Below, piece after piece: positions 1-64,000 of a stretch of DNA of 64,000 bases (within the stretch, counting starts at the first letter, position 1; each line of letters opens with the position of its first letter). The position numbers were made by a program, and so were the translations under genes. The DNA comes from Nitrospiraceae bacterium. GTDB lineage: Bacteria; Nitrospirota; Nitrospiria; Nitrospirales; Nitrospiraceae. Under the pieces are notes generated by a model. That model was given only the letters and a program-made list of their open reading frames with translations. It was not told the DNA's origin and searched no databases. The DNA lies in assembly GCA_035250505.1 (NCBI GenBank), contig DATFFC010000088.1, positions 953-64,952 on the forward strand, written 5' to 3'.

Positions 1-16
1 CCTTGCGTCGCCCGTG

Positions 17-1405
17 CTACCGTTTCAACGTGAGGATGGTTTGCAGCAATTCGTCGGCGACGACGACGAGGCGCGATGCGGCTTGAAAGGCCCGTTGATA
101 CTTCAACAGGTTGACCAATTCTTCATCGAGCGAGACCCCGGAAATTTCGGCTCGATGCGCCTCCAGTTGCTCATGAATCATGTCCTGCGCGTTCAAGTCG
201 CGCTCCGCACCCTGCACCGCGGAGCCGACACTCCCCGCAACAGACCCGTAAAATTCCTGGAACGTCACATTGCCGAGCGCCGCCAGGCTACTCGTTTGGA
301 GGTTGCCGATCGATAAGGCGTTCGCATTGTTCCCCGGCACGCCGGCGGCCGTCGAAGATGCCGCAATCCTCTGAATATCGGTGAGCGTCACCTGCATGGT
401 TGCAGCCGTGGTGCCGCTCGCCGAAAAGAACGCCTGACCCGTGGACCCGTCCAACCCATAGCCCCCTTGATGCAGACTGTTCACTTGGGTGACCACGGTG
501 GAAGCCAATTGATCGAATGACGCCTGGACCGATGGAATGGTTTGATCCCGCACATCGAGCAGTCCTTTGAGGCGGCCCCCTGCAATAACCGAATTGAGCG
601 GGATCGGGCCTCCTCCGCCGTCATATTGAACGGTCAGCAGGCCGCTGTTTGATGGATCCGCTGCACCGCTGAGCGCGTAGCTGCGATGTTTGTCCACCAG
701 TACCTGCCCTCTGCCGATGAATACGCTGAGCCGGCCGGTGCCGTCATCGAGCGTCGAGATGTCCGCCAATTCGCCGAGCTGGTTCACCAGCACGCCGCGC
801 TGATCCCGCAGGTCGTTGGCCTGCTGGCCGCTGAATTCAGCCCGACTGATCGACTGATTCAACTCCGCAATGCGCGACGCCAATTGATTGATGTCGGTGA
901 TCGTCTGACCGATTTGCCCGTCCAGCGCCTGCCGTTGCGCCGACAGTTCGACGGCCTGTTGATTGAATCGGCTCGCCAACGTCCCGGCCCTCGACAGCAG
1001 CACGGTTCGGGCCGTCGCATCGGATGGATTGGTTGCGACATCTTGCCAGGCGCTGAAGAACTCATTGAGTCCGGCTGCCAGACCCTGGCCGTTCGAATCA
1101 CCGAACAAGGTTTGTACGCGAACGAGACCGTTGCGCGACGCTTCGAATTGTCCCCGGCGCTCGTGGGAAGCGGTAAGTTGGCGCTCCACGAATGCGTCGA
1201 CCGAGCGGCGGATTTCGGATGCCTGCACGCCGCTTCCCACCTGGCCCGGCCGGCCGTTCTGGGGATCCGTTTCCGTCAGAATCGTCTCCTGGCGCGAGTA
1301 GCCCGGCGTGTTGACATTGGAAATATTGTGGCCGGTCACGGCCAATGCGCGCTGAAACGCCGCGAGGGCCGAGGTCCCGATGCCCATGAGTGGTGTGAGT
1401 CCCAT
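17..1405 (-). CDS. flgK: flagellar hook-associated protein 1 (hook-filament junction) FlgK
   Basis: 462-aa ORF. The N-terminus (GIGTSALAAFQRALAVTGHNISNVNTPGYSRQE) and the C-terminus (LLKYQRAFQAASRLVVVADELLQTILTLKR) are the conserved terminal segments of flagellar axial proteins. Its size and its position after flgN fit FlgK. Confidence 0.9.
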   Translation of the reverse strand: MGLTPLMGIGTSALAAFQRALAVTGHNISNVNTPGYSRQETILTETDPQNGRPGQVGSGVQASEIRRSVDAFVERQLTASHERRGQFEASRNGLVRVQTLFGDSNGQGLAAGLNEFFSAWQDVATNPSDATARTVLLSRAGTLASRFNQQAVELSAQRQALDGQIGQTITDINQLASRIAELNQSISRAEFSGQQANDLRDQRGVLVNQLGELADISTLDDGTGRLSVFIGRGQVLVDKHRSYALSGAADPSNSGLLTVQYDGGGGPIPLNSVIAGGRLKGLLDVRDQTIPSVQASFDQLASTVVTQVNSLHQGGYGLDGSTGQAFFSASGTTAATMQVTLTDIQRIAASSTAAGVPGNNANALSIGNLQTSSLAALGNVTFQEFYGSVAGSVGSAVQGAERDLNAQDMIHEQLEAHRAEISGVSLDEELVNLLKYQRAFQAASRLVVVADELLQTILTLKR

Positions 1406-1408
1406 CGT

Positions 1409-1861
1409 CTAGCCTTTGATGCCGACGCTCTGCGGAATTCCTTCCACGACGGATCCGGTCGGAGAATAAAGAGGCGCCGATTCGGCAGACCGCTGCCACA
1501 GACTCAGACTACCCTGCAGGAAAGCAAGCGACTGCGCGATCAGCGCGGCGTTGAGCCGATTCATTCGGTCGGTGGCGCCGATCAGTTCGATAAGGCCCTG
1601 TTCCTTCAGTTCGAGTTCGGCCGATAGCCGCTCCGAGGCGGCTTCCAAAGAGGCGGCAACTCGGCGACGCTCTGCTTCGAGGTCACGAATGACGTCCAAC
1701 AGACGCGTCTTCCTGTCCGTGACATCTGAAAATTGACCGAACGACAGCGTCCGGATCGCCTGCTGCTCGTCCTTCAGCAGATCGTGAAATTGCCGGATGT
1801 TCTCGTGCATAAGATCCAGTACGCGATGGAGGTCGGCCGCACAAGTGGAGTCTTTAGGCAT
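1409..1861 (-). CDS. flgN: FlgN-like flagellar export chaperone
   Basis: 150-aa helical protein lying between flgM and flgK, the classical flgM-flgN-flgK order. It has an LLKDEQQAI-type FlgN N-terminal helix. Confidence 0.65.
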   Translation of the reverse strand: MPKDSTCAADLHRVLDLMHENIRQFHDLLKDEQQAIRTLSFGQFSDVTDRKTRLLDVIRDLEAERRRVAASLEAASERLSAELELKEQGLIELIGATDRMNRLNAALIAQSLAFLQGSLSLWQRSAESAPLYSPTGSVVEGIPQSVGIKG

Positions 1862-1935
1862 CGTTCACTCTCGTTGGATACTGCCGACCGGGGCTTGCAT
1901 AGGCTCGAAAGCCTCCGTTCGACGCATGAGATGTA

Positions 1936-2238
1936 TTAAAGGACGGAATCGACGAAGAGCTGCCTGATCATGGAATCGCCGACCTTCTTGCCGTCGATCG
2001 TGTACGTTCCGGCCTCCACCGATCGACGGATCTGCTCCACACGCGCTTCACGCGCAGGATCCGGCCGGTCGACCAGCTCCTTGATGTGTTGCAGTTCCTT
2101 GGCATGCTCCGAGATCTGGATGCGATCCTGCTGTCCGCCGCTCGCCTGGGGCGCTTGCTTGCTCTGGGTCCGATCAACCTCGTGAACCCCTAACAAAAAC
2201 TTGGCAAGTTCCGCCCGGTTGTTTCGTCCTATCTCCAT
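1936..2238 (-). CDS. flgM: anti-sigma-28 factor FlgM
   Basis: The C-terminal segment ARVEQIRRSVEAGTYTIDGKKVGDSMI resembles the FlgM sigma-28-binding domain. I set the start at ATG 2238, preceded by GAGAGGAG. A sigma-28-type promoter lies upstream. Confidence 0.8.
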   Translation of the reverse strand: MEIGRNNRAELAKFLLGVHEVDRTQSKQAPQASGGQQDRIQISEHAKELQHIKELVDRPDPAREARVEQIRRSVEAGTYTIDGKKVGDSMIRQLFVDSVL

Positions 2239-2298
2239 AACCGGCTCCTCTCTGCTCGTTTGAAGGCCGAGCACGAAGCTTGTTCCCCGTCGCTTCCC

Positions 2299-2326
2299 TT
2301 CTCGGCTGAAACGAGGGGAAACTTGA
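2299..2326 (-). promoter_or_regulatory. sigma-28 (FliA)-type promoter upstream of flgM
   Basis: The minus strand reads TCAA-GTTTCCCCTCGTTTCA-GCCGAGAA. The consensus is TAAA-N15/16-GCCGATAA. The element lies about 60 nt upstream of the flgM ATG. Confidence 0.6.
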
Positions 2327-2341
2327 GCAGGAGAGCCGGAA

Positions 2342-2668
2342 TTATTTGCCGGGGAGGTGCTCCTCTATGAAGCGGCTCAAACCGATCCCCCCCGCCTCGG
2401 TCGCGAGGCGCGCAATTTCTTGATCGTAAAAGGAATACCAGACCTGTTCCCCCTTCCGATCCAGAAAGCCTGTCGGAACGGTTTCTCTCATGGTTTTCAA
2501 GAGATAGGAAAGGAAGTAGGTCTCAAACTGCTGAGCCGCCTCACGCACCGAGTGGCCTGAGTCGCGGTGGAGCAACTCTTCCCCCTGCCGAAGGGCATCC
2601 GGCGACGGAGCCGAAATAGCGTCAAACTGATTCCACTGATGCAGGGACCCAATGATGTTTGTATCCAT
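2342..2668 (-). CDS. flgJ: rod-binding protein (single-domain FlgJ, no muramidase domain)
   Basis: 108 aa. The motif AAQQFETYFLSYLLKTMRETVP ... WYSFYDQEIARLATEAGGIGL is the FlgJ N-terminal rod-binding motif. It sits directly after flgI. Confidence 0.75.
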   Translation of the reverse strand: MDTNIIGSLHQWNQFDAISAPSPDALRQGEELLHRDSGHSVREAAQQFETYFLSYLLKTMRETVPTGFLDRKGEQVWYSFYDQEIARLATEAGGIGLSRFIEEHLPGK

Positions 2669-2687
2669 TTGATATACGGTGCTTGCG

Positions 2688-4001
2688 TTAGACTATTTCA
2701 AGATTTGCTTGAAGTGCCCCCGCTGCCCGGAGCGCCGAGAGGATGGCCACGAGGTCACGCGGCGTCACGCCGACGGCGTTGAGCGCCCGGACGACATCCC
2801 CCAAGGTGACCGTCTGGTCTACCACCATGAGGCGTGACTCTTCTTCCTTCACATCGGTCTGCACGTCGGGCGTAATCACGGTCTGCCCTTGACTCGACCC
2901 GATCACCGGAGCCAGCGGCTGGGACACATTCAAGGTATTCTTCACAGAAATGGTCAGATTGCCGTGAGAAATGGCACAGGTGGAGAGGCGCACATGCTCT
3001 CCTAATACGACCGTGCCGGTCCGTTCGTTGACGACGACCTTGGCTGGAACATCGACCGCCACGTCGAGACCCTCCATGGCAGCGATATATTCCACTACCC
3101 GCCCATGGAATGGAGCCGGCAGCGACGCCTTTACCAATCCCCCGTTCACCGCGACCGCCGTGCCCTTGCCGAACGTCCCTTCAATCGCTTCGGCCGTCCG
3201 GATTGCCGTCGTAAAGTCCGGATGCCTGAGCAAGACGGAAACAGTGTCCCACGAATCCAAATCGACGACGACTTCCTTTTCAACGATCGCTCCTCCCGGC
3301 ACCACTCCCGCCGCCTGGTGATTCTTGCTCACGGTCGAACCGCCGGCGCCTCCCGTCCCTCCGAGAAATCCGCCGATCGAAACCGGCCCTTGAGCCACGG
3401 CATAGACCTGCTGGTTCGGCGCTTTCAAAGGCGTGAGCAGCAGCGTGCCCCCCTGCAGACTTTTCGCGTTGGCCATGGAAGACACCACCGCGTCCACCGT
3501 CATGCCGGGCTTGATGAAGGGCGGCAGCTTGGACGTGACCATGACGGAGGCGATATTGCGCGTGAGCAATTGGATCGGATCGATCACTAGATTGATGCCC
3601 ATCTTGTTCAACATGGACATCATGGCTTGGATCGTGAACTGGCCGCCGATCACTTGGTCGCCCGTTCGATCCAATCCGACGACCAGTCCATATCCGATCA
3701 ATTGGTTCTCGCGGACTCCCTCGATACTCGCGACGTCCTTGACCCGTACGGCTTCGGCCGGCGTGCCGGACCAAATGGAGATCATGATGAAGGCAAGCGC
3801 ACCGATCAGGAGCCGGCCCGCCGATCCAGGCCGGCCCGCGGCCGGAGGCTGCTCGACCTGAGCTTGAGGCGGCGGCGTTTTCGGAGCGGTCAGGTATGGC
3901 GGATCGATCGTGGCCGGTCGTACCACGCCGCTCAACATCATCAGACGCAGCGATTGCATCACTAACTGGCGTCGCTGTTTCCGTCCCTGGATTGTCTCCA
4001 T
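2688..4001 (-). CDS. flgI: flagellar P-ring protein FlgI
   Basis: VRVKDVASIEGVRENQLIGYGLVVGLDRTGD plus a C-terminus ...ILSALRAAGALQANLEIV are typical of FlgI. The ORF carries about 70 extra N-terminal residues, so the true start is uncertain. Confidence 0.9.
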   Translation of the reverse strand: METIQGRKQRRQLVMQSLRLMMLSGVVRPATIDPPYLTAPKTPPPQAQVEQPPAAGRPGSAGRLLIGALAFIMISIWSGTPAEAVRVKDVASIEGVRENQLIGYGLVVGLDRTGDQVIGGQFTIQAMMSMLNKMGINLVIDPIQLLTRNIASVMVTSKLPPFIKPGMTVDAVVSSMANAKSLQGGTLLLTPLKAPNQQVYAVAQGPVSIGGFLGGTGGAGGSTVSKNHQAAGVVPGGAIVEKEVVVDLDSWDTVSVLLRHPDFTTAIRTAEAIEGTFGKGTAVAVNGGLVKASLPAPFHGRVVEYIAAMEGLDVAVDVPAKVVVNERTGTVVLGEHVRLSTCAISHGNLTISVKNTLNVSQPLAPVIGSSQGQTVITPDVQTDVKEEESRLMVVDQTVTLGDVVRALNAVGVTPRDLVAILSALRAAGALQANLEIV

Positions 4002-4037
4002 GCTGCTCCTTCGCTGGTTAGCTGCTCATTAACACAA

Positions 4038-4187
4038 GAGCCTATGGCCTATAGCTGATGGCGAATAGCACAAATGAAAACAAGGAGAGATGTCTAGGTC
4101 TGTGCCATACGCTATATGTCATTTGCCATTAGCCATCTGTTCTTGTCTTGTTCGTGCCATCAGCCATACGCCATCAGCTATCTGCTC
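4038..4187. repeat. dyad-symmetric heptamer-repeat element, copy A (flgH|flgI intergenic)
   Basis: The left block is CTATGGC-CTATAGC-TGATGGC-GAATAGC (NNATRGC heptamers). It faces two right blocks of GCYATNN heptamers, for example GCCATCA-GCCATAC-GCCATCA-GCTATCT-GCTC. Related copies occur at 18489-18638 and 28855-29016. Confidence 0.8.
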
Positions 4188-4198
4188 CTGTCCCACGG

Positions 4199-4909
4199 CT
4201 AAAACGGGTAGATCCAGTCCAAGATCCGCACCAGCCATCCGGGTCGCTGCACATCATCGACCACGCCCAGCCCGGAGTACTCGATCTTCGCATCGGCAAT
4301 CGCCGTCGATTGCACGGTATTCTTCGTATCGACATCGACGCGTCTGACCAGTCCTCCGATGACCATGATTTGCCGTTCCGAATTGACGGTAACCTCGCGA
4401 CGCCCTTCGATGCGCAGATCCCCGTTCGGCATGACTTGAGTGACAATGGCGGAAATCGTTCCAGTGAGGGTGTCCTCGCGATTGGTGGCGCCTTTGCCGC
4501 CGAACTTATTCTTGGCACTGGCGTCGATGCTGAAGCCACGCGTCGCCTCCGCTCCCAGCCGGAAGCCGGGAATACCGACGTAGCCGACTCCCCCGCTGCC
4601 GGTGAGGCTGTTGGAGATCGTTGAATCTCGTTCGGCGCTGGTGTCCGCGCTCTTGGATCCTTTGTGTTTTTCCGCAATTTTGATCGTGATGATGTCGCCG
4701 ACCCGCATAGCGCGCAGGTCTTCATAGAGATAGGCGCGGCCGTTTTCCTCCTGCCAGAGCGATCCCATCGTCTTCGGCGGCGGCAGGGGCGGCACTTCCA
4801 GTTTCTCTTTCGCGGTAGGCGATGAATGACAGGCTCCTAGGAGAACGGCGCTCAATATGATGAACGACACCGTCCGGCAAGCCGCGGTCCTCATGGTTTT
4901 AGAAGTCAA
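4199..4909 (-). CDS. flgH: flagellar L-ring lipoprotein FlgH
   Basis: It has a lipobox (LLGAC) followed by conserved FlgH segments: LYEDLRAMRVGDIITIKI, and GTISAIVTQVMPNGDLRIEGRREV. Confidence 0.9.
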   Translation of the reverse strand: MTSKTMRTAACRTVSFIILSAVLLGACHSSPTAKEKLEVPPLPPPKTMGSLWQEENGRAYLYEDLRAMRVGDIITIKIAEKHKGSKSADTSAERDSTISNSLTGSGGVGYVGIPGFRLGAEATRGFSIDASAKNKFGGKGATNREDTLTGTISAIVTQVMPNGDLRIEGRREVTVNSERQIMVIGGLVRRVDVDTKNTVQSTAIADAKIEYSGLGVVDDVQRPGWLVRILDWIYPF

Positions 4910-5702
4910 CGCGCACCACCCCCGGGCCGACGACTTTGGCCCGCACGTCCTTGCCCGAATCCGTGTTCGAAACCGTCACGGACTGCCCCAGTTCACCGTT
5001 GCCTTTGGTAACGCCGGCCGTTTGGATTGTCAGCCCGGCCGTTCTGGCCTCGATCATGACGCGATCACCTTTGCGGACGATGAACGGGCGCCGCAAGGAG
5101 GTCGACCGGATCGGGATCTGCGGAGGCAATGGCCGGGATGCGGCCTTCCCGACCACTTCTTGAGGGTCCGTCGCATAGGGAGATCTGAGATCGGACAAGG
5201 CGATACGTGTCGTAACCACATCCCCCGTCTCAATCTCTTCATCGGCTTTGATGAGCCGGACGGGTGTCAGCACGTCCACATAGGCCGCCACCTCGGTCGT
5301 CGCCTCGATCGTTCGATGAAAGACTCCGTTGATCGCGACATGAACCTGAAACACGCGCCGTCCGACGCTCTCGTCGCTGTCCGTCGAACCGACCGCAAAC
5401 GTGACCGCCCCGGCCGGCACGCCGATCGGTTGTTGCGGCTCGCCGAGGGTGACACGGACCTCTTGCACTTTACCGGCAAACTGCCGCTCCAGATGATGTT
5501 GGATCGCTTTGCGGATCTGGTCCGGATAGATCACTTGGCGGGCGCGCGCGCGCGCCGGTTTTGATGGAACTCCGTTGGGCTGTCCGTCGGTCGCGGACGT
5601 CTGTATGCTCTGATGAGCGTCGGCTGCGGCGACCACACCCATCGCTCCCCAGACGGAGCCGCTTGCCAGGAGTGCAATACTGATGATGGACGAAAGCATC
5701 AT
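4899..5702 (-). CDS. flgA: flagellar P-ring assembly chaperone FlgA
   Basis: It has a signal peptide and a C-terminal FlgA/SAF-like region (RPFIVRKGDRVMIEARTAGLTIQTAGVTKGNGELGQSVTVSNTDSGKDVRAKVVGPGVVRV). It lies between flgG and flgH. Confidence 0.8.
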   Translation of the reverse strand: MMLSSIISIALLASGSVWGAMGVVAAADAHQSIQTSATDGQPNGVPSKPARARARQVIYPDQIRKAIQHHLERQFAGKVQEVRVTLGEPQQPIGVPAGAVTFAVGSTDSDESVGRRVFQVHVAINGVFHRTIEATTEVAAYVDVLTPVRLIKADEEIETGDVVTTRIALSDLRSPYATDPQEVVGKAASRPLPPQIPIRSTSLRRPFIVRKGDRVMIEARTAGLTIQTAGVTKGNGELGQSVTVSNTDSGKDVRAKVVGPGVVRVDF

Positions 5703-5729
5703 AGGGTGATCCTTTTCCTCGTCTCCGCC

Positions 5730-6521
5730 TTACCGGCGAATGTTGTTCGCAATGGCCATCATCTCGTCGGATGCTTGAATGGTCTTGGAATTGATCTCAT
5801 AGCTCCGTTGCGCGATGATCATATTCACCATTTCTTCGGCCAGGTTCACGTTCGAGCTTTCGAGGAATCCCTGCTGGAGGACACCGAAGCCGGTGGAAAA
5901 CCCGCCGGTCCCCTGCAACGGCGGACCGGACGCAAAACTATCGAGAAACAAATTATTGCCCATGGAGACGAGGCCGGAGGGATTGTCGAACCGCACCAAC
6001 TGAATCTGCCCGACCTGCGACGCCTGCGTCACGCCGGGCAGGAGCACCGACACGGTCCCGTCTTGGCCGATGTCGATTTTCAGAGCTCCCGAGGGAATCG
6101 TGATGACGGGCGTGAGTTGATCCCCGTCGCCGGTGACGAGATTTCCGACGTTGTCCCGTTTGAAGGACCCGTTTCGCGTGTACATGATCGTCCCGTCGGG
6201 GCGCGCTACCTGAAACAGTCCCGGGCCGTCAATGGCCAGATCAAGCTCATTGTTGGTTTGCCGCATGTTTCCTTGCATCCATTCCTTGGCGACGGTCATC
6301 GGCCGAACGCCCGCACCGATCTGCACGCCCACCGGAAAGACGCCGACGTTGGATGCGTTTGTGCCGGGCAGCCGCTGGATTTGGTAGAGCAGATCGGCAA
6401 ACTCCGCTCGGCTGCGCTTGAAGGCGCTGGTGTTCACGTTCGCCAGGTTGTGGGCGATCGTATCGACGTTGATCTGTTGCGCCGTCATGCCGGTCGCGGC
6501 GGTCCACATCGCTCGAATCAT
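5730..6521 (-). CDS. flgG: flagellar distal rod protein FlgG
   Basis: MIRAMWTAATGMTAQQINVDTIAHNLANVNTSAFK at the N-terminus, and C-terminal LESSNVNLAEEMVNMIIAQRSYEINSKTIQASDEMM. 263 aa. Confidence 0.92.
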   Translation of the reverse strand: MIRAMWTAATGMTAQQINVDTIAHNLANVNTSAFKRSRAEFADLLYQIQRLPGTNASNVGVFPVGVQIGAGVRPMTVAKEWMQGNMRQTNNELDLAIDGPGLFQVARPDGTIMYTRNGSFKRDNVGNLVTGDGDQLTPVITIPSGALKIDIGQDGTVSVLLPGVTQASQVGQIQLVRFDNPSGLVSMGNNLFLDSFASGPPLQGTGGFSTGFGVLQQGFLESSNVNLAEEMVNMIIAQRSYEINSKTIQASDEMMAIANNIRR

Positions 6522-6546
6522 CTGTTCCTCCTATCCCGCATGCGGC

Positions 6547-7317
6547 CTACTGGACGCGGCCGACGTCATGAATGGCCGTCTCGGCCATTCGATCCAAGGT
6601 CTGCATCAGTTTCTGGGCGGATTCGTAGCTGCGCATTCCCTGAATCATCTTCACCATCTCGCCCAGCGCGTTGACATTCGATTCCTCAATATGCCCGGAC
6701 TGCACTCGCGGATGAGCCGCGGTCTGTGGTTGGCCGCCGGCGAAAAGCCCTTCCATATGCTTCTGCGGCATCTTTTCGGGAACAAACTCGACAACCTTCA
6801 GGGTTCCCACCGGCTTGCCGTCGACCTGGATCGCTCCTTCATTGTCGATGTGAATGGTGCCGGGCGGAATCTTGATCTCCCCCTTCAGGCCCATGACCGG
6901 ATAGCCCAAGTTCGATACGAGCCGGCGTTTGCTGTCGAGTGAGAACATGCCGCTTCGGGTGTAGCGCGGGCCCTGAGGTGTCTGGACTTCGAAAAATCCG
7001 CTTCCATCCACGGCGAGATCCAAGGGGTTGCCGGTGATGCGGATTCGGCCCGCTTCGAACGACGTGGACAAGACATGCGGTTGGACGAACACACGCTCCG
7101 ACGACCCTGCCGGCCTGGTCATCATCGACTCTGCCAGTCCCGATCCGTCGAGGGAGGCCGGGGCCGCCAGACCGGCGCGGCCGAGAAGGGTATGGAATGT
7201 CTGCTCGTCCTGCTTGAACCCTGCTGTGTTGACGTTGGCCAAATTGTTGGCAAAGACTTGGAGTTGGCGTTCCTGAGCAATGGCTCCGGAGAGAATCGGA
7301 TAGATGGCTCGGTTCAT
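6547..7317 (-). CDS. flgF: flagellar proximal rod protein FlgF
   Basis: It has rod-protein termini (LANVNTAGFK ... IEESNVNALGEMVKMIQGMRSYESAQK), is 256 aa long, and lies immediately upstream of flgG. Confidence 0.88.
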   Translation of the reverse strand: MNRAIYPILSGAIAQERQLQVFANNLANVNTAGFKQDEQTFHTLLGRAGLAAPASLDGSGLAESMMTRPAGSSERVFVQPHVLSTSFEAGRIRITGNPLDLAVDGSGFFEVQTPQGPRYTRSGMFSLDSKRRLVSNLGYPVMGLKGEIKIPPGTIHIDNEGAIQVDGKPVGTLKVVEFVPEKMPQKHMEGLFAGGQPQTAAHPRVQSGHIEESNVNALGEMVKMIQGMRSYESAQKLMQTLDRMAETAIHDVGRVQ

Positions 7318-7358
7318 AGCGTCAGCTTTCTGTCAAACATGGTTCCGGTGTTGTGTCT

Positions 7359-7374
7359 AGCAATCGATATGCCA
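7359..7374 (-). promoter_or_regulatory. sigma-54 promoter (-24/-12) upstream of flgF
   Basis: The minus strand reads TGGCAT-ATCGA-TTGCT, a GG-N10-GC element. It lies 42 nt upstream of the flgF ATG. Confidence 0.7.
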
Positions 7375-7594
7375 CAGTGGACGACTCTGTGATGGCCTGA
7401 ATGAACAGCGAAGCAACCGGCAGGCCGTGCGGCAATCAGTCGAAAAGTCCCGCTTTTGATGCCCGCGCTATCGTGTCGATGTCGATGAAGCAGCGAGCGA
7501 GAGGAGAAGACGATACCAACGGGGAAGAGTTTGCCATCCTGCGCGGAAAACTTTACCTAGCGGAGAATTGACAGAAGTGCAGTGGGAGGCTGCG

Positions 7595-8398
7595 TCACTG
7601 AATCGGAACGCCGGTCAACGATTCGGAGGATTGCGTAGTGGGGTTGCTCGGTGCTCCATACACCACATAGCTTTCGGTCCTGGCGTGCGTAACCGCGTGT
7701 GTCGCCAGGTCCAACAGTCCTGCCGCATCCGTCGTATCCAAGGACAGGCCGATCCCGATCCGGCTGGTGAGAAAGAGCTCGCGTCCTTCCAGAATGAAGG
7801 GCAATGAGATGGTCGCCTGCATTTTCGTCGCCACAGCCTCGACCTCGGATCTCTCGGCAATGTTCTCTATCAGCGCGGCAAACGAGCGGTCCCCCAGCCG
7901 CGCGACGGTCTCCGTCGTGCGCAGCGCGCTTTTCAACCTGGCCGCCTGGACGCGATAGAGCAAATTACCATGGGGTGCTCCGTGCCGATTTGCTTCCGGA
8001 GCAAAATGGTCCAACTCCACCATGAGAATCGCCACCTGCCGGCCGACTTTCCTGGCACGCAACAGCGCTTGGCCGACGAGCGTCATGAACAGACGTTTCG
8101 TCGGAAGGCCCGTCACTGAATCATACGTGGAGAAAGCCGGAGGCTCAGCACGGACACGATCGGTCCATGGGAACAGTTTGACGCGCTTCAGGAGGAAGAA
8201 CAACCCGGCCGACAAGAGGCCCGCGCTGCCGACCGCCCAAGCCAGGTGATGGGATTTCTCGGAACTGTCGGTGACGTATCGTTCAAGACCCCGGCAGGCC
8301 TGCAGCATCGCCATTGCGCGGCCGGGCCAGATCCATGCGGAGCGAGAGGGCACCTGGGGATCGGACTCATGCTCATCGGGACGGCGTGATCGTGACAT
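7595..8398 (-). CDS. membrane-anchored degenerate GGDEF-domain protein (active site GDRSF)
   Basis: The GGDEF fold is recognisable (DSVTGLPTKRLF ... ILMVELDHF ... VARLGDRSFAALI ... TSRIGIGLS). The GGDEF signature is replaced by GDRSF, and the I-site position reads RTTE rather than RxxD. One predicted N-terminal TM helix. The start could be ATG 8398 or TTG 8407. Confidence 0.75.
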   Translation of the reverse strand: MSRSRRPDEHESDPQVPSRSAWIWPGRAMAMLQACRGLERYVTDSSEKSHHLAWAVGSAGLLSAGLFFLLKRVKLFPWTDRVRAEPPAFSTYDSVTGLPTKRLFMTLVGQALLRARKVGRQVAILMVELDHFAPEANRHGAPHGNLLYRVQAARLKSALRTTETVARLGDRSFAALIENIAERSEVEAVATKMQATISLPFILEGRELFLTSRIGIGLSLDTTDAAGLLDLATHAVTHARTESYVVYGAPSNPTTQSSESLTGVPIQ

Positions 8399-8445
8399 CG
8401 TACTCAACGAATGGGGGGATTTCGGAATAGTCCGCTCTCCTCAGA

Positions 8446-8473
8446 GTATCGGCGGGCGATAGCGAAAACTGTA
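8446..8473 (-). promoter_or_regulatory. sigma-28 (FliA)-type promoter upstream of the degenerate GGDEF gene
   Basis: The minus strand reads TACA-GTTTTCGCTATCGCCC-GCCGATAC. It has the same N16 spacing as the flgM promoter and lies about 48 nt upstream of ATG 8398. Confidence 0.6.
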
Positions 8474-8524
8474 GCTAGACTGATTGACACGATAGTCGTT
8501 TTCCGCTGCGAAATAGATCGCTTT

Positions 8525-8578
8525 CGCCAACCTGCTGAACGAAAGCAGCGCGGGTTCGGCTTCAACGAATTGTTAGGT
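8525..8578 (-). repeat. attC-like imperfect palindrome c (3' of the lipoprotein cassette)
   Basis: The minus strand reads ACCTAAC-AATTCGTTGAAGCCG...CGTTCAGCAG-GTTGGCG. It starts 1 nt after the lipoprotein stop codon. Its 5' half is nearly identical to the site at 9601-9660. Confidence 0.5.
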
Positions 8579-8579
8579 G

Positions 8580-8975
8580 TCAACCTTGCGGGGCAGCCAA
8601 GCGTAATGCTTTGGCTTTACCGTCAAGCATGTACCAACAGTTCTTGGTCAGTGCGGATTGCTTTTCAATGTTCACGTCCGTGATTGCATCGGCGCCAAGC
8701 GCGTATGCAGCAAGCTTGAGGTCAAGAAGTACCGCTTGCTCAGCCGGGGCCGTTTCAACGAAACTCCGATGGCAACGACCTGCATCTACCTCACCTAGAA
8801 CTTGCGCGCCACTTGGCGCTACATTCATAACTTTGATGGTCTGTGATGCGGCTCGCTGATCTCCAAGGCTAGCGTAGGACATGTCGTTGCCAACGCGCAT
8901 GTTGGAGCTGTAAGTAGCGCAGCCCGAGAGGCCGGCAACGAGAGCAAGCATGGATGCTTTGAAAACGGAGTTCAT
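8580..8975 (-). CDS. small lipoprotein, RcsF/DUF4156-like (cassette-borne)
   Basis: It has a signal peptide and lipobox (MLALVAGLSGC). The segment LGEVDAGRCHRS...LKLAAYALGADAITDV...KNCWYMLDGKA resembles the RcsF pattern LGEVSGDSC...ASKMKANAVLL...C. The start, ATG 8975, lies 21 nt after a GTTAGGT core site and is preceded by GGGGAGA. Confidence 0.5.
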   Translation of the reverse strand: MNSVFKASMLALVAGLSGCATYSSNMRVGNDMSYASLGDQRAASQTIKVMNVAPSGAQVLGEVDAGRCHRSFVETAPAEQAVLLDLKLAAYALGADAITDVNIEKQSALTKNCWYMLDGKAKALRLAAPQG

Positions 8976-8995
8976 GAATATTCTCCCCTGTTGAC

Positions 8996-9062
8996 ACCTA
9001 ACGACCTTGCGTCTGAGCTGCGACGGGGTCGCCTGCACAGACCGCTTGGACCGCAGTTCATG
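8996..9062 (-). repeat. attC-like imperfect palindrome b (3' of the HNH cassette)
   Basis: On the minus strand it begins at the HNH stop codon (TGAAC...) and ends in GTTAGGT. An internal stem is formed by TCTGTGCAGGCGAC / GTCGCAGCTCAGA. Confidence 0.45.
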
Positions 9063-9576
9063 CCTTCGGCTTTGGAACAGCACCGGAGAGATGCGCCTCA
9101 AGCGTGTGTAGCCAACGCTTCTCGGTCACTGTTAGTTCACGTGACTCGCGCGCCAGCACCACGAACAATGACGAAAGCCCATCCCACCGCGTGGGTTCGC
9201 CATACTTCCCCCTCACTCGATGAGGCGGATTGGCCTCCAGATACTCCACCTTCTCTCGAGCACTCTTGCGTGTGTTGCACTTCCCACACGCTGTCGCGAA
9301 GTTCGAGGGATCGTGCGCACCGCCTCTCGCATACGCGTGAACGTGGTCGACACAAGCACCGAGTTCGTCAAGCAAAGGCGAAGCGTCTCGACGCCAGTTC
9401 GGATGAAAGTAGGCCAATTGCACATCCGGCAGACGAGTGATCACAAACTGTCCCGCGTACTTGAACGCCAAGTGAAAGATGGTTGGGCGGTGGCACAGCG
9501 CGCAGATCCACCCGTCGCGAAAGTAAACAGCCGCCGCCGTCTCGACGGGGATCGCCGGCCTTGGGCTCTTCGGCAT
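9058..9576 (-). CDS. stand-alone HNH endonuclease (cassette-borne)
   Basis: It has the zinc-finger HNH signature: CALC ... CVDHVHAYARGGAHDPSNFATACGKCNTRK. 172 aa. The ATG lies 25 nt after a GTTAGCC core site. Confidence 0.8.
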   Translation of the reverse strand: MPKSPRPAIPVETAAAVYFRDGWICALCHRPTIFHLAFKYAGQFVITRLPDVQLAYFHPNWRRDASPLLDELGACVDHVHAYARGGAHDPSNFATACGKCNTRKSAREKVEYLEANPPHRVRGKYGEPTRWDGLSSLFVVLARESRELTVTEKRWLHTLEAHLSGAVPKPKA

Positions 9577-9600
9577 CTTCAGGTCTCCGGTGACACGTCT

Positions 9601-9660
9601 GGCTAACGTCTGAATTAAGCCGCGCCACGAGTCGACATCGGCTTGAATGAATTGTTAGGC
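9601..9660 (-). repeat. attC-like site a (60 nt)
   Basis: The minus strand reads GCCTAAC-AATTCATTCAAGCCG-ATGTCGACTCGTGGCG-CGGCTTAATTCAGAC-GTTAGCC. The terminal RYYYAAC / GTTRRRY-type cores are complementary, and AAGCCG pairs with CGGCTT. Confidence 0.55.
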
Positions 9661-9725
9661 ATTGGTCGCATTTTCATGCGATGTGCTTGTTTTTAATTTT
9701 GGTGTGCGACATCGCTGTCTCTGAT

Positions 9726-9774
9726 GGCTAACTATTAATTAAATGAGCCGCGACGTAGGCATTCAGCTTAGCGG
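9726..9774 (-). repeat. degenerate attC-like remnant d
   Basis: On the minus strand it ends in ...CGCGGCTCATTTAATTAATA-GTTAGCC, close to the 3' half of site a. The 5' core is degraded (CTAAG rather than CTAAC). Confidence 0.3.
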
Positions 9775-9905
9775 CCTATCCCAATAGTGCCTTGGTCTAC
9801 GATCAAGGAACAATCGGAGACGCCATCCGCACTTACGTACTCTCAAAGAATGCAGATGCCGGTGCATCATTCGCCGCAGTAGAAAGGTCAATGTCGGACA
9901 GGCTC

Positions 9906-10658
9906 CTAGGTTCCCACCGGCTGGAGTCTGGCCTTCAAATGCAGAATAGCCTTGGAGTGGATCTGACAGACGCGGGATTCGGTGACTTTCAGAATCTGTC
10001 CGATCTCCTTCATCGTCAATTCTTCGAAGTAGTACAAGGTCAAGACCAGCCGCTCCTTCTCGGGCAACTCCTGAATGCTCTGGCAGAGGATTTGCCGTTC
10101 CCGGCCATTTACCAGGGACGCCAGCGCATCCGGTTGGCTGGAATCGGTCAAGAAGCCCAACGTTTGATACCCGTCCTGGTCCTTGACGCCCAAATCTTCC
10201 AGGCTCACGACGACCGCGCCGCGTGCGCGGGTCAGGAATTCATCCAACTCATGAAGCGACATTTTCAGTTCCGCCGCCACCTCCTCGTCCGTCGGAGGAC
10301 GGCCGTGCCGATTCAGCAACTCGGAATAGGTCTTCTGCAGCAGCGCAACCCGCTCATGGACCGAGCGCGGGATCCAATCCATGGATCGGATCTCGTCGAG
10401 CATCGCGCCGCGGATGCGAAATTCGGCATAGGTCTTAAATTTGGCCTCGCGTGTCGGGTCATACTTGTCCATCGCGTCCATCAGGCCGATGATGCCGACC
10501 GACACGAGGTCCTCGGCGTCCAAATAGGCCGGCAATCGAAAGGCCAAGCGATGGGCCATGGACCGGATCACATGGGCGAATTCTTGGATAACCCGCTCGC
10601 GGTCGGTGTGGAGAACGTTCTGTGAGGATCGAGACTGTGAGGGATCGGCTCGATTCAT
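9906..10658 (-). CDS. fliA: flagellar RNA polymerase sigma factor sigma-28 FliA
   Basis: Sigma-70 family regions 2-4 are present (DLVSVGIIGLMDAMDKYDP..., TYAEFRIRGAMLDEIR, LTMKEIGQILKVTESRVCQIHSKA). 250 aa. It lies directly after flhG. Confidence 0.9.
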   Translation of the reverse strand: MNRADPSQSRSSQNVLHTDRERVIQEFAHVIRSMAHRLAFRLPAYLDAEDLVSVGIIGLMDAMDKYDPTREAKFKTYAEFRIRGAMLDEIRSMDWIPRSVHERVALLQKTYSELLNRHGRPPTDEEVAAELKMSLHELDEFLTRARGAVVVSLEDLGVKDQDGYQTLGFLTDSSQPDALASLVNGRERQILCQSIQELPEKERLVLTLYYFEELTMKEIGQILKVTESRVCQIHSKAILHLKARLQPVGT

Positions 10659-10680
10659 AGGCCTCTTCGCTGTTTTGGAT

Positions 10681-11541
10681 TCAGACCGTGCGCAACAAAT
10701 GTTGCCAGAGAAACTGGACCGTGCCCTTGGGAAGATCGGGCACCGTCAGCCGGTCCACCGAGTCGGTCAACGAGACGAACGCCCGGCTCGACGGCGCCTG
10801 CGGGTATCGATCCAGCACGGCCCGCTGCTGAGTCACCGCCAGGGGAAGATAGTCATCCAGCGGGACGGCGCCGAGATAGTCGATGGAGATCTGCAGGAAG
10901 CGGCCGACCGCCACCTGAAGCTTGGAAAACACGCGGGCCGCTTCACTCGGACTTTTGACGAGATTCACCAGGACATGGAAGCGACGCTCACGATACTGGC
11001 GATGCAATACTTTCATCAGCGCATAGGCGTCGGTGAGCGACGTCGGCTCCGGAGATACCACCACGACGATCGATTGCGCGGCGGCGGCAAAGAACGTGAC
11101 GTTCGACGAAATTCCCGCGCCGGTATCGATCAACAGTACGTCGAACATGTGGGCGATCTGTTCGATCTCCGCCTGAAGGATCACATGTTGCGTCTGCGTC
11201 AACGAGGTCAGCTGCGGCATGCCGGAGCTGGCCGGAAGAATGCGGATGCCCGACGGTCCCTCCAGCATGATATCGGCCAGCGAGCGGGCGCCCGACAAGA
11301 CGTGTTCCAGCGTGTATTTTGGGGCCAGTCCAAGCAGGACATCGATATTCCCCAGCCCGAGGTCGGCGTCCAGCACGAGGACTCGTTTCCCGGCCCGCGA
11401 AAGCGCGATCGCCAAATTGGCGACCACATTTGTTTTCCCGACGCCGCCCTTTCCGCTGGTGACGGTCATTACCCGCGGCGGGCGCGTCCCGCCCCCCGTC
11501 TGAATCACACCTGGCTGCATCGCCAGCGTGAAATTACTCAT
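10681..11541 (-). CDS. flhG: MinD/ParA-type flagellar number regulator FlhG (YlxH/FleN)
   Basis: It has the deviant Walker A motif VTSGKGGVGKT and VLVLDADLGLGNID. I set the start at ATG 11541 (MSNFTLAM), which overlaps the flhF stop by 8 nt. The longer ORF-track call up to 12057 lies inside flhF. Confidence 0.88.
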   Translation of the reverse strand: MSNFTLAMQPGVIQTGGGTRPPRVMTVTSGKGGVGKTNVVANLAIALSRAGKRVLVLDADLGLGNIDVLLGLAPKYTLEHVLSGARSLADIMLEGPSGIRILPASSGMPQLTSLTQTQHVILQAEIEQIAHMFDVLLIDTGAGISSNVTFFAAAAQSIVVVVSPEPTSLTDAYALMKVLHRQYRERRFHVLVNLVKSPSEAARVFSKLQVAVGRFLQISIDYLGAVPLDDYLPLAVTQQRAVLDRYPQAPSSRAFVSLTDSVDRLTVPDLPKGTVQFLWQHLLRTV

Positions 11542-12880
11542 GATGATGCTCCCTCCCTGACGTGACGGAACCCGCTTCATCGTACGCCTGGCCGGCGATA
11601 CTGCGCCCATGAGCCGCCCGGGAACCGAACGCATCGTTCGCGGCATGGGAGGTGGAATTTTCTTTACCGGACACGGCGGCGCCCAGGATGAAGTCGACCA
11701 GGCGATCCGGCAAGGCCGGCGCCAAGTCTTCCGGCACCCGCGGTCCGGTTCCCCAATAGGACAAAGGGACTCCGCTGCGATGCGCGGCCTCAAAGATGCT
11801 GCCATAGCCCGACGTCTCATCCAATTTGGTGAACAGCACGCGCAACCCAGGCGCGTCGATGCACCGAGCCATGGCGGCATCGATGTCCTGAATGCGGGTG
11901 GTGGCGGACAGGACCAGATGAACTTCAAGCTGATAGGGCAAGCCCGTGAGCGCCGTCCACGCGTTCCATGGTTCCGGATGACGGGGATTGAAGCCCGGCG
12001 TATCGACCAATACCAACTCCGTATGGGCCAATTGCCCGATGCAGTCCCGCGCCTCATCGCAGGTCGATGCGGTCATCAGTTCGATTCCCAGAACATTCGC
12101 ATAGAGACGAAGCTGCTCGACCGCCGCCGGCCGATAGTTGTCGATCGTCACCATGGCCACCGAGCGCTTTTCCTCCAAGCGGTACTGAGCGGCTAATTTC
12201 GCGATGCTCGTGGTTTTCCCCACTCCGCTGGGTCCCACGAACAGGGCGATCTTCCGACTGTCTTCCGCGTCCAGAAGCGGCCCGGCCGATCGGAGACGCG
12301 TCGCGAGCACGCCGCGCAGCAACTGAAGCAGGAAATGCGACGCCGTTCGATCAGGGTCCCGCAGGGTCTGTTGCAACTCACGCAAGCACTCATACGCAGT
12401 GCCGTGACGGAGTCCCTGAGTGAGCAATCCGCCATAGACATCCTGCAGTGAACGGGACAGGTCGCCTGGTACGTGATGGTCCGCAGCCGGACGGTGCCTC
12501 GCAGGTCCCTCTTCCAGAGGGAACCGATTGTCCGCCTCCGAGAGCGGAACGTGTCGCGGCGCGACGGCGGGGGCCGCCGGGTGCACGGCCTGGTCCAATG
12601 CAGCCTGAAAACTCCGATTGACCGAGGACTCAACCGGGCTTCGCGCTCCGTTCACCGCCGGGGCAGGTCCTGCATCCAGGCGGGAATGGTCCGCGATTTC
12701 GGCTGGCTCCTCCTCGATCGCAGCCATGACTTCCAATGCCGAGCTTCCGAGGACGCCGAAGGCATTGCCCCACTTGCGCACTCGCCTGCTCGAGAGGATC
12801 ACCGCGTCCGGCCCCAACTCTTGCTTGATGGCGCGAATCGCTTCATGCATGGACGCGGCATAGAACGTTCTGACTTTCAC
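11534..12880 (-). CDS. flhF: SRP-type GTPase FlhF (flagellar placement)
   Basis: The N-terminal MKVRTFYAASMHEAIRAIKQELGPDAVILS is the FlhF B-domain. The GTPase motifs GPSGVGKTT and DTPG are present. Confidence 0.9.
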   Translation of the reverse strand: MKVRTFYAASMHEAIRAIKQELGPDAVILSSRRVRKWGNAFGVLGSSALEVMAAIEEEPAEIADHSRLDAGPAPAVNGARSPVESSVNRSFQAALDQAVHPAAPAVAPRHVPLSEADNRFPLEEGPARHRPAADHHVPGDLSRSLQDVYGGLLTQGLRHGTAYECLRELQQTLRDPDRTASHFLLQLLRGVLATRLRSAGPLLDAEDSRKIALFVGPSGVGKTTSIAKLAAQYRLEEKRSVAMVTIDNYRPAAVEQLRLYANVLGIELMTASTCDEARDCIGQLAHTELVLVDTPGFNPRHPEPWNAWTALTGLPYQLEVHLVLSATTRIQDIDAAMARCIDAPGLRVLFTKLDETSGYGSIFEAAHRSGVPLSYWGTGPRVPEDLAPALPDRLVDFILGAAVSGKENSTSHAANDAFGSRAAHGRSIAGQAYDEAGSVTSGREHHHE

Positions 12881-14985
12881 GCGAGGCTCCTGGTTTCAGC
12901 CGGCTCTAGGTCCAGTCGCACCGTCTCCACCGCCTGCAAGCGTACGATGCTGTCGATCTCGTTCAGCCCCAGGACCGGGACCGCATGGAGGATGCGGTCG
13001 GTCAATCTGCGAAGATGGCGGCGCAAGGACGGCGAGCACAGAATGACCGGCTGATGCCCGCGACTCGCCATCCGTTCAGCCGCCTGTTTGAGCGCCGCCA
13101 GCAATTTCTGGGACACGAGCGGATCGACGTTCCAGGCGCCGCCCTGGGGCGCGGTATTGACTTGCTCTGCCAATGTCCTGTCGAGCCGTGGATCCAATCC
13201 GATGACTTGCAACGTCCCGTCCATACCCACGTACTGCCGGGTGATGGTCCGTCCAAGGGCCTGCCGGGCGACTTCAGTGAGGATGTCCGGATCTTTGGTC
13301 GAGCCGGCATGATCGGCGATGGCTTCGAGAACCGAGCGTAAGTCCCTAATGGGAACCCCTTCGCGCAACAGATGCGCCAGGATCCGGACGACGCTTCCCA
13401 ATGAGAGGAGATTCGGCACCAGTTCCTCCACGAGCTTCGGATGGCTCTTGGCCAGTTCGTCTAGCAATCCTTGGACCTCCTGTCGGCCGAGCAGTTCGTG
13501 GGCATGGCGTTTGACGATTTCCGAGAGGTGGGTGGCGATGGCCGATACGGGATCGACGACCGTATAGCCCGCCAATTGGGCCTGTTCGCGCTGATGTTCC
13601 GGCAGCCAGAGGGCCGGCAGGCCGAAGGCGGGCTCCTTTGTGGCGATCCCATGCACCACATTTTTCTGGGCGGTGCCCGGGTCAATTGCCAAGACATGTG
13701 ACGGCATGACGTCAGATTTGGCGATTTCCACGCCTTTGATCATGACGGCGTATTCATTTGGGCGCAGTTGGAGGTTATCTCGGATATGAATCGGAGGGAG
13801 GACGAACCCCATAGTTTCTGCAAATTGGCGCCGGAGTCCTTTCACCCGGTCCAAGAGCGCTCCGCTCTTCGTGCCCTCCACTAAGCTGATCAACCCATAG
13901 CCGACCTGCACTTCCATCAAGTCCAACGGCGTGACCCGGGTGACCGCCTCTTCGGCGGGCGGCGCCGCAGCCGGTACCTCCGCCTCTCGAGCGAGCGCTG
14001 TCTGGCGCGTATGCAGTTGGTAGGCGACCCATCCGACCGTGCCGCCGAGCACCAGAAACGCGAGATGCGGGAGGCCGGGCACGAGTCCCAGGGCCAGCAA
14101 GATGCCCGCTGCCGTCCCGACCGCTTTCGGTGAGATCAGGATTTGCCGGGTAATCTCGAATCCCAGATTGGCCTCCGACGCCGCGCGGGTCACGACGATA
14201 CCGGCGGCGGTGGAGACGATCAAGGCCGGTACCTGGGCGACCAGTCCTTCGCCGACAGTCAGCAAGGTATACGTTTGCGCGGCAGCGGCAATCGTCATCC
14301 CCTGCTGCAGGACGCCGATGGTCAAGCCGCCGAGTATATTGACCAGCGTGATGATGACGGCGGCGACGGCATCGCCGCGAACGAATTTGCTGGCACCGTC
14401 CATCGAGCCGTAGAAGTCCGCTTCTTCCGCGATTTCCCGGCGCCGGCGGCGGGCTTCCGTATCGTTGATCAGTCCGGCATTCAAATCGGCATCGATGCTC
14501 ATTTGCTTGCCGGGCATGGCGTCCAGGGTAAACCGCGCCGCCACTTCGGCCACCCGGCCGGCGCCTTTGGTTACGACGACGAAGTTGATGATGACGAGGA
14601 TGAAGAAGACGATCAGGCCGACCGTGTAATTCCCTCCGACGACGAAATTCCCGAACGCGTGAATCACCTCGCCGGCCGCCGCGACACCTTCGTTGCCGTG
14701 CAAGAGGATCAGCCGCGTGGAGGCGATATTAAGCGACAGTCGCAACAAGGTCACCATCAACAGAATGGAAGGAAAGACGGAAAACTCGAGCGGCTTCCGC
14801 ACCTGCATGCCTACCAGCAGGATGATGATAGAGAGCGTGATGTTGAAGCTCAGCAGCAGGTCGAGGATGAATCGTGGAAGCGGCATTAGCATCACCATAA
14901 GAATGGCGACGACGCCGACCGACATCAGAACGTCGGGATGTTTGACCAACGCGGTCGTGGGCACGGACGTGCTGCTCTGATTCAT
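12877..14985 (-). CDS. flhA: flagellar type III export gate protein FlhA
   Basis: 702 aa. Contains the FHIPEP signature region (FPSILLMVTLLRLSLNIASTRLILL, SMDGASKFVRGDA). Confidence 0.95.
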   Translation of the reverse strand: MNQSSTSVPTTALVKHPDVLMSVGVVAILMVMLMPLPRFILDLLLSFNITLSIIILLVGMQVRKPLEFSVFPSILLMVTLLRLSLNIASTRLILLHGNEGVAAAGEVIHAFGNFVVGGNYTVGLIVFFILVIINFVVVTKGAGRVAEVAARFTLDAMPGKQMSIDADLNAGLINDTEARRRRREIAEEADFYGSMDGASKFVRGDAVAAVIITLVNILGGLTIGVLQQGMTIAAAAQTYTLLTVGEGLVAQVPALIVSTAAGIVVTRAASEANLGFEITRQILISPKAVGTAAGILLALGLVPGLPHLAFLVLGGTVGWVAYQLHTRQTALAREAEVPAAAPPAEEAVTRVTPLDLMEVQVGYGLISLVEGTKSGALLDRVKGLRRQFAETMGFVLPPIHIRDNLQLRPNEYAVMIKGVEIAKSDVMPSHVLAIDPGTAQKNVVHGIATKEPAFGLPALWLPEHQREQAQLAGYTVVDPVSAIATHLSEIVKRHAHELLGRQEVQGLLDELAKSHPKLVEELVPNLLSLGSVVRILAHLLREGVPIRDLRSVLEAIADHAGSTKDPDILTEVARQALGRTITRQYVGMDGTLQVIGLDPRLDRTLAEQVNTAPQGGAWNVDPLVSQKLLAALKQAAERMASRGHQPVILCSPSLRRHLRRLTDRILHAVPVLGLNEIDSIVRLQAVETVRLDLEPAETRSLA

Positions 14986-14994
14986 TTAGTTTCC

Positions 14995-16086
14995 CTACAC
15001 GTCCATCTGCGGAGAGACCTTCCCCCGCACTCGATAGACAAAGGCCAGAATTTCCGCGACCGCGCGATACAAATCGGCGGGCACTTCCCGGCCGATTTCA
15101 ACCAGCTTGAAGAGCGTCCGGGCGACCGGCTTGTTCTCCACGATCGGAATGGCGTGCTGGCGTGCGATTTCCCTGATCCGGGCGGCGATGAAGCCGGCGC
15201 CTTTGGCGACGACCACCGGCGCCGCCATGCGGTCGGGCTTGTATTGGAGCGCGACCGCTATTTCCGTCGGGTTCGTGACGATCACGTCGGCCGTCGGCAC
15301 GGCCGTCATCATGCGCCGGCGGGCCATCTCCTTTTGCATGCTGCGCACGCGTCCCCGCAGCAGCGGATCTCCTTCCGCCTCGCGATGCTCCTCCTTGATC
15401 TCTTCCTTGGTCATGCGTAGGCTGCGTTCCCATTCATAGCGTTGATAGGCATAGTCGAGCAGGCCGATGACGGTGGCGGCGCAGGCCATCAAGAGCGCCG
15501 CTTTCAACGTGATCCATCCGACCGCCAGGAGAAGACCCTGCAGCTCATACTGGGTCAGTTCCGGGAAGCGCGTCATTTCGTGCCGGAACGCCAGGAACCC
15601 GGTTCCGCCGATCGCCGCGATTTTCAGCAAGGCCTTGAGCGACTCGGTCACCGAACGTAACGAGCACAGCCGAGCCAGCCCCTTCATCGGATCCAACCGC
15701 GCCGCATCCGGCTGCAGCGCGTCGCGGCGCCACAGGAATCCGGTCTGGGCGAGATTGGCCCCGATGCCCACGACGGCGATGCCGGCCATCAGCGGCGCCA
15801 AGAGGACGAACACATCGGCGCCGATTCGGCCCAACAGGAGGTGGAGATGATCGAGGGTCAATGCGCGGCGGGCGGATTCGTCCGTCGCAAGCGTCAGCCA
15901 TGCTTGAAGCATGGAGGTCAGCGCGCCGATGGCCGGCATGGTCAGCCAGTACAACAGCCCCACGCTCGCCAAGATTGCGGCGGCGGCGGCCGCATCGCGG
16001 CTGACGGCCACTTGACCCTTCCGCCGCGCCTCCGCTTTGCGCTTCGGAGTCGCCCGTTCAGTCCGATTGTGTCCCGATTCAGCCAC
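14995..16086 (-). CDS. flhB: flagellar export switch protein FlhB
   Basis: 363 aa. The autocleavage motif NPTE is present in VIVTNPTEIAVALQY, along with KTERATPKRK at the N-terminus. Confidence 0.93.
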   Translation of the reverse strand: MAESGHNRTERATPKRKAEARRKGQVAVSRDAAAAAAILASVGLLYWLTMPAIGALTSMLQAWLTLATDESARRALTLDHLHLLLGRIGADVFVLLAPLMAGIAVVGIGANLAQTGFLWRRDALQPDAARLDPMKGLARLCSLRSVTESLKALLKIAAIGGTGFLAFRHEMTRFPELTQYELQGLLLAVGWITLKAALLMACAATVIGLLDYAYQRYEWERSLRMTKEEIKEEHREAEGDPLLRGRVRSMQKEMARRRMMTAVPTADVIVTNPTEIAVALQYKPDRMAAPVVVAKGAGFIAARIREIARQHAIPIVENKPVARTLFKLVEIGREVPADLYRAVAEILAFVYRVRGKVSPQMDV

Positions 16087-16870
16087 GGCCCAACCTCTGG
16101 AGCAGGCCGGAGATGCTCTCCATCAGCTTCATAAATTCGCCCTCGAACAGGTTCAGCGAGTAGGGTAGCGCCAACCCCATCACGAAGAGGCCGGCTCCGA
16201 TCGTGAGGGGAAAGCTCAGCACAAACACGTTCATCTGCGTCACGGCTCGTCCCAACATCGCCATGCTGACATTCACAATGAGAATCGTACAGAACACAGG
16301 CGCGGCCAACTTGAGCGCCACGACAAGCATGTCCTGTGTCAACCGGATCACGTCAATGGCGAGATCGTGGGACAACGATGCGCCGAACGGGGGCACCAGC
16401 TCGTAACTCATCCCGATCGCCCGGACGATCATCAGGTGCGCATTGACCGACAAGAAGAGCAATGAAGCGGTGATCACATGAAACTGGCCCATTAACGGCG
16501 TCTGTTGATGTGTGGACGGATCGAGCAACTGCACAATGCTGAAACCCATCTGGCTTCCCACCAGTTCCCCCGCCACCTCGAAACCAGAAAATAGTAGGCG
16601 TACCGCCAATCCGATGACCATGCCGATCAGGAATTCACTGATGATCCCCGCCACGACGACCGCCGGATTCTGCGGGAGCGGAGGGAGCGGGACGACCGGC
16701 GCCAGCGCGAGGCCCAGCATGGCGACCAGTGCGGTTTTGACCGTCATCGGGATCGACCGACTGTTCAGAATTGGAAAGGCGCTCACGAGACCGGCAATAC
16801 GAACGAGCAGGACCGTATAGGCCTGAAAATGCGGCAATGCCCAGTGAAGCGTTTGGCCGAGCTGCATCAA
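16079..16870 (-). CDS. fliR: flagellar export apparatus protein FliR
   Basis: 263-aa polytopic membrane protein between fliQ and flhB. The ORF overlaps the flhB start. Confidence 0.85.
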   Translation of the reverse strand: MMQLGQTLHWALPHFQAYTVLLVRIAGLVSAFPILNSRSIPMTVKTALVAMLGLALAPVVPLPPLPQNPAVVVAGIISEFLIGMVIGLAVRLLFSGFEVAGELVGSQMGFSIVQLLDPSTHQQTPLMGQFHVITASLLFLSVNAHLMIVRAIGMSYELVPPFGASLSHDLAIDVIRLTQDMLVVALKLAAPVFCTILIVNVSMAMLGRAVTQMNVFVLSFPLTIGAGLFVMGLALPYSLNLFEGEFMKLMESISGLLQRLGRG

Positions 16871-16903
16871 ACGGCGCCTTTCGCGGACAAGTCCAGAGTT
16901 CTG

Positions 16904-17173
16904 TCAGTGGGCATAGAGCGGAATGTTCGTAATCAACTGGGTCATGAAGGTGATCAGGACGCCCATCATCCAGGGCAGGAACAGTAGAAGGGCGCCGAAC
17001 ACCGCCACCACCTTCGGCACGAAGGATAGTGTGGCTTCGTTGATCTGTGTCATCGCCTGAAAGATGCTCACCAAAAGTCCGACCACCAAACTCAACCCCA
17101 GCATCGGAGCCGATACAAGGAGCGTTGTCTCGATCGCCTGCCGTCCGATTTCCGTCACCATCTCTGGGGTCAT
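16904..17173 (-). CDS. fliQ: flagellar export apparatus protein FliQ
   Basis: 89 aa counted from ATG 17173 (MTPEMVTEIGRQAIETTLLVSAPMLGLSLVVGLLVSIFQAMTQINEATLSFVPK), a typical FliQ sequence. Confidence 0.88.
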   Translation of the reverse strand: MTPEMVTEIGRQAIETTLLVSAPMLGLSLVVGLLVSIFQAMTQINEATLSFVPKVVAVFGALLLFLPWMMGVLITFMTQLITNIPLYAH

Positions 17174-17325
17174 CTTGAACTCGTTTCTCTTGAATCGTCG
17201 CTCGGATCTCGCGTAATCGGAGTGTCGCTCATAGCTCTCTAGCAAGAACGGATGATAAGAACTGCCGGCTCACCGCCTCGCCGGCGCGCACAAACGTGGC
17301 GCTCGTTATTCCTCACGCCGTGCGC

Positions 17326-18111
17326 CTACACAAAGCTTTTGACCATTGAGCCCACCACCAGATACCACCCGTCCGCCAAGACGAACAAAATGAGTTTGAA
17401 CGGCAGTGAAATGACGACCGGCGGTAAGAGCATCATGCCCATCGACATCAGGACGCTGGCCACGACCATATCCACGATCAAGAAAGGGATGTAGATGAGG
17501 AAACCGATTTGGAACGCGATACGCAATTCGCTCAGCATAAAGGCCGGGATCACGATGTGCGTCGGCACTTGATCCACGGTCTCCGGCTTCTTGAGATGTG
17601 CCAGATCCACGAAGAGTTCCAAGTCTTTGTCCCGCATTTGTTTCAACATGAATGCGCGAATCGGTTGGATGCCCTTATTCCACGCCTCTTCATAGCCGAT
17701 GCGCTCCGCCATCAAGGGCTGAACGGCGTCCTTGTAGACGGCGTTTCCGACGGGCGCCATCACGAACAGCGTCAGAAACAGCGCGAGACTGATCAGGACC
17801 TGATTGGGCGGAACCTGTTGGGTGCCGAGCGCCTGACGTAAAAACGAGAGTACGATCACCATTCGTGTGAACGAGGTGACCATAATGAAGAGGGCCGGCG
17901 CGAGCGACAGGACGGTCAGGAGCGCCAGGATCTGGAGCACCACCGCCGTCTGCTTGGGACCCTGCTGTCCCAAATCGATCGTGACGGAAGGGCCCTGAGC
18001 CAAGGCCGGTGCGCCCTGGAGCAGCATGAGCCCCGCCAGCAGGAGACAGGAAATCCACAGGAAAGAATGTGGAGCAACGGATGCCGAGAACGACGACTTA
18101 CCCGACGGCAT
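17326..18111 (-). CDS. fliP: flagellar export apparatus protein FliP
   Basis: Conserved FliP segments are present ([85 protein letters not shown]-like). I set the start at ATG 18111. Confidence 0.92.
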   Translation of the reverse strand: [261 protein letters not shown]

Positions 18112-18460
18112 GCTCACCCATCTGCCCGGACGCCGTCGCCGCGGGATGGAGGGACAGTGAACCGGGTCCCGCCTGGGACATGGCCTGCTTGATTTGCTCG
18201 GGATCCGTGACGCGTCCGAGCGGCACCAATTCCGTGGCCGTCGTCCCGAGGATAAGGACTTCACCGGCCACCGCCACGACCAACACTTGTTTGCGAGGTC
18301 CCACATAACTGCTGCCTAAAACACGGATCAGCGGGGTCCCGGTCGGTCCGAACCACTTCCGGCCCATCATCATCTTCGCCAGCGCAAGAAGACCCAGGAT
18401 CAGGCCCAGCACCAGCGCCAACGACGCCACCATCCGTACTGCGCTGTCCCAGAATTCCAT
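18098..18460 (-). CDS. fliO: flagellar biosynthesis protein FliO
   Basis: 120 aa with a single N-terminal TM helix and the conserved region IRVLGSSYVGPRKQVLVVAVAGEVLILGTT. It lies immediately upstream of fliP. Confidence 0.75.
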   Translation of the reverse strand: MEFWDSAVRMVASLALVLGLILGLLALAKMMMGRKWFGPTGTPLIRVLGSSYVGPRKQVLVVAVAGEVLILGTTATELVPLGRVTDPEQIKQAMSQAGPGSLSLHPAATASGQMGEHAVG

Positions 18461-18488
18461 CGTATCTTTCAGATCATCAAGACCAGAA

Positions 18489-18638
18489 CCTATGGCTTAC
18501 GGTACAGGAAAGAGCTGATGGCCGATGGCAGATAGCGTATGGCAAGAAGGAGGCAGACTTTTCGTTTGTGCGATCAGCCATCAGCTATCGGCTCTTCTTC
18601 AGTGCCATCGGCTATACGCCATCAGCCATACGCTCTTC
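18489..18638. repeat. dyad-symmetric heptamer-repeat element, copy B (fliN|fliO intergenic)
   Basis: The left part carries ..ATGGC heptamers (CTATGGC, TGATGGC, CGATGGC, GTATGGC). The right part has two blocks: GCGATCA-GCCATCA-GCTATCG-GCTCTTC, and GCCATCG-GCTATAC-GCCATCA-GCCATAC-GCTCTTC. Confidence 0.8.
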
Positions 18639-18644
18639 TTATCT

Positions 18645-19019
18645 TTAGGCCAGTTGTTGCAGCCGCTGATTCGGGCTCACCACATCGGTCAGCCGGATGC
18701 CGAATTTCTCGTTGACGACGACCACTTCGCCCCGCGCCACCAGTTTATTGTTGACGAGGACTTCCATCGGCTCTCCCGCCAGCTTATCCAGTTCGATAAC
18801 GGAGCCTTGTCCCAGTTGCAGCAGTTCCCGAATCAACATGCGGGCGCCGCCGATCTGGACCGTCACCTGCAAGGGAATGTCGAGCAGAAAATCGATACTC
18901 TTGTTGGCGACGGCGGCATTCGTTTCCTCCACGGGCGGAAACGAAGCCGGTTGCGCCATAGGAGCGGCACTGTCGGCTGCGCCGTTTCCGGGCGTCGGGC
19001 TTACTTCGGCATTGGCCAT
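18645..19019 (-). CDS. fliN: flagellar motor switch protein FliN
   Basis: The C-terminal SpoA domain is present (LLDIPLQVTVQIGGARMLIRELLQLGQGSVIELDKLAGEPMEVLVNNKLVARGEVVVVNEKFGIRLTDV). I set the start at ATG 19019. Confidence 0.92.
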   Translation of the reverse strand: MANAEVSPTPGNGAADSAAPMAQPASFPPVEETNAAVANKSIDFLLDIPLQVTVQIGGARMLIRELLQLGQGSVIELDKLAGEPMEVLVNNKLVARGEVVVVNEKFGIRLTDVVSPNQRLQQLA

Positions 19020-19044
19020 AGACTCGTCTCCTTCTTCCTGCGAC

Positions 19045-20013
19045 TCATCCCAGCACCTTGCTGATCCGGCAGGCGTGATTGCCCTTGAACACTCCGGGCA
19101 GGCCCATGAATTTCGGTCGGCCTTCGACAAAGCACCAGAGGAGGTCGCCGGGATGTTCGTCGAGCAGGAGCACGTCGCCCGGCGCAAAATTCAACACGTC
19201 TTGCACGCTGACCGTCGCCGTACCAAGGCGAACCGTGAGCGACACGGCGCAATCCTGAAGGGAATCGCGAAAACGGCTTCCCCAACTGCTGTCTTGTTCG
19301 ATGTGGTCCGCAAAGAGCCCGGAATACAATTTTTCCTTGATCGGTTCGAGCATGGCATAGGGATAGACGATGAAGAGATCGCGCGACGCTTCACCGATCT
19401 GGACTTGCAAGGTGACCACGACGACGATTTCGGTCATCGTCACGACCATGGCGAACTGAGGATTGCTTTCCGACCTGGTGTGGGTGATCTTGGCCGTCAG
19501 TACGGCATGCCAAGCCCGTTCGAGATCCGTCATGGCGTTCTGCACGAATTTTTTGATGAGGCGCAATTGGATGGGCGTAAATTCCCGCCCTTCCGGCTTG
19601 ACGTGCGTCTGCACTTTGCCGCCGAAAAAGTAATCGACGATCAGGTACACCAGCGACGCATCCATGACGAACAGCCCGTTCCCGCGCAGCGGCTCCATCA
19701 CGAAAACATTCAACGACGAGGGCAGCGGGATTTTTCTGATGAAGTCGCCGAACTTCATGATCTCCGTGCCGACCACGCTGAATTCGACCTTCTCCCGCAG
19801 GCTGCTCGTCCAGGCGATCGATTGCCGGCGGCAGAACCGGTCATTGATCATCTCCATCGTGGGCATGCGCCCGCGGATGATCCGTTCCTGATTGAGGAGG
19901 TCATACCCCTTGATGCCGCCCGGACTCTCGTCGTTCGGTGTCGTATCGACATCACCGGACACGACACCGCCCATCAAGGCGTCGATTTCTTCCTGCGATA
20001 GGATCTTATCCAT
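19045..20013 (-). CDS. fliM: flagellar motor switch protein FliM
   Basis: MDKILSQEEIDALMGG is the CheY-P-binding LSQxEIDALL motif. 322 aa with a C-terminal SpoA-like region. Confidence 0.93.
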   Translation of the reverse strand: MDKILSQEEIDALMGGVVSGDVDTTPNDESPGGIKGYDLLNQERIIRGRMPTMEMINDRFCRRQSIAWTSSLREKVEFSVVGTEIMKFGDFIRKIPLPSSLNVFVMEPLRGNGLFVMDASLVYLIVDYFFGGKVQTHVKPEGREFTPIQLRLIKKFVQNAMTDLERAWHAVLTAKITHTRSESNPQFAMVVTMTEIVVVVTLQVQIGEASRDLFIVYPYAMLEPIKEKLYSGLFADHIEQDSSWGSRFRDSLQDCAVSLTVRLGTATVSVQDVLNFAPGDVLLLDEHPGDLLWCFVEGRPKFMGLPGVFKGNHACRISKVLG

Positions 20014-20034
20014 GGTTCGGTAGGGAAGAGCCGG

Positions 20035-20574
20035 CTATTGGATGACGAATTCCGTGAAATAGGCGGACCGCACGCCGGGCTTGGGCAACAACCCGTTGAC
20101 CCGTTGCGTGATCTCGTCGCGCAACTGCGCTTTGCCCTGAGGAGTACGGATCGTCCCGGAATCTTTGCTGGTCAGGAGCACGAGAATGCTGTCGCGGATC
20201 TGCGGAGTACGCTGTTTCAGTTCTTCGCCCGCGGCGGCTCGATCCAGTTCAAGCTTGACGGTCAATTTGAGATAGCGGATCTCCGGCGCATCGGCCAGAT
20301 TGACGATGAAGGGCTCCATATCGGCGATAGTCCCTGGCTCAGCCCCATGCGCCGCTCTCTTGTCCTGCGTCTCAGCCGACGCTTCGCTCCCGTGGGAGGC
20401 CACCTCGGCCTTACCCTCGGCGGCGGGCTTGTGGTCGCCGGTCATTCGAAACAAGATAAAGGCGCCGCCCAATCCGATGAGCAGCGCGCCCACGACAATC
20501 ATGATCACTAATTTCACAGGAACGCCGCCGCTTACGACCGGGGCCGCCAGTTTTTCTTCAACCGCTTCCGCCAT
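20035..20574 (-). CDS. fliL: flagellar basal-body-associated protein FliL
   Basis: 179 aa from ATG 20574. It has one TM helix and the conserved FliL core (FIVNLADAPEIRYLKLTVKLEL ... IRDSILVLLTSK ... LRDEITQRVN). Confidence 0.85.
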   Translation of the reverse strand: MAEAVEEKLAAPVVSGGVPVKLVIMIVVGALLIGLGGAFILFRMTGDHKPAAEGKAEVASHGSEASAETQDKRAAHGAEPGTIADMEPFIVNLADAPEIRYLKLTVKLELDRAAAGEELKQRTPQIRDSILVLLTSKDSGTIRTPQGKAQLRDEITQRVNGLLPKPGVRSAYFTEFVIQ

Positions 20575-20616
20575 ACAGACCTCCTCGCCGACTGTGACCG
20601 TCGAATAGCAGGGTTC

Positions 20617-20632
20617 TGCAATGCATATGCCA
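20617..20632 (-). promoter_or_regulatory. sigma-54 promoter upstream of fliL
   Basis: The minus strand reads TGGCAT-ATGCA-TTGCA (GG-N10-GC). It lies 43 nt upstream of the fliL ATG. Confidence 0.75.
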
Positions 20633-20779
20633 CATGGAACGGCGCAAAAAGCTGGGACGTGAGGCACAAGAGACCGCTTACGCTGTCCCTCCCGTCAGTT
20701 CGGTGACGAGGCATTCTGTGATCCCGACAGATCGTTGACGCGGAAATGCAAGAAGCAGTGAGGGGTTGGAAGGAATGAT

Positions 20780-20818
20780 GTAGGGTGGAGCGTCTGGAAA
20801 CCACACGCTCCACCCTAC
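20780..20818 (-). terminator. perfect 14-bp stem-loop 32 nt downstream of flgE
   Basis: GTAGGGTGGAGCGT-(11 nt)-ACGCTCCACCCTAC. No U-tract follows on the minus strand, so it could act as a terminator, an attenuator or an mRNA-stabilising hairpin. Confidence 0.4.
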
Positions 20819-20850
20819 GTGGAACTCCGAGCTCTATATCAATTCAGCCG

Positions 20851-22077
20851 TTATCGCTTCAGATTCACCAATTCCTGCAGCATCTCGTCGCTGGTCGTAA
20901 TGGCCCGAGAATTCGCTTGGAATGCCCGCTGCGTGATGATCATATCCACGAACTCCTTGCCCAGGTCGACATTGGATTGCTCCACTGCGCCGGACACAAC
21001 CTTGCCGAGTCCGTTGGTCGTCGGGGCGCCGGACAGCGGCTGTCCGGATTCGACGGTTTCGATGAACAGATTGTCACCTGTCTTGGCCAAGCCGTCGGGA
21101 TTGATGAACCGGTTCAAGACGACCTGCGCCAAGGCACGGCTCTGGCCGTTCGTAAACTGGGCCGTGACCCGTCCCTGCGCATCGACGGAGATCCGGTCCA
21201 GGGTGCCGGACGCAAAGCCGTCGACCGTTTGATCGATGACGCCGGACGGCGAGCCATATTGCGTCACGTTGGAAAAGTCCATCGTGACGGTCTGCGGTGT
21301 CGATGCCCCGCCCGGGATGACGAGCGACAGGGCTTGCGATCCACCGGAGGTGAGCGCCCCGCTTGCATCGAAGGTCAGGTCGGTGCGCGCGATCGGGGCG
21401 GCGCTGCCGACCTGAGAATACAGATCCCAGTTATTGGCGGTCGAGGTCTTTACAAAATAGAACCGCAACTGCTGCGCATTGCCCAACGAGTCGTACACGT
21501 TCACGCCTGTCGAGAAGTTATAGGTCGTGGGATCGGTCACATTGAAGGCGCCGGTCGGCACGGTCGCATTGGCGTCCAAATTGGCGCGGATCGCCGCGGT
21601 GGTCGTCACCTGCGGCGCGACCGCGTTTGACGTCAGCGTGATATTGCCGACCGTATTGGTGATATTGCCGTTGAGGTCGGCCTGATATCCCTGGAGCAGG
21701 AAGCCGCTGGCGTCCACCACCTGTCCAAGATTGTTGACCTTGAACTGGCCGGCGCGGGAGTAGTAGCTCGCCCCGGCACTGTCGTTCAAGTGATAAAAGC
21801 CGCTGCCGTCGATGGCCAGGTCGAACGTGTTACCGGTGGTCGTGAGCGAGCCTTGGGAGAAGTTCGGTTGAATGTCGTTCAGAAACACGCCGAGACCGAT
21901 TTGGTCCGCTCCGGATCCTCCGGCGAGGTTGGCCGAAATCAACTCGGCGAACGTCGCCCGGCTGGACTTGAAGCCGACCGTCCCGACATTCGCGATATTG
22001 TTTCCGATCACGGACATCGCATTGCCGTAAGCGTTGAGCCCGGTGACGGCGGTAAACATGCCGGTAAGAATTCCCAT
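20851..22077 (-). CDS. flgE: flagellar hook protein FlgE
   Basis: 408 aa. N-terminal GLNAYGNAMSVIGNNIANVGTVGFK and C-terminal VEQSNVDLGKEFVDMIITQRAFQANSRAITTSDEMLQELVNLKR. Confidence 0.93.
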   Translation of the reverse strand: MGILTGMFTAVTGLNAYGNAMSVIGNNIANVGTVGFKSSRATFAELISANLAGGSGADQIGLGVFLNDIQPNFSQGSLTTTGNTFDLAIDGSGFYHLNDSAGASYYSRAGQFKVNNLGQVVDASGFLLQGYQADLNGNITNTVGNITLTSNAVAPQVTTTAAIRANLDANATVPTGAFNVTDPTTYNFSTGVNVYDSLGNAQQLRFYFVKTSTANNWDLYSQVGSAAPIARTDLTFDASGALTSGGSQALSLVIPGGASTPQTVTMDFSNVTQYGSPSGVIDQTVDGFASGTLDRISVDAQGRVTAQFTNGQSRALAQVVLNRFINPDGLAKTGDNLFIETVESGQPLSGAPTTNGLGKVVSGAVEQSNVDLGKEFVDMIITQRAFQANSRAITTSDEMLQELVNLKR

Positions 22078-22114
22078 TGTATGATCCTCCTTCTGGTCTT
22101 AGGGGTGTGACGAA

Positions 22115-22435
22115 TTACGCAACGGCGCCGGTCGCCGGCGACGCCGATTGTGATTCTGATGTTGCCGGCTTGGTTGAACCTTGCGCCGTCTCCTGCAAGG
22201 CGACACTCCGTTCCATCAAGCTGACAAGCTTCGAGAGTTGCTCCAATTGGGTAAACTGAGCGGTCTGAGCAATGAAATCTTCATTCTCGATCGGGTTCAA
22301 CGGATCTTGGTGCTGAAGTTGCGTCACCAAGAGCTTGAGAAAATCGTCCTGTCCCATCGCTTTGGGCCCGTCTGAAGTCGGCGTGGCGGTTGACGGGGTT
22401 GAACGATTGTCGGTGATCACTTTGCTGATATCCAT
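22115..22435 (-). CDS. flgD: hook capping protein FlgD, N-terminal domain only (106 aa)
   Basis: [40 protein letters not shown] is the FlgD N-terminal signature. No Tudor or Ig-like C-terminal domain follows. I set the start at ATG 22435. Confidence 0.8.
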
Positions 22436-22478
22436 AAGAGCCTCCAGTTCTGCAGAAACGTCGCTGCCGGCCTCTTCG

Positions 22479-24104
22479 CTAAGCGAAGTAGCTGACGATT
22501 CCCGTGTGTCGTCGCCGTTCAACCGACAAAGGTTCGCGCATGTCCGCCTCGGCCGCGCGCTGGACCGGATCCACCATCGAGGCATGCCGGTCGCTCTGCT
22601 GACCGAGCCAGCCCTGGGAATCACCTCGGGAAAGCTGCTGCTGGTCTACCGTCACCTTGAATTCGCCCATTTCGAGGCCGGAGCTCTGCAACCTGTGTTC
22701 AAGTTGCTGCTGCTGGCTGAGCATGCCCTGTCCAAGATCCATCTGATCGGTCCTGATATGGGCGTGAACGGTCCGATCACTCAGGAAGATACGGACATTG
22801 ATCGGCCCCAGATCGGCGGGCTCGAGATCCAGGCTCACTGCCTGGACCATCGGACGGCCCTCATCCCCCTGCGGCCAGGATATGGCCGTTCCTCGTCCGG
22901 TAATGCCATCCGTCCGATGGCCGCCTCCCTGCGGCGATGCCGCTCTGTCCGCCGCCACCGTCGCGATCGTCTCACCGAATCCTTCGCGGGGCGCAGGATG
23001 CTGGCCGGCCTGTGACGGCTCCGTCCGGCTGCCGGCCGCCTGATCTTCACGCCGTCCCATTGCCTCTTCTTGTCCACCGTTGAATTGAAACCACTCCGCC
23101 GGCGGCCGGTGCTCGACCATTCCGTCGGTGGCAGGATGGTCGCCCTGCTGCCAAGTTTCGATCGGGTTTGTAGCGTTTCGGGTAAATGGCGCATCGCCTG
23201 GGAGAGAAGCCTCATGAGACAGTGACAATGTTTCGTTCTTGGACTGCAGGTCCCCATGTGCCGGCATGTTCGAAAGCACCGTCGCCGGATCCGTTGATGG
23301 CTGGGTTTCCATCATGCCGGCGATCGCGGCCAAGCCTCCTTGCTCCCCGGCTTGCGGAAGACGGGGGTCGTTCGATGCCGGCAATGCTGGAGGAGGCTCC
23401 TTCGACTGCGCGCTCCCATCCTGGACTTCGGCAGGGCCAAGCAGTTGTTGTTGCGCGCCTGGCTTCATCAGCGAGGACGCCGTCGGCTGGCCGGCCGTAA
23501 GGTCCACGATGACCTGTGCCGAAGCGGTGGCAGACTCGATCGTGATCACCAACGCGTCTGTGTTATCGGACGCTGGCTCTGGTTCTCCGTTCGACGGGGT
23601 TTGGTCCGCGAGCGCGACGCACAAGGCGATCATCACATCGGCCGATGGGCCCCCATTCGTCTCATGCTCCTCGGTCCGCTGATCGCCTTCTTCAATCCGT
23701 TGATCCTGTTCTGCCATGCGGCCCTGTTCCACTTCTGCTGAGTGATCGAGACGATGGGTCACCGGCTCACGGTGCTCTCCCGGCTCGGCGGAGCGATGGT
23801 CCGGGGATGAACCGCCGGCGTGCCGATTCGCTTTCCCCGGCGATTCGGATCGACGAGACGCAGTCGAAGGAGACTTAGGGGATATCTCCGATGCCGCGCG
23901 CCGCGAATGATTCGGGCGATCCCGCTCATGGATCCGGCGATCCTCCAACGGAGACGATGCAGAATAATCCTCCCGAGCAGCGGCCTGCCGTGGGGCAATA
24001 CTATCCAAGAAGGCCGAAAACGATTGAGTCTGTCGCGGAGCTTCGACCGGTGGTCGGTCGGAAACGGATCGATGCTCAATAGGGAAAAGGCTTGGTTGAA
24101 CCAT
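22479..24104 (-). CDS. fliK: flagellar hook-length control protein FliK
   Basis: It has a long Pro/Ala/Gln-rich low-complexity N-terminal region. The C-terminal Flg_hook-like domain reads [65 protein letters not shown] 24104 lies 11 nt after GGAGGTG. Confidence 0.8.
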
Positions 24105-24139
24105 GGGAATGTTGCACCTCCGGAAATGAGACCCAATAT

Positions 24140-24155
24140 TACAAGGCTCATGCCA
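24140..24155 (-). promoter_or_regulatory. possible weak sigma-54-like element upstream of fliK
   Basis: The minus strand reads TGGCAT-GAGCC-TTGTA. The -24 element is perfect, but -12 reads GT rather than GC. It lies 36 nt upstream of the fliK ATG. Confidence 0.25.
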
Positions 24156-24288
24156 TGAGTCGCGCATCAGAAAATCACGACTCAGGGCGTAATTTCTGTG
24201 AGATGAAACCGATCGGAGGCTGGAAGAGGGAAGCTTCTGCAGGGTAAGGAGGAAAAAACTTCCGGTCGCGCTCAGGAAGGAGGCGGCT

Positions 24289-24996
24289 CTATGGTGCAGC
24301 CAACAACTGCTCGGTCAGACGCGCCGCCCGCTCCGGACGAACGGCGGCGAGAATGGCGCCGGCGGACTTGCTTTTCAAGATGCGTAGCACTTCAATGGCC
24401 TTGCGTTCCGGCATGCGTTCCAGACTGGCCGCCGCTTCCTCGGCGGGCATCGACTCGTAGATTTTGGCCAACTGCGCCTGATGCTGATTTCTCGAGTCGG
24501 CCCCGGTCTTTTCCTGGCGGAGTTTGCGGTCCTGCTGCCGCTGTTGGCTTTCTGCTTCTTTCTGTTGCTGCGCGGCAGCCAGTCGTTCCTGCTTTGCGAG
24601 GATCTGTTCGAGTTCACCTTTTAACACCAACAGCCGGTCTTCTGCGCCGCGCAAGGAGGCCTCGCGCCGGTCGAGGTCGCGTTTCCGCTGATCAAGCATG
24701 TCGATAATCTCGCGGGGGACCGTCAGCGCCGGTCCCTGCACCGGAGTTCGTTCACTCGCACTTTGCTGAGGCTCGGCTGAAGCCGCCGATTGGGCGGATA
24801 TCCCGGTCGCCTGCCCGTTTGCGGCGGGAGGCTGCTCGGATTCAGCGGCTGCATGAGCCGGAAGGTCGACCAGCGAAACAAGACCGACGAGAAGCCAACC
24901 GGTGGCCGCCATCAGCGACCGCGAAACCGGCGACACCGCGCGGCGGCGTGCGAGCGGCCCGTCGTGACGGAAGATACTCAGGTTCCTGCTATTCAT
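24289..24996 (-). CDS. MgtE-N/MotE-like flagellar protein (YlxF/FlbB family)
   Basis: It has a signal or TM segment, then a coiled coil, then C-terminal LAKIYESMPAEEAAASLERMPERKAIEVLRILKSKSAGAILAAV (an MgtE_N-like repeat). It occupies the position held by ylxF in the Bacillus fliJ-ylxF-fliK order. Confidence 0.55.
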   Translation of the reverse strand: MNSRNLSIFRHDGPLARRRAVSPVSRSLMAATGWLLVGLVSLVDLPAHAAAESEQPPAANGQATGISAQSAASAEPQQSASERTPVQGPALTVPREIIDMLDQRKRDLDRREASLRGAEDRLLVLKGELEQILAKQERLAAAQQQKEAESQQRQQDRKLRQEKTGADSRNQHQAQLAKIYESMPAEEAAASLERMPERKAIEVLRILKSKSAGAILAAVRPERAARLTEQLLAAP

Positions 24997-25453
24997 GCGA
25001 ATGTCGTCCCGTGGGCACTTCCCATCTCGCCTCTCCACGCCGTCTGCGCGCCGCCTGCTCATCCATGAGCCGTTGATCTGCATGAAGCTCCTCCTGCTGT
25101 CGAGCCTCTCGGCGCCGGGCGATCAGAATATCGAGCTTCTTCCGTTCCTGCATGGCTCCGACGACCATCGACTGTTTATCCAGCCATTCACGGTGCAAGA
25201 CGGCATGGGCATCAGCCGATCGGCGAGCCTTGACCGACGCATGGTCGATGTCTTCATACCAATAAGAGGTCTCCTCGACCGTAAGACCGGCGAGAGCGGC
25301 TTCGGCGTATCGCCGTTGCTTCGCCTTGGCTTCGGCTTCATGGGAGGCTGCCTGTTCCGCGGATTCCTGCAGCACACGGGCGGCCGCCGCCAGCTCGATG
25401 CGCAGCGCGTCCTCGATCTGCCTACGATAGGCAAGCAGTCGCGAGAGATTCAT
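24989..25453 (-). CDS. fliJ: flagellar export chaperone/stalk protein FliJ
   Basis: 154-aa charged coiled-coil protein directly after fliI. The sequence LLAYRRQIEDALRIELAAA ... KKLDILIARRREARQQEE is FliJ-like. Confidence 0.75.
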   Translation of the reverse strand: MNLSRLLAYRRQIEDALRIELAAAARVLQESAEQAASHEAEAKAKQRRYAEAALAGLTVEETSYWYEDIDHASVKARRSADAHAVLHREWLDKQSMVVGAMQERKKLDILIARRREARQQEELHADQRLMDEQAARRRRGEARWEVPTGRHSHE

Positions 25454-26757
25454 TGGATCCTCTGTCCCAGCGCCGTCAGCTCATCGACCGCGCGCGCATA
25501 GGGGACCGGCTGTCTGATTTCCTGCCGCAGAAAAGCGGTAATGTCGTCATGTGCCGCCACCGCCTTGTCCAGTTCTTTGCTTGTCCCGGGTTTATAGGCC
25601 CCGAGCGTGATCAAATCCTCCGACCGCCGATACAGCGCCATCCGCTCAAACACGAGCCGCGCGGCGGCATAATGGGCCGGCGACACCACATCGCGCATCA
25701 CGCGGCTGGTGCTCTGCAGAATATCGACCGCGGGAAAGTGATTGCGGGCCGCCAGCTCGCGAGACAAGACGATGTGGCCGTCTAGAATGGACCGGACGGA
25801 ATCGGCGATGGGATCATTCAAGTCATCGCCATCCACCAAGACCGTGTAGAGGCCGGTAATCGTGCCGGGTCCCTGGCAGGTACCCACCCGCTCCAACAGC
25901 TTCGGCAGGGCCGAGAACACCGATGGGGTATAGCCTTTCGTCGTGGGCGGCTCTCCGATGGCCAGGCCGACCTCACGCTGACTATAGGCAAAGCGCGTCA
26001 AGGAATCCATCATGAGCAGGACATGTTTTCCGCAGTCGCGGAAATATTCGGCGATCGCCGTGGCGATCAGCGCGCCTCGGATGCGCACCAGCGGCGGCTG
26101 ATCCGACGTCGCGACGATGACCACGGAACGGGCCAGCGCTTGGGGGGTCAGATCCCGCTCCAGAAATTCTTTCACTTCGCGACCTCGCTCGCCGACCATG
26201 GCGATCACGTTGACATCGGCTTGCGTGTAGCGGCTGATCATCCCCAGCAAGATGCTCTTCCCGACGCCGGAGCCGGCAAAAAATCCGATCTTCTGACCCA
26301 GTCCACAGGTCAACAAGGCATTGACCGCTCTCACGCCGAGGTCCAACGGCTGTGTAATCCTGGCTCGGTGCAGCGGGTTCGGAGGTGCGGCATGAACGGG
26401 ATACCGGATGGTGTCCTCGAGCGGAGCCAATCCATCCAGCGGTTGGCCGAGTCCATCGAGAATGCGGCCCAACAGCTGGGGCCCGACCGGCACGGATGCC
26501 GCTCGCCCTCGCATGATGAGGCGACTGCCCGGTCCGATACCCTGCATGTCCCCAAGCGGCATCAGCAGCACGCGATCATCCCGAAACCCCACGACTTCGG
26601 CCAGCACGGTGCCGAGTCCGTCTTCACGCGTCACTTCACAGACTTCCCCGACCGACGTAAAGGGGCCGGTCCCTTCAATGACAATGCCGACCGCCTGGGC
26701 CACCCGCCCCGTGATGGCGATCGACTCAATGTCGTCCAGTCGCTCAGTGAGCTTCAT
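25450..26757 (-). CDS. fliI: flagellum-specific ATPase FliI
   Basis: Walker A (GSGVGKS) and Walker B (LLMMDSLTR) motifs are present within an F1/T3SS ATPase fold. I set the start at ATG 26757 (MKLTERL). Confidence 0.95.
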   Translation of the reverse strand: MKLTERLDDIESIAITGRVAQAVGIVIEGTGPFTSVGEVCEVTREDGLGTVLAEVVGFRDDRVLLMPLGDMQGIGPGSRLIMRGRAASVPVGPQLLGRILDGLGQPLDGLAPLEDTIRYPVHAAPPNPLHRARITQPLDLGVRAVNALLTCGLGQKIGFFAGSGVGKSILLGMISRYTQADVNVIAMVGERGREVKEFLERDLTPQALARSVVIVATSDQPPLVRIRGALIATAIAEYFRDCGKHVLLMMDSLTRFAYSQREVGLAIGEPPTTKGYTPSVFSALPKLLERVGTCQGPGTITGLYTVLVDGDDLNDPIADSVRSILDGHIVLSRELAARNHFPAVDILQSTSRVMRDVVSPAHYAAARLVFERMALYRRSEDLITLGAYKPGTSKELDKAVAAHDDITAFLRQEIRQPVPYARAVDELTALGQRIQ

Positions 26758-27802
26758 CGGTATTCCGCCGGCGTAACGCTTCACCGATGCGAAGCAATTG
26801 TGTTTCGAGCGTAGCATCGACCAGACGGCTCGGCGTGTGGATCAGACAGCCGCCGCGCGCGATCGACGCATCCCCCTCGATCTTGATCGTCAATGCCGGC
26901 TCGGCCCGCTCGCACAGCGCCTGGCGCGCCGGTTCCAACAACGGCACATCCAGCGGGTGCACGCAGATCCTGATTGCCCCGCGTTCGGGGACATGCGCGA
27001 ATGCGGCCTGCACTTGGGTTAGAATCAGGTCCGGCCGTTCCGCGACCGCATCGCGCAGGACTTTCTGCGCGATGCCGAATGCCAACGACGCCACGTCCTG
27101 CTCGATCGATTCATGCAATCGGCCCCCGATCGCGTCCAACCGATCGACCACCGTCTTCACCAGTTCTTGCTCTTGGCGGCGAGCCGCGGCCACCCGTTCG
27201 AACGCCAGGCGCTCTCCCTCGGCCAACCCGCGTTGATAGTCCGCCGCCGTCTCCTGGCCGCTCTTGGCTTCCTTCATTCCAAAGTCGGTGAGCGCCATCC
27301 GAGTCAGCCGGAGATTACCCGAGCGGATAATCGCATGCTTGAGCACACTATTCTCTTGCCGCAGCCGATGGAGTTCCATCAGCCTGGTGACCGTGTGCCG
27401 TACCAAGTCGTTTTGAAACGGCTTCGCGAGAAAATCGGACGCGCCTGCCTTCATAGCGCGAACGGCCACATCGATGTTACCGTAGCCGGTGATGACCAAG
27501 CCGAGCATCCCGCCGTCGATTTCCAGCATGCGCTGGAGCAAGGCGATGCCATCCATGTCCGGGAGCTGCACATCGATCATCAAGAGCGCGACAGGATGGC
27601 GCGAGAGGCAGGCCAGCGCCTCGTTGGCGGTTCCGGCCTGAAGAACGTGAAATCCGTCGGCATGAAGCAGGTCGGTCAGAAGGCACCGGACCGCTTCGTC
27701 ATCGTCTACGAGCAGGATGCTTTTCGCCGAGAGTTCCGGCGCCGGCCGCTGCGGCGCCGCCCGAACCGAAGCCGAGCCGGTCGCCGGCAATCCCATTTTC
27801 AT
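26744..27802 (-). CDS. fliH: receiver (REC) domain fused to flagellar export regulator FliH
   Basis: Residues ~28-145 form a CheY-like receiver containing every phosphorylation-pocket residue: LLVDDDE, LLMIDVQLPDMDG, LVITGYG, LAKPF. Residues ~185-345 are FliH-like (YQRGLAEGERLAFER ... IRICVHPLDVPLLEP ... IARGGCLIHTPSRLVDATLETQLLRI). ATGA overlap with the fliG stop, and the fliI ATG (26757) lies inside the 3' end of this ORF. Confidence 0.85.
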   Translation of the reverse strand: MKMGLPATGSASVRAAPQRPAPELSAKSILLVDDDEAVRCLLTDLLHADGFHVLQAGTANEALACLSRHPVALLMIDVQLPDMDGIALLQRMLEIDGGMLGLVITGYGNIDVAVRAMKAGASDFLAKPFQNDLVRHTVTRLMELHRLRQENSVLKHAIIRSGNLRLTRMALTDFGMKEAKSGQETAADYQRGLAEGERLAFERVAAARRQEQELVKTVVDRLDAIGGRLHESIEQDVASLAFGIAQKVLRDAVAERPDLILTQVQAAFAHVPERGAIRICVHPLDVPLLEPARQALCERAEPALTIKIEGDASIARGGCLIHTPSRLVDATLETQLLRIGEALRRRNTDEAH

Positions 27803-28794
27803 AGCATCTGCTCCCCTCCGGCACCGGCCACCACGATTCGTCCTTCCTCTTCCAGCTTGCGACAGACCTTCAGAATGTTCTGCTGCGCCTTTTCGACGTC
27901 CGACACCTTGACGGGCCCGCGGGTCTCCATATCGTCTTTGAGCATCTGGGCGGCGCGACTCGACATGTTCTTGAGAAATTTCTCCTTGACCTCCGGACTG
28001 CTGCCGCGCAGGGCGACCGGCAGATCCTCTTTGCTGATCTCTTTCATCAGTTCCTGAATGCCGCGGTCATCCAACTTGATCAAATCCTCGAACACGAACA
28101 TGAGGGCGCGGATGCTGTCGGCCAAGGCCTGATCCCGTTCTGACAGTTTGGCCATGATGCCCCCTTCGGTGGCTTTGTCCAGGCGGGTCAGAATGTTGGC
28201 CATGAGTTCGGCTCCCCCGACATTCATGCTGGAGCCGGCCGTCGTGGATTGCAGCGACTCCTGCAAACTATCGCTCAGCTCCTGCAAGACTTCAGGCTGG
28301 ACCTCCTGCATGGTCGCCAACCGCAACGCCACATCCGCGCGTAACATTTCCGGCAACGAACCGATCACCACGCTGGCCTGTTCCGCCTCGATATGCGCGA
28401 GACAGACGGCAATGGTTTGAGGATGTTCGACCCGCAGCAACTGCGCAACCATTTTGGCATCGATCCACTTCAGCGCATCGATGCCGGGATAGGTCTTCGT
28501 ATTTAAGGATTCGAGCAGGCGTGTGGCTTTGTCTTGCCCCAAGGCTTTGACCAGAATCGTCTTCATGTATTCTTTGCTCTCGAATTGCACCTCTCCGCTC
28601 GCACTGGCCTTCTCGAACTCATCGATGACGGCGGACTCTTCGTCCTTGGTGATGTGAGCCGTATCCTTCATGTAGGACCCCAACTTGCGGATATCCTTAG
28701 GGTCCAAGGATTTCATCACCTGCGCCGCGGCGTCTTCGCCGATCGCGCGGAGCAGGATGGCGGCCTTTTGTTCACCCGTCAGTTGTTTAGCCAT
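27799..28794 (-). CDS. fliG: flagellar motor switch protein FliG
   Basis: 331 aa. LTGEQKAAILLRAIGEDAAAQVMKSLDPKDIRKL ... MFVFEDLIKLDDRGIQELMKEI ... LRGSSPEVKEKFLKNMSSRAAQMLKDDME. Confidence 0.95.
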   Translation of the reverse strand: MAKQLTGEQKAAILLRAIGEDAAAQVMKSLDPKDIRKLGSYMKDTAHITKDEESAVIDEFEKASASGEVQFESKEYMKTILVKALGQDKATRLLESLNTKTYPGIDALKWIDAKMVAQLLRVEHPQTIAVCLAHIEAEQASVVIGSLPEMLRADVALRLATMQEVQPEVLQELSDSLQESLQSTTAGSSMNVGGAELMANILTRLDKATEGGIMAKLSERDQALADSIRALMFVFEDLIKLDDRGIQELMKEISKEDLPVALRGSSPEVKEKFLKNMSSRAAQMLKDDMETRGPVKVSDVEKAQQNILKVCRKLEEEGRIVVAGAGGEQML

Positions 28795-28854
28795 ATCGTC
28801 GTATTCGGTATTTAGTGAAGCGTCTTTCGTCGTTCGTCAGAGGGGACAGCGGCG

Positions 28855-29016
28855 CCTATGGCTTATGGCGTATGGTGCGAGCGGGAGAATGAAGAGCCTA
28901 TGGCCTATGGCATATAGCACAAGCAATTCGGCGGCTCTTTGTTCGTGCCACAAGCTACACGCTATCCGTTCCAGCTCCTGAGGCTCGTGCTATACGCTAT
29001 ATGCTCTTCGCCATCA
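28855..29016. repeat. dyad-symmetric heptamer-repeat element, copy C (fliF|fliG intergenic)
   Basis: The left blocks are CTATGGC-TTATGGC-GTATGGT and CTATGGC-CTATGGC-ATATAGC. The right blocks are GCCACAA-GCTACAC-GCTATCC and GCTATAC-GCTATAT-GCTCTTC-GCCATCA. Confidence 0.75.
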
Positions 29017-29023
29017 CCTCTTA

Positions 29024-30598
29024 TCAGGCGTTGGTTTTCAGCCACTGCTTGACCACCACCGCTGTGGCGGCAGGGTTGTTTCGCGCCATATCGAGGATCT
29101 GGGCCGGTTGCTTGGCGGCTAACGCCGCCTCGATCTGTCCGACCGACGCGGGAAGCGCGGGGCCATTGTCCATCGCCGGGTTGGCCGGGGCACTGGTGAC
29201 CAGCATGGTCATCAGCGGCCGGACGACGAAGACCAGCAGCAAGACAAAGAGCAGACCGCCGACGGCATAGCGCACATAGGGAAGCCACACCCTCCACGAC
29301 TCGAGCGGGGCCTCCACCGCCGTTCCCGCCTGCTCCTCAGCTCCAAAGCCGAACTGGATATTGACGACTTCGACTTGATCCTGCCGGTCGGATGAATAGC
29401 CCATCGCCTTCTTGACGATCTCTTCGATCCGCTTCATCTCTTCTTCCGAGCGGGGAAGATATTTCTTGACCGCTTCCGCGACGGCGGTCTTTTCCCCTTC
29501 GGCCGCTTTCACGGCTTCATAAGTGCCGTCCACCAAAACGGCCACCGAGAGTTTTTTCACCGTGCCGATCGGCTCAACGATGCGCGACACAGTGCGGCTG
29601 ATTTCATAATTGACCGTTTCATTCTTGGTTTGATTGCTGGTGGAGCTGGTCGGCGTCGCCTCGGCCTCCGATCCGGGCGGCACGTTGGATTCAACGCCGG
29701 GCACGCCTCCGGACGTCCCATTGACACCACTCGCTTTTTCCTGTCCTCGTTGCTCGCTGCGGACTACTTGACCGTTCGGGTCGAACCGTTCCTCCGTCGT
29801 CTCCACTTTGCGAAAGTCCAACTGGCCGGACACACGCACGACCGCCTTGTTGGCCCCGACGATCCGTTCCAACATGGTTTGAATACGGGTCTCGATATCC
29901 TTTTCGACGGTGCGTTGATACTCCAATTGCGATCCGGTCAGGCCGGCCGTCTCATCGGTCGAGGCATTCGACAGCAATTGTCCGTGGCCGTCGACCACCG
30001 TGACATCCCGCGCCTGTAGTCCCTCGACGCTGCTGGAGACGAGATGAATAATGCCTTGAACCTGGGTCTTGCCCAACATCTGGCCGCCGCGGAGAGACAA
30101 GACGACCGAGGCCCTGGCGCGATCCTGCTCGGTCGCGAAGAGCCGGCGTTCCGGCATGGCCAAATGGACGCGAGCCCGCTCGACTTCCGGCATTTGCGCG
30201 ATTGTACGGGCCAGCTCTCCCTGAAGTGCCCGGCGGTAGTTCAGCTTTTGGACGAATTCCGACATGCCCAGGGTCGATCGATCGAAGATCTCAAAACCCA
30301 CGCCGCCGCCATGGGGAAGGCCCTGCCCGGCAAGCTCGAGGCGCAGGTCGTGCACGTGTGCGCTGGGCACCAAAATCGTCGTGCCGCCGCCGGATGTCTC
30401 ATAAGGAACCTTCCCGTCCTTGAGCTTATCGACGATGGCCCCGGCGTCGTCAGCAGCGAGATTGGAAAACAACACCTGCATGTCGGGCTGCTGGGTCCAC
30501 AAACCCACGGCCACGAGCCCGGCAATCGAGCCGGCCAAGGCGACCAGGATGATCATCCGTTGGCTGATGCTGAACTGGCTGAAGTTTGGAAACATCAC
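29024..30598 (-). CDS. fliF: flagellar MS-ring protein FliF
   Basis: 524 aa with N- and C-terminal TM helices. The conserved ring-forming region includes LSEFVQKLNYRRALQGELARTI and RVHLAMPER. Confidence 0.93.
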   Translation of the reverse strand: MMFPNFSQFSISQRMIILVALAGSIAGLVAVGLWTQQPDMQVLFSNLAADDAGAIVDKLKDGKVPYETSGGGTTILVPSAHVHDLRLELAGQGLPHGGGVGFEIFDRSTLGMSEFVQKLNYRRALQGELARTIAQMPEVERARVHLAMPERRLFATEQDRARASVVLSLRGGQMLGKTQVQGIIHLVSSSVEGLQARDVTVVDGHGQLLSNASTDETAGLTGSQLEYQRTVEKDIETRIQTMLERIVGANKAVVRVSGQLDFRKVETTEERFDPNGQVVRSEQRGQEKASGVNGTSGGVPGVESNVPPGSEAEATPTSSTSNQTKNETVNYEISRTVSRIVEPIGTVKKLSVAVLVDGTYEAVKAAEGEKTAVAEAVKKYLPRSEEEMKRIEEIVKKAMGYSSDRQDQVEVVNIQFGFGAEEQAGTAVEAPLESWRVWLPYVRYAVGGLLFVLLLVFVVRPLMTMLVTSAPANPAMDNGPALPASVGQIEAALAAKQPAQILDMARNNPAATAVVVKQWLKTNA

Positions 30599-30635
30599 CG
30601 ATCCAATTCGTTAGGGTGGTCCCGTTTGGGACGGC

Positions 30636-30944
30636 TCAGATCTGCATGCGTTGGATCTCTTCGTACGCCGTCACGAGCTTGTTGCGGATCTGCATCATTA
30701 ACTGGAACGAGATATCGGCCTGCTGAAGCGCGATCATCGCCTGATGAATATTTTGGGATTGGCCGGTTGCGAGGGCCTCCACCGCTTGGCTGGCGCCTTG
30801 CTGAACCTCGTTGATCGACGCAATGGCGTCTCGCAGGGCGCCTTGGAATTCGACGCCTCCTTGCCCTTCGGCAGCAGCCGGGCGAAACGGAGCCGGTTCG
30901 GCAATGGGAGAAAGTGCGGATGAGAGAGGCGCTATCTTATCCAT
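30636..30944 (-). CDS. fliE: flagellar hook-basal body complex protein FliE
   Basis: 102 aa. The C-terminus IHQAMIALQQADISFQLMMQIRNKLVTAYEEIQRMQI is typical of FliE. Confidence 0.88.
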   Translation of the reverse strand: MDKIAPLSSALSPIAEPAPFRPAAAEGQGGVEFQGALRDAIASINEVQQGASQAVEALATGQSQNIHQAMIALQQADISFQLMMQIRNKLVTAYEEIQRMQI

Positions 30945-30959
30945 AGGCGGACCTCCGGA

Positions 30960-31409
30960 TTATCTGCCGATCTCGAGGGCGCGGTTCCACATCGAGCGGG
31001 TGGCATTAATCGCCTGCACGTTCGCTTCGTAGGCCCGGGACGCTCCCATCATATTGACCATCTCTTCCATGACGTTCACGTTCGGCATGGTGACGAAGCC
31101 CTTCTGGTCCGCGTCGGGATGGCGTGGATTGTAAACGACCTGTCCCGGTTTCTGATCTTCGATGACCTTCGAGACTTTGACACCGTCCAAAGCATGGGCG
31201 TGCAGGCCGTTGGCGGCACTGCGGAGGGCCTGTTGGAACGAGCCGGCGGCGGGCGCGGTTTGGAAGACCACATCACGCCGGCGATATGGACCGCCCTCGG
31301 CCGTGCGGGTCGATTGCGCGTTGGCGAGATTGCTGGCGATCACATTCAGCCGGTGTCGTTGCGCATCCAGAGCGGACACGGACACTGCGATACTATCGGT
31401 CATATCCAT
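30960..31409 (-). CDS. flgC: flagellar proximal rod protein FlgC
   Basis: 149 aa from ATG 31409. SALDAQRHRLNVIASNLANAQSTRTAEGGPYRRRDVVF ... VTMPNVNVMEEMVNMMGASRAYEANVQ. Confidence 0.92.
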   Translation of the reverse strand: MDMTDSIAVSVSALDAQRHRLNVIASNLANAQSTRTAEGGPYRRRDVVFQTAPAAGSFQQALRSAANGLHAHALDGVKVSKVIEDQKPGQVVYNPRHPDADQKGFVTMPNVNVMEEMVNMMGASRAYEANVQAINATRSMWNRALEIGR

Positions 31410-31528
31410 GGGTGGTTCTCCTCTCTGTTGGTTCGTCGCTCGCATCTCGTCTCTCGTCGTTCGTATCTCGGAATCGCAAATCTCGTATCTCGCGAGCGAC
31501 GCTTCACGAGTAACGAGCGACGGCTTTT
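31410..31528 (-). repeat. structured repeat-rich spacer between flgB and flgC
   Basis: On the mRNA strand, the 10-bp stem CGTCGCTCGC ... GCGAGCGACG encloses a direct duplication of CGAGATACGA. An additional GTCGCTCG copy is present. The spacer contains ACGAACGACGAGAGACG, which recurs as ACGAACGACGAAAGACG in the fliG leader (28822-28838). Confidence 0.6.
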
Positions 31529-31936
31529 TCATCGCCCTTCCCGAATGGCGCTGAGGATTCCCCTCAATCTCATCGCCATGATGGTTGCCGTTGTGTTGTA
31601 GTGCATGGCGTTGTCCGACATCTTGGCCATTTCCAGTTCAAGATTCACGGTATTGGCGTCGAGAGGCAAGTCCCCGGCGGGGACGTCTTCGACCCGGCCT
31701 ACAACGCGCTGGATCGCATCCCCGTTCACCCCGAAGTGCGCCTGATGGGTGGCGGACAGTGCCACCGGCGGGCGCCCGCGAGTGGCCGAAGCGAGCGCTT
31801 CCGTAAAGTTCAGGTCGGAGGCTCGATAGCGCGGCGTCTCTTCATTCGCGATGTTGGAGGCGATGATGCGCTGCCTGGCGCTGCGCAGATCCAACGTTTT
31901 CTCGAGTAGCCGCATGGTCTTGTCGAAAATGGTCAT
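31529..31936 (-). CDS. flgB: flagellar proximal rod protein FlgB
   Basis: 135 aa from ATG 31936, preceded by a strong GGAGGAG RBS. LDLRSARQRIIASNIANEETPRYRASDL is the FlgB signature. Confidence 0.9.
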   Translation of the reverse strand: MTIFDKTMRLLEKTLDLRSARQRIIASNIANEETPRYRASDLNFTEALASATRGRPPVALSATHQAHFGVNGDAIQRVVGRVEDVPAGDLPLDANTVNLELEMAKMSDNAMHYNTTATIMAMRLRGILSAIREGR

Positions 31937-31976
31937 GCTCTCCTCCTCATCCTCCGGCGATGCACCGGCTGTTTCG

Positions 31977-31992
31977 TGCAATCGACGTACCG
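31977..31992 (-). promoter_or_regulatory. sigma-54 promoter upstream of flgB
   Basis: The minus strand reads CGGTAC-GTCGA-TTGCA (GG-N10-GC). It lies 41 nt upstream of the flgB ATG. Confidence 0.55.
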
Positions 31993-32240
31993 GAGACAGT
32001 TTCGAAGCCGGTGCCGGCACGTCCTATGAGATCGCCCACGGGCGGCGCTAGGAAGAATCTGTCCGGACGCGGCAGTTTTTGCCGGGGAGACTTTCATCAG
32101 GATGTCTAAGACGGCGGCCATCCACGTCATCCAGCGTCTCATTCCTTTCCCGTGCTTCGACTGATCGCGGCGCAATTCCAGCCGGGTCGCCCGTTCCTCT
32201 CCGATGTCTCGGACGTGGGCGGATATGTCGAGCCACGCTC

Positions 32241-33668
32241 TCATGCTTGCTCGGCTCCGACCTGATATCCCATGTCTCGATACTCGCGCAGTTTATTCCG
32301 CAGCGTGCGAATGCTGATGCCGAGCTCTTTGGCTGCGTGGGTCCGGTTGTCTTTGACCCGCGCCAACGTCTTGAAAATCAACTCACGCTCCATCTCCCAC
32401 AGCGATCCATAGGGAGACGCGGCGGGCGACTGGGCGGCCGGCATGACGGATTCCGTTTCTTTCGCGGGGGGCGCGCCTTCGGATAGGATCTGAGGCAGAT
32501 CGATCGTCGCACCGTTGGCCAAGAGCGTCGCCCGCTCGATCACATTTTCCAGTTCGCGGACGTTGCCTTTCCACGGCCTGGCAAGAAGTTCCGTGACGGC
32601 GCCGTCCGACAGAGCGGGGACCGGCAAGCTGTTCCGGTGTGCGGCCGCCTTCACGAAGTGGCGGGCCAGGAGCGGGATGTCGCCGGTCCGTTCGCGAAGC
32701 GGCGGTACCGTAATGGGAAACACGTTCAGGCGATAGAAGAGATCCTCACGAAATCGTCCTTGGGCCACCTCGTGATAGAGAGAGCGGTTGGTGGTCGCAA
32801 TGACCCGAATGTTGACCGGCACCGGTTCCCGCCCGCCGATCCGATCCACCTCCCGTTCCTGGAGCACCCGCAAGAGTTTGGCCTGGAGGCCGAGGTTCAT
32901 CTCACTGATCTCATCGAGAAACAACGTTCCGGTGTGTGCCATCTCAAACTTGCCGAGCTTCTTCTGGACCGCTCCGGTGAAGGCGCCCCGCTCGTGCCCG
33001 AACAGCTCGCTTTCCAAGAGGCTGTCCGGCAACGCAGCGCAATTCAAGGCGACGAACGGCCGGTGGGCGCGCGGGCTCCGGCCATGGATAAAGCGCGCCA
33101 GCAACTCCTTTCCGGTCCCGCTTTCGCCGCTGATCAGTATGGTCGCTTGGCTGGCGGCAACCCCTTCCAACGTGGTGAGCAATCGGATCATGCCGGGATC
33201 TTGCGTGAGAATGGGTCTGGCCTCGGGCGTCGCACGCAGATCTTCATCATCCTCCCCCGCCCTTGCTTGGCGAAGATTGCCGATGATGCGTTCCAGCAGG
33301 TCCGTGGAGAACGGCTTCAAAATATAGTCGTTGGCACCGTATTTCATTGCTTCGACCGCCGTCTCGACCGTCCCATAGGCGGTCATGAGGATGACCAGCG
33401 TAGCCGGCGATTTCTGCTTGATCTCTTTGACAAGATCGAGTCCCCCTAGGCGCGGCATTTTCAGATCGGTGAGCACCAACCACGGTTTCAACCGCTCGAT
33501 CTGCTCGAGCGCATCGACGCCGTCGAGCGCCGTCTTCACGTCATGTCCCATCCGTCGTACCGTTTCCGACAATGCGGCGCGCATGGACGGCTCGTCATCC
33601 ACCACCAGCACGAGGCGGGTATCTTCTTGCGCGTGAAGGTCGCCGTGAACCGGTTGCTGGACGCTCAT
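32241..33668 (-). CDS. sigma-54-dependent response regulator (FlrC/FleR-like)
   Basis: It combines a REC domain (LVVDDEPS, LVLTDLKMPRLGG, KPF), an AAA+ domain with the GAFTGA loop (GHERGAFTGA) and Walker A (GESGTGKE), and a C-terminal Fis-type HTH. It overlaps the upstream kinase gene. Confidence 0.88.
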   Translation of the reverse strand: MSVQQPVHGDLHAQEDTRLVLVVDDEPSMRAALSETVRRMGHDVKTALDGVDALEQIERLKPWLVLTDLKMPRLGGLDLVKEIKQKSPATLVILMTAYGTVETAVEAMKYGANDYILKPFSTDLLERIIGNLRQARAGEDDEDLRATPEARPILTQDPGMIRLLTTLEGVAASQATILISGESGTGKELLARFIHGRSPRAHRPFVALNCAALPDSLLESELFGHERGAFTGAVQKKLGKFEMAHTGTLFLDEISEMNLGLQAKLLRVLQEREVDRIGGREPVPVNIRVIATTNRSLYHEVAQGRFREDLFYRLNVFPITVPPLRERTGDIPLLARHFVKAAAHRNSLPVPALSDGAVTELLARPWKGNVRELENVIERATLLANGATIDLPQILSEGAPPAKETESVMPAAQSPAASPYGSLWEMERELIFKTLARVKDNRTHAAKELGISIRTLRNKLREYRDMGYQVGAEQA

Positions 33669-34936
33669 AGTGATTTCTCCTCTTCAGCAAGCATCGTCTG
33701 CTCAGTCTCGTCCCTCGAATCGGTCTCGTCGGAGCCATCCGCTTTGCCCGGCAAGGTGATGATGAATGCCGTGCCTTCTCCCGGGACACTATCCACATCG
33801 ATACGGCCGCGATGAGCCTCTACCAGCGCATGGACGATCGCGAGCCCCAATCCGGTCCCGCCGTCCTTGGTCGTAAAGAACGGGTCGAAAATGCGTGATT
33901 GTTGTTCCGGCGGGATGCCCGGCCCTGTATCCCGCACGGTCACGCGCGTCCCAGCGTGGCCCGGTCCACTGCACCGGCGATCTGCTTGAACCACCACCGA
34001 TAAGGTCCCTCCGTGCGGCATCGCCTGAACGGCGTTCATGATCAGGTTCAAAAGCACTTGCTTCATCTGTGCCGCATCGCACCAGACACGTGCGGCAAAA
34101 CGGTCCGCCTCAAACCGTACCTGGACGGTCGAAGCCGACAGGGCATGGGCGGCCATCGTCAACGCTTCCTGGACTAATGCCTCGGTTTCGTGCCAGGCCG
34201 CCTGAGACCGGTTCGGTTTCATGTAGAGCAATAAATTGGAAAGCAGTCGATCCATCGATTGCACCGCCATGGAGATGTGTTCAGCATAGGCGCGCAGGTG
34301 CGGCGTCTCCTGCAGGTCCTTCCGCAACATCGAGGCGAACAGCTCGACGCTCCCGAGCGGATTACGAATCTCATGGGCGATGCACCCGAGCATTTCGCCC
34401 ATCGCAGCCAGCCGGTTCCGTCGTTGCAGCCGTTCTTCGAGGTGGCGGACCTTCGTCACATCATGAAACAGATGAAGCCGGCCGATGGACTCGCCGGCCG
34501 GGTCGTTCAGTTCGGCTTGTGTCATCGAGAGGGCCATCCCGTCATGCAGCAGCAACGGATACTCCCGCCGGTCCAGGTGGGCTTCCTCGAGAATCTCCCG
34601 GCTCGAACGTCCTTGGAGGCAGTCGCGCGGGACGCCAAGCATCTTTTCCGCGGCGGCGTTACAACGGGTCACGGTTCCCTCACGATCCGTCACAAGAACG
34701 CCCGTATCGAGCGATTCTAGAATGGCGGTGAGATGGGCCCGCATGTCTTCGGTTTCCTTGAGATGCTTGCGCAAGGTGGCGTTTGTCTCAGCCAGCTCCA
34801 GATCCATCTCATGCAAACGCGTCGTCAGAGCCACATAGGACTGTTGCAGTACGCTCGCCGCCTGATCGAAATCCTGAAAGGCCCGGGCCAAGAGGGCGCC
34901 GTTGGCCTGCTCCGGTACCGGAGGCGATGGCGTCAT
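33665..34936 (-). CDS. PAS sensor histidine kinase (FlrB/FleS-like), soluble
   Basis: It has a PAS region, an H-box (IAHEIRNPLGSVELF), and N/G boxes (LLNLIMNAVQAM, DTGPGI, GTGLGLAIV). ATG 34936 forms an ATGA overlap with the TPR gene stop. No TM segments were seen. Confidence 0.85.
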   Translation of the reverse strand: MTPSPPVPEQANGALLARAFQDFDQAASVLQQSYVALTTRLHEMDLELAETNATLRKHLKETEDMRAHLTAILESLDTGVLVTDREGTVTRCNAAAEKMLGVPRDCLQGRSSREILEEAHLDRREYPLLLHDGMALSMTQAELNDPAGESIGRLHLFHDVTKVRHLEERLQRRNRLAAMGEMLGCIAHEIRNPLGSVELFASMLRKDLQETPHLRAYAEHISMAVQSMDRLLSNLLLYMKPNRSQAAWHETEALVQEALTMAAHALSASTVQVRFEADRFAARVWCDAAQMKQVLLNLIMNAVQAMPHGGTLSVVVQADRRCSGPGHAGTRVTVRDTGPGIPPEQQSRIFDPFFTTKDGGTGLGLAIVHALVEAHRGRIDVDSVPGEGTAFIITLPGKADGSDETDSRDETEQTMLAEEEKSL

Positions 34937-37089
34937 GGGCTGCTCCTTTCGATCGTGGAAGCCTGTAGATCCCGTGCGAACACGGCCGCAGCCCGCCGGT
35001 AGAGGGACTGGTCCTCGGCCATGAGCGCTTCCAGCGCCAGGCGCGCCTGATCCGGCTTTCGGGCCTCGCGGTAGAGCCGCACGATCTGCATCCGATCCCA
35101 AGCGGCCACCGCTCGACTCGGATTCAGGCTGAGGCTTTTTCGGTACAACGCCACCGCCTGCTCACTCCGCTTGGCCTTGCTGACAAGATCACCGTATGTC
35201 GCCAAGGCATCCGGCGTGCCGAGCCCACCGAGCCGATTCGCCTCCTCCAACACCGGAAGCGCCTCGGCCGGCCGATGCAGATCGACCAGCGCCAGCCCGA
35301 TGTGTGCCAGCACGTCTTTTCGCACATTCGCCCGGGGATGATTTTGCAGCCACCTGTGTCCGAGCCGGACGACATGGGCGTGCTTGCCTTGTTGGGCCAT
35401 GGAAGTCAGGAGCAGTACGAGGGCTTCGTCGGCATATTGCCCGAGTGGAAATTGGAGGCGATACCGTTCGAAAACTCGTTGAGCAGCCTGTGGGTCCTGT
35501 TGATCCAGGTAACTGGTGCCCAGGCCGATCAAGGCCGATTCCAGCAAGTCGCCGGACTGGGGATCCCGAATGACGAATTGGTAGAGTCGCGCCGCTTCAA
35601 CGGAAAATCCGAGGCGCGCATGCGCATCGGCAACTAGAGATAGGAGGCGATGCCCCGCATACAAGTGATCGGCGCGCGGGCCGTGACGATGGAAGACTGT
35701 CACCGCGCCGAGGTCGTTCTTGGCTTGCAAGGCGGCTTCCAACGACGGCTGAAGCAGGACCCTCAGCCGAGCTCCTGTCGCGTCCGGCCAGGGATCGCCT
35801 TCGAGGCGACCGGCTCGGGCCACAACCCGTCCGTAGAGCTTCAATGCCTCTTCCACATGTCCGGCCTGTTCCTGGAACTCCCCAAGGCGAAACAAGGCTT
35901 CACTTCCCACCGGTGAGTCGGGATGCCGGGCGGCGATATCTTCCAACCGTTGCATCGGTGTATCGGGGTTTACGGCTGTGAGAGGAAGCCCCAGCAGCAG
36001 AGATTCAACCTGAGCCTGCGGCAGCATGGGCATGCCCGCTTGGTAACCCCGCTCCCCTGTGACCCGGATCAACCGAATTTGAGCGAGCGTGCCGGCTTCG
36101 GCGTTCGGATATCGGGCCGCCACGGCGGCGTAGAACAGACGGGCTTCATCGGCCTGGCTCGCCTGTCGGTAATTGTCGGCCAATGCGAGCAACACTTCCG
36201 GCGCTTCGACGCTGGATGGAAAGAGATTGTAGAACTGGAGCCATAACCCACGCGCGGTTTGCGTGCGCTTGAGAGCGAGGGAGGTGTTGGCATAGCGGAT
36301 CAATCCGTGGGGTTGACGGCGAAACACCGGTCCCCATCGCTGGGCGGCCGTCGCATACCGTTGATCCGCCTCCCCCATCAGCCCTTGGCGATAAAGCGCA
36401 TGTCCGGCTCCGATCGAGGCATGGGCGAGTAAGTGCGGATCGGTGGTCTGCTTGCGCGCCAACTCGAAGACTTTGTGCGCATCCGCCCACTTTTTCATTC
36501 CCAGGAGTGTGAACCCCAGTCCGACCATCGCACGGTTCCGATCGTACGAATCGGCATCGGCTCGACCGAGCGCCTGCTGATAGGCGGTTTCCGATTCTTG
36601 GTACCAGCCCAGCTCGCGATACAGATCACCCATGCGCCAGGCGGCGCGCTTGCCGTTGCCCGACGAGGCGCTCTCGCGGCCCAGTACCCGATAGGTCTCA
36701 ATCACGTCGATTCGCCTGGGCTGTTCAGCGGGTGCCATGAGAAGCGATTCGGCAAGAAACGCTCGCGCCGCCGGGGCGGCCTCATGCTGGGGATGCTCCC
36801 TAAGAAATTGCTCGAATCGCGTCGAGGCCGCCGGGATGTCGCGTCGTTCATAGGCCGCGACTGCTTCATCGAATAGTCGTCTGTTCGGATCGCCGGCAGA
36901 TCGATCGAAACGAGGTCCCGCATCCGGCAGGCTCGTCTGAATTATGGATGGCGGCTCGGGAACGCCCGTCGGTGCGACAGTTTGCCATTTGGGGGGAACA
37001 TCGGCCGAAACGGGCGGCGGGCTCCGCTCCGGCTCAGCAGCGGCTCCTTGTCCTGCTGTCGCCCACCCGGCGAGCAACGGGACGAGCAT
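34933..37089 (-). CDS. large TPR-repeat protein, probably secreted, co-operonic with the flagellar two-component system
   Basis: About 718 aa with many Ala/Leu/Tyr-rich 34-residue TPR-like repeats and an N-terminal hydrophobic segment (MLVPLLAGWATAGQGAAA). The ORF stays open up to 37215, but a sigma-54 promoter at 37144-37159 argues for the start at 37089. The start remains uncertain. Confidence 0.6.
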   Translation of the reverse strand: MLVPLLAGWATAGQGAAAEPERSPPPVSADVPPKWQTVAPTGVPEPPSIIQTSLPDAGPRFDRSAGDPNRRLFDEAVAAYERRDIPAASTRFEQFLREHPQHEAAPAARAFLAESLLMAPAEQPRRIDVIETYRVLGRESASSGNGKRAAWRMGDLYRELGWYQESETAYQQALGRADADSYDRNRAMVGLGFTLLGMKKWADAHKVFELARKQTTDPHLLAHASIGAGHALYRQGLMGEADQRYATAAQRWGPVFRRQPHGLIRYANTSLALKRTQTARGLWLQFYNLFPSSVEAPEVLLALADNYRQASQADEARLFYAAVAARYPNAEAGTLAQIRLIRVTGERGYQAGMPMLPQAQVESLLLGLPLTAVNPDTPMQRLEDIAARHPDSPVGSEALFRLGEFQEQAGHVEEALKLYGRVVARAGRLEGDPWPDATGARLRVLLQPSLEAALQAKNDLGAVTVFHRHGPRADHLYAGHRLLSLVADAHARLGFSVEAARLYQFVIRDPQSGDLLESALIGLGTSYLDQQDPQAAQRVFERYRLQFPLGQYADEALVLLLTSMAQQGKHAHVVRLGHRWLQNHPRANVRKDVLAHIGLALVDLHRPAEALPVLEEANRLGGLGTPDALATYGDLVSKAKRSEQAVALYRKSLSLNPSRAVAAWDRMQIVRLYREARKPDQARLALEALMAEDQSLYRRAAAVFARDLQASTIERSSP

Positions 37090-37143
37090 CAGCGGAAAAA
37101 TTGTATGGGCAAGAGGAAAAATTTGCACGGCACGTAAGAGCTG

Positions 37144-37159
37144 AGCAAGTCCCGTGCCT
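37144..37159 (-). promoter_or_regulatory. sigma-54 promoter upstream of the TPR/kinase/regulator operon
   Basis: The minus strand reads AGGCAC-GGGAC-TTGCT (GG-N10-GC). It lies 55 nt upstream of ATG 37089. Confidence 0.55.
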
Positions 37160-37286
37160 TCTGCCCAGGGCTGAAGTACGCAAAAAATGCGCGAGGGGGG
37201 GATATACACCCTCACTCTTGTCAGGAATCACGACAAGCGGTGAGGAAATGAGTCAAGGAATTGACTGACTGGAATGCTTACCGGGC

Positions 37287-38702
37287 TCAGTTTGGAATAG
37301 TTTCGCCGTGGCTCTTGGCGTCAAACCCTTTACGCTTCAGCTTTTCGACCAGCGTGGTTCGGTTCAACTGGAGGAGCTGCGCAGCCCTGCTGGTTACCCC
37401 GTTGGCCTTGCGCAACGCTTCTCCGATTAAACGATTCTCGTACTGCTCCAGCTCCTTCGTGAGATTGATTCCCTCCTCGTTGAAGCGAATGAAATGCTCG
37501 GGTTGCTCCGCCTGTTGAGCGGGAAGCGCCTTTGCCACACGCTCCGGTAGATCGGCGACGGTGATCCAACCCTTCCTCTTCAAGACGACAGACCGTTCCA
37601 CCAAGTTTTCCAGTTCCCGGATGTTGCCCGGCCACTCATACTCCATGAGCCGGGCCAATGCCTCATTTTCCATTCCCTCGATCTCGGTCTTCCGCTGCTC
37701 GTTCAACCGCTCAATGAAGTGGTTCACCAGCAGCGGAATATCGCTGCGGCGCTCGCGCAACGCCGGCACCTCGATGGGAATGACGTGCAGGCGATAATAG
37801 AGGTCCTGCCGGAATCGGCGCTCGGCGACCGCCTGTTCCAAATTTTGATTCGTGGCGGCGATGATGCGGACATCGACATGAATCGTCTTGTTTCCCCCGA
37901 CTCGCTCGAAGCACCGTTCCTGCAGCACGCGAAGCAGTTTCACCTGAAGCGCAAGCGGCATCTCGCCGATTTCATCGAGAAAGAGCGTCCCGCCATGGGC
38001 CAGTTCGAAGCGTCCGAGGCGGGTGTGCGCCGCTCCCGTGAACGCCCCTTTTTCGTGGCCGAACAGCTCGGATTCAAGTAGATTTTCGGGAATGGCCCCG
38101 CAGTTCACCGGTACGAGCGGCCGGTCGCGCCTCATGCTGTTGAAATGCAGCATCCGCGCAATAAGCTCCTTGCCGGTTCCGCTGTCTCCCTGGATCAAGA
38201 CTGTGCTCTCGCTGTCGGCGACCTTTTCGACAAAATCCAAGACCCGCCGCATCGGCGTGCTCGTGCCGACCAAGTGCTCGAACCGATATTGCTCGCGAAC
38301 CGCTTTTCGCAACAAATGGTTTTCCTGCTTGAGCTTCAGCACTTCTACCGCGCGTTTGACGATCAGCGAGACGGTATCCGGGCCGAAGGGCTTCGTGATG
38401 AAGTCGAACGCGCCCGCCTTCATCGTCCGTACGGCGTAGTCGATGGTGCCGAAGCCGGTCATGACGATCGTGATGATCCTGGAATCCATCTTCGAGATGC
38501 GGGTGATGACCTCCAGTCCGTCCATGCCGGGCATGTGCAAGTCGGTGATCACGATATGGACCGGTTGGTCCTGTATCGCCTGGAGCGCAGCCGGACCGTC
38601 CGCGACGCCCGTTACCTGATAGCCGTCATTGAGCAATGTTGCGCTGAGAACCTCTCGGACGCCCGTGTCATCATCAACGACGAGGATGTGGTACTGATTC
38701 AT
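37287..38702 (-). CDS. sigma-54-dependent response regulator (FleQ/FlrA-like candidate master regulator)
   Basis: It combines a REC domain with an intact acceptor (ILVVDDDTG, IVITDLHMPGMDG, TKPF), an AAA+ domain with GHEKGAFTGA and GDSGTGKE, and a C-terminal HTH. It is the first gene of the flagellar block. Confidence 0.85.
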   Translation of the reverse strand: MNQYHILVVDDDTGVREVLSATLLNDGYQVTGVADGPAALQAIQDQPVHIVITDLHMPGMDGLEVITRISKMDSRIITIVMTGFGTIDYAVRTMKAGAFDFITKPFGPDTVSLIVKRAVEVLKLKQENHLLRKAVREQYRFEHLVGTSTPMRRVLDFVEKVADSESTVLIQGDSGTGKELIARMLHFNSMRRDRPLVPVNCGAIPENLLESELFGHEKGAFTGAAHTRLGRFELAHGGTLFLDEIGEMPLALQVKLLRVLQERCFERVGGNKTIHVDVRIIAATNQNLEQAVAERRFRQDLYYRLHVIPIEVPALRERRSDIPLLVNHFIERLNEQRKTEIEGMENEALARLMEYEWPGNIRELENLVERSVVLKRKGWITVADLPERVAKALPAQQAEQPEHFIRFNEEGINLTKELEQYENRLIGEALRKANGVTSRAAQLLQLNRTTLVEKLKRKGFDAKSHGETIPN

Positions 38703-39135
38703 GAAACTCCTTTGGTACGCAACGCTGGAGGTTGAGCCGATAAATCAGGAAAAAAGCTTACTTGGGATGGCATCGACTATTCAACAAAAACATCATTCTC
38801 ACCGGCCTTGTCATATTTGACTAATGGTGGCATCTAGGGCCTTTTGCTGTGGGCGAAAAGCGCCCGCCCCTTCCACCCAACCTCTCTATTCTCTGCTCCA
38901 GCGTGAGCCCCTCATGCCAGCGCACAGTAGGGATGTGTAACTTTCATGCGCCACGCAGTCCACGATCGTCATCACTCACAGATAGGCGATCCCGCACGAT
39001 GTAGAATCCGCTTCAACGACGGTCTTTGAACAATCGGCGTCCATAGGGATATTCGATGACATCGATTGAAGGAGGGCCGCGCCAAAGCGCTATCACGCTG
39101 TCGCCGGCGACACGCTATAGTGGAGTGGTGTCAGC

Positions 39136-39165
39136 TTGACACATTTGGAAAAGAGTTGGTAGGGT
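39136..39165 (+). promoter_or_regulatory. possible sigma-70 promoter for tRNA-Thr
   Basis: TTGACA, then 18 nt, then TAGGGT, ending about 30 nt upstream of the tRNA. The -10 element is weak. Confidence 0.3.
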
Positions 39166-39196
39166 TCGCTCGATTTGCAGCCGTTATCCTGGCCGG

Positions 39197-39272
39197 GCTG
39201 GCGTAGCTCAATCGGCAGAGCAGCGGTTTTGTAAACCGCCGGTTGGAGGTTCGATTCCTCTCGCCAGCTCCA
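39197..39272 (+). tRNA. tRNA-Thr (anticodon UGU)
   Basis: A cloverleaf can be drawn by hand. The acceptor stem pairs GCTGGCG with CGCCAGC. The D-arm is TAGCTCAATCGGCAGAGC. The anticodon stem pairs GCGGT with ACCGC around the loop TTTGTAA. The T-arm is GGAGGTTCGATTCCTC. The CCA end is encoded. Confidence 0.85.
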
Positions 39273-39273
39273 C
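39228..39273 (+). repeat. direct repeat 1 (attL-like; 3' part of tRNA-Thr)
   Basis: The 46 nt TTTGTAAACCGCCGGTTGGAGGTTCGATTCCTCTCGCCAGCTCCAC are repeated exactly at 40856-40901. Confidence 0.85.
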
Positions 39274-39402
39274 AAGTTCCGCTGACGTTCCAACCAGTTG
39301 GCGGGTTGATCGTTCCGTTGGCCACCCCCTGCCCAAGCCTTCCCTATACAAGTGAAATCACTTATTGCTACAGATTTGAATTGATTCGCAATGTCATAAG
39401 AC

Positions 39403-40025
39403 TTATTCATAAAGTAAGAGGCCACCAATATCTGAAGACTCTTCCTCACCCCAATTAGATCCCAGGCACCCAAGCGAACAGAAGTAGCGATGTTCTTCAC
39501 AATCACGAGGCATCGTATCGAAAGTTTTCGTGATGTATTTGGACAGATAACGTCCCAGCTTAATCGGCGAGCTCCCTGGACGCGGACCTCTGACGTTCAC
39601 CTGCCCTTGTCCGTTCCCGTTGACGATCTTCCATTGTCTCAATACGTAAGCGTCACCAAGTGATCCGCACCGATGGCCAAACACTTCCTTCGAATTTCCC
39701 CTTTTGCCCGGCCTCGGGCGCGAATCTCATCTCGCTCTCTGTTACGTGATCTTCCTTTCTCACCTTTCTTGCCCGGTTGGGCCTCGACCTTGCCCCACGA
39801 CATTTCGACCCACTGTTTGCCGAAAGCATGGATCTTGGTCGACCAGACGTTGCCTTTCGGTCGTACTGTGGTGTGTTGTCCAGTGTGATCGCCGAGAAAT
39901 GTCCTCCTGTCAAGTTTAGGGGCCGCTGGCACGGCCCGTGCGCGGGTGGCTCTCGCCAGCTTGCGCATCGTTGGCCTGGCCCCTTGCCTGCTATCGTGAC
40001 TCAATTCATTGCCTTGACACGACAC
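39403..40025 (-). pseudogene. rolling-circle replication initiator (HUH Rep) remnant, frameshifted or deleted
   Basis: ORF 39639-40025 ends in ...IRRKCLAIGADHLVTLTY, which is RCR motif I (xTLTY). The next frame (39403-39684) carries ...LGRYLSKYITK, which is RCR motif III (YxxKY). No HUH motif lies between them, and the frames differ. Confidence 0.5.
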
Positions 40026-40076
40026 GCGGAACCCCCTAGCCTTAGACTAACTAACCGGTTAGTAAGGAGTTGGCCA

Positions 40077-40298
40077 ATGGACGATCGCATCGTTGTCGAC
40101 CCAAAAATCTGTAGCGGGAAACCCACGATTCGAGGGACCCGCATCATGGTCACGAACATCCTCGGCATGGTGGCTGGGGGCTACACCGTCCCCCAGATCC
40201 TCAATGCCTATCCTGAATTGACTCAGGAAGACATAACTGCCGCTCTCGAATACGCCAGCCACGTGGTTGACGAAGAGAAAGTTATTCCGCGTGCCTGA
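40077..40298 (+). CDS. DUF433-type antitoxin-like protein
   Basis: 73 aa. IVVDPKICSGKPTIRGTRIMVTNILGMVAGGYTVPQILNAYPELTQEDITAALEYA is the DUF433 pattern. An AAGGAG RBS lies 7 nt upstream of ATG 40077. Confidence 0.8.
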   Translation: MDDRIVVDPKICSGKPTIRGTRIMVTNILGMVAGGYTVPQILNAYPELTQEDITAALEYASHVVDEEKVIPRA

Positions 40299-40557
40299 TC
40301 GCCTCACCGTTCTGTTAGACCAAAACATTCTCAAACCCGTTCTTTCGTGGCTCATCCAACTAAAGCCTCCCTGGACCGTGTATCACACCAGCGACGTAGA
40401 CCTTTCCGGAAAGGCAGATGAAGAAGTCTTCGCGTGGGCCCAACGAAACGGCGCCCTCATTATTTCTTTCGATGAGGACTTCGCTGATGGACGTTCCTTT
40501 CCGGCGAGAGATCATCACGGCATCGTTCGCCTTCGAGTATGGCCAACTACCATGTAG
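40291..40557 (+). CDS. DUF5615/PIN-like (Mut7-C-type) toxin-like protein
   Basis: The sequence LLDQNILKPVLSWL ... GKADEEVFAWAQRNGALIISFDEDFAD follows the DUF5615 pattern. A GTG start at 40291 would overlap the upstream stop by 8 nt, and the start is uncertain. Confidence 0.65.
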   Translation: MPDRLTVLLDQNILKPVLSWLIQLKPPWTVYHTSDVDLSGKADEEVFAWAQRNGALIISFDEDFADGRSFPARDHHGIVRLRVWPTTM

Positions 40558-40855
40558 GAGACCGAACAGGCCCTCGCGCGACTTTTCAGTGAAGTGTCCG
40601 CAGACGAACTCACCGGCTCTCTGGTCATTGTTGATCGCTCCAGAATTCGCGTTCGCTCTAACCGGAAATAACTAAGGCGCCCGGCAAAGACTGGACGTGC
40701 GAGTGTAACCTTTTTTGTACCCGTCCAGGCCATTTTCAGCTGCTTTCGGCACAACTCGGCGCAATTCGACACCATCACCTAACCAAGCGGTGGTTCAGGA
40801 GTTTCTGTTGGTTTTGGTAATGTGGGATGAGACAGGTCGAAACACGTAGAATAGC

Positions 40856-40901
40856 TTTGTAAACCGCCGGTTGGAGGTTCGATTCCTCTCGCCAGCTCCA
40901 C
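40856..40901 (+). repeat. direct repeat 2 (attR-like; orphan 3' fragment of tRNA-Thr)
   Basis: It is an exact 46-nt copy of 39228-39273 and lacks the 5' half of the tRNA. Confidence 0.85.
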
Positions 40902-41039
40902 TCGATACGTAGAGAGATCAAGCGGTTGTGCCGTTGGCTCTGCGTACGCTCTTCGGAAGGGTGCTCGACAGCGGTCTTGTTCCCATCTGAGGAGATTGCT
41001 ACGGATAACGACGATAAGTGATGGACTGGCTGCGAGGAT

Positions 41040-41621
41040 TCAGAATCTATAGCCGATCTCCAGCAGATACATGTCCACACCGAGCGCGTCAGACCCATAG
41101 AAGCCCGCATCGGACAAATGCTGCAGGCGGAGGCCCGCATAGCCATGCGTAAACGGAGCGAACGTGATTCCCACTGTCCCGACGATTTGCGCGGGACCCC
41201 CGAAGTCTTGCAACCCGAACTTAGTTCTTGAAAGCAGTCCTACGCCCAACCCTGCATCGAGGGATATGAGCCCGTTCCAACCGCTGAGAGCGAGGTCGGG
41301 AACAAAGGTGGCTATGAGGCCGGTGCTTCCCGCTCCCTCGATGACGCCTAAACTCGTAATGAGTCGGGTCTCCAGCTTCCAGTTGCCGTTACCCAATGAC
41401 GAGTACCAGGGAAGCCTGAAAACCGCCGCCACGTCATACAAATGAAAATCTTCTTTTTGCTGCTTGCCCAAAAGCGGGGTGCTGGTGGTGCTGAAACCTA
41501 TTCGTGGACCAATGGTAATGAGGAGGGACTTTTCCTCTGCCTGGCTTAGGTTGTGAGTTTGTGTAATAAATGCAACCGACACAGCTAGACAGATTGCCGT
41601 GAAACGACGCTCGAATCTCAT
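41040..41621 (-). CDS. PagL-like outer-membrane beta-barrel (putative lipid A deacylase / acyloxyacyl hydrolase family)
   Basis: It has a signal peptide, alternating beta-strand pattern, and a C-terminal LRLQHLSDAGFYGSDALGVDMYLLEIGYRF. That segment contains the H-x-S catalytic-type motif and a terminal aromatic residue. Confidence 0.55.
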   Translation of the reverse strand: MRFERRFTAICLAVSVAFITQTHNLSQAEEKSLLITIGPRIGFSTTSTPLLGKQQKEDFHLYDVAAVFRLPWYSSLGNGNWKLETRLITSLGVIEGAGSTGLIATFVPDLALSGWNGLISLDAGLGVGLLSRTKFGLQDFGGPAQIVGTVGITFAPFTHGYAGLRLQHLSDAGFYGSDALGVDMYLLEIGYRF

Positions 41622-42163
41622 ACGGCTAGCGTGGCGACAGGAATATTACTGAAAAAAGAGAGGGAATTCCATTAACGATGGCTCTGTCAGCGTTCAGCTA
41701 TGTATATGGCATAGGCACTGTTTGCCCACAAGTCATAAACAACATTCCAACTCTGTGTCTTTCTTGGCCTGCGCAATGTGATTTGAACCCATGTCTAAGC
41801 CTTAAGAGTCGATTCAGATTGGTTCTAACAACGGCTTGATGTTGCGAAGGCTCGCCATGTAAACCACATGGATTCAGAGAGTCGGCAGGTTCACGTGGTC
41901 GCTGCGAAACATCGAGGTCAAGCGATCACACCAGCGAGAACGGTGTGGCGACCGGTTGCCTTACCTGCGTTTCTGAGTTTTCTGGTGCGGACCGGAGTGG
42001 TTTCGCCACTGCTTAGCGAGGCACTGACCGATCGAGGAAGGAATTTCTACCTCTGGGTTCTTACGGTCCGAAGGTGCAATAAGCCCGACCCCTAGCCCGC
42101 GTTTATGGGTTTGATTCAAGGGACGCGCGGAGTTCCGGGATGAAGGCGCCATCACGGTGTCAT

Positions 42164-43354
42164 TCAGAACTCCGCCCTATCGCCTGGACCGTGTTTCGTA
42201 TGGGCTCCACTATGTAGAATGTCCTGAATCTCGTTCATCGTCGTGGCCAGTTCGTCGTCGGCGGTGTAAAAGTGGGGTGCGATCCGAATGCCGACGCCGG
42301 GACGAAAATCCACCAGCACACTGCGGCGGGCCAATTCCTGCACCACGCCCGCGGCGTGGGGGACATCAATGACGACCGTACCGCCTCGCTTGTCCTCCGC
42401 TCGAGGCGACTTGATCGGCCATCCGTGTTGGTCGGCTAGTTGGATTAACCGTTTCGTCTGACGCAGCGATTTCGCGCGGATTTTTTCGACGCCGACCGCA
42501 CTTATAATGTCGCAACCGCTTTCGGCTGCATAAAGCGATGGAATGGCAGGCGACCCGTGTAGAAAGCGGTGGATGTCCGGGGCGTATGTAATCCCGCCTG
42601 GTTCGAAATCGAACGGGGACTGATGGGCCATCCAGCCGGTGATCTTCGGTCTCAGTGTCCGATGCAACGCCGGATGTACATAGAGGTAGCCGGCACCCGG
42701 CCCGCCGCATAGCCACTTGACCGATCCGCCCACGGCAAAATCCACATCCACAGCTTTGACATTGAGCGGAACCGTTCCCGCCGACTGATAGACATCCAGA
42801 ACGACCTTCGCACCCACCGAGTGCGCTTTGTGGACCACGGCTTGGACATCTTGAATGTAGGCACTCTTGAAGAGAACGTGTGAAATAGGGACCAGCAACG
42901 TCTCTTCATCGATGGCGTTCAGCAGCCGATCGGTATCGATCGTCACACCGTCGTCGCTCGGCACTTCGACGAGACGGCCGCAGTCTGCCCGCACATGCGC
43001 CTCATACACGTACATCACCGACGGAAAATTGAGCGCCTCGTACACGATCTTATTCCGCTTTCCTCTCAAGTCGAAGCAGGACAAGATCAGCGATTGGCAG
43101 ATCGATACATTCTGATGCATCACTACGCTTCCCGGATCGGCACCAATGATCCGCGCCACCTTATCGCCGGCCGTGACCGGCATCTCCCACCAGCCCTCCG
43201 ACCAGGCTCGGATGCCGCGCGTCGCCCAGACGTCGGCATATTCCCGCAGGCGATCATAGACACCTCTCGGCATGGCTCCCAGGGAATGGCTGATCATGTA
43301 AACGCTTCGCTCAAGAGCGGGGAACTCTTTTCGGTACGCCAGGAGCTCGTCCAT
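42164..43354 (-). CDS. kynU: kynureninase (PLP-dependent)
   Basis: 396 aa with a class-V aminotransferase-like fold. FPALERSVYMISHSLGAMP ... WSEGWW ... FAVGGSVKWLCGGPGAGYLY (PLP-lysine region). It lies adjacent to tryptophan 2,3-dioxygenase. Confidence 0.8.
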   Translation of the reverse strand: MDELLAYRKEFPALERSVYMISHSLGAMPRGVYDRLREYADVWATRGIRAWSEGWWEMPVTAGDKVARIIGADPGSVVMHQNVSICQSLILSCFDLRGKRNKIVYEALNFPSVMYVYEAHVRADCGRLVEVPSDDGVTIDTDRLLNAIDEETLLVPISHVLFKSAYIQDVQAVVHKAHSVGAKVVLDVYQSAGTVPLNVKAVDVDFAVGGSVKWLCGGPGAGYLYVHPALHRTLRPKITGWMAHQSPFDFEPGGITYAPDIHRFLHGSPAIPSLYAAESGCDIISAVGVEKIRAKSLRQTKRLIQLADQHGWPIKSPRAEDKRGGTVVIDVPHAAGVVQELARRSVLVDFRPGVGIRIAPHFYTADDELATTMNEIQDILHSGAHTKHGPGDRAEF

Positions 43355-43357
43355 TCG

Positions 43358-44224
43358 TTACCGCGGCCCTTCGCTCATCAGGGACCGCGCCTCCCACAGC
43401 TCCGGGAAGAATTTCTTATCAAGTGTACTTCTCAAATAGGAGACGCCGCTGGTGCCGCCGGTACCGCCCTTCATCCCGATCGTCCGCTCCACCATCTGAA
43501 TATGTCTCAACCGCCAGGCGACCATAAGTTCGTCGAACTCGGACAGTCGCTCGCACACATCGATCCAATCTCGATGGCTGCTCTCGCTGCGATAGAGGGC
43601 CACGATGGCACGCGCTTTGGCTCGCGAACGCTCGGCCTCGCTCGCACCAGGCATGTGGGGGAGGATCCCCAAGGCGGCAAGCGCGTCGGAGAACACCTCG
43701 CGTAGAGACGGCTCCTTGAGTCGCCGTGTGAGGGCGGCATGCATCTCCGGGCTGGGTTCGTGGAGAGAGAGCAGCGCTTCATCCTTCAGTCCGCATAGAA
43801 ATTCGATTTCGCGAAACTGTTCCGATTGGAACCCGCTGGCGGGTCGAAGGCGCTCTCGAAATGCGAGGAAGTGCGTCGGCAACATGGTTTCCAAAACCGT
43901 AAACTGCTCGACCAACAAGCGTGCGATTTCGGTACAACGCCTCAGCAGACGAGCCGCTTCGTACACCTCCTCTCTGGAAGCGGGAACGCAGGCGGCCGCC
44001 CGCAGATTGGCCGTCACTCCGTCCAGCTCATGCAGCAACAGCTTGAACCAGAGCTCATAAGTCTGATGAATGATGATGAAAAGGAGTTCGTCGTGAGCGG
44101 GAGGTGAAGCCAGCGGCCGCTGTAAGGCCAATAGCTCCGGTATCCGCAGGTAGTCGCCGTATGTGAGCTGCTGATCGGCGGAGTGCTCGCCGTGCATGCA
44201 TCCCTCCAGCGTAGACACCGGCAT
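43358..44224 (-). CDS. kynA: tryptophan 2,3-dioxygenase
   Basis: LTYGDYLRIPELLALQRP ... HDELLFIIIHQTYELWFKLLLHEL ... SGFQSEQFREIEF ... GTGGTSGVSYLRSTL are the conserved TDO motifs. Confidence 0.88.
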   Translation of the reverse strand: MPVSTLEGCMHGEHSADQQLTYGDYLRIPELLALQRPLASPPAHDELLFIIIHQTYELWFKLLLHELDGVTANLRAAACVPASREEVYEAARLLRRCTEIARLLVEQFTVLETMLPTHFLAFRERLRPASGFQSEQFREIEFLCGLKDEALLSLHEPSPEMHAALTRRLKEPSLREVFSDALAALGILPHMPGASEAERSRAKARAIVALYRSESSHRDWIDVCERLSEFDELMVAWRLRHIQMVERTIGMKGGTGGTSGVSYLRSTLDKKFFPELWEARSLMSEGPR

Positions 44225-44286
44225 TTAAACACGGCACGGGGGCATGGTCAACGGAAGGCAGGCCGTGAGAAGCAGGAAGAAGCGTG

Positions 44287-45534
44287 TCAGAACATCGTGG
44301 ACACACAGGTCGACGGACCGACGCCACATGTCGTGACCGGTCCGATGACATCGTGATGCTGCGGATATGTTCCGGCAACGCCTTTGATCGGACGCTCGTT
44401 CAGTCGCACTGAAAGCCGGATAAACTCATGATGCCTAAAGAGCTCAAGTTGGATCACGTCACCGACCTGTACGAATCGTAATGCATCAGCAAAATCCTCC
44501 GGCGTCCGGATCGAACGCCCTTGTAGGCGCGTCAGGATATCTCCTCCAAGATTCCACGGAATATTTTCCACGATGACGTTGAGGGTCCCCGCACGGAGAC
44601 CCGCTTCGGCTGCCGGGCTGGCTTCATCGACATGTTCGACCAGCAAGCCGCCGATCAACGGTAACGCGAACAATCGTTGAAGGTCTTCCGTGACGAATTT
44701 TCCCCCGATTCCCAGCCACGGTCTGGCGATCTTTCCCTTTTCCTTGAATTCTATGAGCACCTGCTTCGCGAGGTTGATCGGGATGGCGAAGCCGATGTTC
44801 TGCGCTCCCAAGACGACAGCCTTCGACATCCCTATGACGTGACCCTGCGAATCGACCAAAGGGCCGCCGCTGTTTCCCGGATTGATGGGCGCCGTGGTTT
44901 GGATGAGGCGCGATGAAATTGCTTCCGGGCGACCCGACGCCGGCTGGAATCCGCTGATAATCCCGTTCGTCAGTGTGAAGCCGAGCCCGAAAGGGCTTCC
45001 GACGACCAACGCTTTTTGTCCCACATGTAGATCTTCTGAATCTCCCAGCGTCGCAGGAGTGAATTCGGTATGGGTTTTCGGTAAGCGAAGAATGGCGATG
45101 TCGGTTGTGGAATCAATCGCCAGGATTTCTGCTGTGACGCGCACGCCGTTGAAGAGAGACGCAATAATGGTGGTGGCTCCTTCGACGACATGCGCATTGG
45201 TCAGGACCGTGCCGTCCTCGTCGATGATGAATCCGGCTCCCATGCCCATCGGTCGAGGTCCCGGATTTTGCCCGTTGGACGGATAAGTCGTCGACAGCGA
45301 GACGGTCGCGGGAGCGAGACGTTCATAGAGCATCACCGTGCGACTCTCTTCGGATTCCCATCGTTCCGCAGGTCCTTCCGCGATGGCAACCGGGTGGAGA
45401 AGCAGACCGGTTATCAGCCAGGCCGAGAACATGACGCATCCAAATTGTCCGATGACAATGGGCCGTTTCATCATCCTGATTCCTTTGAGTCCATCGCGTC
45501 TGATTCGTTCCGACTGCATCCTGCGTGTCGTCAT
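44287..45534 (-). CDS. HtrA/DegP-family serine protease with PDZ domain
   Basis: The catalytic triad context is present (TNAHVV; DIAILRL; GNSGGPLV), followed by a C-terminal PDZ domain. The signal peptide begins at MMKRPIV, so the true start is probably near 45474. Confidence 0.88.
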   Translation of the reverse strand: MTTRRMQSERIRRDGLKGIRMMKRPIVIGQFGCVMFSAWLITGLLLHPVAIAEGPAERWESEESRTVMLYERLAPATVSLSTTYPSNGQNPGPRPMGMGAGFIIDEDGTVLTNAHVVEGATTIIASLFNGVRVTAEILAIDSTTDIAILRLPKTHTEFTPATLGDSEDLHVGQKALVVGSPFGLGFTLTNGIISGFQPASGRPEAISSRLIQTTAPINPGNSGGPLVDSQGHVIGMSKAVVLGAQNIGFAIPINLAKQVLIEFKEKGKIARPWLGIGGKFVTEDLQRLFALPLIGGLLVEHVDEASPAAEAGLRAGTLNVIVENIPWNLGGDILTRLQGRSIRTPEDFADALRFVQVGDVIQLELFRHHEFIRLSVRLNERPIKGVAGTYPQHHDVIGPVTTCGVGPSTCVSTMF

Positions 45535-45935
45535 GGTCGAAAGGTCGGGCAGTAATGGGCGCTGCCTATGCGAGTCCGGTTGGTTTTAAGTAGGAATGAG
45601 CAATAGGGATGCCTGCATCTCACAGAAGAATTTCAATGCGTTCGATGCGACATCTCATTATTAGACCGGACACGAGCGAATGCGCACGAGTCGCCTGTGC
45701 GGATGCGAACTCTTTCTTCTTCCTTTGTCGGCTCCGCCTCATCCCGGGTGCAACAGTGAGTCCGAAACTGAACGCACAACGGTCCTCAGAACCTCCGGAT
45801 CGTTCCAACGGCATACGGATGAATGGGTGCGAAAGAGGGGGTCTCCGGCGGGGCCATCACCGCAGCGTTTGCTACACTAGTCGTACCGGCAAAATGGTCA
45901 AAGTCGATACGTTCAATCGATAAAGGAACAGCATA

Positions 45936-46376
45936 GTGAGATCTTCAAATCATCAACGCTCAGCGGTTCCCCTCTGTCCCAGCTGTACCCCTCAAGCCCC
46001 CATGATGTCTTCTGCACATGAGGTGCCAAACGCCGATTCACACGACCTGCTGAGATGGCGCTGCTCTCAGTGCGCTCATACGGGCCTGACCGCGAAGCAA
46101 GGGATTCATCTCGTATTTCGAGGTGGGATGGAATATGTCTTTGCTTACGGCTCGTCCCGCGGCATGTTGACCGTCGTGCTCTCAACCGAGGCTATCGCTC
46201 TCTTCAAGAGCCACGATATTGGCGCCGATGAATTGGTCAGGAAAGCAGCCGAATGGGCGCTCCTGCGGGGCCGTGCGAGCGGCACAGTGACGCTCGGCTT
46301 ACATCATGAGGAGTTGGCTGCCTTTTACTGGTACTTCTATCAAACTCAGTCGGTCGACCGGCAACCGGTCTCATGA
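45936..46376 (+). CDS. hypothetical protein with CxxC...CxxC motif
   Basis: 146-aa ORF (CPSC ... CSQC). I recognised no family, and the coding status is uncertain. Confidence 0.3.
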   Translation: MRSSNHQRSAVPLCPSCTPQAPMMSSAHEVPNADSHDLLRWRCSQCAHTGLTAKQGIHLVFRGGMEYVFAYGSSRGMLTVVLSTEAIALFKSHDIGADELVRKAAEWALLRGRASGTVTLGLHHEELAAFYWYFYQTQSVDRQPVS

Positions 46377-46578
46377 ACGGGTCGTCCATCCCGTGGACGG
46401 CCGTATGGGCCGCGATCCTCCTCCAGAGAACCACCAACCATCCCGACCTTCGCTGAAACAGATGCTCCCCCGATGGAATTAACCTATTCAGGGACTGCTG
46501 ACGCACCGATTCATTGGTTATCATCCGCCAGCGCATACCTGGACTACAAAGCTCGACGGTTCGAGAGAGGGAGAAACC

Positions 46579-46947
46579 ATGAAACCTCGGTATAGCCAAC
46601 GAGTCTCGGTCGCCTGTTCGGTGATTTTTTCCGGGGATTGCGGTGTAGGTGAAGGCCGCATGCTGGATGTGTCCCTGCCCGGCTGCCTGCTCCAAAGCGC
46701 CGCGACCTTGAAGGCGGGCGACTATGTTCAACTGCGGGTATTTCTTCCCGATCTACAAAGCCCGCTCCATGTGCCTTTGGCCGCCGTGCGCTGGGTGGAA
46801 GGGAATCGGGTCGGATTGGAGTTTATTCGCACGTCGCATGAAGAGCAGACCAGGCTGGAACAGTTTGTCAGGCAAAAGTCCCGGTGCGCCGGAAAGCGAG
46901 CCGCATGGACCGAAGGCATCGTCGTGGTCGGAGCCAGTGGAGACTGA
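46579..46947 (+). CDS. PilZ-domain c-di-GMP receptor
   Basis: Both canonical motifs are present: RYSQR (RxxxR) and DVSLPG (D/NxSxxG). 122 aa. GAGGGAGAAACC lies upstream of the ATG. Confidence 0.8.
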   Translation: MKPRYSQRVSVACSVIFSGDCGVGEGRMLDVSLPGCLLQSAATLKAGDYVQLRVFLPDLQSPLHVPLAAVRWVEGNRVGLEFIRTSHEEQTRLEQFVRQKSRCAGKRAAWTEGIVVVGASGD

Positions 46948-46958
46948 CCGGCGAGCGA

Positions 46959-48371
46959 TCACACTTCCTTCAAGTCCGTTTCCGTCAATTCCTCTCCGAT
47001 ATCCGGCTCAGGCCTGCCTCTTGTTGAGGACGGATGCAGTCCATACTTCTTCAGCATTTTGTAGAAGTCTGCGCGATACCGCCCGGCGAATTGCGCCGCC
47101 CGTGAAATATTCCCGCCCGTCATTTGGAGTACATTGCGGAGATATGTTCGCTCGAATTCTTCTTTCGCTTCGGTCAACGGCTTCATGGCCATATCCGGCG
47201 CCACGCCGATAGACGGCAGCAAATCCGGCGAAATCATATCCTGCCGCGACATGACGACGGCCTTCTCGATCGCATTCTCCAACTCCCTCACATTGCCGGG
47301 CCACGGATACACCATCAGCCGATGCATGGCCGCTGCCGTAAAGCCGCGGACGTCCTTGTTGGCTCGCTTCGCGCATTGCTTGAGAAAATGCTGACCCAGC
47401 AAGGGAATATCGTCCTTGCGTTCACGCAGCGGCGGGATCGTCAGCGGCACGACGGAGATGCGATAGTACAAATCATGCCGGAACGTGCCGGCTTTGACCG
47501 CTTCGGACAAGTCCTTATTCGTGGCCGCTATAATCCGCACATCAACCTTGGTCACATAATCGGCGCCGACCTCGCGGATTTCCCGTTCCTGCACGGCCCG
47601 CAGAAGTTTCACCTGCATCGAGAGCGGCATCTCGCCGATCTCATCCAAAAACAACGTGCCGCCGCTCGCACTTTGGAAAAAGCCCCGTTTGGAGGCGACC
47701 GCACTGGTGAAGGCGCCGCGCACATGGCCGAACAATTCGCTTTCAAACAAGGCTTCCGGTATCGCCGCACAGTTCAGCGCCACAAACGGATTCTTGGCTC
47801 GGCGGCTGTTCGTATGGATGACCCGGGCCAGGACCTCTTTCCCCGTACCGGTTTCTCCGCAAAGGAGAATCGTCGCATCGGAATCCGCCACTTGGGCGAT
47901 CTTCTGAAACAACCGCTGCATCGCCGAACTGCGAGCGATGACGTTCTCAAGCCCGTAAAGTTCCTTCACGAGGGACTTCAGCCGCTGAATTTCACGACTC
48001 ATTCGCTGTTGCGCCAAGCCCTTATCAATCGTCGCTTTCAATTCCCGATCATCAAACGGCTTGGTGAGATATCCGAATGCACCCCGCTGCATGGCTTCGA
48101 CGGCATTGGGGATGCTGCCATGAGCGGTCAGAATGATCACCGGAAGTCCCGGTTGATTGCGCAACAATTCCTCCGTGAGGTTCAATCCATCTTCGCCGCG
48201 CAGCCGAAGATCGGTAATGGCGACATCAAACACTTCGCGTTTGGCCGCGTCGAGCGCATCCTGCCCTGTTGTACAAGGTGTGACGACGAACCCCATGGCG
48301 GACAACCGCATTCTGAGGAGGTGCAGCAGCCCTTCGTCATCGTCAACAACGAGAATACGTTCTTGCTCCAT
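46959..48371 (-). CDS. sigma-54-dependent response regulator (NtrC family)
   Basis: It combines REC (ILVVDDDEG, VAITDLRLRGEDG, TKPF), an AAA+ domain with GETGTGKE and the variant loop GHVRGAFTSA, and a C-terminal HTH. Confidence 0.88.
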   Translation of the reverse strand: MEQERILVVDDDEGLLHLLRMRLSAMGFVVTPCTTGQDALDAAKREVFDVAITDLRLRGEDGLNLTEELLRNQPGLPVIILTAHGSIPNAVEAMQRGAFGYLTKPFDDRELKATIDKGLAQQRMSREIQRLKSLVKELYGLENVIARSSAMQRLFQKIAQVADSDATILLCGETGTGKEVLARVIHTNSRRAKNPFVALNCAAIPEALFESELFGHVRGAFTSAVASKRGFFQSASGGTLFLDEIGEMPLSMQVKLLRAVQEREIREVGADYVTKVDVRIIAATNKDLSEAVKAGTFRHDLYYRISVVPLTIPPLRERKDDIPLLGQHFLKQCAKRANKDVRGFTAAAMHRLMVYPWPGNVRELENAIEKAVVMSRQDMISPDLLPSIGVAPDMAMKPLTEAKEEFERTYLRNVLQMTGGNISRAAQFAGRYRADFYKMLKKYGLHPSSTRGRPEPDIGEELTETDLKEV

Positions 48372-48378
48372 AATCCTC

Positions 48379-49158
48379 CTAGGGCTTGGTGGAGTCGGGG
48401 GCCGGTGACGGCGCGATATTGGACGGCGGCCGGATCGGACGAATCCGTTCCCGCATTTCCTGATCGATCCGTTTCAGCGCCTCAAGCTGGCTGGTCAACT
48501 CTTCGATCTTGCGATCACGATCGATCAACTGACGCTGCAGCGATTGAAGCGTGCCGGTGTCCGTGGTCACTTTGGCCGTATCCCGCTTGGAACTCAGGGC
48601 TTCCACCTTCTTTTCTTGTTCCTGCAGTTCACGGTGCAGGCTTTCAACCGACTGCGAGTCGGCTTCCTGCATCGAACGGAGTTGCTGAATGACCAATTCC
48701 CGATCCAGGAGATCGCGCACCGTCCGCTCGGCCGCCTGGTTAAGAACACGATTCGTTCGCGCGACGGCGGGACCGTCGGCGACGGCCTGGACCCACGATC
48801 GATGAAGCGCCTGATTGCCGCCTTGCAGCACTTGAATCCATAGCTTACTGGAAGCCGCCAATTGGCTCTTTGGAGCCGTAGCAATCACTTTTTCGAAATA
48901 CCGAAGAGCCGTGTCCTGGTTTTCATAGAGCGCCGCCAGCGCGCGGGTAAAGAACACATGATCACAGCTGCTCTTTGCTCCGCACTTGGAGATCAGCGCC
49001 TCCTGCCTCTTCACCAAGCTCTGCAGCATTTTGCCATCGGCGGCATCCGGCGTGAAATAGGGCCCATTGGCCGGAGCCGGAACGGTGCTGCATCCCCATT
49101 GCCATGCAAAGAGCAACACAAGGAGAGCGCCGGATTGCTGTCTGCGCGAGGGCGTCAT
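48379..49158 (-). CDS. coiled-coil lipoprotein of unknown function
   Basis: It has a lipobox (FAWQWGCS). The C-terminal half is a heptad-rich coiled coil (LHRELQEQEKKVEALSSKRD ... LTSQLEALKRIDQEMRE). It is embedded between the kinase and regulator genes with an ATGA-type overlap. Confidence 0.6.
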   Translation of the reverse strand: MTPSRRQQSGALLVLLFAWQWGCSTVPAPANGPYFTPDAADGKMLQSLVKRQEALISKCGAKSSCDHVFFTRALAALYENQDTALRYFEKVIATAPKSQLAASSKLWIQVLQGGNQALHRSWVQAVADGPAVARTNRVLNQAAERTVRDLLDRELVIQQLRSMQEADSQSVESLHRELQEQEKKVEALSSKRDTAKVTTDTGTLQSLQRQLIDRDRKIEELTSQLEALKRIDQEMRERIRPIRPPSNIAPSPAPDSTKP

Positions 49159-50624
49159 GCTGCTCCCGGCCTGGTCAACAAGAGAAAAAAGCGCACTGTC
49201 GTCCCCTTACCGACTTCACTCTCCACCCAGATCTTCCCGCCGTGCGCCTCGACCACCCGCTTCGCCAGAGCCAGCCCCAATCCGCTGCCCATGGTCGCCC
49301 GCCTAGCCTTGGCCCGGCCCTGATAAAATCGATCGAAGATGTGTGGAAGCTCTTCCGGTGGAATACCGGGTCCCGCATCCGAAACCGACACCAACAGCAC
49401 GCCTCCTTGGCCATCGGGCGTCATGGTCAATTTCACCACGGTGCCTTCCCTGCTGAATTTCAACCCATTGGACAGCACGTTGTCGAGCACCTGCTCGATA
49501 CGGCCGCTGTCTGCCTTGACCCAGTGACGTTCGGCAGGCGCCTCGACGAGCAACTGGACATGCTTGGCGTCGGCCAGCAGCCGAATCTTGTTGATCGACA
49601 GCTCGGCGATCTTTGTCAGATCCGTCGGTGCAAAGCGGTACTCCATCATCCCTGCTTCCATCTTCGACAGATCCAAAATGGTCGAGATCAAATGCATCAG
49701 ACGGCGGCTGCTGTCCGCCATGATCCGCAACGTCGTCCGTTGATCCTGTGTCAGGGGACCCGGAATCTCGTCGAGCAGCAGATGGGTGCCTTCCTGGATC
49801 GAGGCCATCGGGGTTCGCAGTTCATGCGACACATGCGCGAGAAACTCGCTCTTGATGTCGTCCAGTTGCTGGAGCTGCTTCCCCATCCAATTCACGGTTT
49901 CGCCGAGCTCGCGCAGCTCGCTCGGCGCGCGAATCTGCAATGAAGATGAAAAATGCCCTTGTCCGATCTCTTTAATGCGCGCCTGAAGCCGACGTAGAGG
50001 CCGCAGGATATTGTAGCTCGCGACTGCGGCCAACCCCAATCCAAACAGCAACGCGACCAGCACGAGTTGTTCCGTCACGGCTTCGGCCTCGCTGGAAGTC
50101 GCGCGGGCGGCGTTGAGTCCGATACCGATCTGCGCCTCGTGAAGCCCGATGTAACTCTGCAAGGTCGATGAGAGGCGATCGGCGATGGCTTCCATCCTTA
50201 CGTCATAGGAGGCTCCCGAATCCGGGGAGTCCGATACCATAGGTGAGAGCTGGGCATGAAACAGGGCGATCTGTTGCTGCTGCAGACGCTCCACTTCCTT
50301 CAACAATTGTTGTCCATGGAGAGACGCTTCCTTCCCGTATTGCTGGGCAAGCGCGTGCTGAAACTCTTTCGTCTCCTGATGAAAGTGTTCGAGAAAGGTG
50401 GCGGCGTGGACGGCCAGATATTTCTTCTGGCTTTGCATTTGATCGTAAAAGGAGGCAAGCAGTCGCTTGGCCGTTTCAATCTCGGGATAGTGACGGGACT
50501 CCATCTCGGCGCTCAGGTCGGAGAGCTGACGGATCTGGAGTAAGGCGTACACGTTGACCCCCGCCATGACGAGGATGATGATCAAATAGGTGAGAACCAG
50601 TCGCCAGAAGATGGACAGACGCAC
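49155..50624 (-). CDS. membrane sensor histidine kinase (two TM helices, periplasmic domain, HAMP, HisKA, HATPase)
   Basis: H-box FLAHVSHELRTPMASI. N/G boxes VLDNVLSNGLKFS, DAGPGIP, GSGLGLALA. HAMP after the second TM helix. Confidence 0.88.
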   Translation of the reverse strand: MRLSIFWRLVLTYLIIILVMAGVNVYALLQIRQLSDLSAEMESRHYPEIETAKRLLASFYDQMQSQKKYLAVHAATFLEHFHQETKEFQHALAQQYGKEASLHGQQLLKEVERLQQQQIALFHAQLSPMVSDSPDSGASYDVRMEAIADRLSSTLQSYIGLHEAQIGIGLNAARATSSEAEAVTEQLVLVALLFGLGLAAVASYNILRPLRRLQARIKEIGQGHFSSSLQIRAPSELRELGETVNWMGKQLQQLDDIKSEFLAHVSHELRTPMASIQEGTHLLLDEIPGPLTQDQRTTLRIMADSSRRLMHLISTILDLSKMEAGMMEYRFAPTDLTKIAELSINKIRLLADAKHVQLLVEAPAERHWVKADSGRIEQVLDNVLSNGLKFSREGTVVKLTMTPDGQGGVLLVSVSDAGPGIPPEELPHIFDRFYQGRAKARRATMGSGLGLALAKRVVEAHGGKIWVESEVGKGTTVRFFLLLTRPGAA

Positions 50625-50793
50625 GGGACGGACCCCGACAAGTCGGATGATCGATGGCGTTCGAGTCGAACTGCGGTGTATGTAAATCCATACAACAAAT
50701 CCATCGGCGGCTCAATAAGTTCCGCCTTTCCTGCACGGGGTGGGCCGCCGAGTCGGCCGCCCGGGTTCGCTGCAGTCAGCCGTTGTACCCGCG

Positions 50794-51594
50794 TCATTTC
50801 GACGCGAATTCCCGCTGACGGCGAGACGAGCCACGAAGCGCCGCGAACAAATGTCCCCGAAAGAGCAGCATCGCGACCGCTAGCGGCGGTGTGAAAAGCA
50901 CCGCCGCGACACCCGCGACTTCCCCTGCCACACCGAGGTTATTGAGCCAGACGGAGAGGATCGTGAACGGCAGGATCAGCAGTTGAAAAAAATCCAGGCC
51001 GGCGCCGCGGCCGACCCGGTTCGATAAGGAAACGAAGAGAGAGAATCCCAACGGCATCAAGACGAGGGCCAACGGAAGGAACCATTCAATCCAGTTCTCC
51101 AGAACAAAATCATAACTGCTTTTCAACACATCGAGCGGAGAATCATGGCGGACCTGGTAGATGACTTCGGGAGCGGGATTCAACAGAATGAAGAGCAACA
51201 GCAAAATCGCGGCGACCAACATGCGGCTATCGGGGTTGGACTGTAAGCTCATGTCCAACAGCATCGTGGGAATCCACAAGACGAACCCGACGCTGATGAC
51301 GTCCCAGAAATAGTGGCCGAAACTCTCCATGACATCGCGCACACCCAAGGACCGCGCCCCCATGACGGCCTGCTCGATCAAGCTCAAGACCGCGCCGATC
51401 AGCAGGGCGTTGGCCGCGCCGAGGAGGAAACCTCCCGCGATGCCGAGGGGCCGCGCTAGCGAGGCGACCAGGGAGAAGGCCAGCGCAAACACAATCATGG
51501 CCACGATGATGATCCAGCCGCGGGCCAACGAGCGAACCGTCGCTCGACCGGCGTCCCGATACAACCGAAGTGTGGAAGACACGAGCGGTACCAT
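50794..51594 (-). CDS. polytopic membrane protein, unknown function
   Basis: About 6 hydrophobic helices, and no family recognised. The ORF stays open up to 51741. I chose the start at MVPLVSS (51594) because the preceding residues look non-coding. Confidence 0.5.
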   Translation of the reverse strand: MVPLVSSTLRLYRDAGRATVRSLARGWIIIVAMIVFALAFSLVASLARPLGIAGGFLLGAANALLIGAVLSLIEQAVMGARSLGVRDVMESFGHYFWDVISVGFVLWIPTMLLDMSLQSNPDSRMLVAAILLLLFILLNPAPEVIYQVRHDSPLDVLKSSYDFVLENWIEWFLPLALVLMPLGFSLFVSLSNRVGRGAGLDFFQLLILPFTILSVWLNNLGVAGEVAGVAAVLFTPPLAVAMLLFRGHLFAALRGSSRRQREFASK

Positions 51595-51804
51595 AAACAC
51601 GGTCGGCTTCGGCCTCACCGGACAAGACTGAAGCAGCCTCCTGATGAGACAGTGAATGATTTCGGGACAATAGTCTGGAGCGGAGGTCGCAGTCAACCGC
51701 ACAGACAGTGCGCGAGTCGACCGCGTTCTCGTCTCGCACATTGACTTAGTCCGCTGGAATGATTATTCCGTGAGAGGGAGAATGAACGAAAGAGGAGAGC
51801 CGAC

Positions 51805-54402
51805 ATGGATATGAACCGGATGACCGTGAAACTGCAGGAAGCGCTGCAGGCCGCCTCCGCGCAGGCGATGCGCCGCAGCCACCAAGGCATCGACGCCGAA
51901 CATCTGCTCCTGGCCCTGCTCGAACAAGAAGGGGGCCTGGCGCCGGCGTTGCTCGACCAGTCCGGCCTCTCCGCCTCTGCGGTACGGCAGGCGGCCGACC
52001 AGGCTCTTGCCAAGGTGCCGCAAATACAAGGACCAGGCGCCGCGCCCGGCCAGATTCATCTCACCCCTCGTCTGGCGAAGATCCTCACCAGATCCGAAGA
52101 GATCATGAAGGAATTGAAAGACGAGTTCATCAGTGTCGAGCATGTCCTGCTCGCCATGGTGGAGGATGGAGGAGTCTTCCGGCGGCTGAATTTGACCAAG
52201 GACCGCCTGCTTGCCGCACTGCAGCAAGTACGGGGTAATCAGCGCGTCACCAATCAGGACCCCGAAGGCACCTACCAGTCGCTCGAAAAATATGGCCGCG
52301 ATCTGACCAGACTGGCGGCGCAAGGCAAACTCGATCCGGTCATCGGCCGCGATGATGAAATCAGGCGCGTGATCCAGATCCTGTCCCGGCGAACGAAGAA
52401 CAATCCCGTTCTGATCGGCGAGCCGGGCGTCGGGAAGACCGCCATCGTCGAAGGTCTCGCCCAACGCATCGTCAAGGGAGATGTGCCGGACGGCCTGAAA
52501 CAGAAGCGGTTGATCGTCCTCGACATGGGGGCCCTCGTGGCGGGCGCGAAGTTTCGCGGCGAATTTGAAGAGCGCTTGAAAGCGGTTTTGAAGGAAGTGC
52601 AGGCGGCTCAGGGCCAGATCCTGATGTTCATCGACGAGTTGCACACGGTTGTCGGCGCCGGCGCCGCGGAAGGCGCGATGGACGCGGCCAATCTGCTGAA
52701 GCCGCTGCTGGCCCGCGGCGAACTGCACCTCATCGGCGCCACGACGTTGGATGAATATCGGAAACATATCGAGAAGGATGCCGCGTTGGAGCGTCGCTTT
52801 CAGACCGTGCTGGTGGAGCAACCCACGGTCGAGAACACCATTTCGATCCTCCGTGGTTTGAAAGAACGGTATGAAGTGCACCATGGCGTGCGGATTAAGG
52901 ATGCGGCCCTGGTGGCGGCGGCCAAGCTGTCTCACCGGTACATCAGCGATCGGTTTCTGCCGGATAAGGCGATCGATCTCGTGGACGAAGCAGCGGCTCG
53001 CCTGCGCACCGAAATAGACAGCCTGCCCGCGGAGCTGGACGAGGTCTCCCGCAAGGTCATGCAACTGGAGATCGAACGCGAGGCGCTCAAGAAGGAAAGC
53101 GATCAAGCCAGTCAGGCGCGCTTGGCCACCATCGAAAAAGAATTGGCCGGGCGGAATACCGATTTGCAGGTGCTCAAAGCCCGATGGGAATCGGAAAAGG
53201 CGTCGGTGGCGAAACTGCGCAAGACCCGGCAACATATCGAAGAGGTGAAACGCCTGATCGAACAGGCGGAACGGGCATACGACCTGAATAAGGTCGCGGA
53301 GCTGCGCTACGGCGAGCTCCCTAAGTTGGAGCGGGAACTGGAGTTGGAAGTCCAGCACCTCGACAAGAAGCAGGGGGAACGGCGTCTCTTGAAAGAAGAG
53401 GTGGACGAGGACGAGATCGCGGCGATCGTCAGCCGCTGGACCGGCATCCCGGTGAGCCGGCTAGTTGAAGGAGAAATGGAGAAGCTGTTGAAGCTGGAGG
53501 AACTGCTCCATCAACGCGTCGTAGGCCAGGACGAAGCGGTGACCGCCGTGGCCGACGCGATCGTGCGGGCCCGGTCCGGCATCAAAGATCCGAATCGGCC
53601 GATCGGCTCGTTTCTCTTTCTTGGACCGACCGGCGTCGGCAAAACGGAATTGGCCCGCGCGTTGGCCGCGACCCTCTTCGATGACGAGGGCAACCTGATC
53701 CGCATCGACATGTCCGAATACATGGAGAAACATACCGTCGCGCGCTTGATCGGCGCCCCGCCCGGCTATGTGGGTTACGAAGAAGGCGGGCAGCTGACCG
53801 AAGCCGTGCGCCGGCATCCTTTTTCGGTCATCCTGTTCGACGAGATCGAAAAAGCGCATCACGACGTCTTCAACATTTTGCTGCAGGTATTGGACGACGG
53901 CCGGCTGACGGACTCGCAGGGTCGCACCGTCGATTTCAAGAACACCGTGCTCATCATGACGTCGAATATCGGCAGCCAGCAGATTTTTGAATCTCAGCAG
54001 GCCGGCGTGTCCTATGATCGGATGCGGAGCGTCGTGACCGCCGAGTTGCGCACGCATTTCCGGCCGGAGTTTCTCAATCGGGTCGACGAGATCGTCGTCT
54101 TCCATCCTCTGGCGGAAGAGCAGCTCGCGAGAATCGTCGAGATCCAACTCGAGCGATTACGCAAGCGATTGGCCGAACGTCGAATCACGCTGGCCGTCAC
54201 CCCCGCCGCACTCCGGAGTCTCGGACAACGCGGCTATGACCCGACCTATGGCGCGCGGCCGTTGAAGCGGCTGATTCAGCAGGAGATCGAAACACCGATC
54301 GCCCGCCAGCTGATCAAGGGCGAACTGCGGGATGGGGAAACCGCAGCGGTGGACGTCAAGGACGGCCATACGGTCATCGTCCCGACGCTGACGACTCACT
54401 GA
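51805..54402 (+). CDS. clpB: ATP-dependent disaggregase ClpB
   Basis: 865 aa. It has the Clp N-domain, two AAA+ modules (GEPGVGKT; GPTGVGKT), and a long coiled-coil M-domain between them. Confidence 0.97.
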
Positions 54403-54441
54403 CAATCGATACACAGGGCCGGCGCTGCCCCATCAGCAGCC

Positions 54442-54867
54442 TCAATTGACCTGGACGGCGCCGCCCTTCGCGTCGGTATCGCCGCCGCTGACCCGGCGTT
54501 TGTCGAGCCGATAGTCGGTAGGGGTCACTTCGAGGATGTGGCCCTTGATGGTGTGAAACGTACCCCGGTTGAATACCACCCTGTCGCCCTCTTTCGCTTC
54601 AATCGAGAACACGATCGTACCGGTCTCGGTATGCTTCAATGACACCCCGGCGGCCGTCTTGGACAATTCATAAGCCCGCCGCTCGTTAAACGTCAGATTG
54701 CTGTCCACCACCTTGGCCATCATCCGTCCCGTCCCGTCGAACAACGCAAAGGTGACCAGCGGCGGCCCACCGGTCTTGCGCACCGCCACTTCCAATTGAC
54801 GCATACCTTCGATGTCGATGGTGCCGTCGGAATTCCGATACAAGTTCGAGCCGATTTCAATATCCAT
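54442..54867 (-). CDS. hypothetical protein
   Basis: 141 aa from ATG 54867, with an AGGAGAG RBS 8 nt upstream. It looks like a soluble beta-rich protein, and I recognised no family. Confidence 0.45.
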   Translation of the reverse strand: MDIEIGSNLYRNSDGTIDIEGMRQLEVAVRKTGGPPLVTFALFDGTGRMMAKVVDSNLTFNERRAYELSKTAAGVSLKHTETGTIVFSIEAKEGDRVVFNRGTFHTIKGHILEVTPTDYRLDKRRVSGGDTDAKGGAVQVN

Positions 54868-54902
54868 GCGTTCATCTCTCCTACGTTGAACGATAATGCC
54901 GG

Positions 54903-55148
54903 CTATGCTTTCTTGATACGATCCAGGATCAAGGCGATGCAACCCCCGAGTAAGCCGCCCCCGAGGATGGTCGTCATGAGTTCCACTAGTTTCAATTCCC
55001 AGACCGATCCTTGCGCCTGCATCACCTCACGAATGCCCCCTTGCAGCATAATGACGGCCAAGGCCATCGTCGCCCCGACCAGAAACCACCACATGAAGAC
55101 TTTCATGGCATGCATGGCGACGCCGGACCGTTCTTCACTCCTCCGCAA
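54903..55148 (-). CDS. small two-TM membrane protein
   Basis: MKVFMWWFLVGATMALAVIML ... TTILGGGLLGGCIALILD. The start is uncertain. Confidence 0.4.
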   Translation of the reverse strand: MRRSEERSGVAMHAMKVFMWWFLVGATMALAVIMLQGGIREVMQAQGSVWELKLVELMTTILGGGLLGGCIALILDRIKKA

Positions 55149-55171
55149 GTTCTGCGATCCTCCGCGACCGG

Positions 55172-56701
55172 CTAATAGTCCATTCGCCGGTCAAAACTCC
55201 GATACTGAATCGCCTCCGCCACATGCGCCGCCACAATCGTCTCCGACCCAGCGAGATCGGCAATGGTGCGCGCCACGCGCAGAATCCTTCCGTGTGCACG
55301 GGCGGATAAGCCCAGCTTCATCATGGCCTGTTCGAGGAGGTCTCGTCCGGCCCCGTCCGGCGTGCAATATTTTCTAAGCAAGCGCGGGCCGATTTGAGCA
55401 TTGGTGACCAGACCCTCTTTCTTGTACCGTTCGGCTTGCCGGGAACGGGCGCCGATCACTCTCCCGCCGATCACGGCGGACGGTTCCGCCGGGGGCCCAT
55501 CGTCCCTCAAGTCCCGCGGCGCCACCGCCGGGACCTCGAGATGAATATCCAACCGATCCATGAGCGGACCGGACAAACGCCCTCGATAGCGACGAACCTG
55601 GGTCGGCGAACAGACGCAGTCCCTCGATCGATCGCCGTAATACCCGCAGGGACAGGGATTCATGGCGGCCACGAGCATGAATCGAGCCGGATAGCGAAGG
55701 GACCCGCTGACTCTGGTCACCGTGACGGTTCCCTGCTCCAACGGTTGACGGAGTCCGTCCAGCACCGATCGGTGGAACTCCGCTGCCTCGTCGAGAAAGA
55801 GCACGCCGTTGTGGGCGAATGAGACTTCCCCAGGCTTCGGGATGGTCCCGCCGCCGATCAGTCCGGCATCCGAGATCGTATGGTGAGGAGCGCGGAAGGG
55901 ACGCGCCGTGAGTAATGGGCGTCCCGCTTCGAGTTGCCCGGCCACGCTGTAAATGCGACTCGTCTCCAGCGCTTCATCCGGCTGGAGCGGCGGGAGAATG
56001 GTGCGAAGCCGCTGCGCCAGCATTGTCTTGCCGGACCCCGGCGGACCGATCATCAAGATGTTATGGCCGCCGGCGGCGGCAACCTCGAGAGCCCGCTTGG
56101 CATATTCCTGCCCACGAGCATCGGAAAAATCCTCGTCACTCGACGAGCCGACGGCGCTATACGCCGCTCGGTCCACCACGGTCGGCGAGATCGGGCGTTC
56201 TCCGCGCAGGAATTCGACCGCTTCCGGCAACGTATGGACGGGATACACCGGTGCTCGATCGGCCAGCGCCGCCTCTTCTGCATTCTCCACCGGCACGAGC
56301 AGGCTGTGACTCGGCCGGCAGGCCAGCCCAATCGAGAGGGCGCCGCTGACCGGCTTCACGCGTCCGTCCAACGATAGTTCGCCGACGAGCACGCGCTGCG
56401 TCACGGCTTCGGCGGGAAGCACCTCCTCGGCAACCAGAATGGCCAGCGCGATCGCGAGATCCAAGCCGGATCCTTCCTTTTTCACGCCGGCGGGAGCGAG
56501 GTTCACCGTGATCTTCTTGACAGGAAATTGGAATCCGCTGTTCTTCAACGCGGCTCTGACGCGGTCGCGGCTTTCCCGGACCGTCGTATCCGGCAGGCCT
56601 ACCACGGAAAACTGGGGGAGTCCGCCCGAAATATCGACTTCGACGTCGATCAAATAGGCCTCCAAGCCGACGATGGCCGCACTGAACACTTTCGCCAACA
56701 A
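55172..56701 (-). CDS. comM: YifB/ComM-family Mg-chelatase-like AAA+ ATPase
   Basis: The N-terminal Lon-protease-like domain reads MLAKVFSAAIVGLEAYLIDVEVDISGGLPQFSVVGLPDTTVRESRDRV. Walker A is GPPGSGKT. FLDEAAEF and a C-terminal ChlI-like domain follow. Confidence 0.9.
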   Translation of the reverse strand: MLAKVFSAAIVGLEAYLIDVEVDISGGLPQFSVVGLPDTTVRESRDRVRAALKNSGFQFPVKKITVNLAPAGVKKEGSGLDLAIALAILVAEEVLPAEAVTQRVLVGELSLDGRVKPVSGALSIGLACRPSHSLLVPVENAEEAALADRAPVYPVHTLPEAVEFLRGERPISPTVVDRAAYSAVGSSSDEDFSDARGQEYAKRALEVAAAGGHNILMIGPPGSGKTMLAQRLRTILPPLQPDEALETSRIYSVAGQLEAGRPLLTARPFRAPHHTISDAGLIGGGTIPKPGEVSFAHNGVLFLDEAAEFHRSVLDGLRQPLEQGTVTVTRVSGSLRYPARFMLVAAMNPCPCGYYGDRSRDCVCSPTQVRRYRGRLSGPLMDRLDIHLEVPAVAPRDLRDDGPPAEPSAVIGGRVIGARSRQAERYKKEGLVTNAQIGPRLLRKYCTPDGAGRDLLEQAMMKLGLSARAHGRILRVARTIADLAGSETIVAAHVAEAIQYRSFDRRMDY

Positions 56702-56856
56702 GGAGGCCTCAAAGAGAACGGTGAAGCGCGCGCGACGGCGCGTGTCAAATCGGGATTATAGGCAGCGGTTTCCGGCCTTTTCAACTGATCGATGGCACAG
56801 CGTAGCGCTCACCGCCTCGCCTCCGCGGCTGGTGTGACCTATCTGCCTTCTGTATA

Positions 56857-58476
56857 ATGCCGCGCATGCGCCTTTGGAGTCGTACCCGCCGGTGCATTCC
56901 TTTCTCTCCTGCCGCGCGATCTTTCACACCGGCAGCCGCGATCGTCTTGTCGTCTTCCTTCCTCTGGACGAGTCTGGTGTTGCCGGCGGAACCAAGCCGG
57001 CAAGGTGGGCTGTCGTGGGCAGGGCTTCAGGATACCGGGTCCTGGAGAACGGCTGCACCGGCGCCCACAAAACGGACCGAGGTCACAGCCGCTGCGGTGG
57101 CCGGCAAGCTGTACCTGATGGGCGGGTTCAGTGCGCCGAGCCTCCGCAATGTGTTGGACCTGGCGATCACCGACGTGGTTGAGGAATATGACACGGTCGC
57201 AGATCGGTGGAAAACCGTGGCCCCCATGCCGGCTAAGCTCCATCATGCGGGGGCGGTGGCGATCGGCGAGAGAGTCTACGTCGTGGGAGGATTTACCAAA
57301 GCGGTGTTATCCGTATGGCATCCGGTAGCCTCCCTCTATATCTATCATCCAGCCAGCGATACCTGGGTGGAAGGACCGCCGATGCCGACCGCACGGGGCG
57401 GCTTGGCCGTCGCGGAGCTGGACGGGCGTATCATTGCGGTGGGCGGGTACGGTGAGTCCGCCAATACCGGGGCGGTGGAACTGTACGACCCTCTTCAGAA
57501 ACAATGGGACACGCTTCCCTCGCTGCCCACGGCTCGCGATCATTTGGCGGTCGCTGTCTGGAATGGAAAGGTCTATGCCATCGGCGGACGCCTCGATCGC
57601 GACTACGGCAAGAATCTGACGACTGTGGAGGTCTACGATTCCCGAAGCGGGACATGGGTCAAGACGGCCGATCTCCCGACGGCTCGGAGCGGTATTACCG
57701 CCGGGATGATGGATGATGCCATTTATGTGTTAGGGGGTGAGAGTCCGGCCGGGACCTTCGCCGCCAACGAAGCCTATGACCCAACCACCGACCGCTGGAG
57801 CGCGATGGCCCCCATGCCGACCAGTCGACATGGACTCGGCTCGGCCGTCGTCGGTCACGAACTCTTCGTGGTGGCGGGAGGGCCTAAGCCGGGCGGGTCG
57901 TTCAGCGATACCAACGAGGTGTTCAGGCCGCCCGCCAAGCCGCATGCCGGCTTCTCATCTCTGGTCGCACAGCGGACTATCGACCAACCGTCCCCCGAGC
58001 ACCGGCCGCGAGCCACATCGCAACATGTCGGCTCGGTGATGGCCATGCTCGCGACATTCGACGAGGCCCACGTGCTGCCGCCGGAGGATTCTCCTCAGGC
58101 CAATCAGACCATCAAGGCGCTGATTCAATTCCAGTCGGCATTTCTGAAAAGTCGCAATCCGGCCGTCCGCGACTTCTTTGTCGCGGCGCAGCAGGCGAAG
58201 TTTGGTCCGAAGGCCGGGGACGTCGTGGCCGCGTTTCAACAAACCGGATGGACGTCCGCCGTCATGGAGGCATCGGTCGATTATGGAGCACAGGAGCGAG
58301 TCTGGCAGGACGGCACGCTGGCCGAGGGCTTGCGCGAATATAACGTGACCCGAGCAGATTTCGAATTGCTCGTTGGGCTGTTCCGACGAGCCAAGCAGCA
58401 CTTCCAAGCGCGAGGCGAGGACGTTCATCAAATCTATGCCGCTCGCCGTCGCGATATGCCCGGCGCGGCGTTTTGA
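56857..58476 (+). CDS. secreted Kelch-repeat protein with uncharacterised C-terminal domain
   Basis: It has a signal peptide, then six repeats of the Kelch type (G.LY..GG ... YDP....W...P.P..R). The C-terminal ~180 aa are helical and of no family I recognise. Confidence 0.75.
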   Translation: MPRMRLWSRTRRCIPFSPAARSFTPAAAIVLSSSFLWTSLVLPAEPSRQGGLSWAGLQDTGSWRTAAPAPTKRTEVTAAAVAGKLYLMGGFSAPSLRNVLDLAITDVVEEYDTVADRWKTVAPMPAKLHHAGAVAIGERVYVVGGFTKAVLSVWHPVASLYIYHPASDTWVEGPPMPTARGGLAVAELDGRIIAVGGYGESANTGAVELYDPLQKQWDTLPSLPTARDHLAVAVWNGKVYAIGGRLDRDYGKNLTTVEVYDSRSGTWVKTADLPTARSGITAGMMDDAIYVLGGESPAGTFAANEAYDPTTDRWSAMAPMPTSRHGLGSAVVGHELFVVAGGPKPGGSFSDTNEVFRPPAKPHAGFSSLVAQRTIDQPSPEHRPRATSQHVGSVMAMLATFDEAHVLPPEDSPQANQTIKALIQFQSAFLKSRNPAVRDFFVAAQQAKFGPKAGDVVAAFQQTGWTSAVMEASVDYGAQERVWQDGTLAEGLREYNVTRADFELLVGLFRRAKQHFQARGEDVHQIYAARRRDMPGAAF

Positions 58477-58517
58477 TTCCGGCCTTGCCGGCCCCACATT
58501 CGTCCAAGGAGGAGACC

Positions 58518-58754
58518 ATGGCGACGAAAGCGTACATCCTCATCAAGGTCAAGGCCGGCAAGACCAAGACCGTCATACAGTCGCTCAAGACCATCGCGGG
58601 CGTCGAGCAGGCAAACCCTTGCTTCGGTCAACCGGATATCTTCGTCTTTATCAATGTGGCGGACGAGCGGTCCCTCTCCGACATTGTGATCACCAAGATT
58701 CATGCGATCGACGGCGTCGAAGAAACCGACACCCACATCGTCGCGGAGACGTAA
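58518..58754 (+). CDS. stand-alone Lrp/AsnC ligand-binding (RAM) domain protein
   Basis: 78 aa. AYILIKVKAGKTKTVIQSLKTIAGVEQANPCFGQPDIFVFINVADERSLSDIVITKIHAIDGVEET. An AAGGAGGAG RBS lies upstream. Confidence 0.7.
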   Translation: MATKAYILIKVKAGKTKTVIQSLKTIAGVEQANPCFGQPDIFVFINVADERSLSDIVITKIHAIDGVEETDTHIVAET

Positions 58755-58765
58755 CAGCGGATGCA

Positions 58766-59746
58766 CTACCGGTATCGAACCATGACCGGCTCCCCATTCC
58801 GGCGAGCCGACTCATAACAGGCTTCGGCAATCTCCACGGCACGCTTTCCATCCTCTCCGGAAACGGCCGGCTCCGTCCCGTCGCGAACTGCACCGACGAA
58901 TGAGCGTAACGTCGCCACGATGGTCGGCGAGGGCTCAACGTGCCATTCTCTGGGGGGGAGAGATGCCGCGACAAGCCTGAGTCGGCGGCATTGCCAATCC
59001 GCTTCAAGCTGTCCTTCCGTCCCGATCACTTCCACGCGGCCGACCCGGCCGGACGACACGCGCGAGATGTCGAGGAGCGCCCAGCGACCCCCTGCCAACC
59101 GAAGCCAGGCGAACACTCGGGACTCGGCCGCTGCAGGAGGGACTGCATCCATCACACATCGCACCTCTACGACTTCGTCGCCCATCATGAATCTCACCAA
59201 ATCGAGCAGGTGCACACCGATCTCCAATGAAATGCCCCGGCCGCCGAACGCCGGCGACGCCGGTGAGCCTGAGCCTGGCTCCATTCGCAACGTGAGACTC
59301 AAATAAAGCGGCGAGCCGATCTCATGGCGATGAGCTTGGCAAGCCAGGATCGCGGGGTCAAACCGCAAGGTTTGCGCGGTCATGAGTGTGATGCCGGCGT
59401 CCCGTGCCGCCTGCACCATCGCCGATGCATCGGTCGCAGTCGTAGCCAGCGGTTTCTCAATCAAGAGGGGCTTCTTGGCGTGAACGGCCGCGAGGCAGAT
59501 GTCCCGATTGATCGACGGCGGCGTCACCGCGATCACGGCGTCGACGTTCGGATCCTCGATCAGTTGCCGGTAATCGGTATAACAGGGAATCGCGGGTCCC
59601 GTGGCCGGAGTCACGGTTTCCGTTCGTCGACATACCGCCACCAACTTGGCCTCCGTGAGGTCCTCGATATGGCGGATATACCGCATGCCGTGGCGACCCA
59701 TCCCGATTAATCCCAGTCGCAACGGCCTCTCTCGTTCACATTGCAT
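58766..59746 (-). CDS. Gfo/Idh/MocA-family NAD(P)-dependent oxidoreductase
   Basis: It has an N-terminal Rossmann motif (LRLGLIGMGRHG) and EKPLA. Confidence 0.8.
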   Translation of the reverse strand: MQCERERPLRLGLIGMGRHGMRYIRHIEDLTEAKLVAVCRRTETVTPATGPAIPCYTDYRQLIEDPNVDAVIAVTPPSINRDICLAAVHAKKPLLIEKPLATTATDASAMVQAARDAGITLMTAQTLRFDPAILACQAHRHEIGSPLYLSLTLRMEPGSGSPASPAFGGRGISLEIGVHLLDLVRFMMGDEVVEVRCVMDAVPPAAAESRVFAWLRLAGGRWALLDISRVSSGRVGRVEVIGTEGQLEADWQCRRLRLVAASLPPREWHVEPSPTIVATLRSFVGAVRDGTEPAVSGEDGKRAVEIAEACYESARRNGEPVMVRYR

Positions 59747-59903
59747 GATGGAGGGGCACTGTACCGGGGGCCGCGGATACGGTCAACCCGCCGCCCTGAG
59801 AGATGTGCGCCTACGGTTGATTGACAAGGGATTTCCGGCCTCCCTATAGTGTGGACAGAGGTCGCCATGTCGGTCGGCCCACCATTTTTATTATCGAGAG
59901 GAC

Positions 59904-60710
59904 ATGCCTGTTATGACCACCCAGACCCCGCCCTTCACCATGCAGCAGATCGGCACAGGCACCGCTCGATTTCCCAGTGGCGCCGCCATCCCGACGGCGA
60001 CCGACGCGGCAGTGGACCCCTATAGCCGCACCAAAATCTCCAAGCATGTCCAGGTCGAATGCCTGCAATTTTGGCCGCAGGAAAAAGGCACCTATCCCGG
60101 CATTGTCCTGCTGCACGAATGGTGGGGACTCAATGCGCAGATCAAGGATTTGGGTGCCAGATTGGCCTGTGAAGGGTATGGCGTGATCATTCCGAACCTC
60201 TATGGGCGGTTGGGCGGTATGGTGACGGCGAGCGCCGACGTCGCCGAAGCGTTGATGGCGAAAATCAAGGAACCCGATTTGCTGCAAGACATTAATTCCT
60301 GCTGTGAGTTTCTGAACACGCACGAGTACATCAAACGGAACGTCCATGGCGTCATGGGATTCGGGATGGGCGGCTCGTTGGCCCTCCGCTTCGCCTGTCA
60401 GCGCAAGCGCCTGCGCACGGCCGTCTGCTTCTATGGTCGAGTCGAACCAAGCCAAGAAGTCCTGAAGGACCTGTACTGTCCCGTCCTGTATCATCACGCA
60501 GGACTGGACACATGGGTCGGCGACGAAGAGGTCCGGCTACTCGAATCCGCCGCGACATCCTTCGGTAAACGCGTCGACATCCGCAGGTATCCCGAAGCTC
60601 AGCATGCCTTCATGAACGAAACCAGGCCCGCTTCCTTCAACGAAGCGGCCGCGTCTTCCGCGTGGGATGCGAGCGTCGCCTTCCTGAAACAATGCTTCCA
60701 AGGAATCTGA
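59904..60710 (+). CDS. dienelactone hydrolase-family protein
   Basis: GIVLLHEWWGLN ... GVMGFGMGGSLAL (nucleophile elbow) ... YPEAQHAF. Confidence 0.8.
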   Translation: MPVMTTQTPPFTMQQIGTGTARFPSGAAIPTATDAAVDPYSRTKISKHVQVECLQFWPQEKGTYPGIVLLHEWWGLNAQIKDLGARLACEGYGVIIPNLYGRLGGMVTASADVAEALMAKIKEPDLLQDINSCCEFLNTHEYIKRNVHGVMGFGMGGSLALRFACQRKRLRTAVCFYGRVEPSQEVLKDLYCPVLYHHAGLDTWVGDEEVRLLESAATSFGKRVDIRRYPEAQHAFMNETRPASFNEAAASSAWDASVAFLKQCFQGI

Positions 60711-61906
60711 TCGGTTCTAACCCGGTGCGGTTTTGTCGACGCCTGCTTTGTGGGACAGGACTGCTCTCTGCTCTGTTGGGACCGGCGTTCTGGTCCGCCG
60801 ACCTGGTCGGTGCCGCTTCAACCGCCTCAACCATCGAAGCTCAGCCCGCGGCATTGGCCGGCACCATGCCCGACTGGACGAAGATCCGGGCGACCGCCGC
60901 ATCCGTGATGGACAAGCCGGCCGCGGGAACCGATCCATTGGTCTATTTCATTGATCCGCTCGGTCGCCAGCTCGGCTTTCCCGACGCCGTGTCGACATTG
61001 GCCGCAAAGAAGCTTCCCCCGGCGCTGGCTGCAGAGCTTGGAGTCGCGGAACTGGCCGAAACCGCCCGGCATCTGATCCGGAGCCTCGTGGGTTGGAATA
61101 TCGCAAGGGCAATACGGGAGTTGGCCTCGGCCACCGATGAGGCGGAGATCGACCGACTCGGCCGACACATCGCAGACCAAGCCGCCTGGCTGACCCCAGA
61201 AACGGAGGGAGGCGCCGCACGCTTCATCCTGGCATCCATTCCGGCATTGAAATCCACCGCGGCGGAGGCCGGCGCCTTGGACGAGGCAGCCTATCGTGAC
61301 TATGCGGCCGTGCTGGACGCCAAGTACCCGATGCAGCCGAGCAATCTCGATTCGTGGTTGGCAATCCTCGAAACGAACGGAATCGAAGCTTGGCATGATC
61401 GCTTGAGGGCCGGAATGGACGGGAAAACCTTTGATCCGCAGGATTTCCAAGTCATGGCCGGCCGCTACATCACATCCCGGTTGCAACCCCTGCTCCGGCT
61501 GCGCTTGGCTCAACAAGGCAGTGAACTCGAGACGTGGGCCGCTCAACGCGCCTACCAAGATTGGGTGAGCCTTTCCGGGTGGAAAGATTCCGTCCGGCTT
61601 CGCCGGGGTTTGGCCCGGCTTTGCGGGTCATGGCAATGGACCATCCACAATCATCAGAATCATGGAGAGCAGAAACTGACTGTGAACTTCCCGGCTTCCG
61701 GTTCCGGGCAGGATCACGCAGGTCCGGCAGAGATCGTGGTATTAGGAGACTCGGTCTATCTCCGGTGGGAAGCAGGCGGGAGGGTCCAAGAAGACAGCCT
61801 GTTGCTGTCCAAAGAAGGGCAGCGCTTGGAGGGTAGCTTCGTCAACAACATGGGAGGCTGGGGCTCGATCACCGGAAAACGGACCGCCGGGTGTCCTAGG
61901 AAATAG
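60692..61906 (+). CDS. secreted hypothetical protein
   Basis: It has a signal-like N-terminus (LLCGTGLLSALLGPAFWSA), and I recognised no family. The start is uncertain (60662 or 60692). Confidence 0.5.
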   Translation: MLPRNLIGSNPVRFCRRLLCGTGLLSALLGPAFWSADLVGAASTASTIEAQPAALAGTMPDWTKIRATAASVMDKPAAGTDPLVYFIDPLGRQLGFPDAVSTLAAKKLPPALAAELGVAELAETARHLIRSLVGWNIARAIRELASATDEAEIDRLGRHIADQAAWLTPETEGGAARFILASIPALKSTAAEAGALDEAAYRDYAAVLDAKYPMQPSNLDSWLAILETNGIEAWHDRLRAGMDGKTFDPQDFQVMAGRYITSRLQPLLRLRLAQQGSELETWAAQRAYQDWVSLSGWKDSVRLRRGLARLCGSWQWTIHNHQNHGEQKLTVNFPASGSGQDHAGPAEIVVLGDSVYLRWEAGGRVQEDSLLLSKEGQRLEGSFVNNMGGWGSITGKRTAGCPRK

Positions 61907-61927
61907 CGCAGCGCGTCTGGATGACAC

Positions 61928-62317
61928 TCAATCTTCCTTGAGTCTGCGCCATTCGGTCCAGGCCAGCAGGGCCCAGCCGCTGAGAAAGGCCAGGCCTCCC
62001 AGAGGTGTAAGGGCTCCCGCCCAGGGAACACCCAGCGCCGCCACAACGTACAGGCTTCCGCTGAATAGGACGATGCCCAGGCAGAATAGCCATCCGACAC
62101 GGATAAGACGAGCATCCGGCGTTTGGTGCAGCTGCCAACCGACGACGACCAACGCCAAGGCGTGATACATTTGATACTTGGCTGCGGTTTCATAGACGGC
62201 CAACCGGCCGGGGTCCAGGACACTCTTGAGCGCATGGGCGCCGAATGCTCCTGCCGCCACGGAAAGAAACGCGCAGACCGACCCGATCACCATGAGATGC
62301 ATCGCCGATTTTTTCAT
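61928..62317 (-). CDS. DUF423-family membrane protein
   Basis: 129 aa from ATG 62317. AAGAFGAHALK ... YETAAKYQMYHALAL ... LFSGSLY is the DUF423 (YgdD) pattern. Confidence 0.8.
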   Translation of the reverse strand: MKKSAMHLMVIGSVCAFLSVAAGAFGAHALKSVLDPGRLAVYETAAKYQMYHALALVVVGWQLHQTPDARLIRVGWLFCLGIVLFSGSLYVVAALGVPWAGALTPLGGLAFLSGWALLAWTEWRRLKED

Positions 62318-62496
62318 ATCGACCAGTCCCCTCCTCTGCCGCAACGCTTTATTCGGCGCGCATTGTAGCATGGCTGCGACAGGGAACCGAGGGAACGGTG
62401 AGACACGATTGAAATGGTCGCGGAAGCCGACTGTCTCATGCGGGCAGCACCCGATGACATGTTCCGGTTGACGATCCTGCAAGCTGCTGAAGAACT

Positions 62497-63051
62497 ATGC
62501 CGGTCGAGTGCCCACGCTGCCTTTTGACCAATCCGGATACCGTGCTGTTTTGCGAATGCGGCTATGACTTCACGCCGCACTTTCAACGGTTGCCTTTCCA
62601 GAAAGGCGACGCGGCCGGCCAGTCACGCCGGCCGCTCTTCAAGCGCCAGATGCACAAAGGCAGTTTCTTGCTCGGTATTTCGTTCTTGTGGATCGCGCTC
62701 GCGGTGGGCGAACTCTATCGGATTCGGATCGAGCTGCCCCGCCGTCCGATCACGGAACTGGCCTTGAGCAGCCTGATGGTCGGGTTGACGGACGTGATCG
62801 GCGCCTTGGTGATCGGCACCATCGGATGGGCCTGCGTGTGGATTGCCATGTCGTCTCATGGGCGGCCGGCAAAGCTGTGTCCTCGCCGGACCACCTTTGT
62901 GGTGACGTCGCTTGCCGCCGTGGTCCTGTTCGTGATCCGCACCATCGAACCGACGGTGCTAATCCAACATCTGGCCGAGGGATTGGCGATTGTGGCCCTG
63001 GCTGCCTTTTCCTACTATGCAGGCACGAGGCAATGGCTCGGGAAATGGTAG
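62497..63051 (+). CDS. zinc-ribbon membrane protein, unknown function
   Basis: An N-terminal CPRC...CECG zinc ribbon is followed by four hydrophobic helices. Confidence 0.55.
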   Translation: MPVECPRCLLTNPDTVLFCECGYDFTPHFQRLPFQKGDAAGQSRRPLFKRQMHKGSFLLGISFLWIALAVGELYRIRIELPRRPITELALSSLMVGLTDVIGALVIGTIGWACVWIAMSSHGRPAKLCPRRTTFVVTSLAAVVLFVIRTIEPTVLIQHLAEGLAIVALAAFSYYAGTRQWLGKW

Positions 63052-63328
63052 AGGGCTTCCACAATTTATGGGGATAACTCTGTGGACAATCGCTTCCCCG
63101 CAGATTATTCGCGGCATGGAAAGCGCTGAACGAGAAGGTTGCCTATTCTTTGAGCATTGAAGGACGAAGGGGGCCGGACCCCAATATCTTGAGGCTTGAC
63201 TATTTTTGGTTTCTATAGATCACACCCGTCGGCTTGCACAGCGTATTCTGTCATCAGTCGTCCGACAGCGGTGACACCGTGTGAAGGACAGGCTCCGGTC
63301 GGAGACTTTATACACATGGCACCGTCCC

Positions 63329-63736
63329 TTAATGGATGGGTTTACAGTTGTGGGCGATGAATGTCTGCGCACCGTCCCGGATCTCCCGCAGTCTTTGTTC
63401 CTCTTCCGTCTTTCCTTGATCACGCAGGTGGACAATATCCTGATCGAGGAGCGGGAGTTTCGTGACGAGATCGGCACATTTCCGGTCAATGTGGGCTCGT
63501 ACATGCTCGAGGAGCAGACGGTGCTGCTTCTCATGCAGCTCTTCGCGAACTGAATTCGTGCCGGCCGCGCCTTCGAGCAATCTCGTGATCTCCACGAGAT
63601 CTTCCGGAACGACTTCGGTCTGCCCCGGAAAAGCTTGCCTGATTTCTTCCAACGTATGCGCAGATGAAAGAGTCGCAGCGCAGAGACACAGCAGACAGAG
63701 GATCAAACACCTCGAGCGTTGCATAACCGACCTCAT
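63329..63736 (-). CDS. small secreted hypothetical protein
   Basis: It has a signal peptide (CLILCLLCLCAATLSSAHT) and a helical mature part. Confidence 0.45.
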   Translation of the reverse strand: MRSVMQRSRCLILCLLCLCAATLSSAHTLEEIRQAFPGQTEVVPEDLVEITRLLEGAAGTNSVREELHEKQHRLLLEHVRAHIDRKCADLVTKLPLLDQDIVHLRDQGKTEEEQRLREIRDGAQTFIAHNCKPIH

Positions 63737-64000
63737 GATTTGTTGAACGCGACTTCGTTATGACGCCGTATCCGATTCAGTCGAGCGCCGCAGCCTCAGG
63801 AGTAGCGGAACGGACAGCGAACGTCGTACAATACCGCCTTCTGGACTTATTCCACATCACAGGATGTGCCGGCCGTCAACCTCCAACGGCGACATTCTGA
63901 TTTTCGACAGATAACGAACACTGCTGCTGGAGACTTCTATGGCCGACACGGCCATTCTTTCCTCGCCGAGAACCCTCAACATCAACCGCGCCCTATGGAC

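Follow-up and report, generated by a model that had tools for sequence, protein, structure and literature searches.

The spacer between fliA and the GGDEF gene

The window analysed here (the whole 64-kb stretch of DNA) includes a flagellar locus of a Nitrospira chromosome, in which a block of about 1.2 kb (9731-8531, minus strand) occupies the spacer between fliA and a GGDEF-domain gene. The fliA gene, coding for sigma-28, lies upstream of the block and on the same strand; its product contains the Pfam Sigma70 r2/r3/r4 domains and is 88% identical to the FliA of Nitrospira sp. NOB03. The block can be divided into three units, separated by putative recombination sites, as follows:

9906..10658, minus strand: fliA (sigma-28), last gene of a flhA-flhF-flhG-fliA run
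9733..9905, minus strand: spacer of probably native Nitrospira DNA, running from the fliA stop to the first GTTAGCC core
9726..9776, minus strand: site d, of which only the GTTAGCC core (9732-9726) is convincing
9607..9731, minus strand: unit 1, cassette-like and ORF-less; TTAGCC, 65 nt, then attC site a up to its G
9601..9660, minus strand: site a, canonical 60-nt Xanthomonadales-like attC
9002..9606, minus strand: unit 2, HNH cassette; TTAGCC, RBS, ORF 9576-9058, site b up to its G
8996..9062, minus strand: site b, non-canonical attC-like end of the HNH unit
8531..9001, minus strand: unit 3, lipoprotein cassette; TTAGGTGTCAAC, RBS, ORF 8975-8580, site c up to its G
8525..8578, minus strand: attC site c, with the 5' half intact and the 3' half mutated
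8447..8473, minus strand: sigma-28-type promoter of the GGDEF gene, TACAGTTT-N12-GCCGATA
7595..8407, minus strand: GGDEF-domain gene (Pfam GGDEF 6e-22), native neighbour of fliA

The preliminary description of this DNA had quoted the sequences and coordinates of sites a, b and c, and of the core of site d, without error.

The 173 nt between the end of fliA and the first core are probably native, since their start matches another Nitrospira contig: the initial 65 nt or so form a conserved module, and the start of the spacer shows 91% identity over 44 nt with the DNA following the flhG stop in contig L151. A weak terminator-like hairpin with a T-run is found 3' of fliA (9868-9855), not above chance; indeed, promoter and terminator scans gave no signal above chance, and the absence of a sigma-70-like promoter in the promoter scan agrees with the earlier remark that the two ORFs have no obvious promoter. 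Directly downstream of the insert the promoter of the GGDEF gene is intact. A sigma-28-type motif with equal spacing occurs 17 nt past the fliA stop in a related locus (L005), where the gap between fliA and the GGDEF gene is just 80 nt, and the GGDEF gene directly follows fliA in about half of the related loci.

The segment 8474-9905 has a GC content of 0.551, against 0.596 elsewhere, which ranks it among the lowest 5.6% of windows of equal size and bears out the initial impression of a segment less GC-rich than its flanks. The GC3 of the HNH and lipoprotein ORFs is foreign, with values of 0.54 and 0.66 for the two genes versus 0.71-0.77 for the flanking flagellar genes. Orthologous loci without the segment had been anticipated, and both genes are in fact absent from all the related Nitrospira loci (160/160). 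GTDB and metagenomes were scanned for nearer relatives in which the site is empty; the best FliA identities were 88% and 83%, with spacers that do not align to the present one.

The metagenomic source of the DNA, together with the tendency of attC repeats to confuse assemblers (PMC9024848), could point to an assembly chimera in which integron DNA of another organism was fused to the flagellar DNA of Nitrospira. This is hardly credible: three samples that were assembled separately (ERZ27257131, ERZ27257132 and ERZ27257135) have the same junctions and agree at 100% identity across the array, with native flagellar genes on both sides, and in a chimera the GGDEF promoter and gene would not follow in their proper order.

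Recombination sites of the array

The sites were evaluated with two home-built attC covariance models, R1 from 14 and R2 from 30 known attCs, distinct from the model of IntegronFinder. Direct MAFFT alignment of full-length attCs was rejected; because it misaligned the L' boxes, the sites were trimmed to the R and L boxes for R1, and R2 was rebuilt from model-aligned full sites. The controls comprised 815 kb (80 Nitrospira flagellar loci and 4 contigs with HNH homologs), in which the models gave no match; they score 20-50 bits on known attCs and miss the known long attCs oxa1, qacG2 and dfrA1. Rfam, scanned with the region as well as with the entire window, returned no attC-related match, only one tRNA; Rfam is not known to contain an attC family, and this result is regarded as uninformative.

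Site a is, judged by its sequence, a bona fide attC. Its boxes are R'' GCCTAAC, L'' ATT[C]AAGC, L' GCTTAAT and R' GTTAGCC, with the spacers AATTC and TCAGAC; the ends are of the RYYYAAC/GTTRRRY type, the L boxes are laid out as in attCs, and the 60 nt of overall length fall within the range of about 57-141 nt that was applied. The R box pairs at 6/7 positions and the L box at 7/7, with one extrahelical base, the spacers of 5 and 6 nt being unpaired; this is the layout of attCs with canonical geometry, found in 11 of the 14 known sites checked. Site a gave the one very strong match of the covariance models (45.6 bits and E 6e-9 with R1, 65.5 bits and E 1e-13 with R2), along with an E of 1.4e-16 with an nhmmer family profile, so that its proposed identity as an attC is upheld by both models, with which sites b, c and d are not significant. 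By BLAST, the full length of site a matches, with 82-89% identity in alignments of 62-68 nt, the attCs of aadA, aadB, aac(6')-IIa and fosI on 3,756 plasmids. However, its bottom strand folds with a dG of -8.0 kcal/mol (z -0.9 to -1.4 versus shuffled sequences), whereas functional homologs reach -18 to -34 kcal/mol (z -5 to -8), and the central stem carries five uncompensated substitutions.

Site c retains the R'' box (ACCTAAC), the spacer and the L'' box; its central part is shortened and L' and R' are mutated, with L' pairing at 4/7 positions and R' reading GTTGGCG. The match of the nhmmer profile (E 3e-5) is limited to profile positions 2-29, and about 4,000 plasmid attCs are matched by BLAST, again within the 5' half; taken as a whole, the site obtains 10.5 bits from R2 (E 4.4), lacks the full R''-L''…L'-R' architecture and has a fold z of about 0. 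Cassettes homologous to the lipoprotein unit possess, elsewhere, intact attCs of 58-112 nt, and it is because of its homology to these attCs of the same cassette that site c is considered a decayed attC.

Site b has the form ...GAAC, an internal hairpin and GTTAGGT; pairing of its R box is limited to GAAC…GTT and the fold z is about -1.3. It is not matched by R1, R2 or the nhmmer profile, nor by BLAST against plasmid attCs. The two covariance models favour 60-nt attCs of the Xanthomonadales-like type, are insensitive to other lengths and fail on known long sites, so that their negative results for site b are weak. Its G|TTAGGT is an exact crossover point, at which the homology to a Novilysobacter cassette starts, and the site is conserved in another locus (L093/L178), where it contains an internal insertion of 85 nt.

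As to site d, its 7-mer core is identical to the R' of site a. The site was first described as a degraded attC copy, a view that no model sustains above chance: nhmmer gives an E of 12 on the opposite strand, R1 2.5 bits and R2 no significant score, and the fold z is about 0 to -1.3. It is probably best read from its sequence as the left recombination junction, formed by the G of the target and the TTAGCC of the first unit; alternatively, it may be a badly decayed attC.

None of the four sites is significantly more stable than shuffled sequence, and the initial account of four imperfect palindromes was thus overstated: canonical pairing of the R and L boxes holds for site a, but not for sites b, c and d. 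The 21-nt motif shared by sites a and c occurs exactly twice in 64 kb versus 0 expected, and both copies stand at cassette ends. These observations bear on the possibility that the sites are host REP or other intergenic repeats, or terminators, and the ORFs ordinary accessory genes. Such an origin would be compatible with the failure of the attC models on sites b, c and d and with the lack of unusually stable hairpins. However, a motif with two copies in 64 kb, and models with no match in control DNA that is nearly all from Nitrospira, do not fit a genome-wide repeat family, which the preliminary description had named as a refutation, and neither does the close identity of site a to attCs of clinical integrons.

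Cassette units and their relatives

Comparison with other loci shows the units to be bounded by IntI crossover points (G|TT) and to recur elsewhere with equal boundaries. Unit 1, which is flanked by two GTTAGCC cores, has no homolog among the fetched loci. The HNH ORF (Pfam HNH 7e-9) and the lipoprotein ORF (lipobox LSGC) are arranged with respect to the sites as previously claimed: the HNH ATG (9576) is 24 nt past the core of site a, the TGA of this ORF running into the start of site b, and the lipoprotein ATG (8975) is 20 nt past the core of site b, with a TGA that ends 1 nt before site c.

The HNH unit has 95% DNA identity with the unit found in L093/L178, an isolated copy among ordinary chromosomal genes, in which the homology starts exactly at G|TTA and ends at CGCAAG|TT, both limits thus being G|TT. 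HNH homologs at a greater distance (55-66% identity) are located in defence-island-like contexts and not in cassette arrays; therefore, cassettes are not the general setting of this family.

The lipoprotein has its closest homolog (89% identity at the amino acid level, about 84% at the DNA level) in the product of the 6th cassette of a complete Novilysobacter arseniciresistens integron (L090, AVPT01000007). This integron includes an array with at least 8 attCs and an IntI with 55% identity to IntI1 and a TIGR02249 score of 495 bits (cut-off 265); the DNA homology with the lipoprotein unit breaks exactly at G|TTAGGT. The cassette family is also represented in four further arrays (L179-L182). 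In L090, L179, L180 and L182 it has differing neighbours, with breaks at G|TTAGGT or G|TTAGAT, and in L179 and L180 the complementarity of R'' and R' is kept through a compensatory change. Moreover, a 13-nt perfect inverted repeat links the start and the end of the lipoprotein unit.

By these comparisons the lipoprotein and HNH units are real integron gene cassettes, mobile, G|TT-bounded and found in varied contexts. The presence of the lipoprotein unit in a complete integron, with equal boundaries, is a further point against host repeats or terminators, an explanation that is effectively refuted and retains only a minimal probability. The dN/dS values, 0.16 for the HNH ORF and 0.10 for the lipoprotein ORF, show that both are under purifying selection. 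Searches of Pfam, NCBIfam and PADLOC for a function of the lipoprotein yielded only sub-threshold matches (DUF4156 0.013, YbjQ_1 0.11).

Origin of the block and comparison with known elements

The preliminary description had reported that no intI is present. Indeed, tblastn of IntI1 and of the L090 IntI found no IntI-like sequence in the 64-kb window (best E 0.24), and neither intI nor attI nor Pc adjoins the array, which is therefore not a complete integron. The attC model match, the related loci and the G|TT breaks agree on an integrase-less cassette array between fliA and the GGDEF gene, as originally proposed. We consider it very likely, from sequence comparison, that a three-unit cassette block was horizontally inserted in one Nitrospira lineage, with no integrase or attI nearby, and probably at a non-att site.

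CALINs were first proposed to be degraded integrons (PMC4889954; PMC9024848), and the block might similarly be the remnant of a complete chromosomal integron, from which intI, attI and Pc were later deleted. This classical origin is in line with the visible decay of the sites and with site d as a possible leftover of a further attC or attI. It is nevertheless improbable, as only 173 nt lie between the fliA stop and the first core, and these start with sequence that matches native Nitrospira DNA; furthermore, the tblastn search revealed no trace of an integrase, the fliA-GGDEF/flgF synteny exists without an integron in 160 relatives, and an integrase would have to be placed inside a conserved flagellar operon.

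For the preferred horizontal insertion, the following route may be proposed. Xanthomonadales-like cassettes (an ORF-less unit, HNH and lipoprotein) would have been transferred horizontally, entering as a multi-cassette circle or stepwise, and an integrase acting in trans would have recombined an attC with a non-att G|TT in the spacer. This corresponds to the attG insertion route, from which insertion-derived small CALINs and SALINs have been described (Loot et al., bioRxiv 10.1101/2022.09.11.507474). The pre-insertion spacer would then read …TTAATTAATAG|TTGGCGAAAG…, and site d would therefore be merely the left junction. Once the integrase was missing, the sites would have been left unmaintained and may be eroding, as seen in the missing central stem of site a, the missing 3' half of site c and the atypical form of site b. 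Being promoterless, the ORFs might be expressed only by read-through of the flagellar fliA transcript.

An arrival without integrase would involve homologous or illegitimate recombination of an array fragment, the G|TT ends reflecting the history of the donor only. The outer junctions stand without an empty site for comparison, and degradation of site d and of the 3' end of site c has gone too far for a clean crossover to show, which leaves some room for this explanation. However, the left end of the foreign DNA falls on a GTTAGCC core with the sequence of the R' of site a, the right end falls on a G|TT at the R' position of site c, and no transposase, IS end or direct repeat was found flanking the block; thus, integrase-free arrival is deemed quite unlikely.

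Consistent with attG insertion, the cassettes are joined at G|TT to an ordinary spacer of the chromosome, where they follow a host transcription unit that could drive them, and the HNH unit exists also as a single isolated copy in L093/L178. Unlike the SALINs derived by this route, the block comprises three units instead of one, and the right-flank motif CRGM (bioRxiv 10.1101/2022.09.11.507474) is absent, positions 6-9 after the cut being GAAA. A more specific scenario, a natural and datable cross-phylum attG event that brought a Xanthomonadales-type circle into the Nitrospira flagellar regulon, with HNH and lipoprotein co-transcribed with fliA, is put forward tentatively and is rather unlikely. 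If the attG reading is true, the expression of these two genes would be tied to motility in nitrite-oxidising Nitrospira.

The complete integron of Novilysobacter (L090), a sedentary chromosomal integron of Xanthomonadales, shares with the locus the clade of 60-nt "Xanthomonadales-like" attCs (PMC8352920) and the closest lipoprotein cassette, with an identical 5' boundary. It has, however, intI and an attI region, together with at least 8 attCs that are intact and fold well, whereas the Nitrospira block lacks the integron platform altogether and has eroded sites. Among complete genomes surveyed, Xanthomonadales accounted for 99.4% of the Xanthomonadales-like attCs (PMC8352920); the locus shows that such cassettes can become fixed in the core chromosome of another phylum, Nitrospirota, without an integron platform, and nucleotide-exact cassette boundaries are kept there while the recombination sites erode. 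Site a also resembles the attCs of class 1 and 2 integrons (aadA1, aadA2, aadB, sat2, aac(6')-IIa and fosI) in sequence identity (82-89%), in R/L geometry and in the extrahelical base; in contrast to those resistance cassettes, the cargo here contains no resistance gene and the stem of site a is substituted.

As regards classification, a CALIN requires at least two attC sites, less than 4 kb apart and in one orientation, with no integrase nearby. Within 1.14 kb the locus contains one model-significant attC (site a), a decayed one (site c) and an atypical one (site b); the array is an integrase-less, partly fossilised cassette array and may be regarded as a degenerate CALIN. Because only one of the four sites is detectable by the models, a strict count in the style of IntegronFinder might give a single attC (SALIN) instead. 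The locus reveals no new mechanism; the element is of an already known kind, in an unusual host, and may be of use in studying the origin of small CALINs and SALINs (insertion versus integron decay), the speed at which orphan attCs decay and the domestication of cargo. As in CALINs (PMC4889954; PMC9024848), co-oriented promoterless cassettes with attC sites are found with no IntI within 4 kb, and the small size of the array is that of the commonest CALIN class; it differs in having a single model-significant site, the others being half-decayed or atypical, and in a flagellar gene cluster location that is unusual, albeit not significant in principle. CALINs are common, and two have been reported in Ca. 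Nitrospira inopinata (PMC9024848).

Context and insertion of the block

By its proteins, the host organism is assigned to Nitrospira (its FliA shares 88% identity with that of Nitrospira sp. NOB03, and its FlgG reaches 98% against Nitrospira MAGs). The features of the locus, in the direction of transcription, are as follows.

Upstream of fliA, minus strand: flhA, flhF and flhG
10658-9906, minus strand: fliA
Between fliA and the first GTTAGCC core, minus strand: spacer, 173 nt
9732-9726, minus strand: GTTAGCC core ("site d")
Between the site d core and site a, minus strand: ORF-free stretch, 65 nt
9660-9601, minus strand: site a
9576-9058, minus strand: HNH ORF
9062-8996, minus strand: site b
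8975-8580, minus strand: lipoprotein ORF, lipobox LSGC
8578-8525, minus strand: site c
8473-8447, minus strand: sigma-28-type promoter, TACAGTTT-N12-GCCGATA
8407-7595, minus strand: GGDEF gene, followed by flgF and flgG

The sequences and coordinates quoted in the preliminary description all proved correct on re-reading the window. An RBS precedes each of the two ORFs, which start 20-24 nt past a GTT core and terminate at the following site.

As had been anticipated, the segment is missing from relatives: neither ORF is present in any of the fliA loci compared (80 from Nitrospira genomes at species level, 80 from metagenome contigs), where the GGDEF gene or flgF comes directly after fliA; in the nearest relative (L005) the fliA-GGDEF gap measures 80 nt and contains the same sigma-28-type promoter. 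Three samples that were assembled independently carry the array with 100% identity, evidence against a chimera. The lower GC content noticed by eye was borne out, although it is modest (0.551 in the block region vs 0.596 elsewhere, within the lowest 5.6% of windows), and the GC3 of both cassette ORFs is clearly foreign (0.54 and 0.66, vs 0.71-0.77 in the flanking flagellar genes). Taken as a whole, the comparison with relatives indicates that the block is an insertion.

The first ~65 nt past the fliA stop (9845-9910, minus strand; CCTAGGAGCCTGTCCGACATTGACC…GCGGCGAATGA followed by a hairpin) share about 90% identity with positions 1004-1070 of L151, a distant Nitrospira contig with a FliA only 69% identical, in which the counterpart follows the flhG stop and heads a ~220-nt flhG-fliA spacer absent from the window; because of this match, the 173 nt of spacer that precede the first core are probably native. 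The ~65-nt stretch, which was found in no further locus of the 177 compared besides L151, could be a small mobile or terminator module.

In same-strain contigs (L001/L002/L003, 9103-9310), a 208-nt MITE-like insert with perfect 16-bp terminal inverted repeats (CCCACATTATTCATGA) and CTAG on each side separates the GGDEF gene from flgF; at 7557-7560 of the window the CTAG site is empty, just upstream of a TAAAGTTT box, and one copy of the terminal repeat is also present in contig L110. A tRNA-Thr (TGT) at 39197-39272 is the sole Rfam/ARAGORN match across the 64-kb window.

The attC sites and their erosion

The preliminary description recognized four palindromes in this region; that term is too generous, since canonical pairing of R and L boxes is seen at site a alone, and for no site is the fold significantly better than that of shuffled sequences. 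Site a reads R'' GCCTAAC, spacer AATTC, L'' ATT[C]AAGC, L' GCTTAAT, spacer TCAGAC, R' GTTAGCC, with 6/7 pairs in the R box, 7/7 in the L box and one extrahelical base, and its geometry matches the canonical sites among 14 known attCs taken as reference from class 1 and class 2 arrays. Over 62-68 nt, it shares 82-89% identity with the attCs of aadA, aadB, aac(6')-IIa and fosI cassettes (3,756 plasmids). The covariance-model check suggested earlier was strongly positive here: R1, a model of the attC R/L boxes, gave 45.6 bits (E 6e-9), equal to its training sites, and R2, a second model from 30 full-length sites, 65.5 bits (E 1e-13), while a sequence-only profile of the 60-nt attC family gave E 1.4e-16. 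Control loci totalling 815 kb (80 flagellar loci of Nitrospira and four HNH-homolog contigs) gave R1 no match at E<=1, and across the 64-kb window the model found nothing significant besides site a. On these results, site a is a genuine attC. Sites of this type belong to the clade that Ghaly et al. describe as "Xanthomonadales-like"; 99.4% of its members were found in Xanthomonadales chromosomes (PMC8352920). The central stem of site a has five uncompensated substitutions, with a dG of -8 vs -18 to -34 kcal/mol in functional homologs.

Sites a and c share a 21-nt motif, of which the window has exactly two copies vs 0 expected. The 5' half of site c is significant (nhmmer E 3e-5) and matches about 4,000 plasmid attCs; its centre is shortened and L'/R' are mutated, the whole site reaching 10.5 bits (E 4.4) with R2. 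Since homologous cassettes elsewhere have intact sites, site c is a decayed attC. Sites b and d were undetected by R1 and R2, even with the search confined to 8400-9950; for site b this negative is weak, as both models also miss known long attCs. The R box of site b has only GAAC/GTT pairs, around a good internal hairpin, so that it would be at best an atypical attC, and site d shows nothing above chance beyond its GTTAGCC core. With decay in a and c, an atypical b and a bare d, the array therefore looks fossilised.

A degenerate attC at 9320-9374 of L090, the Novilysobacter arseniciresistens integron locus, scores 15.3 bits with R1; its 3' half, GGCTTCGTTCAAATGTTTCG, is similar to the unusual 3' half of site c, TGCTTTCGTTCAGCAGGTTGGCG, and this type may be a variant or a decay product that recurs, and not the outcome of random erosion.

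Lipoprotein and HNH units

The closest homolog of the lipoprotein (89% amino acid identity) is the sixth unit of a complete integron in N. arseniciresistens, where small co-oriented ORFs, with at least eight R1-positive attCs between them, come after a divergent IntI (TIGR02249 495 bits vs a cut-off of 265; 55% identical to IntI1). DNA homology with L090 (about 84%) starts exactly at G|TTAGGTGTCAAC, the R' of site b, spans the ORF into ACCTAACAATTCGTT.AAGCCGAA.CCGC of site c and then ends; upstream of its start, the two loci have unrelated attCs. The G|TT of site b is thus a proven crossover point. The family recurs in L179/L181, L180 and L182 with differing neighbours, each time with an intact 58-60-nt attC. 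A 13-nt perfect inverted repeat links the start and end of the window's unit, and is the R''/R' pair which a circular cassette would re-form; the pair is ACATCTAAC/GTTAGATGT in L179/L180 and ACACCTAAC/GTTAGGTGT in the window, which reads as a compensatory double change. The lipoprotein unit is a genuine cassette. Another homolog (84% identity; L091/L092, 8001-8417) adjoins a type I restriction-modification system and a CBASS-like DncV/patatin pair, not a cassette array, and R1 found no attC near it in L091.

The HNH unit behaves in the same way, with homology breaking at crossover points. Its DNA is 95% identical to two JGI contigs, L093 and L178, where it stands alone among ordinary chromosomal genes (Na/H exchanger, BNR/sortilin protein, DUF1579 protein); the homology begins exactly at GTTA(G/T)CC, the R' of site a, and ends at …CGCAAG|TT within site b. 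Relative to the window, L093 has a ~85-nt insertion (1132-1216) in the middle of its site-b-like end, which shows that large indels can be accommodated within the variable part of such an atypical site. The dN/dS values of 0.16 (HNH) and 0.10 (lipoprotein) imply that both are real genes under purifying selection. Distant HNH homologs (55-66% identity; L094, L095, L096) adjoin Mrr_cat, HNH_2, helicase, DUF499 and PIN genes; these neighbourhoods are defence-island-like, and there is a hint of a defence or addiction role for the cassette cargo.

Classification, origin and expression

The block is an integrase-less cassette array, i.e., a degenerate CALIN (attC cluster without integrase) or, if only model-positive sites are strictly counted, a SALIN-like locus (single attC). 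CALINs are common, with 2,961 in RefSeq, mostly small, and two already reported in Ca. Nitrospira inopinata (PMC9024848); the kind is known. The block has only one model-positive attC. Its interest lies in Xanthomonadales-like cassettes across phyla, boundaries exact to the nucleotide and orphan attCs that are visibly eroding.

In agreement with the preliminary description, the 64-kb window contains no IntI homolog. Decay of a resident integron, the classical explanation, is unlikely at this locus, where flagellar synteny is conserved and no intI remnant was found in the window. The most economical reading, which we consider about evenly balanced between right and wrong, is that an integrase acting in trans inserted a three-unit circle into the native spacer at a G|TT, the circle having formed by excision between two attCs that were not neighbours in the donor array. 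Such an event would leave a bare G|TTAGCC (site d) on the left and attC c followed by target DNA on the right, and both junctions in the window agree with this. This would be the attG route: Loot et al. demonstrated by experiment that cassettes can insert at attG, a non-att G|TT genomic site, and proposed such insertion as an origin of small CALINs and SALINs (bioRxiv 10.1101/2022.09.11.507474). Their flank motif CRGM is unmatched at the window junction, and the relatives compared provided no empty site for the insertion.

A promoter scan found no cassette promoters; the cassettes are co-directional with fliA, and their expression would depend on transcription continuing through a weak hairpin at 9868-9855. 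With the GGDEF promoter intact, the native flagellar regulon is probably undisturbed.

Follow-up and report, generated by a model that had tools for sequence, protein, structure and literature searches.

Does the flagellar export apparatus carry its own two-component input? FliH is generally seen as tethering the flagellar or injectisome ATPase constitutively and regulating it negatively, and we know of no signaling input to canonical FliH. In an uncultured member of the Nitrospiraceae, however, the flagellar FliH is a fusion (REC-FliH), in which an NtrC-type receiver and a helical linker are grafted onto the N terminus of an otherwise complete FliH. We analyzed this protein in the context of its 64-kb window (the whole stretch of DNA under study), where the gene and its two immediate neighbors lie as follows.

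26744..27802, minus strand: REC-fliH, 352 residues plus stop (ORF; Pfam Response_reg and FliH; NCBIfam FliH)
27799..28794, minus strand: fliG, in ATGA overlap with REC-fliH
25450..26757, minus strand: fliI, the export ATPase, starting 14 nt inside the 3′ end of REC-fliH

The ORF is intact, and the Pfam receiver profile Response_reg (PF00072) matches residues 29 to 137 with 85.1 bits (cut-off 30.2; E = 4.7e-24), and the FliH/SctL family profile (PF02108) matches residues 217 to 338 of the same polypeptide with 70.9 bits (cut-off 24.1; E = 1e-19). NCBIfam PRK05687 (FliH) spans residues 185 to 343 (E = 6e-23), with a score of 81.6 bits that lies below the equivalog cut-off of 180. The gene holds the canonical fliG-fliH-fliI-fliJ position of the fliE-fliJ operon and is translationally coupled on both sides; the fliG junction reads ...CTATGAAA, an ATGA overlap in which fliG ends at 27799, and the ATG of fliI is at 26757. 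In related loci, the fliI ATG or GTG falls 11 to 14 nt before the fliH stop (17–23 nt in a few), and FliI opens with a short conserved segment, M/V-K-L-S/T-E-R-L-E. A longer fliI start at the in-frame ATG 26817 was considered and rejected, because many relatives have a stop in the fliI frame just upstream of the conserved start. The near-identical protein P0001 is encoded on ENA contig L001 among the same neighboring genes, and the gene order around REC-fliH is unchanged in the loci of distant relatives (L082 and L083).

The AlphaFold2 (AF2) model places the receiver first, followed by a 30-residue helix, a disordered stretch (residues 164–181), a 70-residue helix and a globular domain. The portion that has been added to FliH comprises the following features.

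27722..27802, minus strand: variable N-terminal tail, residues 1 to 27 (mean pairwise identity 0.21; AF2 pLDDT below 50 over residues 1–24)
27413..27721, minus strand: receiver, residues 28 to 130, (beta-alpha)5 fold (Pfam; AF2 pLDDT about 90; Foldseek)
27572..27574, minus strand: GAT codon of Asp77, the predicted phospho-acceptor, Asp in 114 of 114 family members
27323..27412, minus strand: long alpha5/linker helix, residues 131 to 160 (AF2 helix; of the NtrC-family REC-to-AAA+ linker type)

A search of the tail across the family for a conserved aromatic or hydrophobic motif revealed none. The receiver is the best-conserved segment of the protein, with a mean pairwise identity of 0.60 versus 0.54 for the FliH C-terminal domain, and the motifs LLVDDDE, LLMIDVQLPDMDG, VITGYG and LAKPF are all present, corresponding to D33/D34, D77, T105 and K127, respectively. 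The FliH half and its presumed partners in the C-ring are as follows.

27275..27322, minus strand: conserved linear motif in the disordered stretch, residues 161 to 176, candidate FliM/FliN-binding peptide (APAR; pLDDT below 50 over residues 164–181; conservation)
27038..27241, minus strand: FliH coiled-coil region, residues 188 to 255, with an invariant GxxxG (AF2 single helix 184–255, pLDDT about 90)
26747..27037, minus strand: FliH C-terminal globular domain, residues 256 to 352 (Pfam FliH; profile match to 5B0O_E)
19045..20013, minus strand: fliM, C-ring protein on which the FliH motif presumably docks (ORF; FliM and FliMN_C annotated on L001)
18645..19019, minus strand: fliN, C-ring protein on which the FliH motif presumably docks (translation; 124-residue FliMN_C protein on L001)

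FliH proteins are described (Notti et al. 2015) as starting with a disordered adaptor peptide that leads into a long coiled coil. In REC-FliH, the disordered stretch has the consensus hydrophobic164-R165-hydrophobic166-x-x-hydrophobic169-x-L171-x-D173-F174, with R165 present in 101, L171 in 105, D173 in 106 and F174 in 107 of 114 family sequences. The spacing is that of L5, W7, W10, D14 and L15 in Salmonella FliH(1–18) (PDB 4YXC), a likeness confined to the hydrophobic/acidic pattern, with the tryptophans replaced by L/C/V and L/M/V/F. The C-terminal domain of FliH binds FliI in Salmonella. The five Salmonella peptide residues make the contact with FliM-FliN, and FlhA binds to this region too (PMC4443714); residues 164 to 174 are a candidate FliM/FliN- and FlhA-binding peptide. 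The coiled coil that follows contains G192 and G196, both invariant (114/114), in a single G192-xxx-G196-xxx-A200 repeat whose leading position is D/E and not the A of AxxxG(xxxG)mxxxA; such glycine repeats are reportedly a hallmark of FliH (PMC2674601). The family profile matches Salmonella FliH chain 5B0O_E (E = 3.4e-9), with HP.D and GGC...DA motifs in common; the profile was needed for this match, as a phmmer search of the PDB with the FliH half as a single sequence returned no FliH and chance matches only. The sequence-only reading had described a two-domain protein coupled to both neighbors, with a complete phosphorylation pocket and a recognizable FliH/FliI-binding-type domain at about residues 185 to 345, and these points are borne out by the profiles and junctions above; what occupies the fliH position is confirmed to be a genuine REC-FliH of two domains.

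We consider it a real prospect, if one that falls a little short of an even chance, that phosphorylation tunes the docking or activity of the FliH2-FliI complex and thereby places flagellar assembly under two-component control. A histidine kinase would phosphorylate D77 of FliH, and the receiver/linker dimer would rearrange in response, as NtrC1/DctD-type receivers do. FliH is itself dimeric, and its linker helix leads directly into the candidate FliM/FliN- and FlhA-binding peptide, so that the rearrangement would expose or hide this peptide. Whether the FliH2-FliI ATPase complex docks at the C-ring or export gate would then depend on the peptide, and flagellar assembly would come under post-translational two-component control. 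Gating of export or of ATPase docking by a kinase, as first proposed, is what we infer from this architecture. Information could also flow in reverse, from FliH to the kinase. That the export ATPase complex serves either as a two-component output (receiver phosphorylation switching docking) or as a sensor (docking controlling kinase access to transcription-factor substrates) is a proposal we advance tentatively, with rather more doubt than belief.

Which kinase would act on D77? The regulators of the locus lie upstream of the fliE-fliJ operon.

37287..38702, minus strand: EBP1, an activator of REC-sigma54 AAA+-HTH architecture that heads the cluster, in the FleQ/FlrA position (Pfam)
34933..37215, minus strand: TPR protein whose N-terminal part includes a hydrophobic segment; its gene is ATGA-coupled to that of the kinase, and L082 and L083 have it as well
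33665..34936, minus strand: soluble PAS-HisKA-HATPase_c histidine kinase in the FleS/FlrB/FlgS position, candidate phosphodonor (Pfam)
32241..33668, minus strand: EBP2, REC-sigma54 AAA+-HTH, FleR/FlrC/FlbD-like, ATGA-coupled to the PAS kinase

The candidate phosphodonors are a kinase serving the EBP1 receiver and the soluble PAS kinase of the locus. The latter belongs to a class of cytoplasmic kinases (FlgS/FlrB/FleS) that read assembly of the MS-ring, rotor and export core; it is conserved in the loci of two distant relatives, and a hydropathy scan of the protein found no transmembrane-like segment (maximum Kyte-Doolittle value over 19 residues, 1.17). The sequence-only reading had named this kinase as the donor for FliH. 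The kinase itself proves to be real and soluble, but its role as donor is weakened, first because it is ATGA-coupled to its own regulator, EBP2, presumed to be its cognate partner, and second because the FliH receiver is nearer to the receiver of EBP1 (40% identity, gapless over 135 residues, through residue 158) than to that of EBP2 (31%). Furthermore, helix-alpha1 positions that contact the kinase in other systems are like those of EBP1 and not EBP2. A FliH-receiver profile likewise scores EBP1 at 131.6 bits and the other two activators at 94.8 and 82.9 bits. EBP1 has an intact receiver and no adjacent kinase gene. By BLAST ranking and in a neighbor-joining tree, the receivers nearest to that of FliH are those of sigma-54 activators; the comparison set came from an EBP1-receiver search that returned only proteins of ≤245 residues, among which REC-FliH could not appear. 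The tree has the expected topology, with the FliH and EBP1 receivers as weakly supported sisters and strict group monophyly in only 16 to 26 of 67 bootstrap replicates, and descent of the FliH receiver from that of EBP1, its closest paralogue, is suggestive only.

The same regulators admit a reading in which the signal runs from the machine to transcription. Free REC-FliH would be an assembly-checkpoint sensor or phosphate sink that competes with EBP1 and/or EBP2 for phosphoryl groups, or that tethers the kinase; upon docking of FliH on a finished MS-ring/C-ring/export core, the receiver would be sequestered or presented differently, and the kinase would then phosphorylate the transcription factor and so turn on the rod and hook genes. 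We judge this unlikely, albeit with several observations to its credit: a single soluble kinase faces three intact receivers in the locus, the receiver of FliH is closely paralogous to that of a regulator, as competitors for one kinase should be, and the activities of FlgS, FlrB and FleS depend on assembly of the MS-ring/rotor/fT3SS core in a manner of sensing that is only partly understood (PMC7064773; PMC3760246). However, the Vibrio checkpoint needed FliG and not FliM or FliN (PMC7064773), and because that paper makes no mention of FliH or FliI, FliH is not a known part of the checkpoint signal. A mere sink, moreover, needs no fixed-geometry fusion to FliH with a conserved linker.

Phosphorylation might also be dispensable altogether, with the receiver and linker acting as an extra dimerization or spacer domain, for example a longer or stiffer spoke from the C-ring to the ATPase, and the pocket inherited and not used for signaling. 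One protein speaks for this directly: in P0134, every pocket residue is replaced (V, E, G, V, V, V), yet the domain, linker and gene order are kept, so that a receiver can persist without phosphorylation, which favors an at least partly structural role. P0134 is from a Nitrospiraceae metagenome-assembled genome; its placement as a lineage outside this family was considered and rejected. A few single substitutions (D34G in P0043 and P0114; T105I in P0107) point the same way, as does the existence of aspartate-less receivers as a known class (PMC4395418). On the other hand, P0134 is the sole family member with a dead pocket, one fully degenerate case in roughly 140 FliH-containing proteins examined. 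Among 114 family sequences, D33 is retained in 107, D34 in 111, D77 in 114, T105 in 113 and K127 in 114, that is, in 94 to 100%, despite divergence to 32% receiver identity, and the aromatic switch position F124 is kept in 109. Retention of this kind is unexpected without selection on phospho-chemistry; the pocket is apparently phosphorylatable as well as strongly conserved, and we consider a purely structural module improbable.

A receiver on a protein of the C-ring region invites comparison with CheY, and REC-FliH could in principle carry a tethered CheY, phosphorylated by CheA and binding FliM/FliN, that links chemotaxis to export or motor composition. The C-ring is the site of both FliH and CheY-P action, Foldseek returns CheY structures with similar scores, including CheY with the FliM N terminus (4IGA), and a che cluster adjoins fliJ in one relative. 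In that relative, however, the pocket is dead. Structurally, the receivers of NtrX, NtrC1, DctD and NtrC4 match best, with TM scores up to 0.93 and an rmsd of 1.0 (NtrX receiver 4D6Y), and the best sequence and profile matches, to NtrX, FixJ, AtoC and NtrC-type receivers, run on through the NtrC-type linker helix. The NCBIfam NtrX and AtoC matches extend past the receiver to residues 161 to 165, and the closest relatives are sigma-54 activator receivers; a chemotactic input is accordingly very hard to credit. The NtrX, AtoC and NtrC matches span only residues 26 to 165, with scores far below cut-offs, and Pfam finds no AAA+ sigma-54 interaction domain (PF00158) in REC-FliH. By these profiles, REC-FliH is neither an NtrC-family sigma-54 activator, to which only the receiver and linker are related, nor, at 352 residues and with a FliH output region, a CheY-type single-domain regulator.

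How widespread is the fusion? The PF00072 plus PF02108 architecture is present in all 120 relatives among the database matches listed, and a single ORF encodes both domains in each of the 81 loci examined (L001 and 80 GTDB species-representative loci), with a 46-residue gap between the profile matches that is constant in nearly all. The 80 GTDB loci, retrieved with one very specific peptide pattern that reaches near relatives only, are every one from Nitrospiraceae, including Ca. Nitrospira defluvii (FP929003.1, a finished chromosome), with one REC-fliH locus per genome in nearly all. A profile search of 1.84 billion representatives yielded about 12 full-length REC-FliH clusters, followed by multi-receiver proteins above 198 bits, beneath which REC-FliH proteins of other phyla, expected at 130 to 180 bits, would be invisible. 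As far as detectable, REC-FliH appears to be restricted to Nitrospiraceae. The artefact reading, in which an assembly frameshift has fused fliH with a response regulator gene or the genuine fliH lies elsewhere, has no observation in its favor; it is effectively refuted and retains a negligible probability, as a very divergent second fliH beyond the window, given the same single ORF and constant spacing in 81 of 81 independent assemblies, a finished chromosome included, the lack of a second FliH-like ORF in the 64-kb window and the canonical, translationally coupled position. The sequence-only reading had raised the frameshift and the phylogenetic spread as points to check and a separate fliH as one on which it could fail; the fusion turns out to be continuous, family-wide in Nitrospiraceae and the one significant FliH match of the window. 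The 185-residue FliH-only sequence P0170 starts exactly at the linear motif and is more likely a truncated gene call than a split gene. REC-FliH proteins have been public since the Ca. N. defluvii genome under the labels "response regulator" or "FliH," and annotation across the family is inconsistent ("response regulator," "FliH," "ATP synthase delta subunit"). The earlier statement that no experimental description was known agrees with our literature searches, which found no paper describing a REC-FliH fusion; it has apparently never been studied.

To our knowledge, flagellar assembly is controlled at the level of transcription or, as with CheY and c-di-GMP brakes, through the motor. That an apparently phosphorylatable receiver is a fixed part of FliH throughout a family, one that includes globally important nitrite oxidizers and complete ammonia oxidizers, suggests a further level of regulation at the export apparatus. 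If the export ATPase complex does act as a two-component output or sensor, a single phosphorelay would physically tie together basal-body assembly, protein export and sigma-54 transcription, and this would be the first known instance of a two-component system that directly controls the regulator of a type III secretion ATPase. Such a system would also provide a molecular way into the question of how cytoplasmic flagellar kinases sense the state of assembly, and it may bear on how the soluble flagellar kinases of polar flagellates sense basal-body assembly. The hypothesis is testable in vitro by phosphotransfer and by binding to FliM/FliN, FlhA and FliI, although Nitrospira is genetically hard to manipulate.

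Relative to canonical FliH of Salmonella and E. coli, REC-FliH shares the coupled position between fliG and fliI, the homologous C-terminal domain and a predicted long coiled coil with GxxxG; the conserved hydrophobic/acidic stretch ahead of that coiled coil is predicted to be disordered and resembles the FliM/FliN-binding peptide in its residue spacing. REC-FliH differs in about 160 additional N-terminal residues (tail, receiver and 30-residue linker helix), in a candidate docking peptide that is internal and not at the extreme N terminus, and in the replacement of two clamp tryptophans by aliphatic residues or Phe. With NtrC-family activators (NtrC1, DctD, NtrC4, NtrX; FleR/FlrC/FlgR/FlbD), it has in common the receiver and the type of alpha5/linker helix, which in NtrC1 and DctD forms a coiled coil through which the domain that follows in the dimer senses phosphorylation; REC-FliH, however, is without AAA+ and HTH domains, and its output region is that of a structural/export protein and not of a transcription factor. 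As in CheY and the ClpXP adaptors RssB and CpdR, a phosphorylatable receiver would control a protein–protein interaction and not DNA binding, and CheY acts on the same C-ring proteins on which FliH docks. Those receivers, in contrast, stand alone or are fused to nonflagellar domains, and we know of no such receiver joined to part of a type III export ATPase complex. On REC-FliH, the profiles of RssB and CpdR give generic receiver matches, far below cut-offs. Finally, the locus resembles the FlgSR/FlrBC/FleSR checkpoint systems in its succession of master activator, soluble kinase and sigma-54 regulator ahead of fliE-fliJ, with flhF/flhG and fliA downstream, and in a kinase that is cytoplasmic, as are FlgS, FlrB and FleS. 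The known output of those systems is only transcription via the sigma-54 regulator, whereas here a third receiver is found on FliH, and the receiver of EBP1 is apparently phosphorylatable, unlike the degenerate N-domain of FleQ/FlrA.

The gene between fliG and fliI, in the fliH position, encodes a receiver fused to a FliH domain, which we call REC-FliH.

26744..27802, minus strand: REC-fliH, intact open reading frame, 352 residues

The start codon of the gene overlaps the stop of fliG (CTATGAAA), and the ATG of fliI (26757) falls within the last 14 nt of the gene; both overlaps through which a sequence-only reading had coupled the gene to its neighbors are thus seen. The aligned fliI start is conserved in related loci as ATG or GTG, mostly 11 to 14 nt before the fliH stop. 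A longer form of fliI from ATG 26817, the choice of the ORF lister, was rejected because many related loci harbor an in-frame stop codon just upstream of the conserved start. The profile search proposed in that reading places Response_reg (residues 29-137, E = 4.7e-24, 85.1 bits; Pfam cut-off 30.2) and FliH (residues 217-338, E = 1.2e-19, 70.9 bits; cut-off 24.1) on a single polypeptide, and the NCBIfam FliH model PRK05687 aligns with residues 185-343. All of the quoted motifs are found, with D33 and D34 as the acidic pair, D77 as the acceptor, T105 and K127, and the observation holds as first written in its domains, junctions and motifs. The protein is a FliH by domain, position and predicted coiled coil, and a receiver by profile, fold and conserved quintet. 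It is not a sigma-54 activator, since it has no AAA+ domain.

This architecture is characteristic of a family. REC-FliH retrieves 853 matches among 5.8 billion proteins, and both Pfam domains are present in all 120 matches listed of these, whose identities range from 100% to 40%; the named sources of the 120 are Nitrospira, Nitrospiraceae or Nitrospirota. A GTDB scan (one genome per species) yields 137 relatives. The best 80 of these 137 loci are nearly all labeled Nitrospira or Nitrospiraceae (the others being two "uncultured bacterium," two "Nitrospirota" and one "Nitrosospira" NOB bin) and include the finished chromosome FP929003.1 (Ca. Nitrospira defluvii) and the closed MAG CP092081.1. 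In the best 80 of 137, and in the ENA contig of a near-identical protein (L001), receiver and FliH domain lie on one open reading frame, with a gap between the two profile matches of 46 residues in nearly all cases (range 43-53). The same single-frame architecture across databases and loci excludes a frameshift or chimeric assembly, and the distribution, which had been marked for survey, is family-wide in Nitrospira/Nitrospiraceae genomes. Among 1.84 billion cluster representatives, a profile search that resolves such fusions only above about 198 bits finds about a dozen full-length REC-FliH clusters. One bin, MAG_266, carries two REC-fliH loci on separate contigs (VOPT01000072.1 and VOPT01000042.1); either the organism has two flagellar loci or the bin is mixed.

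Most of the flagellar regulon, EBP1 (38702) through flgK (17), lies in the 64-kb window, which contains no second FliH-like open reading frame. The locus begins with four regulatory genes:

37287-38702, minus strand: EBP1, REC-sigma54 AAA+-HTH activator in the FleQ/FlrA position
34933-37215, minus strand: TPR protein, 760 aa, with an N-terminal hydrophobic segment
33665-34936, minus strand: PAS kinase, a soluble PAS-HisKA-HATPase_c protein
32241-33668, minus strand: EBP2, REC-sigma54 AAA+-HTH activator

These are followed by flgB, flgC, fliE, fliF, fliG, REC-fliH, fliI and fliJ, an order also kept in relatives just 50% and about 35% identical. Other genes in and beside the cluster are as follows:

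7595-8407, minus strand: GGDEF (diguanylate cyclase) protein, inside the cluster between fliA and flgF
18645-19019, minus strand: fliN (C-ring)
19045-20013, minus strand: fliM (C-ring)
24289-25083, minus strand: 264-aa protein encoded after fliJ, with a coiled region rich in Glu, Gln and Arg and a weak match to MgtE_N, kept at the same position in relatives
39777-40298, plus strand: DUF433 protein
40267-40557, plus strand: DUF5615/PIN-like protein
41040-41621: PagL-like lipid A deacylase, adjoining the next genes
42164-44224, minus strand: tryptophan 2,3-dioxygenase and kynureninase, just outside the cluster

The DUF433 and DUF5615/PIN-like genes lie in a small islet bracketed by a repeat of the tRNA-Thr(tgt) gene just upstream of the cluster, whose 3' half recurs as an exact 46-nt copy 1.6 kb off (39197-39272 and 40856-40928). 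The islet appears to be what is left of a tRNA-integrated element with a toxin-antitoxin-like pair.

The receiver looks functional, as judged from pocket conservation and its predicted fold. Over 114 near-full-length family members, D77 and K127 are invariant (114/114), T105 is found in 113, D34 in 111 and the aromatic switch F124 in 109, while position 33 is Asp in 107 and Glu in 7. The receiver has the highest mean pairwise identity of all segments (0.60), followed by the linker helix (0.58), the FliH C-domain (0.54), the coiled coil (0.51) and the N-terminal tail (0.21). An AlphaFold2 model orders the protein as receiver (28-130), long helix (131-160), low-confidence stretch (164-181), 70-residue helix (184-255) and globular domain (259-351); the modeled receiver (pLDDT about 90) superposes on those of NtrX, NtrC1, DctD and NtrC4 (TM as high as 0.93, rmsd about 1 Å).

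A family profile of the C-terminal half weakly matches F-ATPase delta/OSCP subunits, as expected for a FliH. With E = 3.4e-9 the same profile matches the Salmonella FliH chain of 5B0O, a crystal structure of FliH with FliI, and the two have "HP.D" and "GGC...DA" motifs in common. The glycines G192 and G196 are invariant and make up a GxxxG, a pattern described as a FliH hallmark (PMC2674601). The low-confidence stretch holds a strongly conserved linear motif, residues 164-174, which reads hydrophobic (V/I/L/M at 164 in 114/114), R165 (101/114), hydrophobic 166, two variable positions, hydrophobic 169, a variable position, L171 (105/114), a variable position, D173 (106/114) and F174 (107/114). 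In the 352-residue protein itself, its main positions are L164, L166, M169, L171, D173 and F174. In Salmonella FliH, residues 1-18 (MSNELPWQVWTPDDLAPP; PDB 4YXC) bind the FliM-FliN SPOA pair via W7, W10 and L15, and the same N-terminal region also contacts FlhA (PMC4443714). The spacing 164/166/169/173/174 equals that of Salmonella L5/W7/W10/D14/L15, although the docking tryptophans are not conserved, and residues 164-174 are thus a candidate docking peptide. If they do dock, the receiver and linker would have been prefixed to a complete FliH, replacing no part of it. Among the cluster representatives is also a FliH-only protein of 185 aa (P0170) whose sequence begins precisely with the conserved motif (MVRLQMSPFQTFG...); it is a truncated gene call or else an unusual split version without the receiver.

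NCBIfam searches match the receiver to NtrX, FixJ, AtoC and NtrC-type regulators, and the match goes on past the receiver, along the linker helix as far as about residue 165. Among the three sigma-54 activators in the window, EBP1 is closest to the FliH receiver (40% identity, gapless over 135 aa; 131.6 bits against the FliH-receiver profile), followed in score by EBP2 (31%; 94.8 bits) and a third activator at 46959-48371 (32%; 82.9 bits). In a comparison with 260 non-FliH receiver proteins, which took in the top-scoring receivers of the 1.84-billion library and the nearest EBP1 relatives, EBP1 orthologues rank top, right after fragments of REC-FliH itself. A neighbor-joining tree places EBP1 receivers and one fragment as sister of a monophyletic FliH-receiver clade, with weak bootstrap support. 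The HK853-RR468 position numbering was presumed to transfer to the FliH, EBP1 and EBP2 receivers. At the helix-α1 positions equivalent to those rewired in that interface (PDB 4JA2, title), FliH receivers have A/G, I/V, L and L, EBP1 has A, V, V and L, and EBP2 has S, M, A and L. The pocket of EBP1 is intact (DD, D, T, K), and no kinase gene adjoins that of EBP1. The PAS kinase, which the sequence-only reading proposed as phosphodonor, is indeed soluble and the only kinase in the cluster. Its gene is ATGA-coupled to the TPR gene upstream and to EBP2 downstream, which makes EBP2 its presumed partner; it is therefore a possible but not the favored donor to REC-FliH. More likely, the FliH receiver shares whichever kinase serves EBP1. 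Distant relatives also keep the TPR gene in this place, between the genes for EBP1 and the PAS kinase, and its product may therefore be part of the signaling module.

In this family, then, FliH bears an NtrC-type receiver that is conserved and apparently phosphorylatable, and a likewise conserved helix connects it to the segment with which canonical FliH docks. FliH acts as a dimer, tethering FliI to both the C-ring and FlhA, and in NtrC1/DctD-type regulators phosphorylation rearranges the receiver/linker dimer and so changes what the next domain can do. By analogy, phosphorylation of D77 might change how exposed the two candidate docking peptides or the FliH coiled coil are, or how they are arranged, and would thereby adjust how readily FliH2-FliI is recruited to the export gate or how active it is there. 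The reading first proposed is supported in part: the receiver is real, conserved and well placed to regulate docking, and the named kinase is not the best candidate donor. The main rival reverses the arrow: the FliH receiver could be a competing substrate or docking site that lets a kinase read assembly; soluble flagellar kinases in Campylobacter, Vibrio and Pseudomonas are active only once the MS-ring/rotor/export core is assembled (PMC7064773; PMC3760246). A purely structural receiver is less likely given the pocket conservation, against which stands a single REC-FliH, P0134 (10001-11107 of its locus, L083; Nitrospiraceae MAG JAXLZC010000001.1), the only one found to have other residues (V, E, G, V, V, V) at every pocket position. 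P0134 retains the domain and upstream gene order, with a che cluster following fliJ, and the receiver thus also has some phosphorylation-independent value. With its NtrX/FixJ/AtoC/NtrC-type affinities, the receiver is unlikely to act in a CheY-like way.

We found no paper in the literature describing a receiver-FliH fusion, and a review-type preprint on FliH/ATP-synthase homology names Nitrospirae solely for their conserved fliHIJ order. Database names are inconsistent ("response regulator," "FliH," "FixJ family... /FliH," "ATP synthase subunit delta"), and the architecture is thus visible yet uninterpreted. Its parts are familiar; the combination is uncharacterized and, among fusions detectable above about 198 bits, fixed in one family. 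A two-component receiver on the regulator of the export ATPase would surprise a flagellar specialist, and the hypothesis of docking control lends itself to direct tests in vitro. In FleQ and FlrA the N-domain is degenerate, unlike that of EBP1, which occupies their position with a full receiver pocket. Finally, the docking peptide is the extreme N-terminus of Salmonella FliH, whereas its candidate equivalent in REC-FliH lies behind a receiver and linker.
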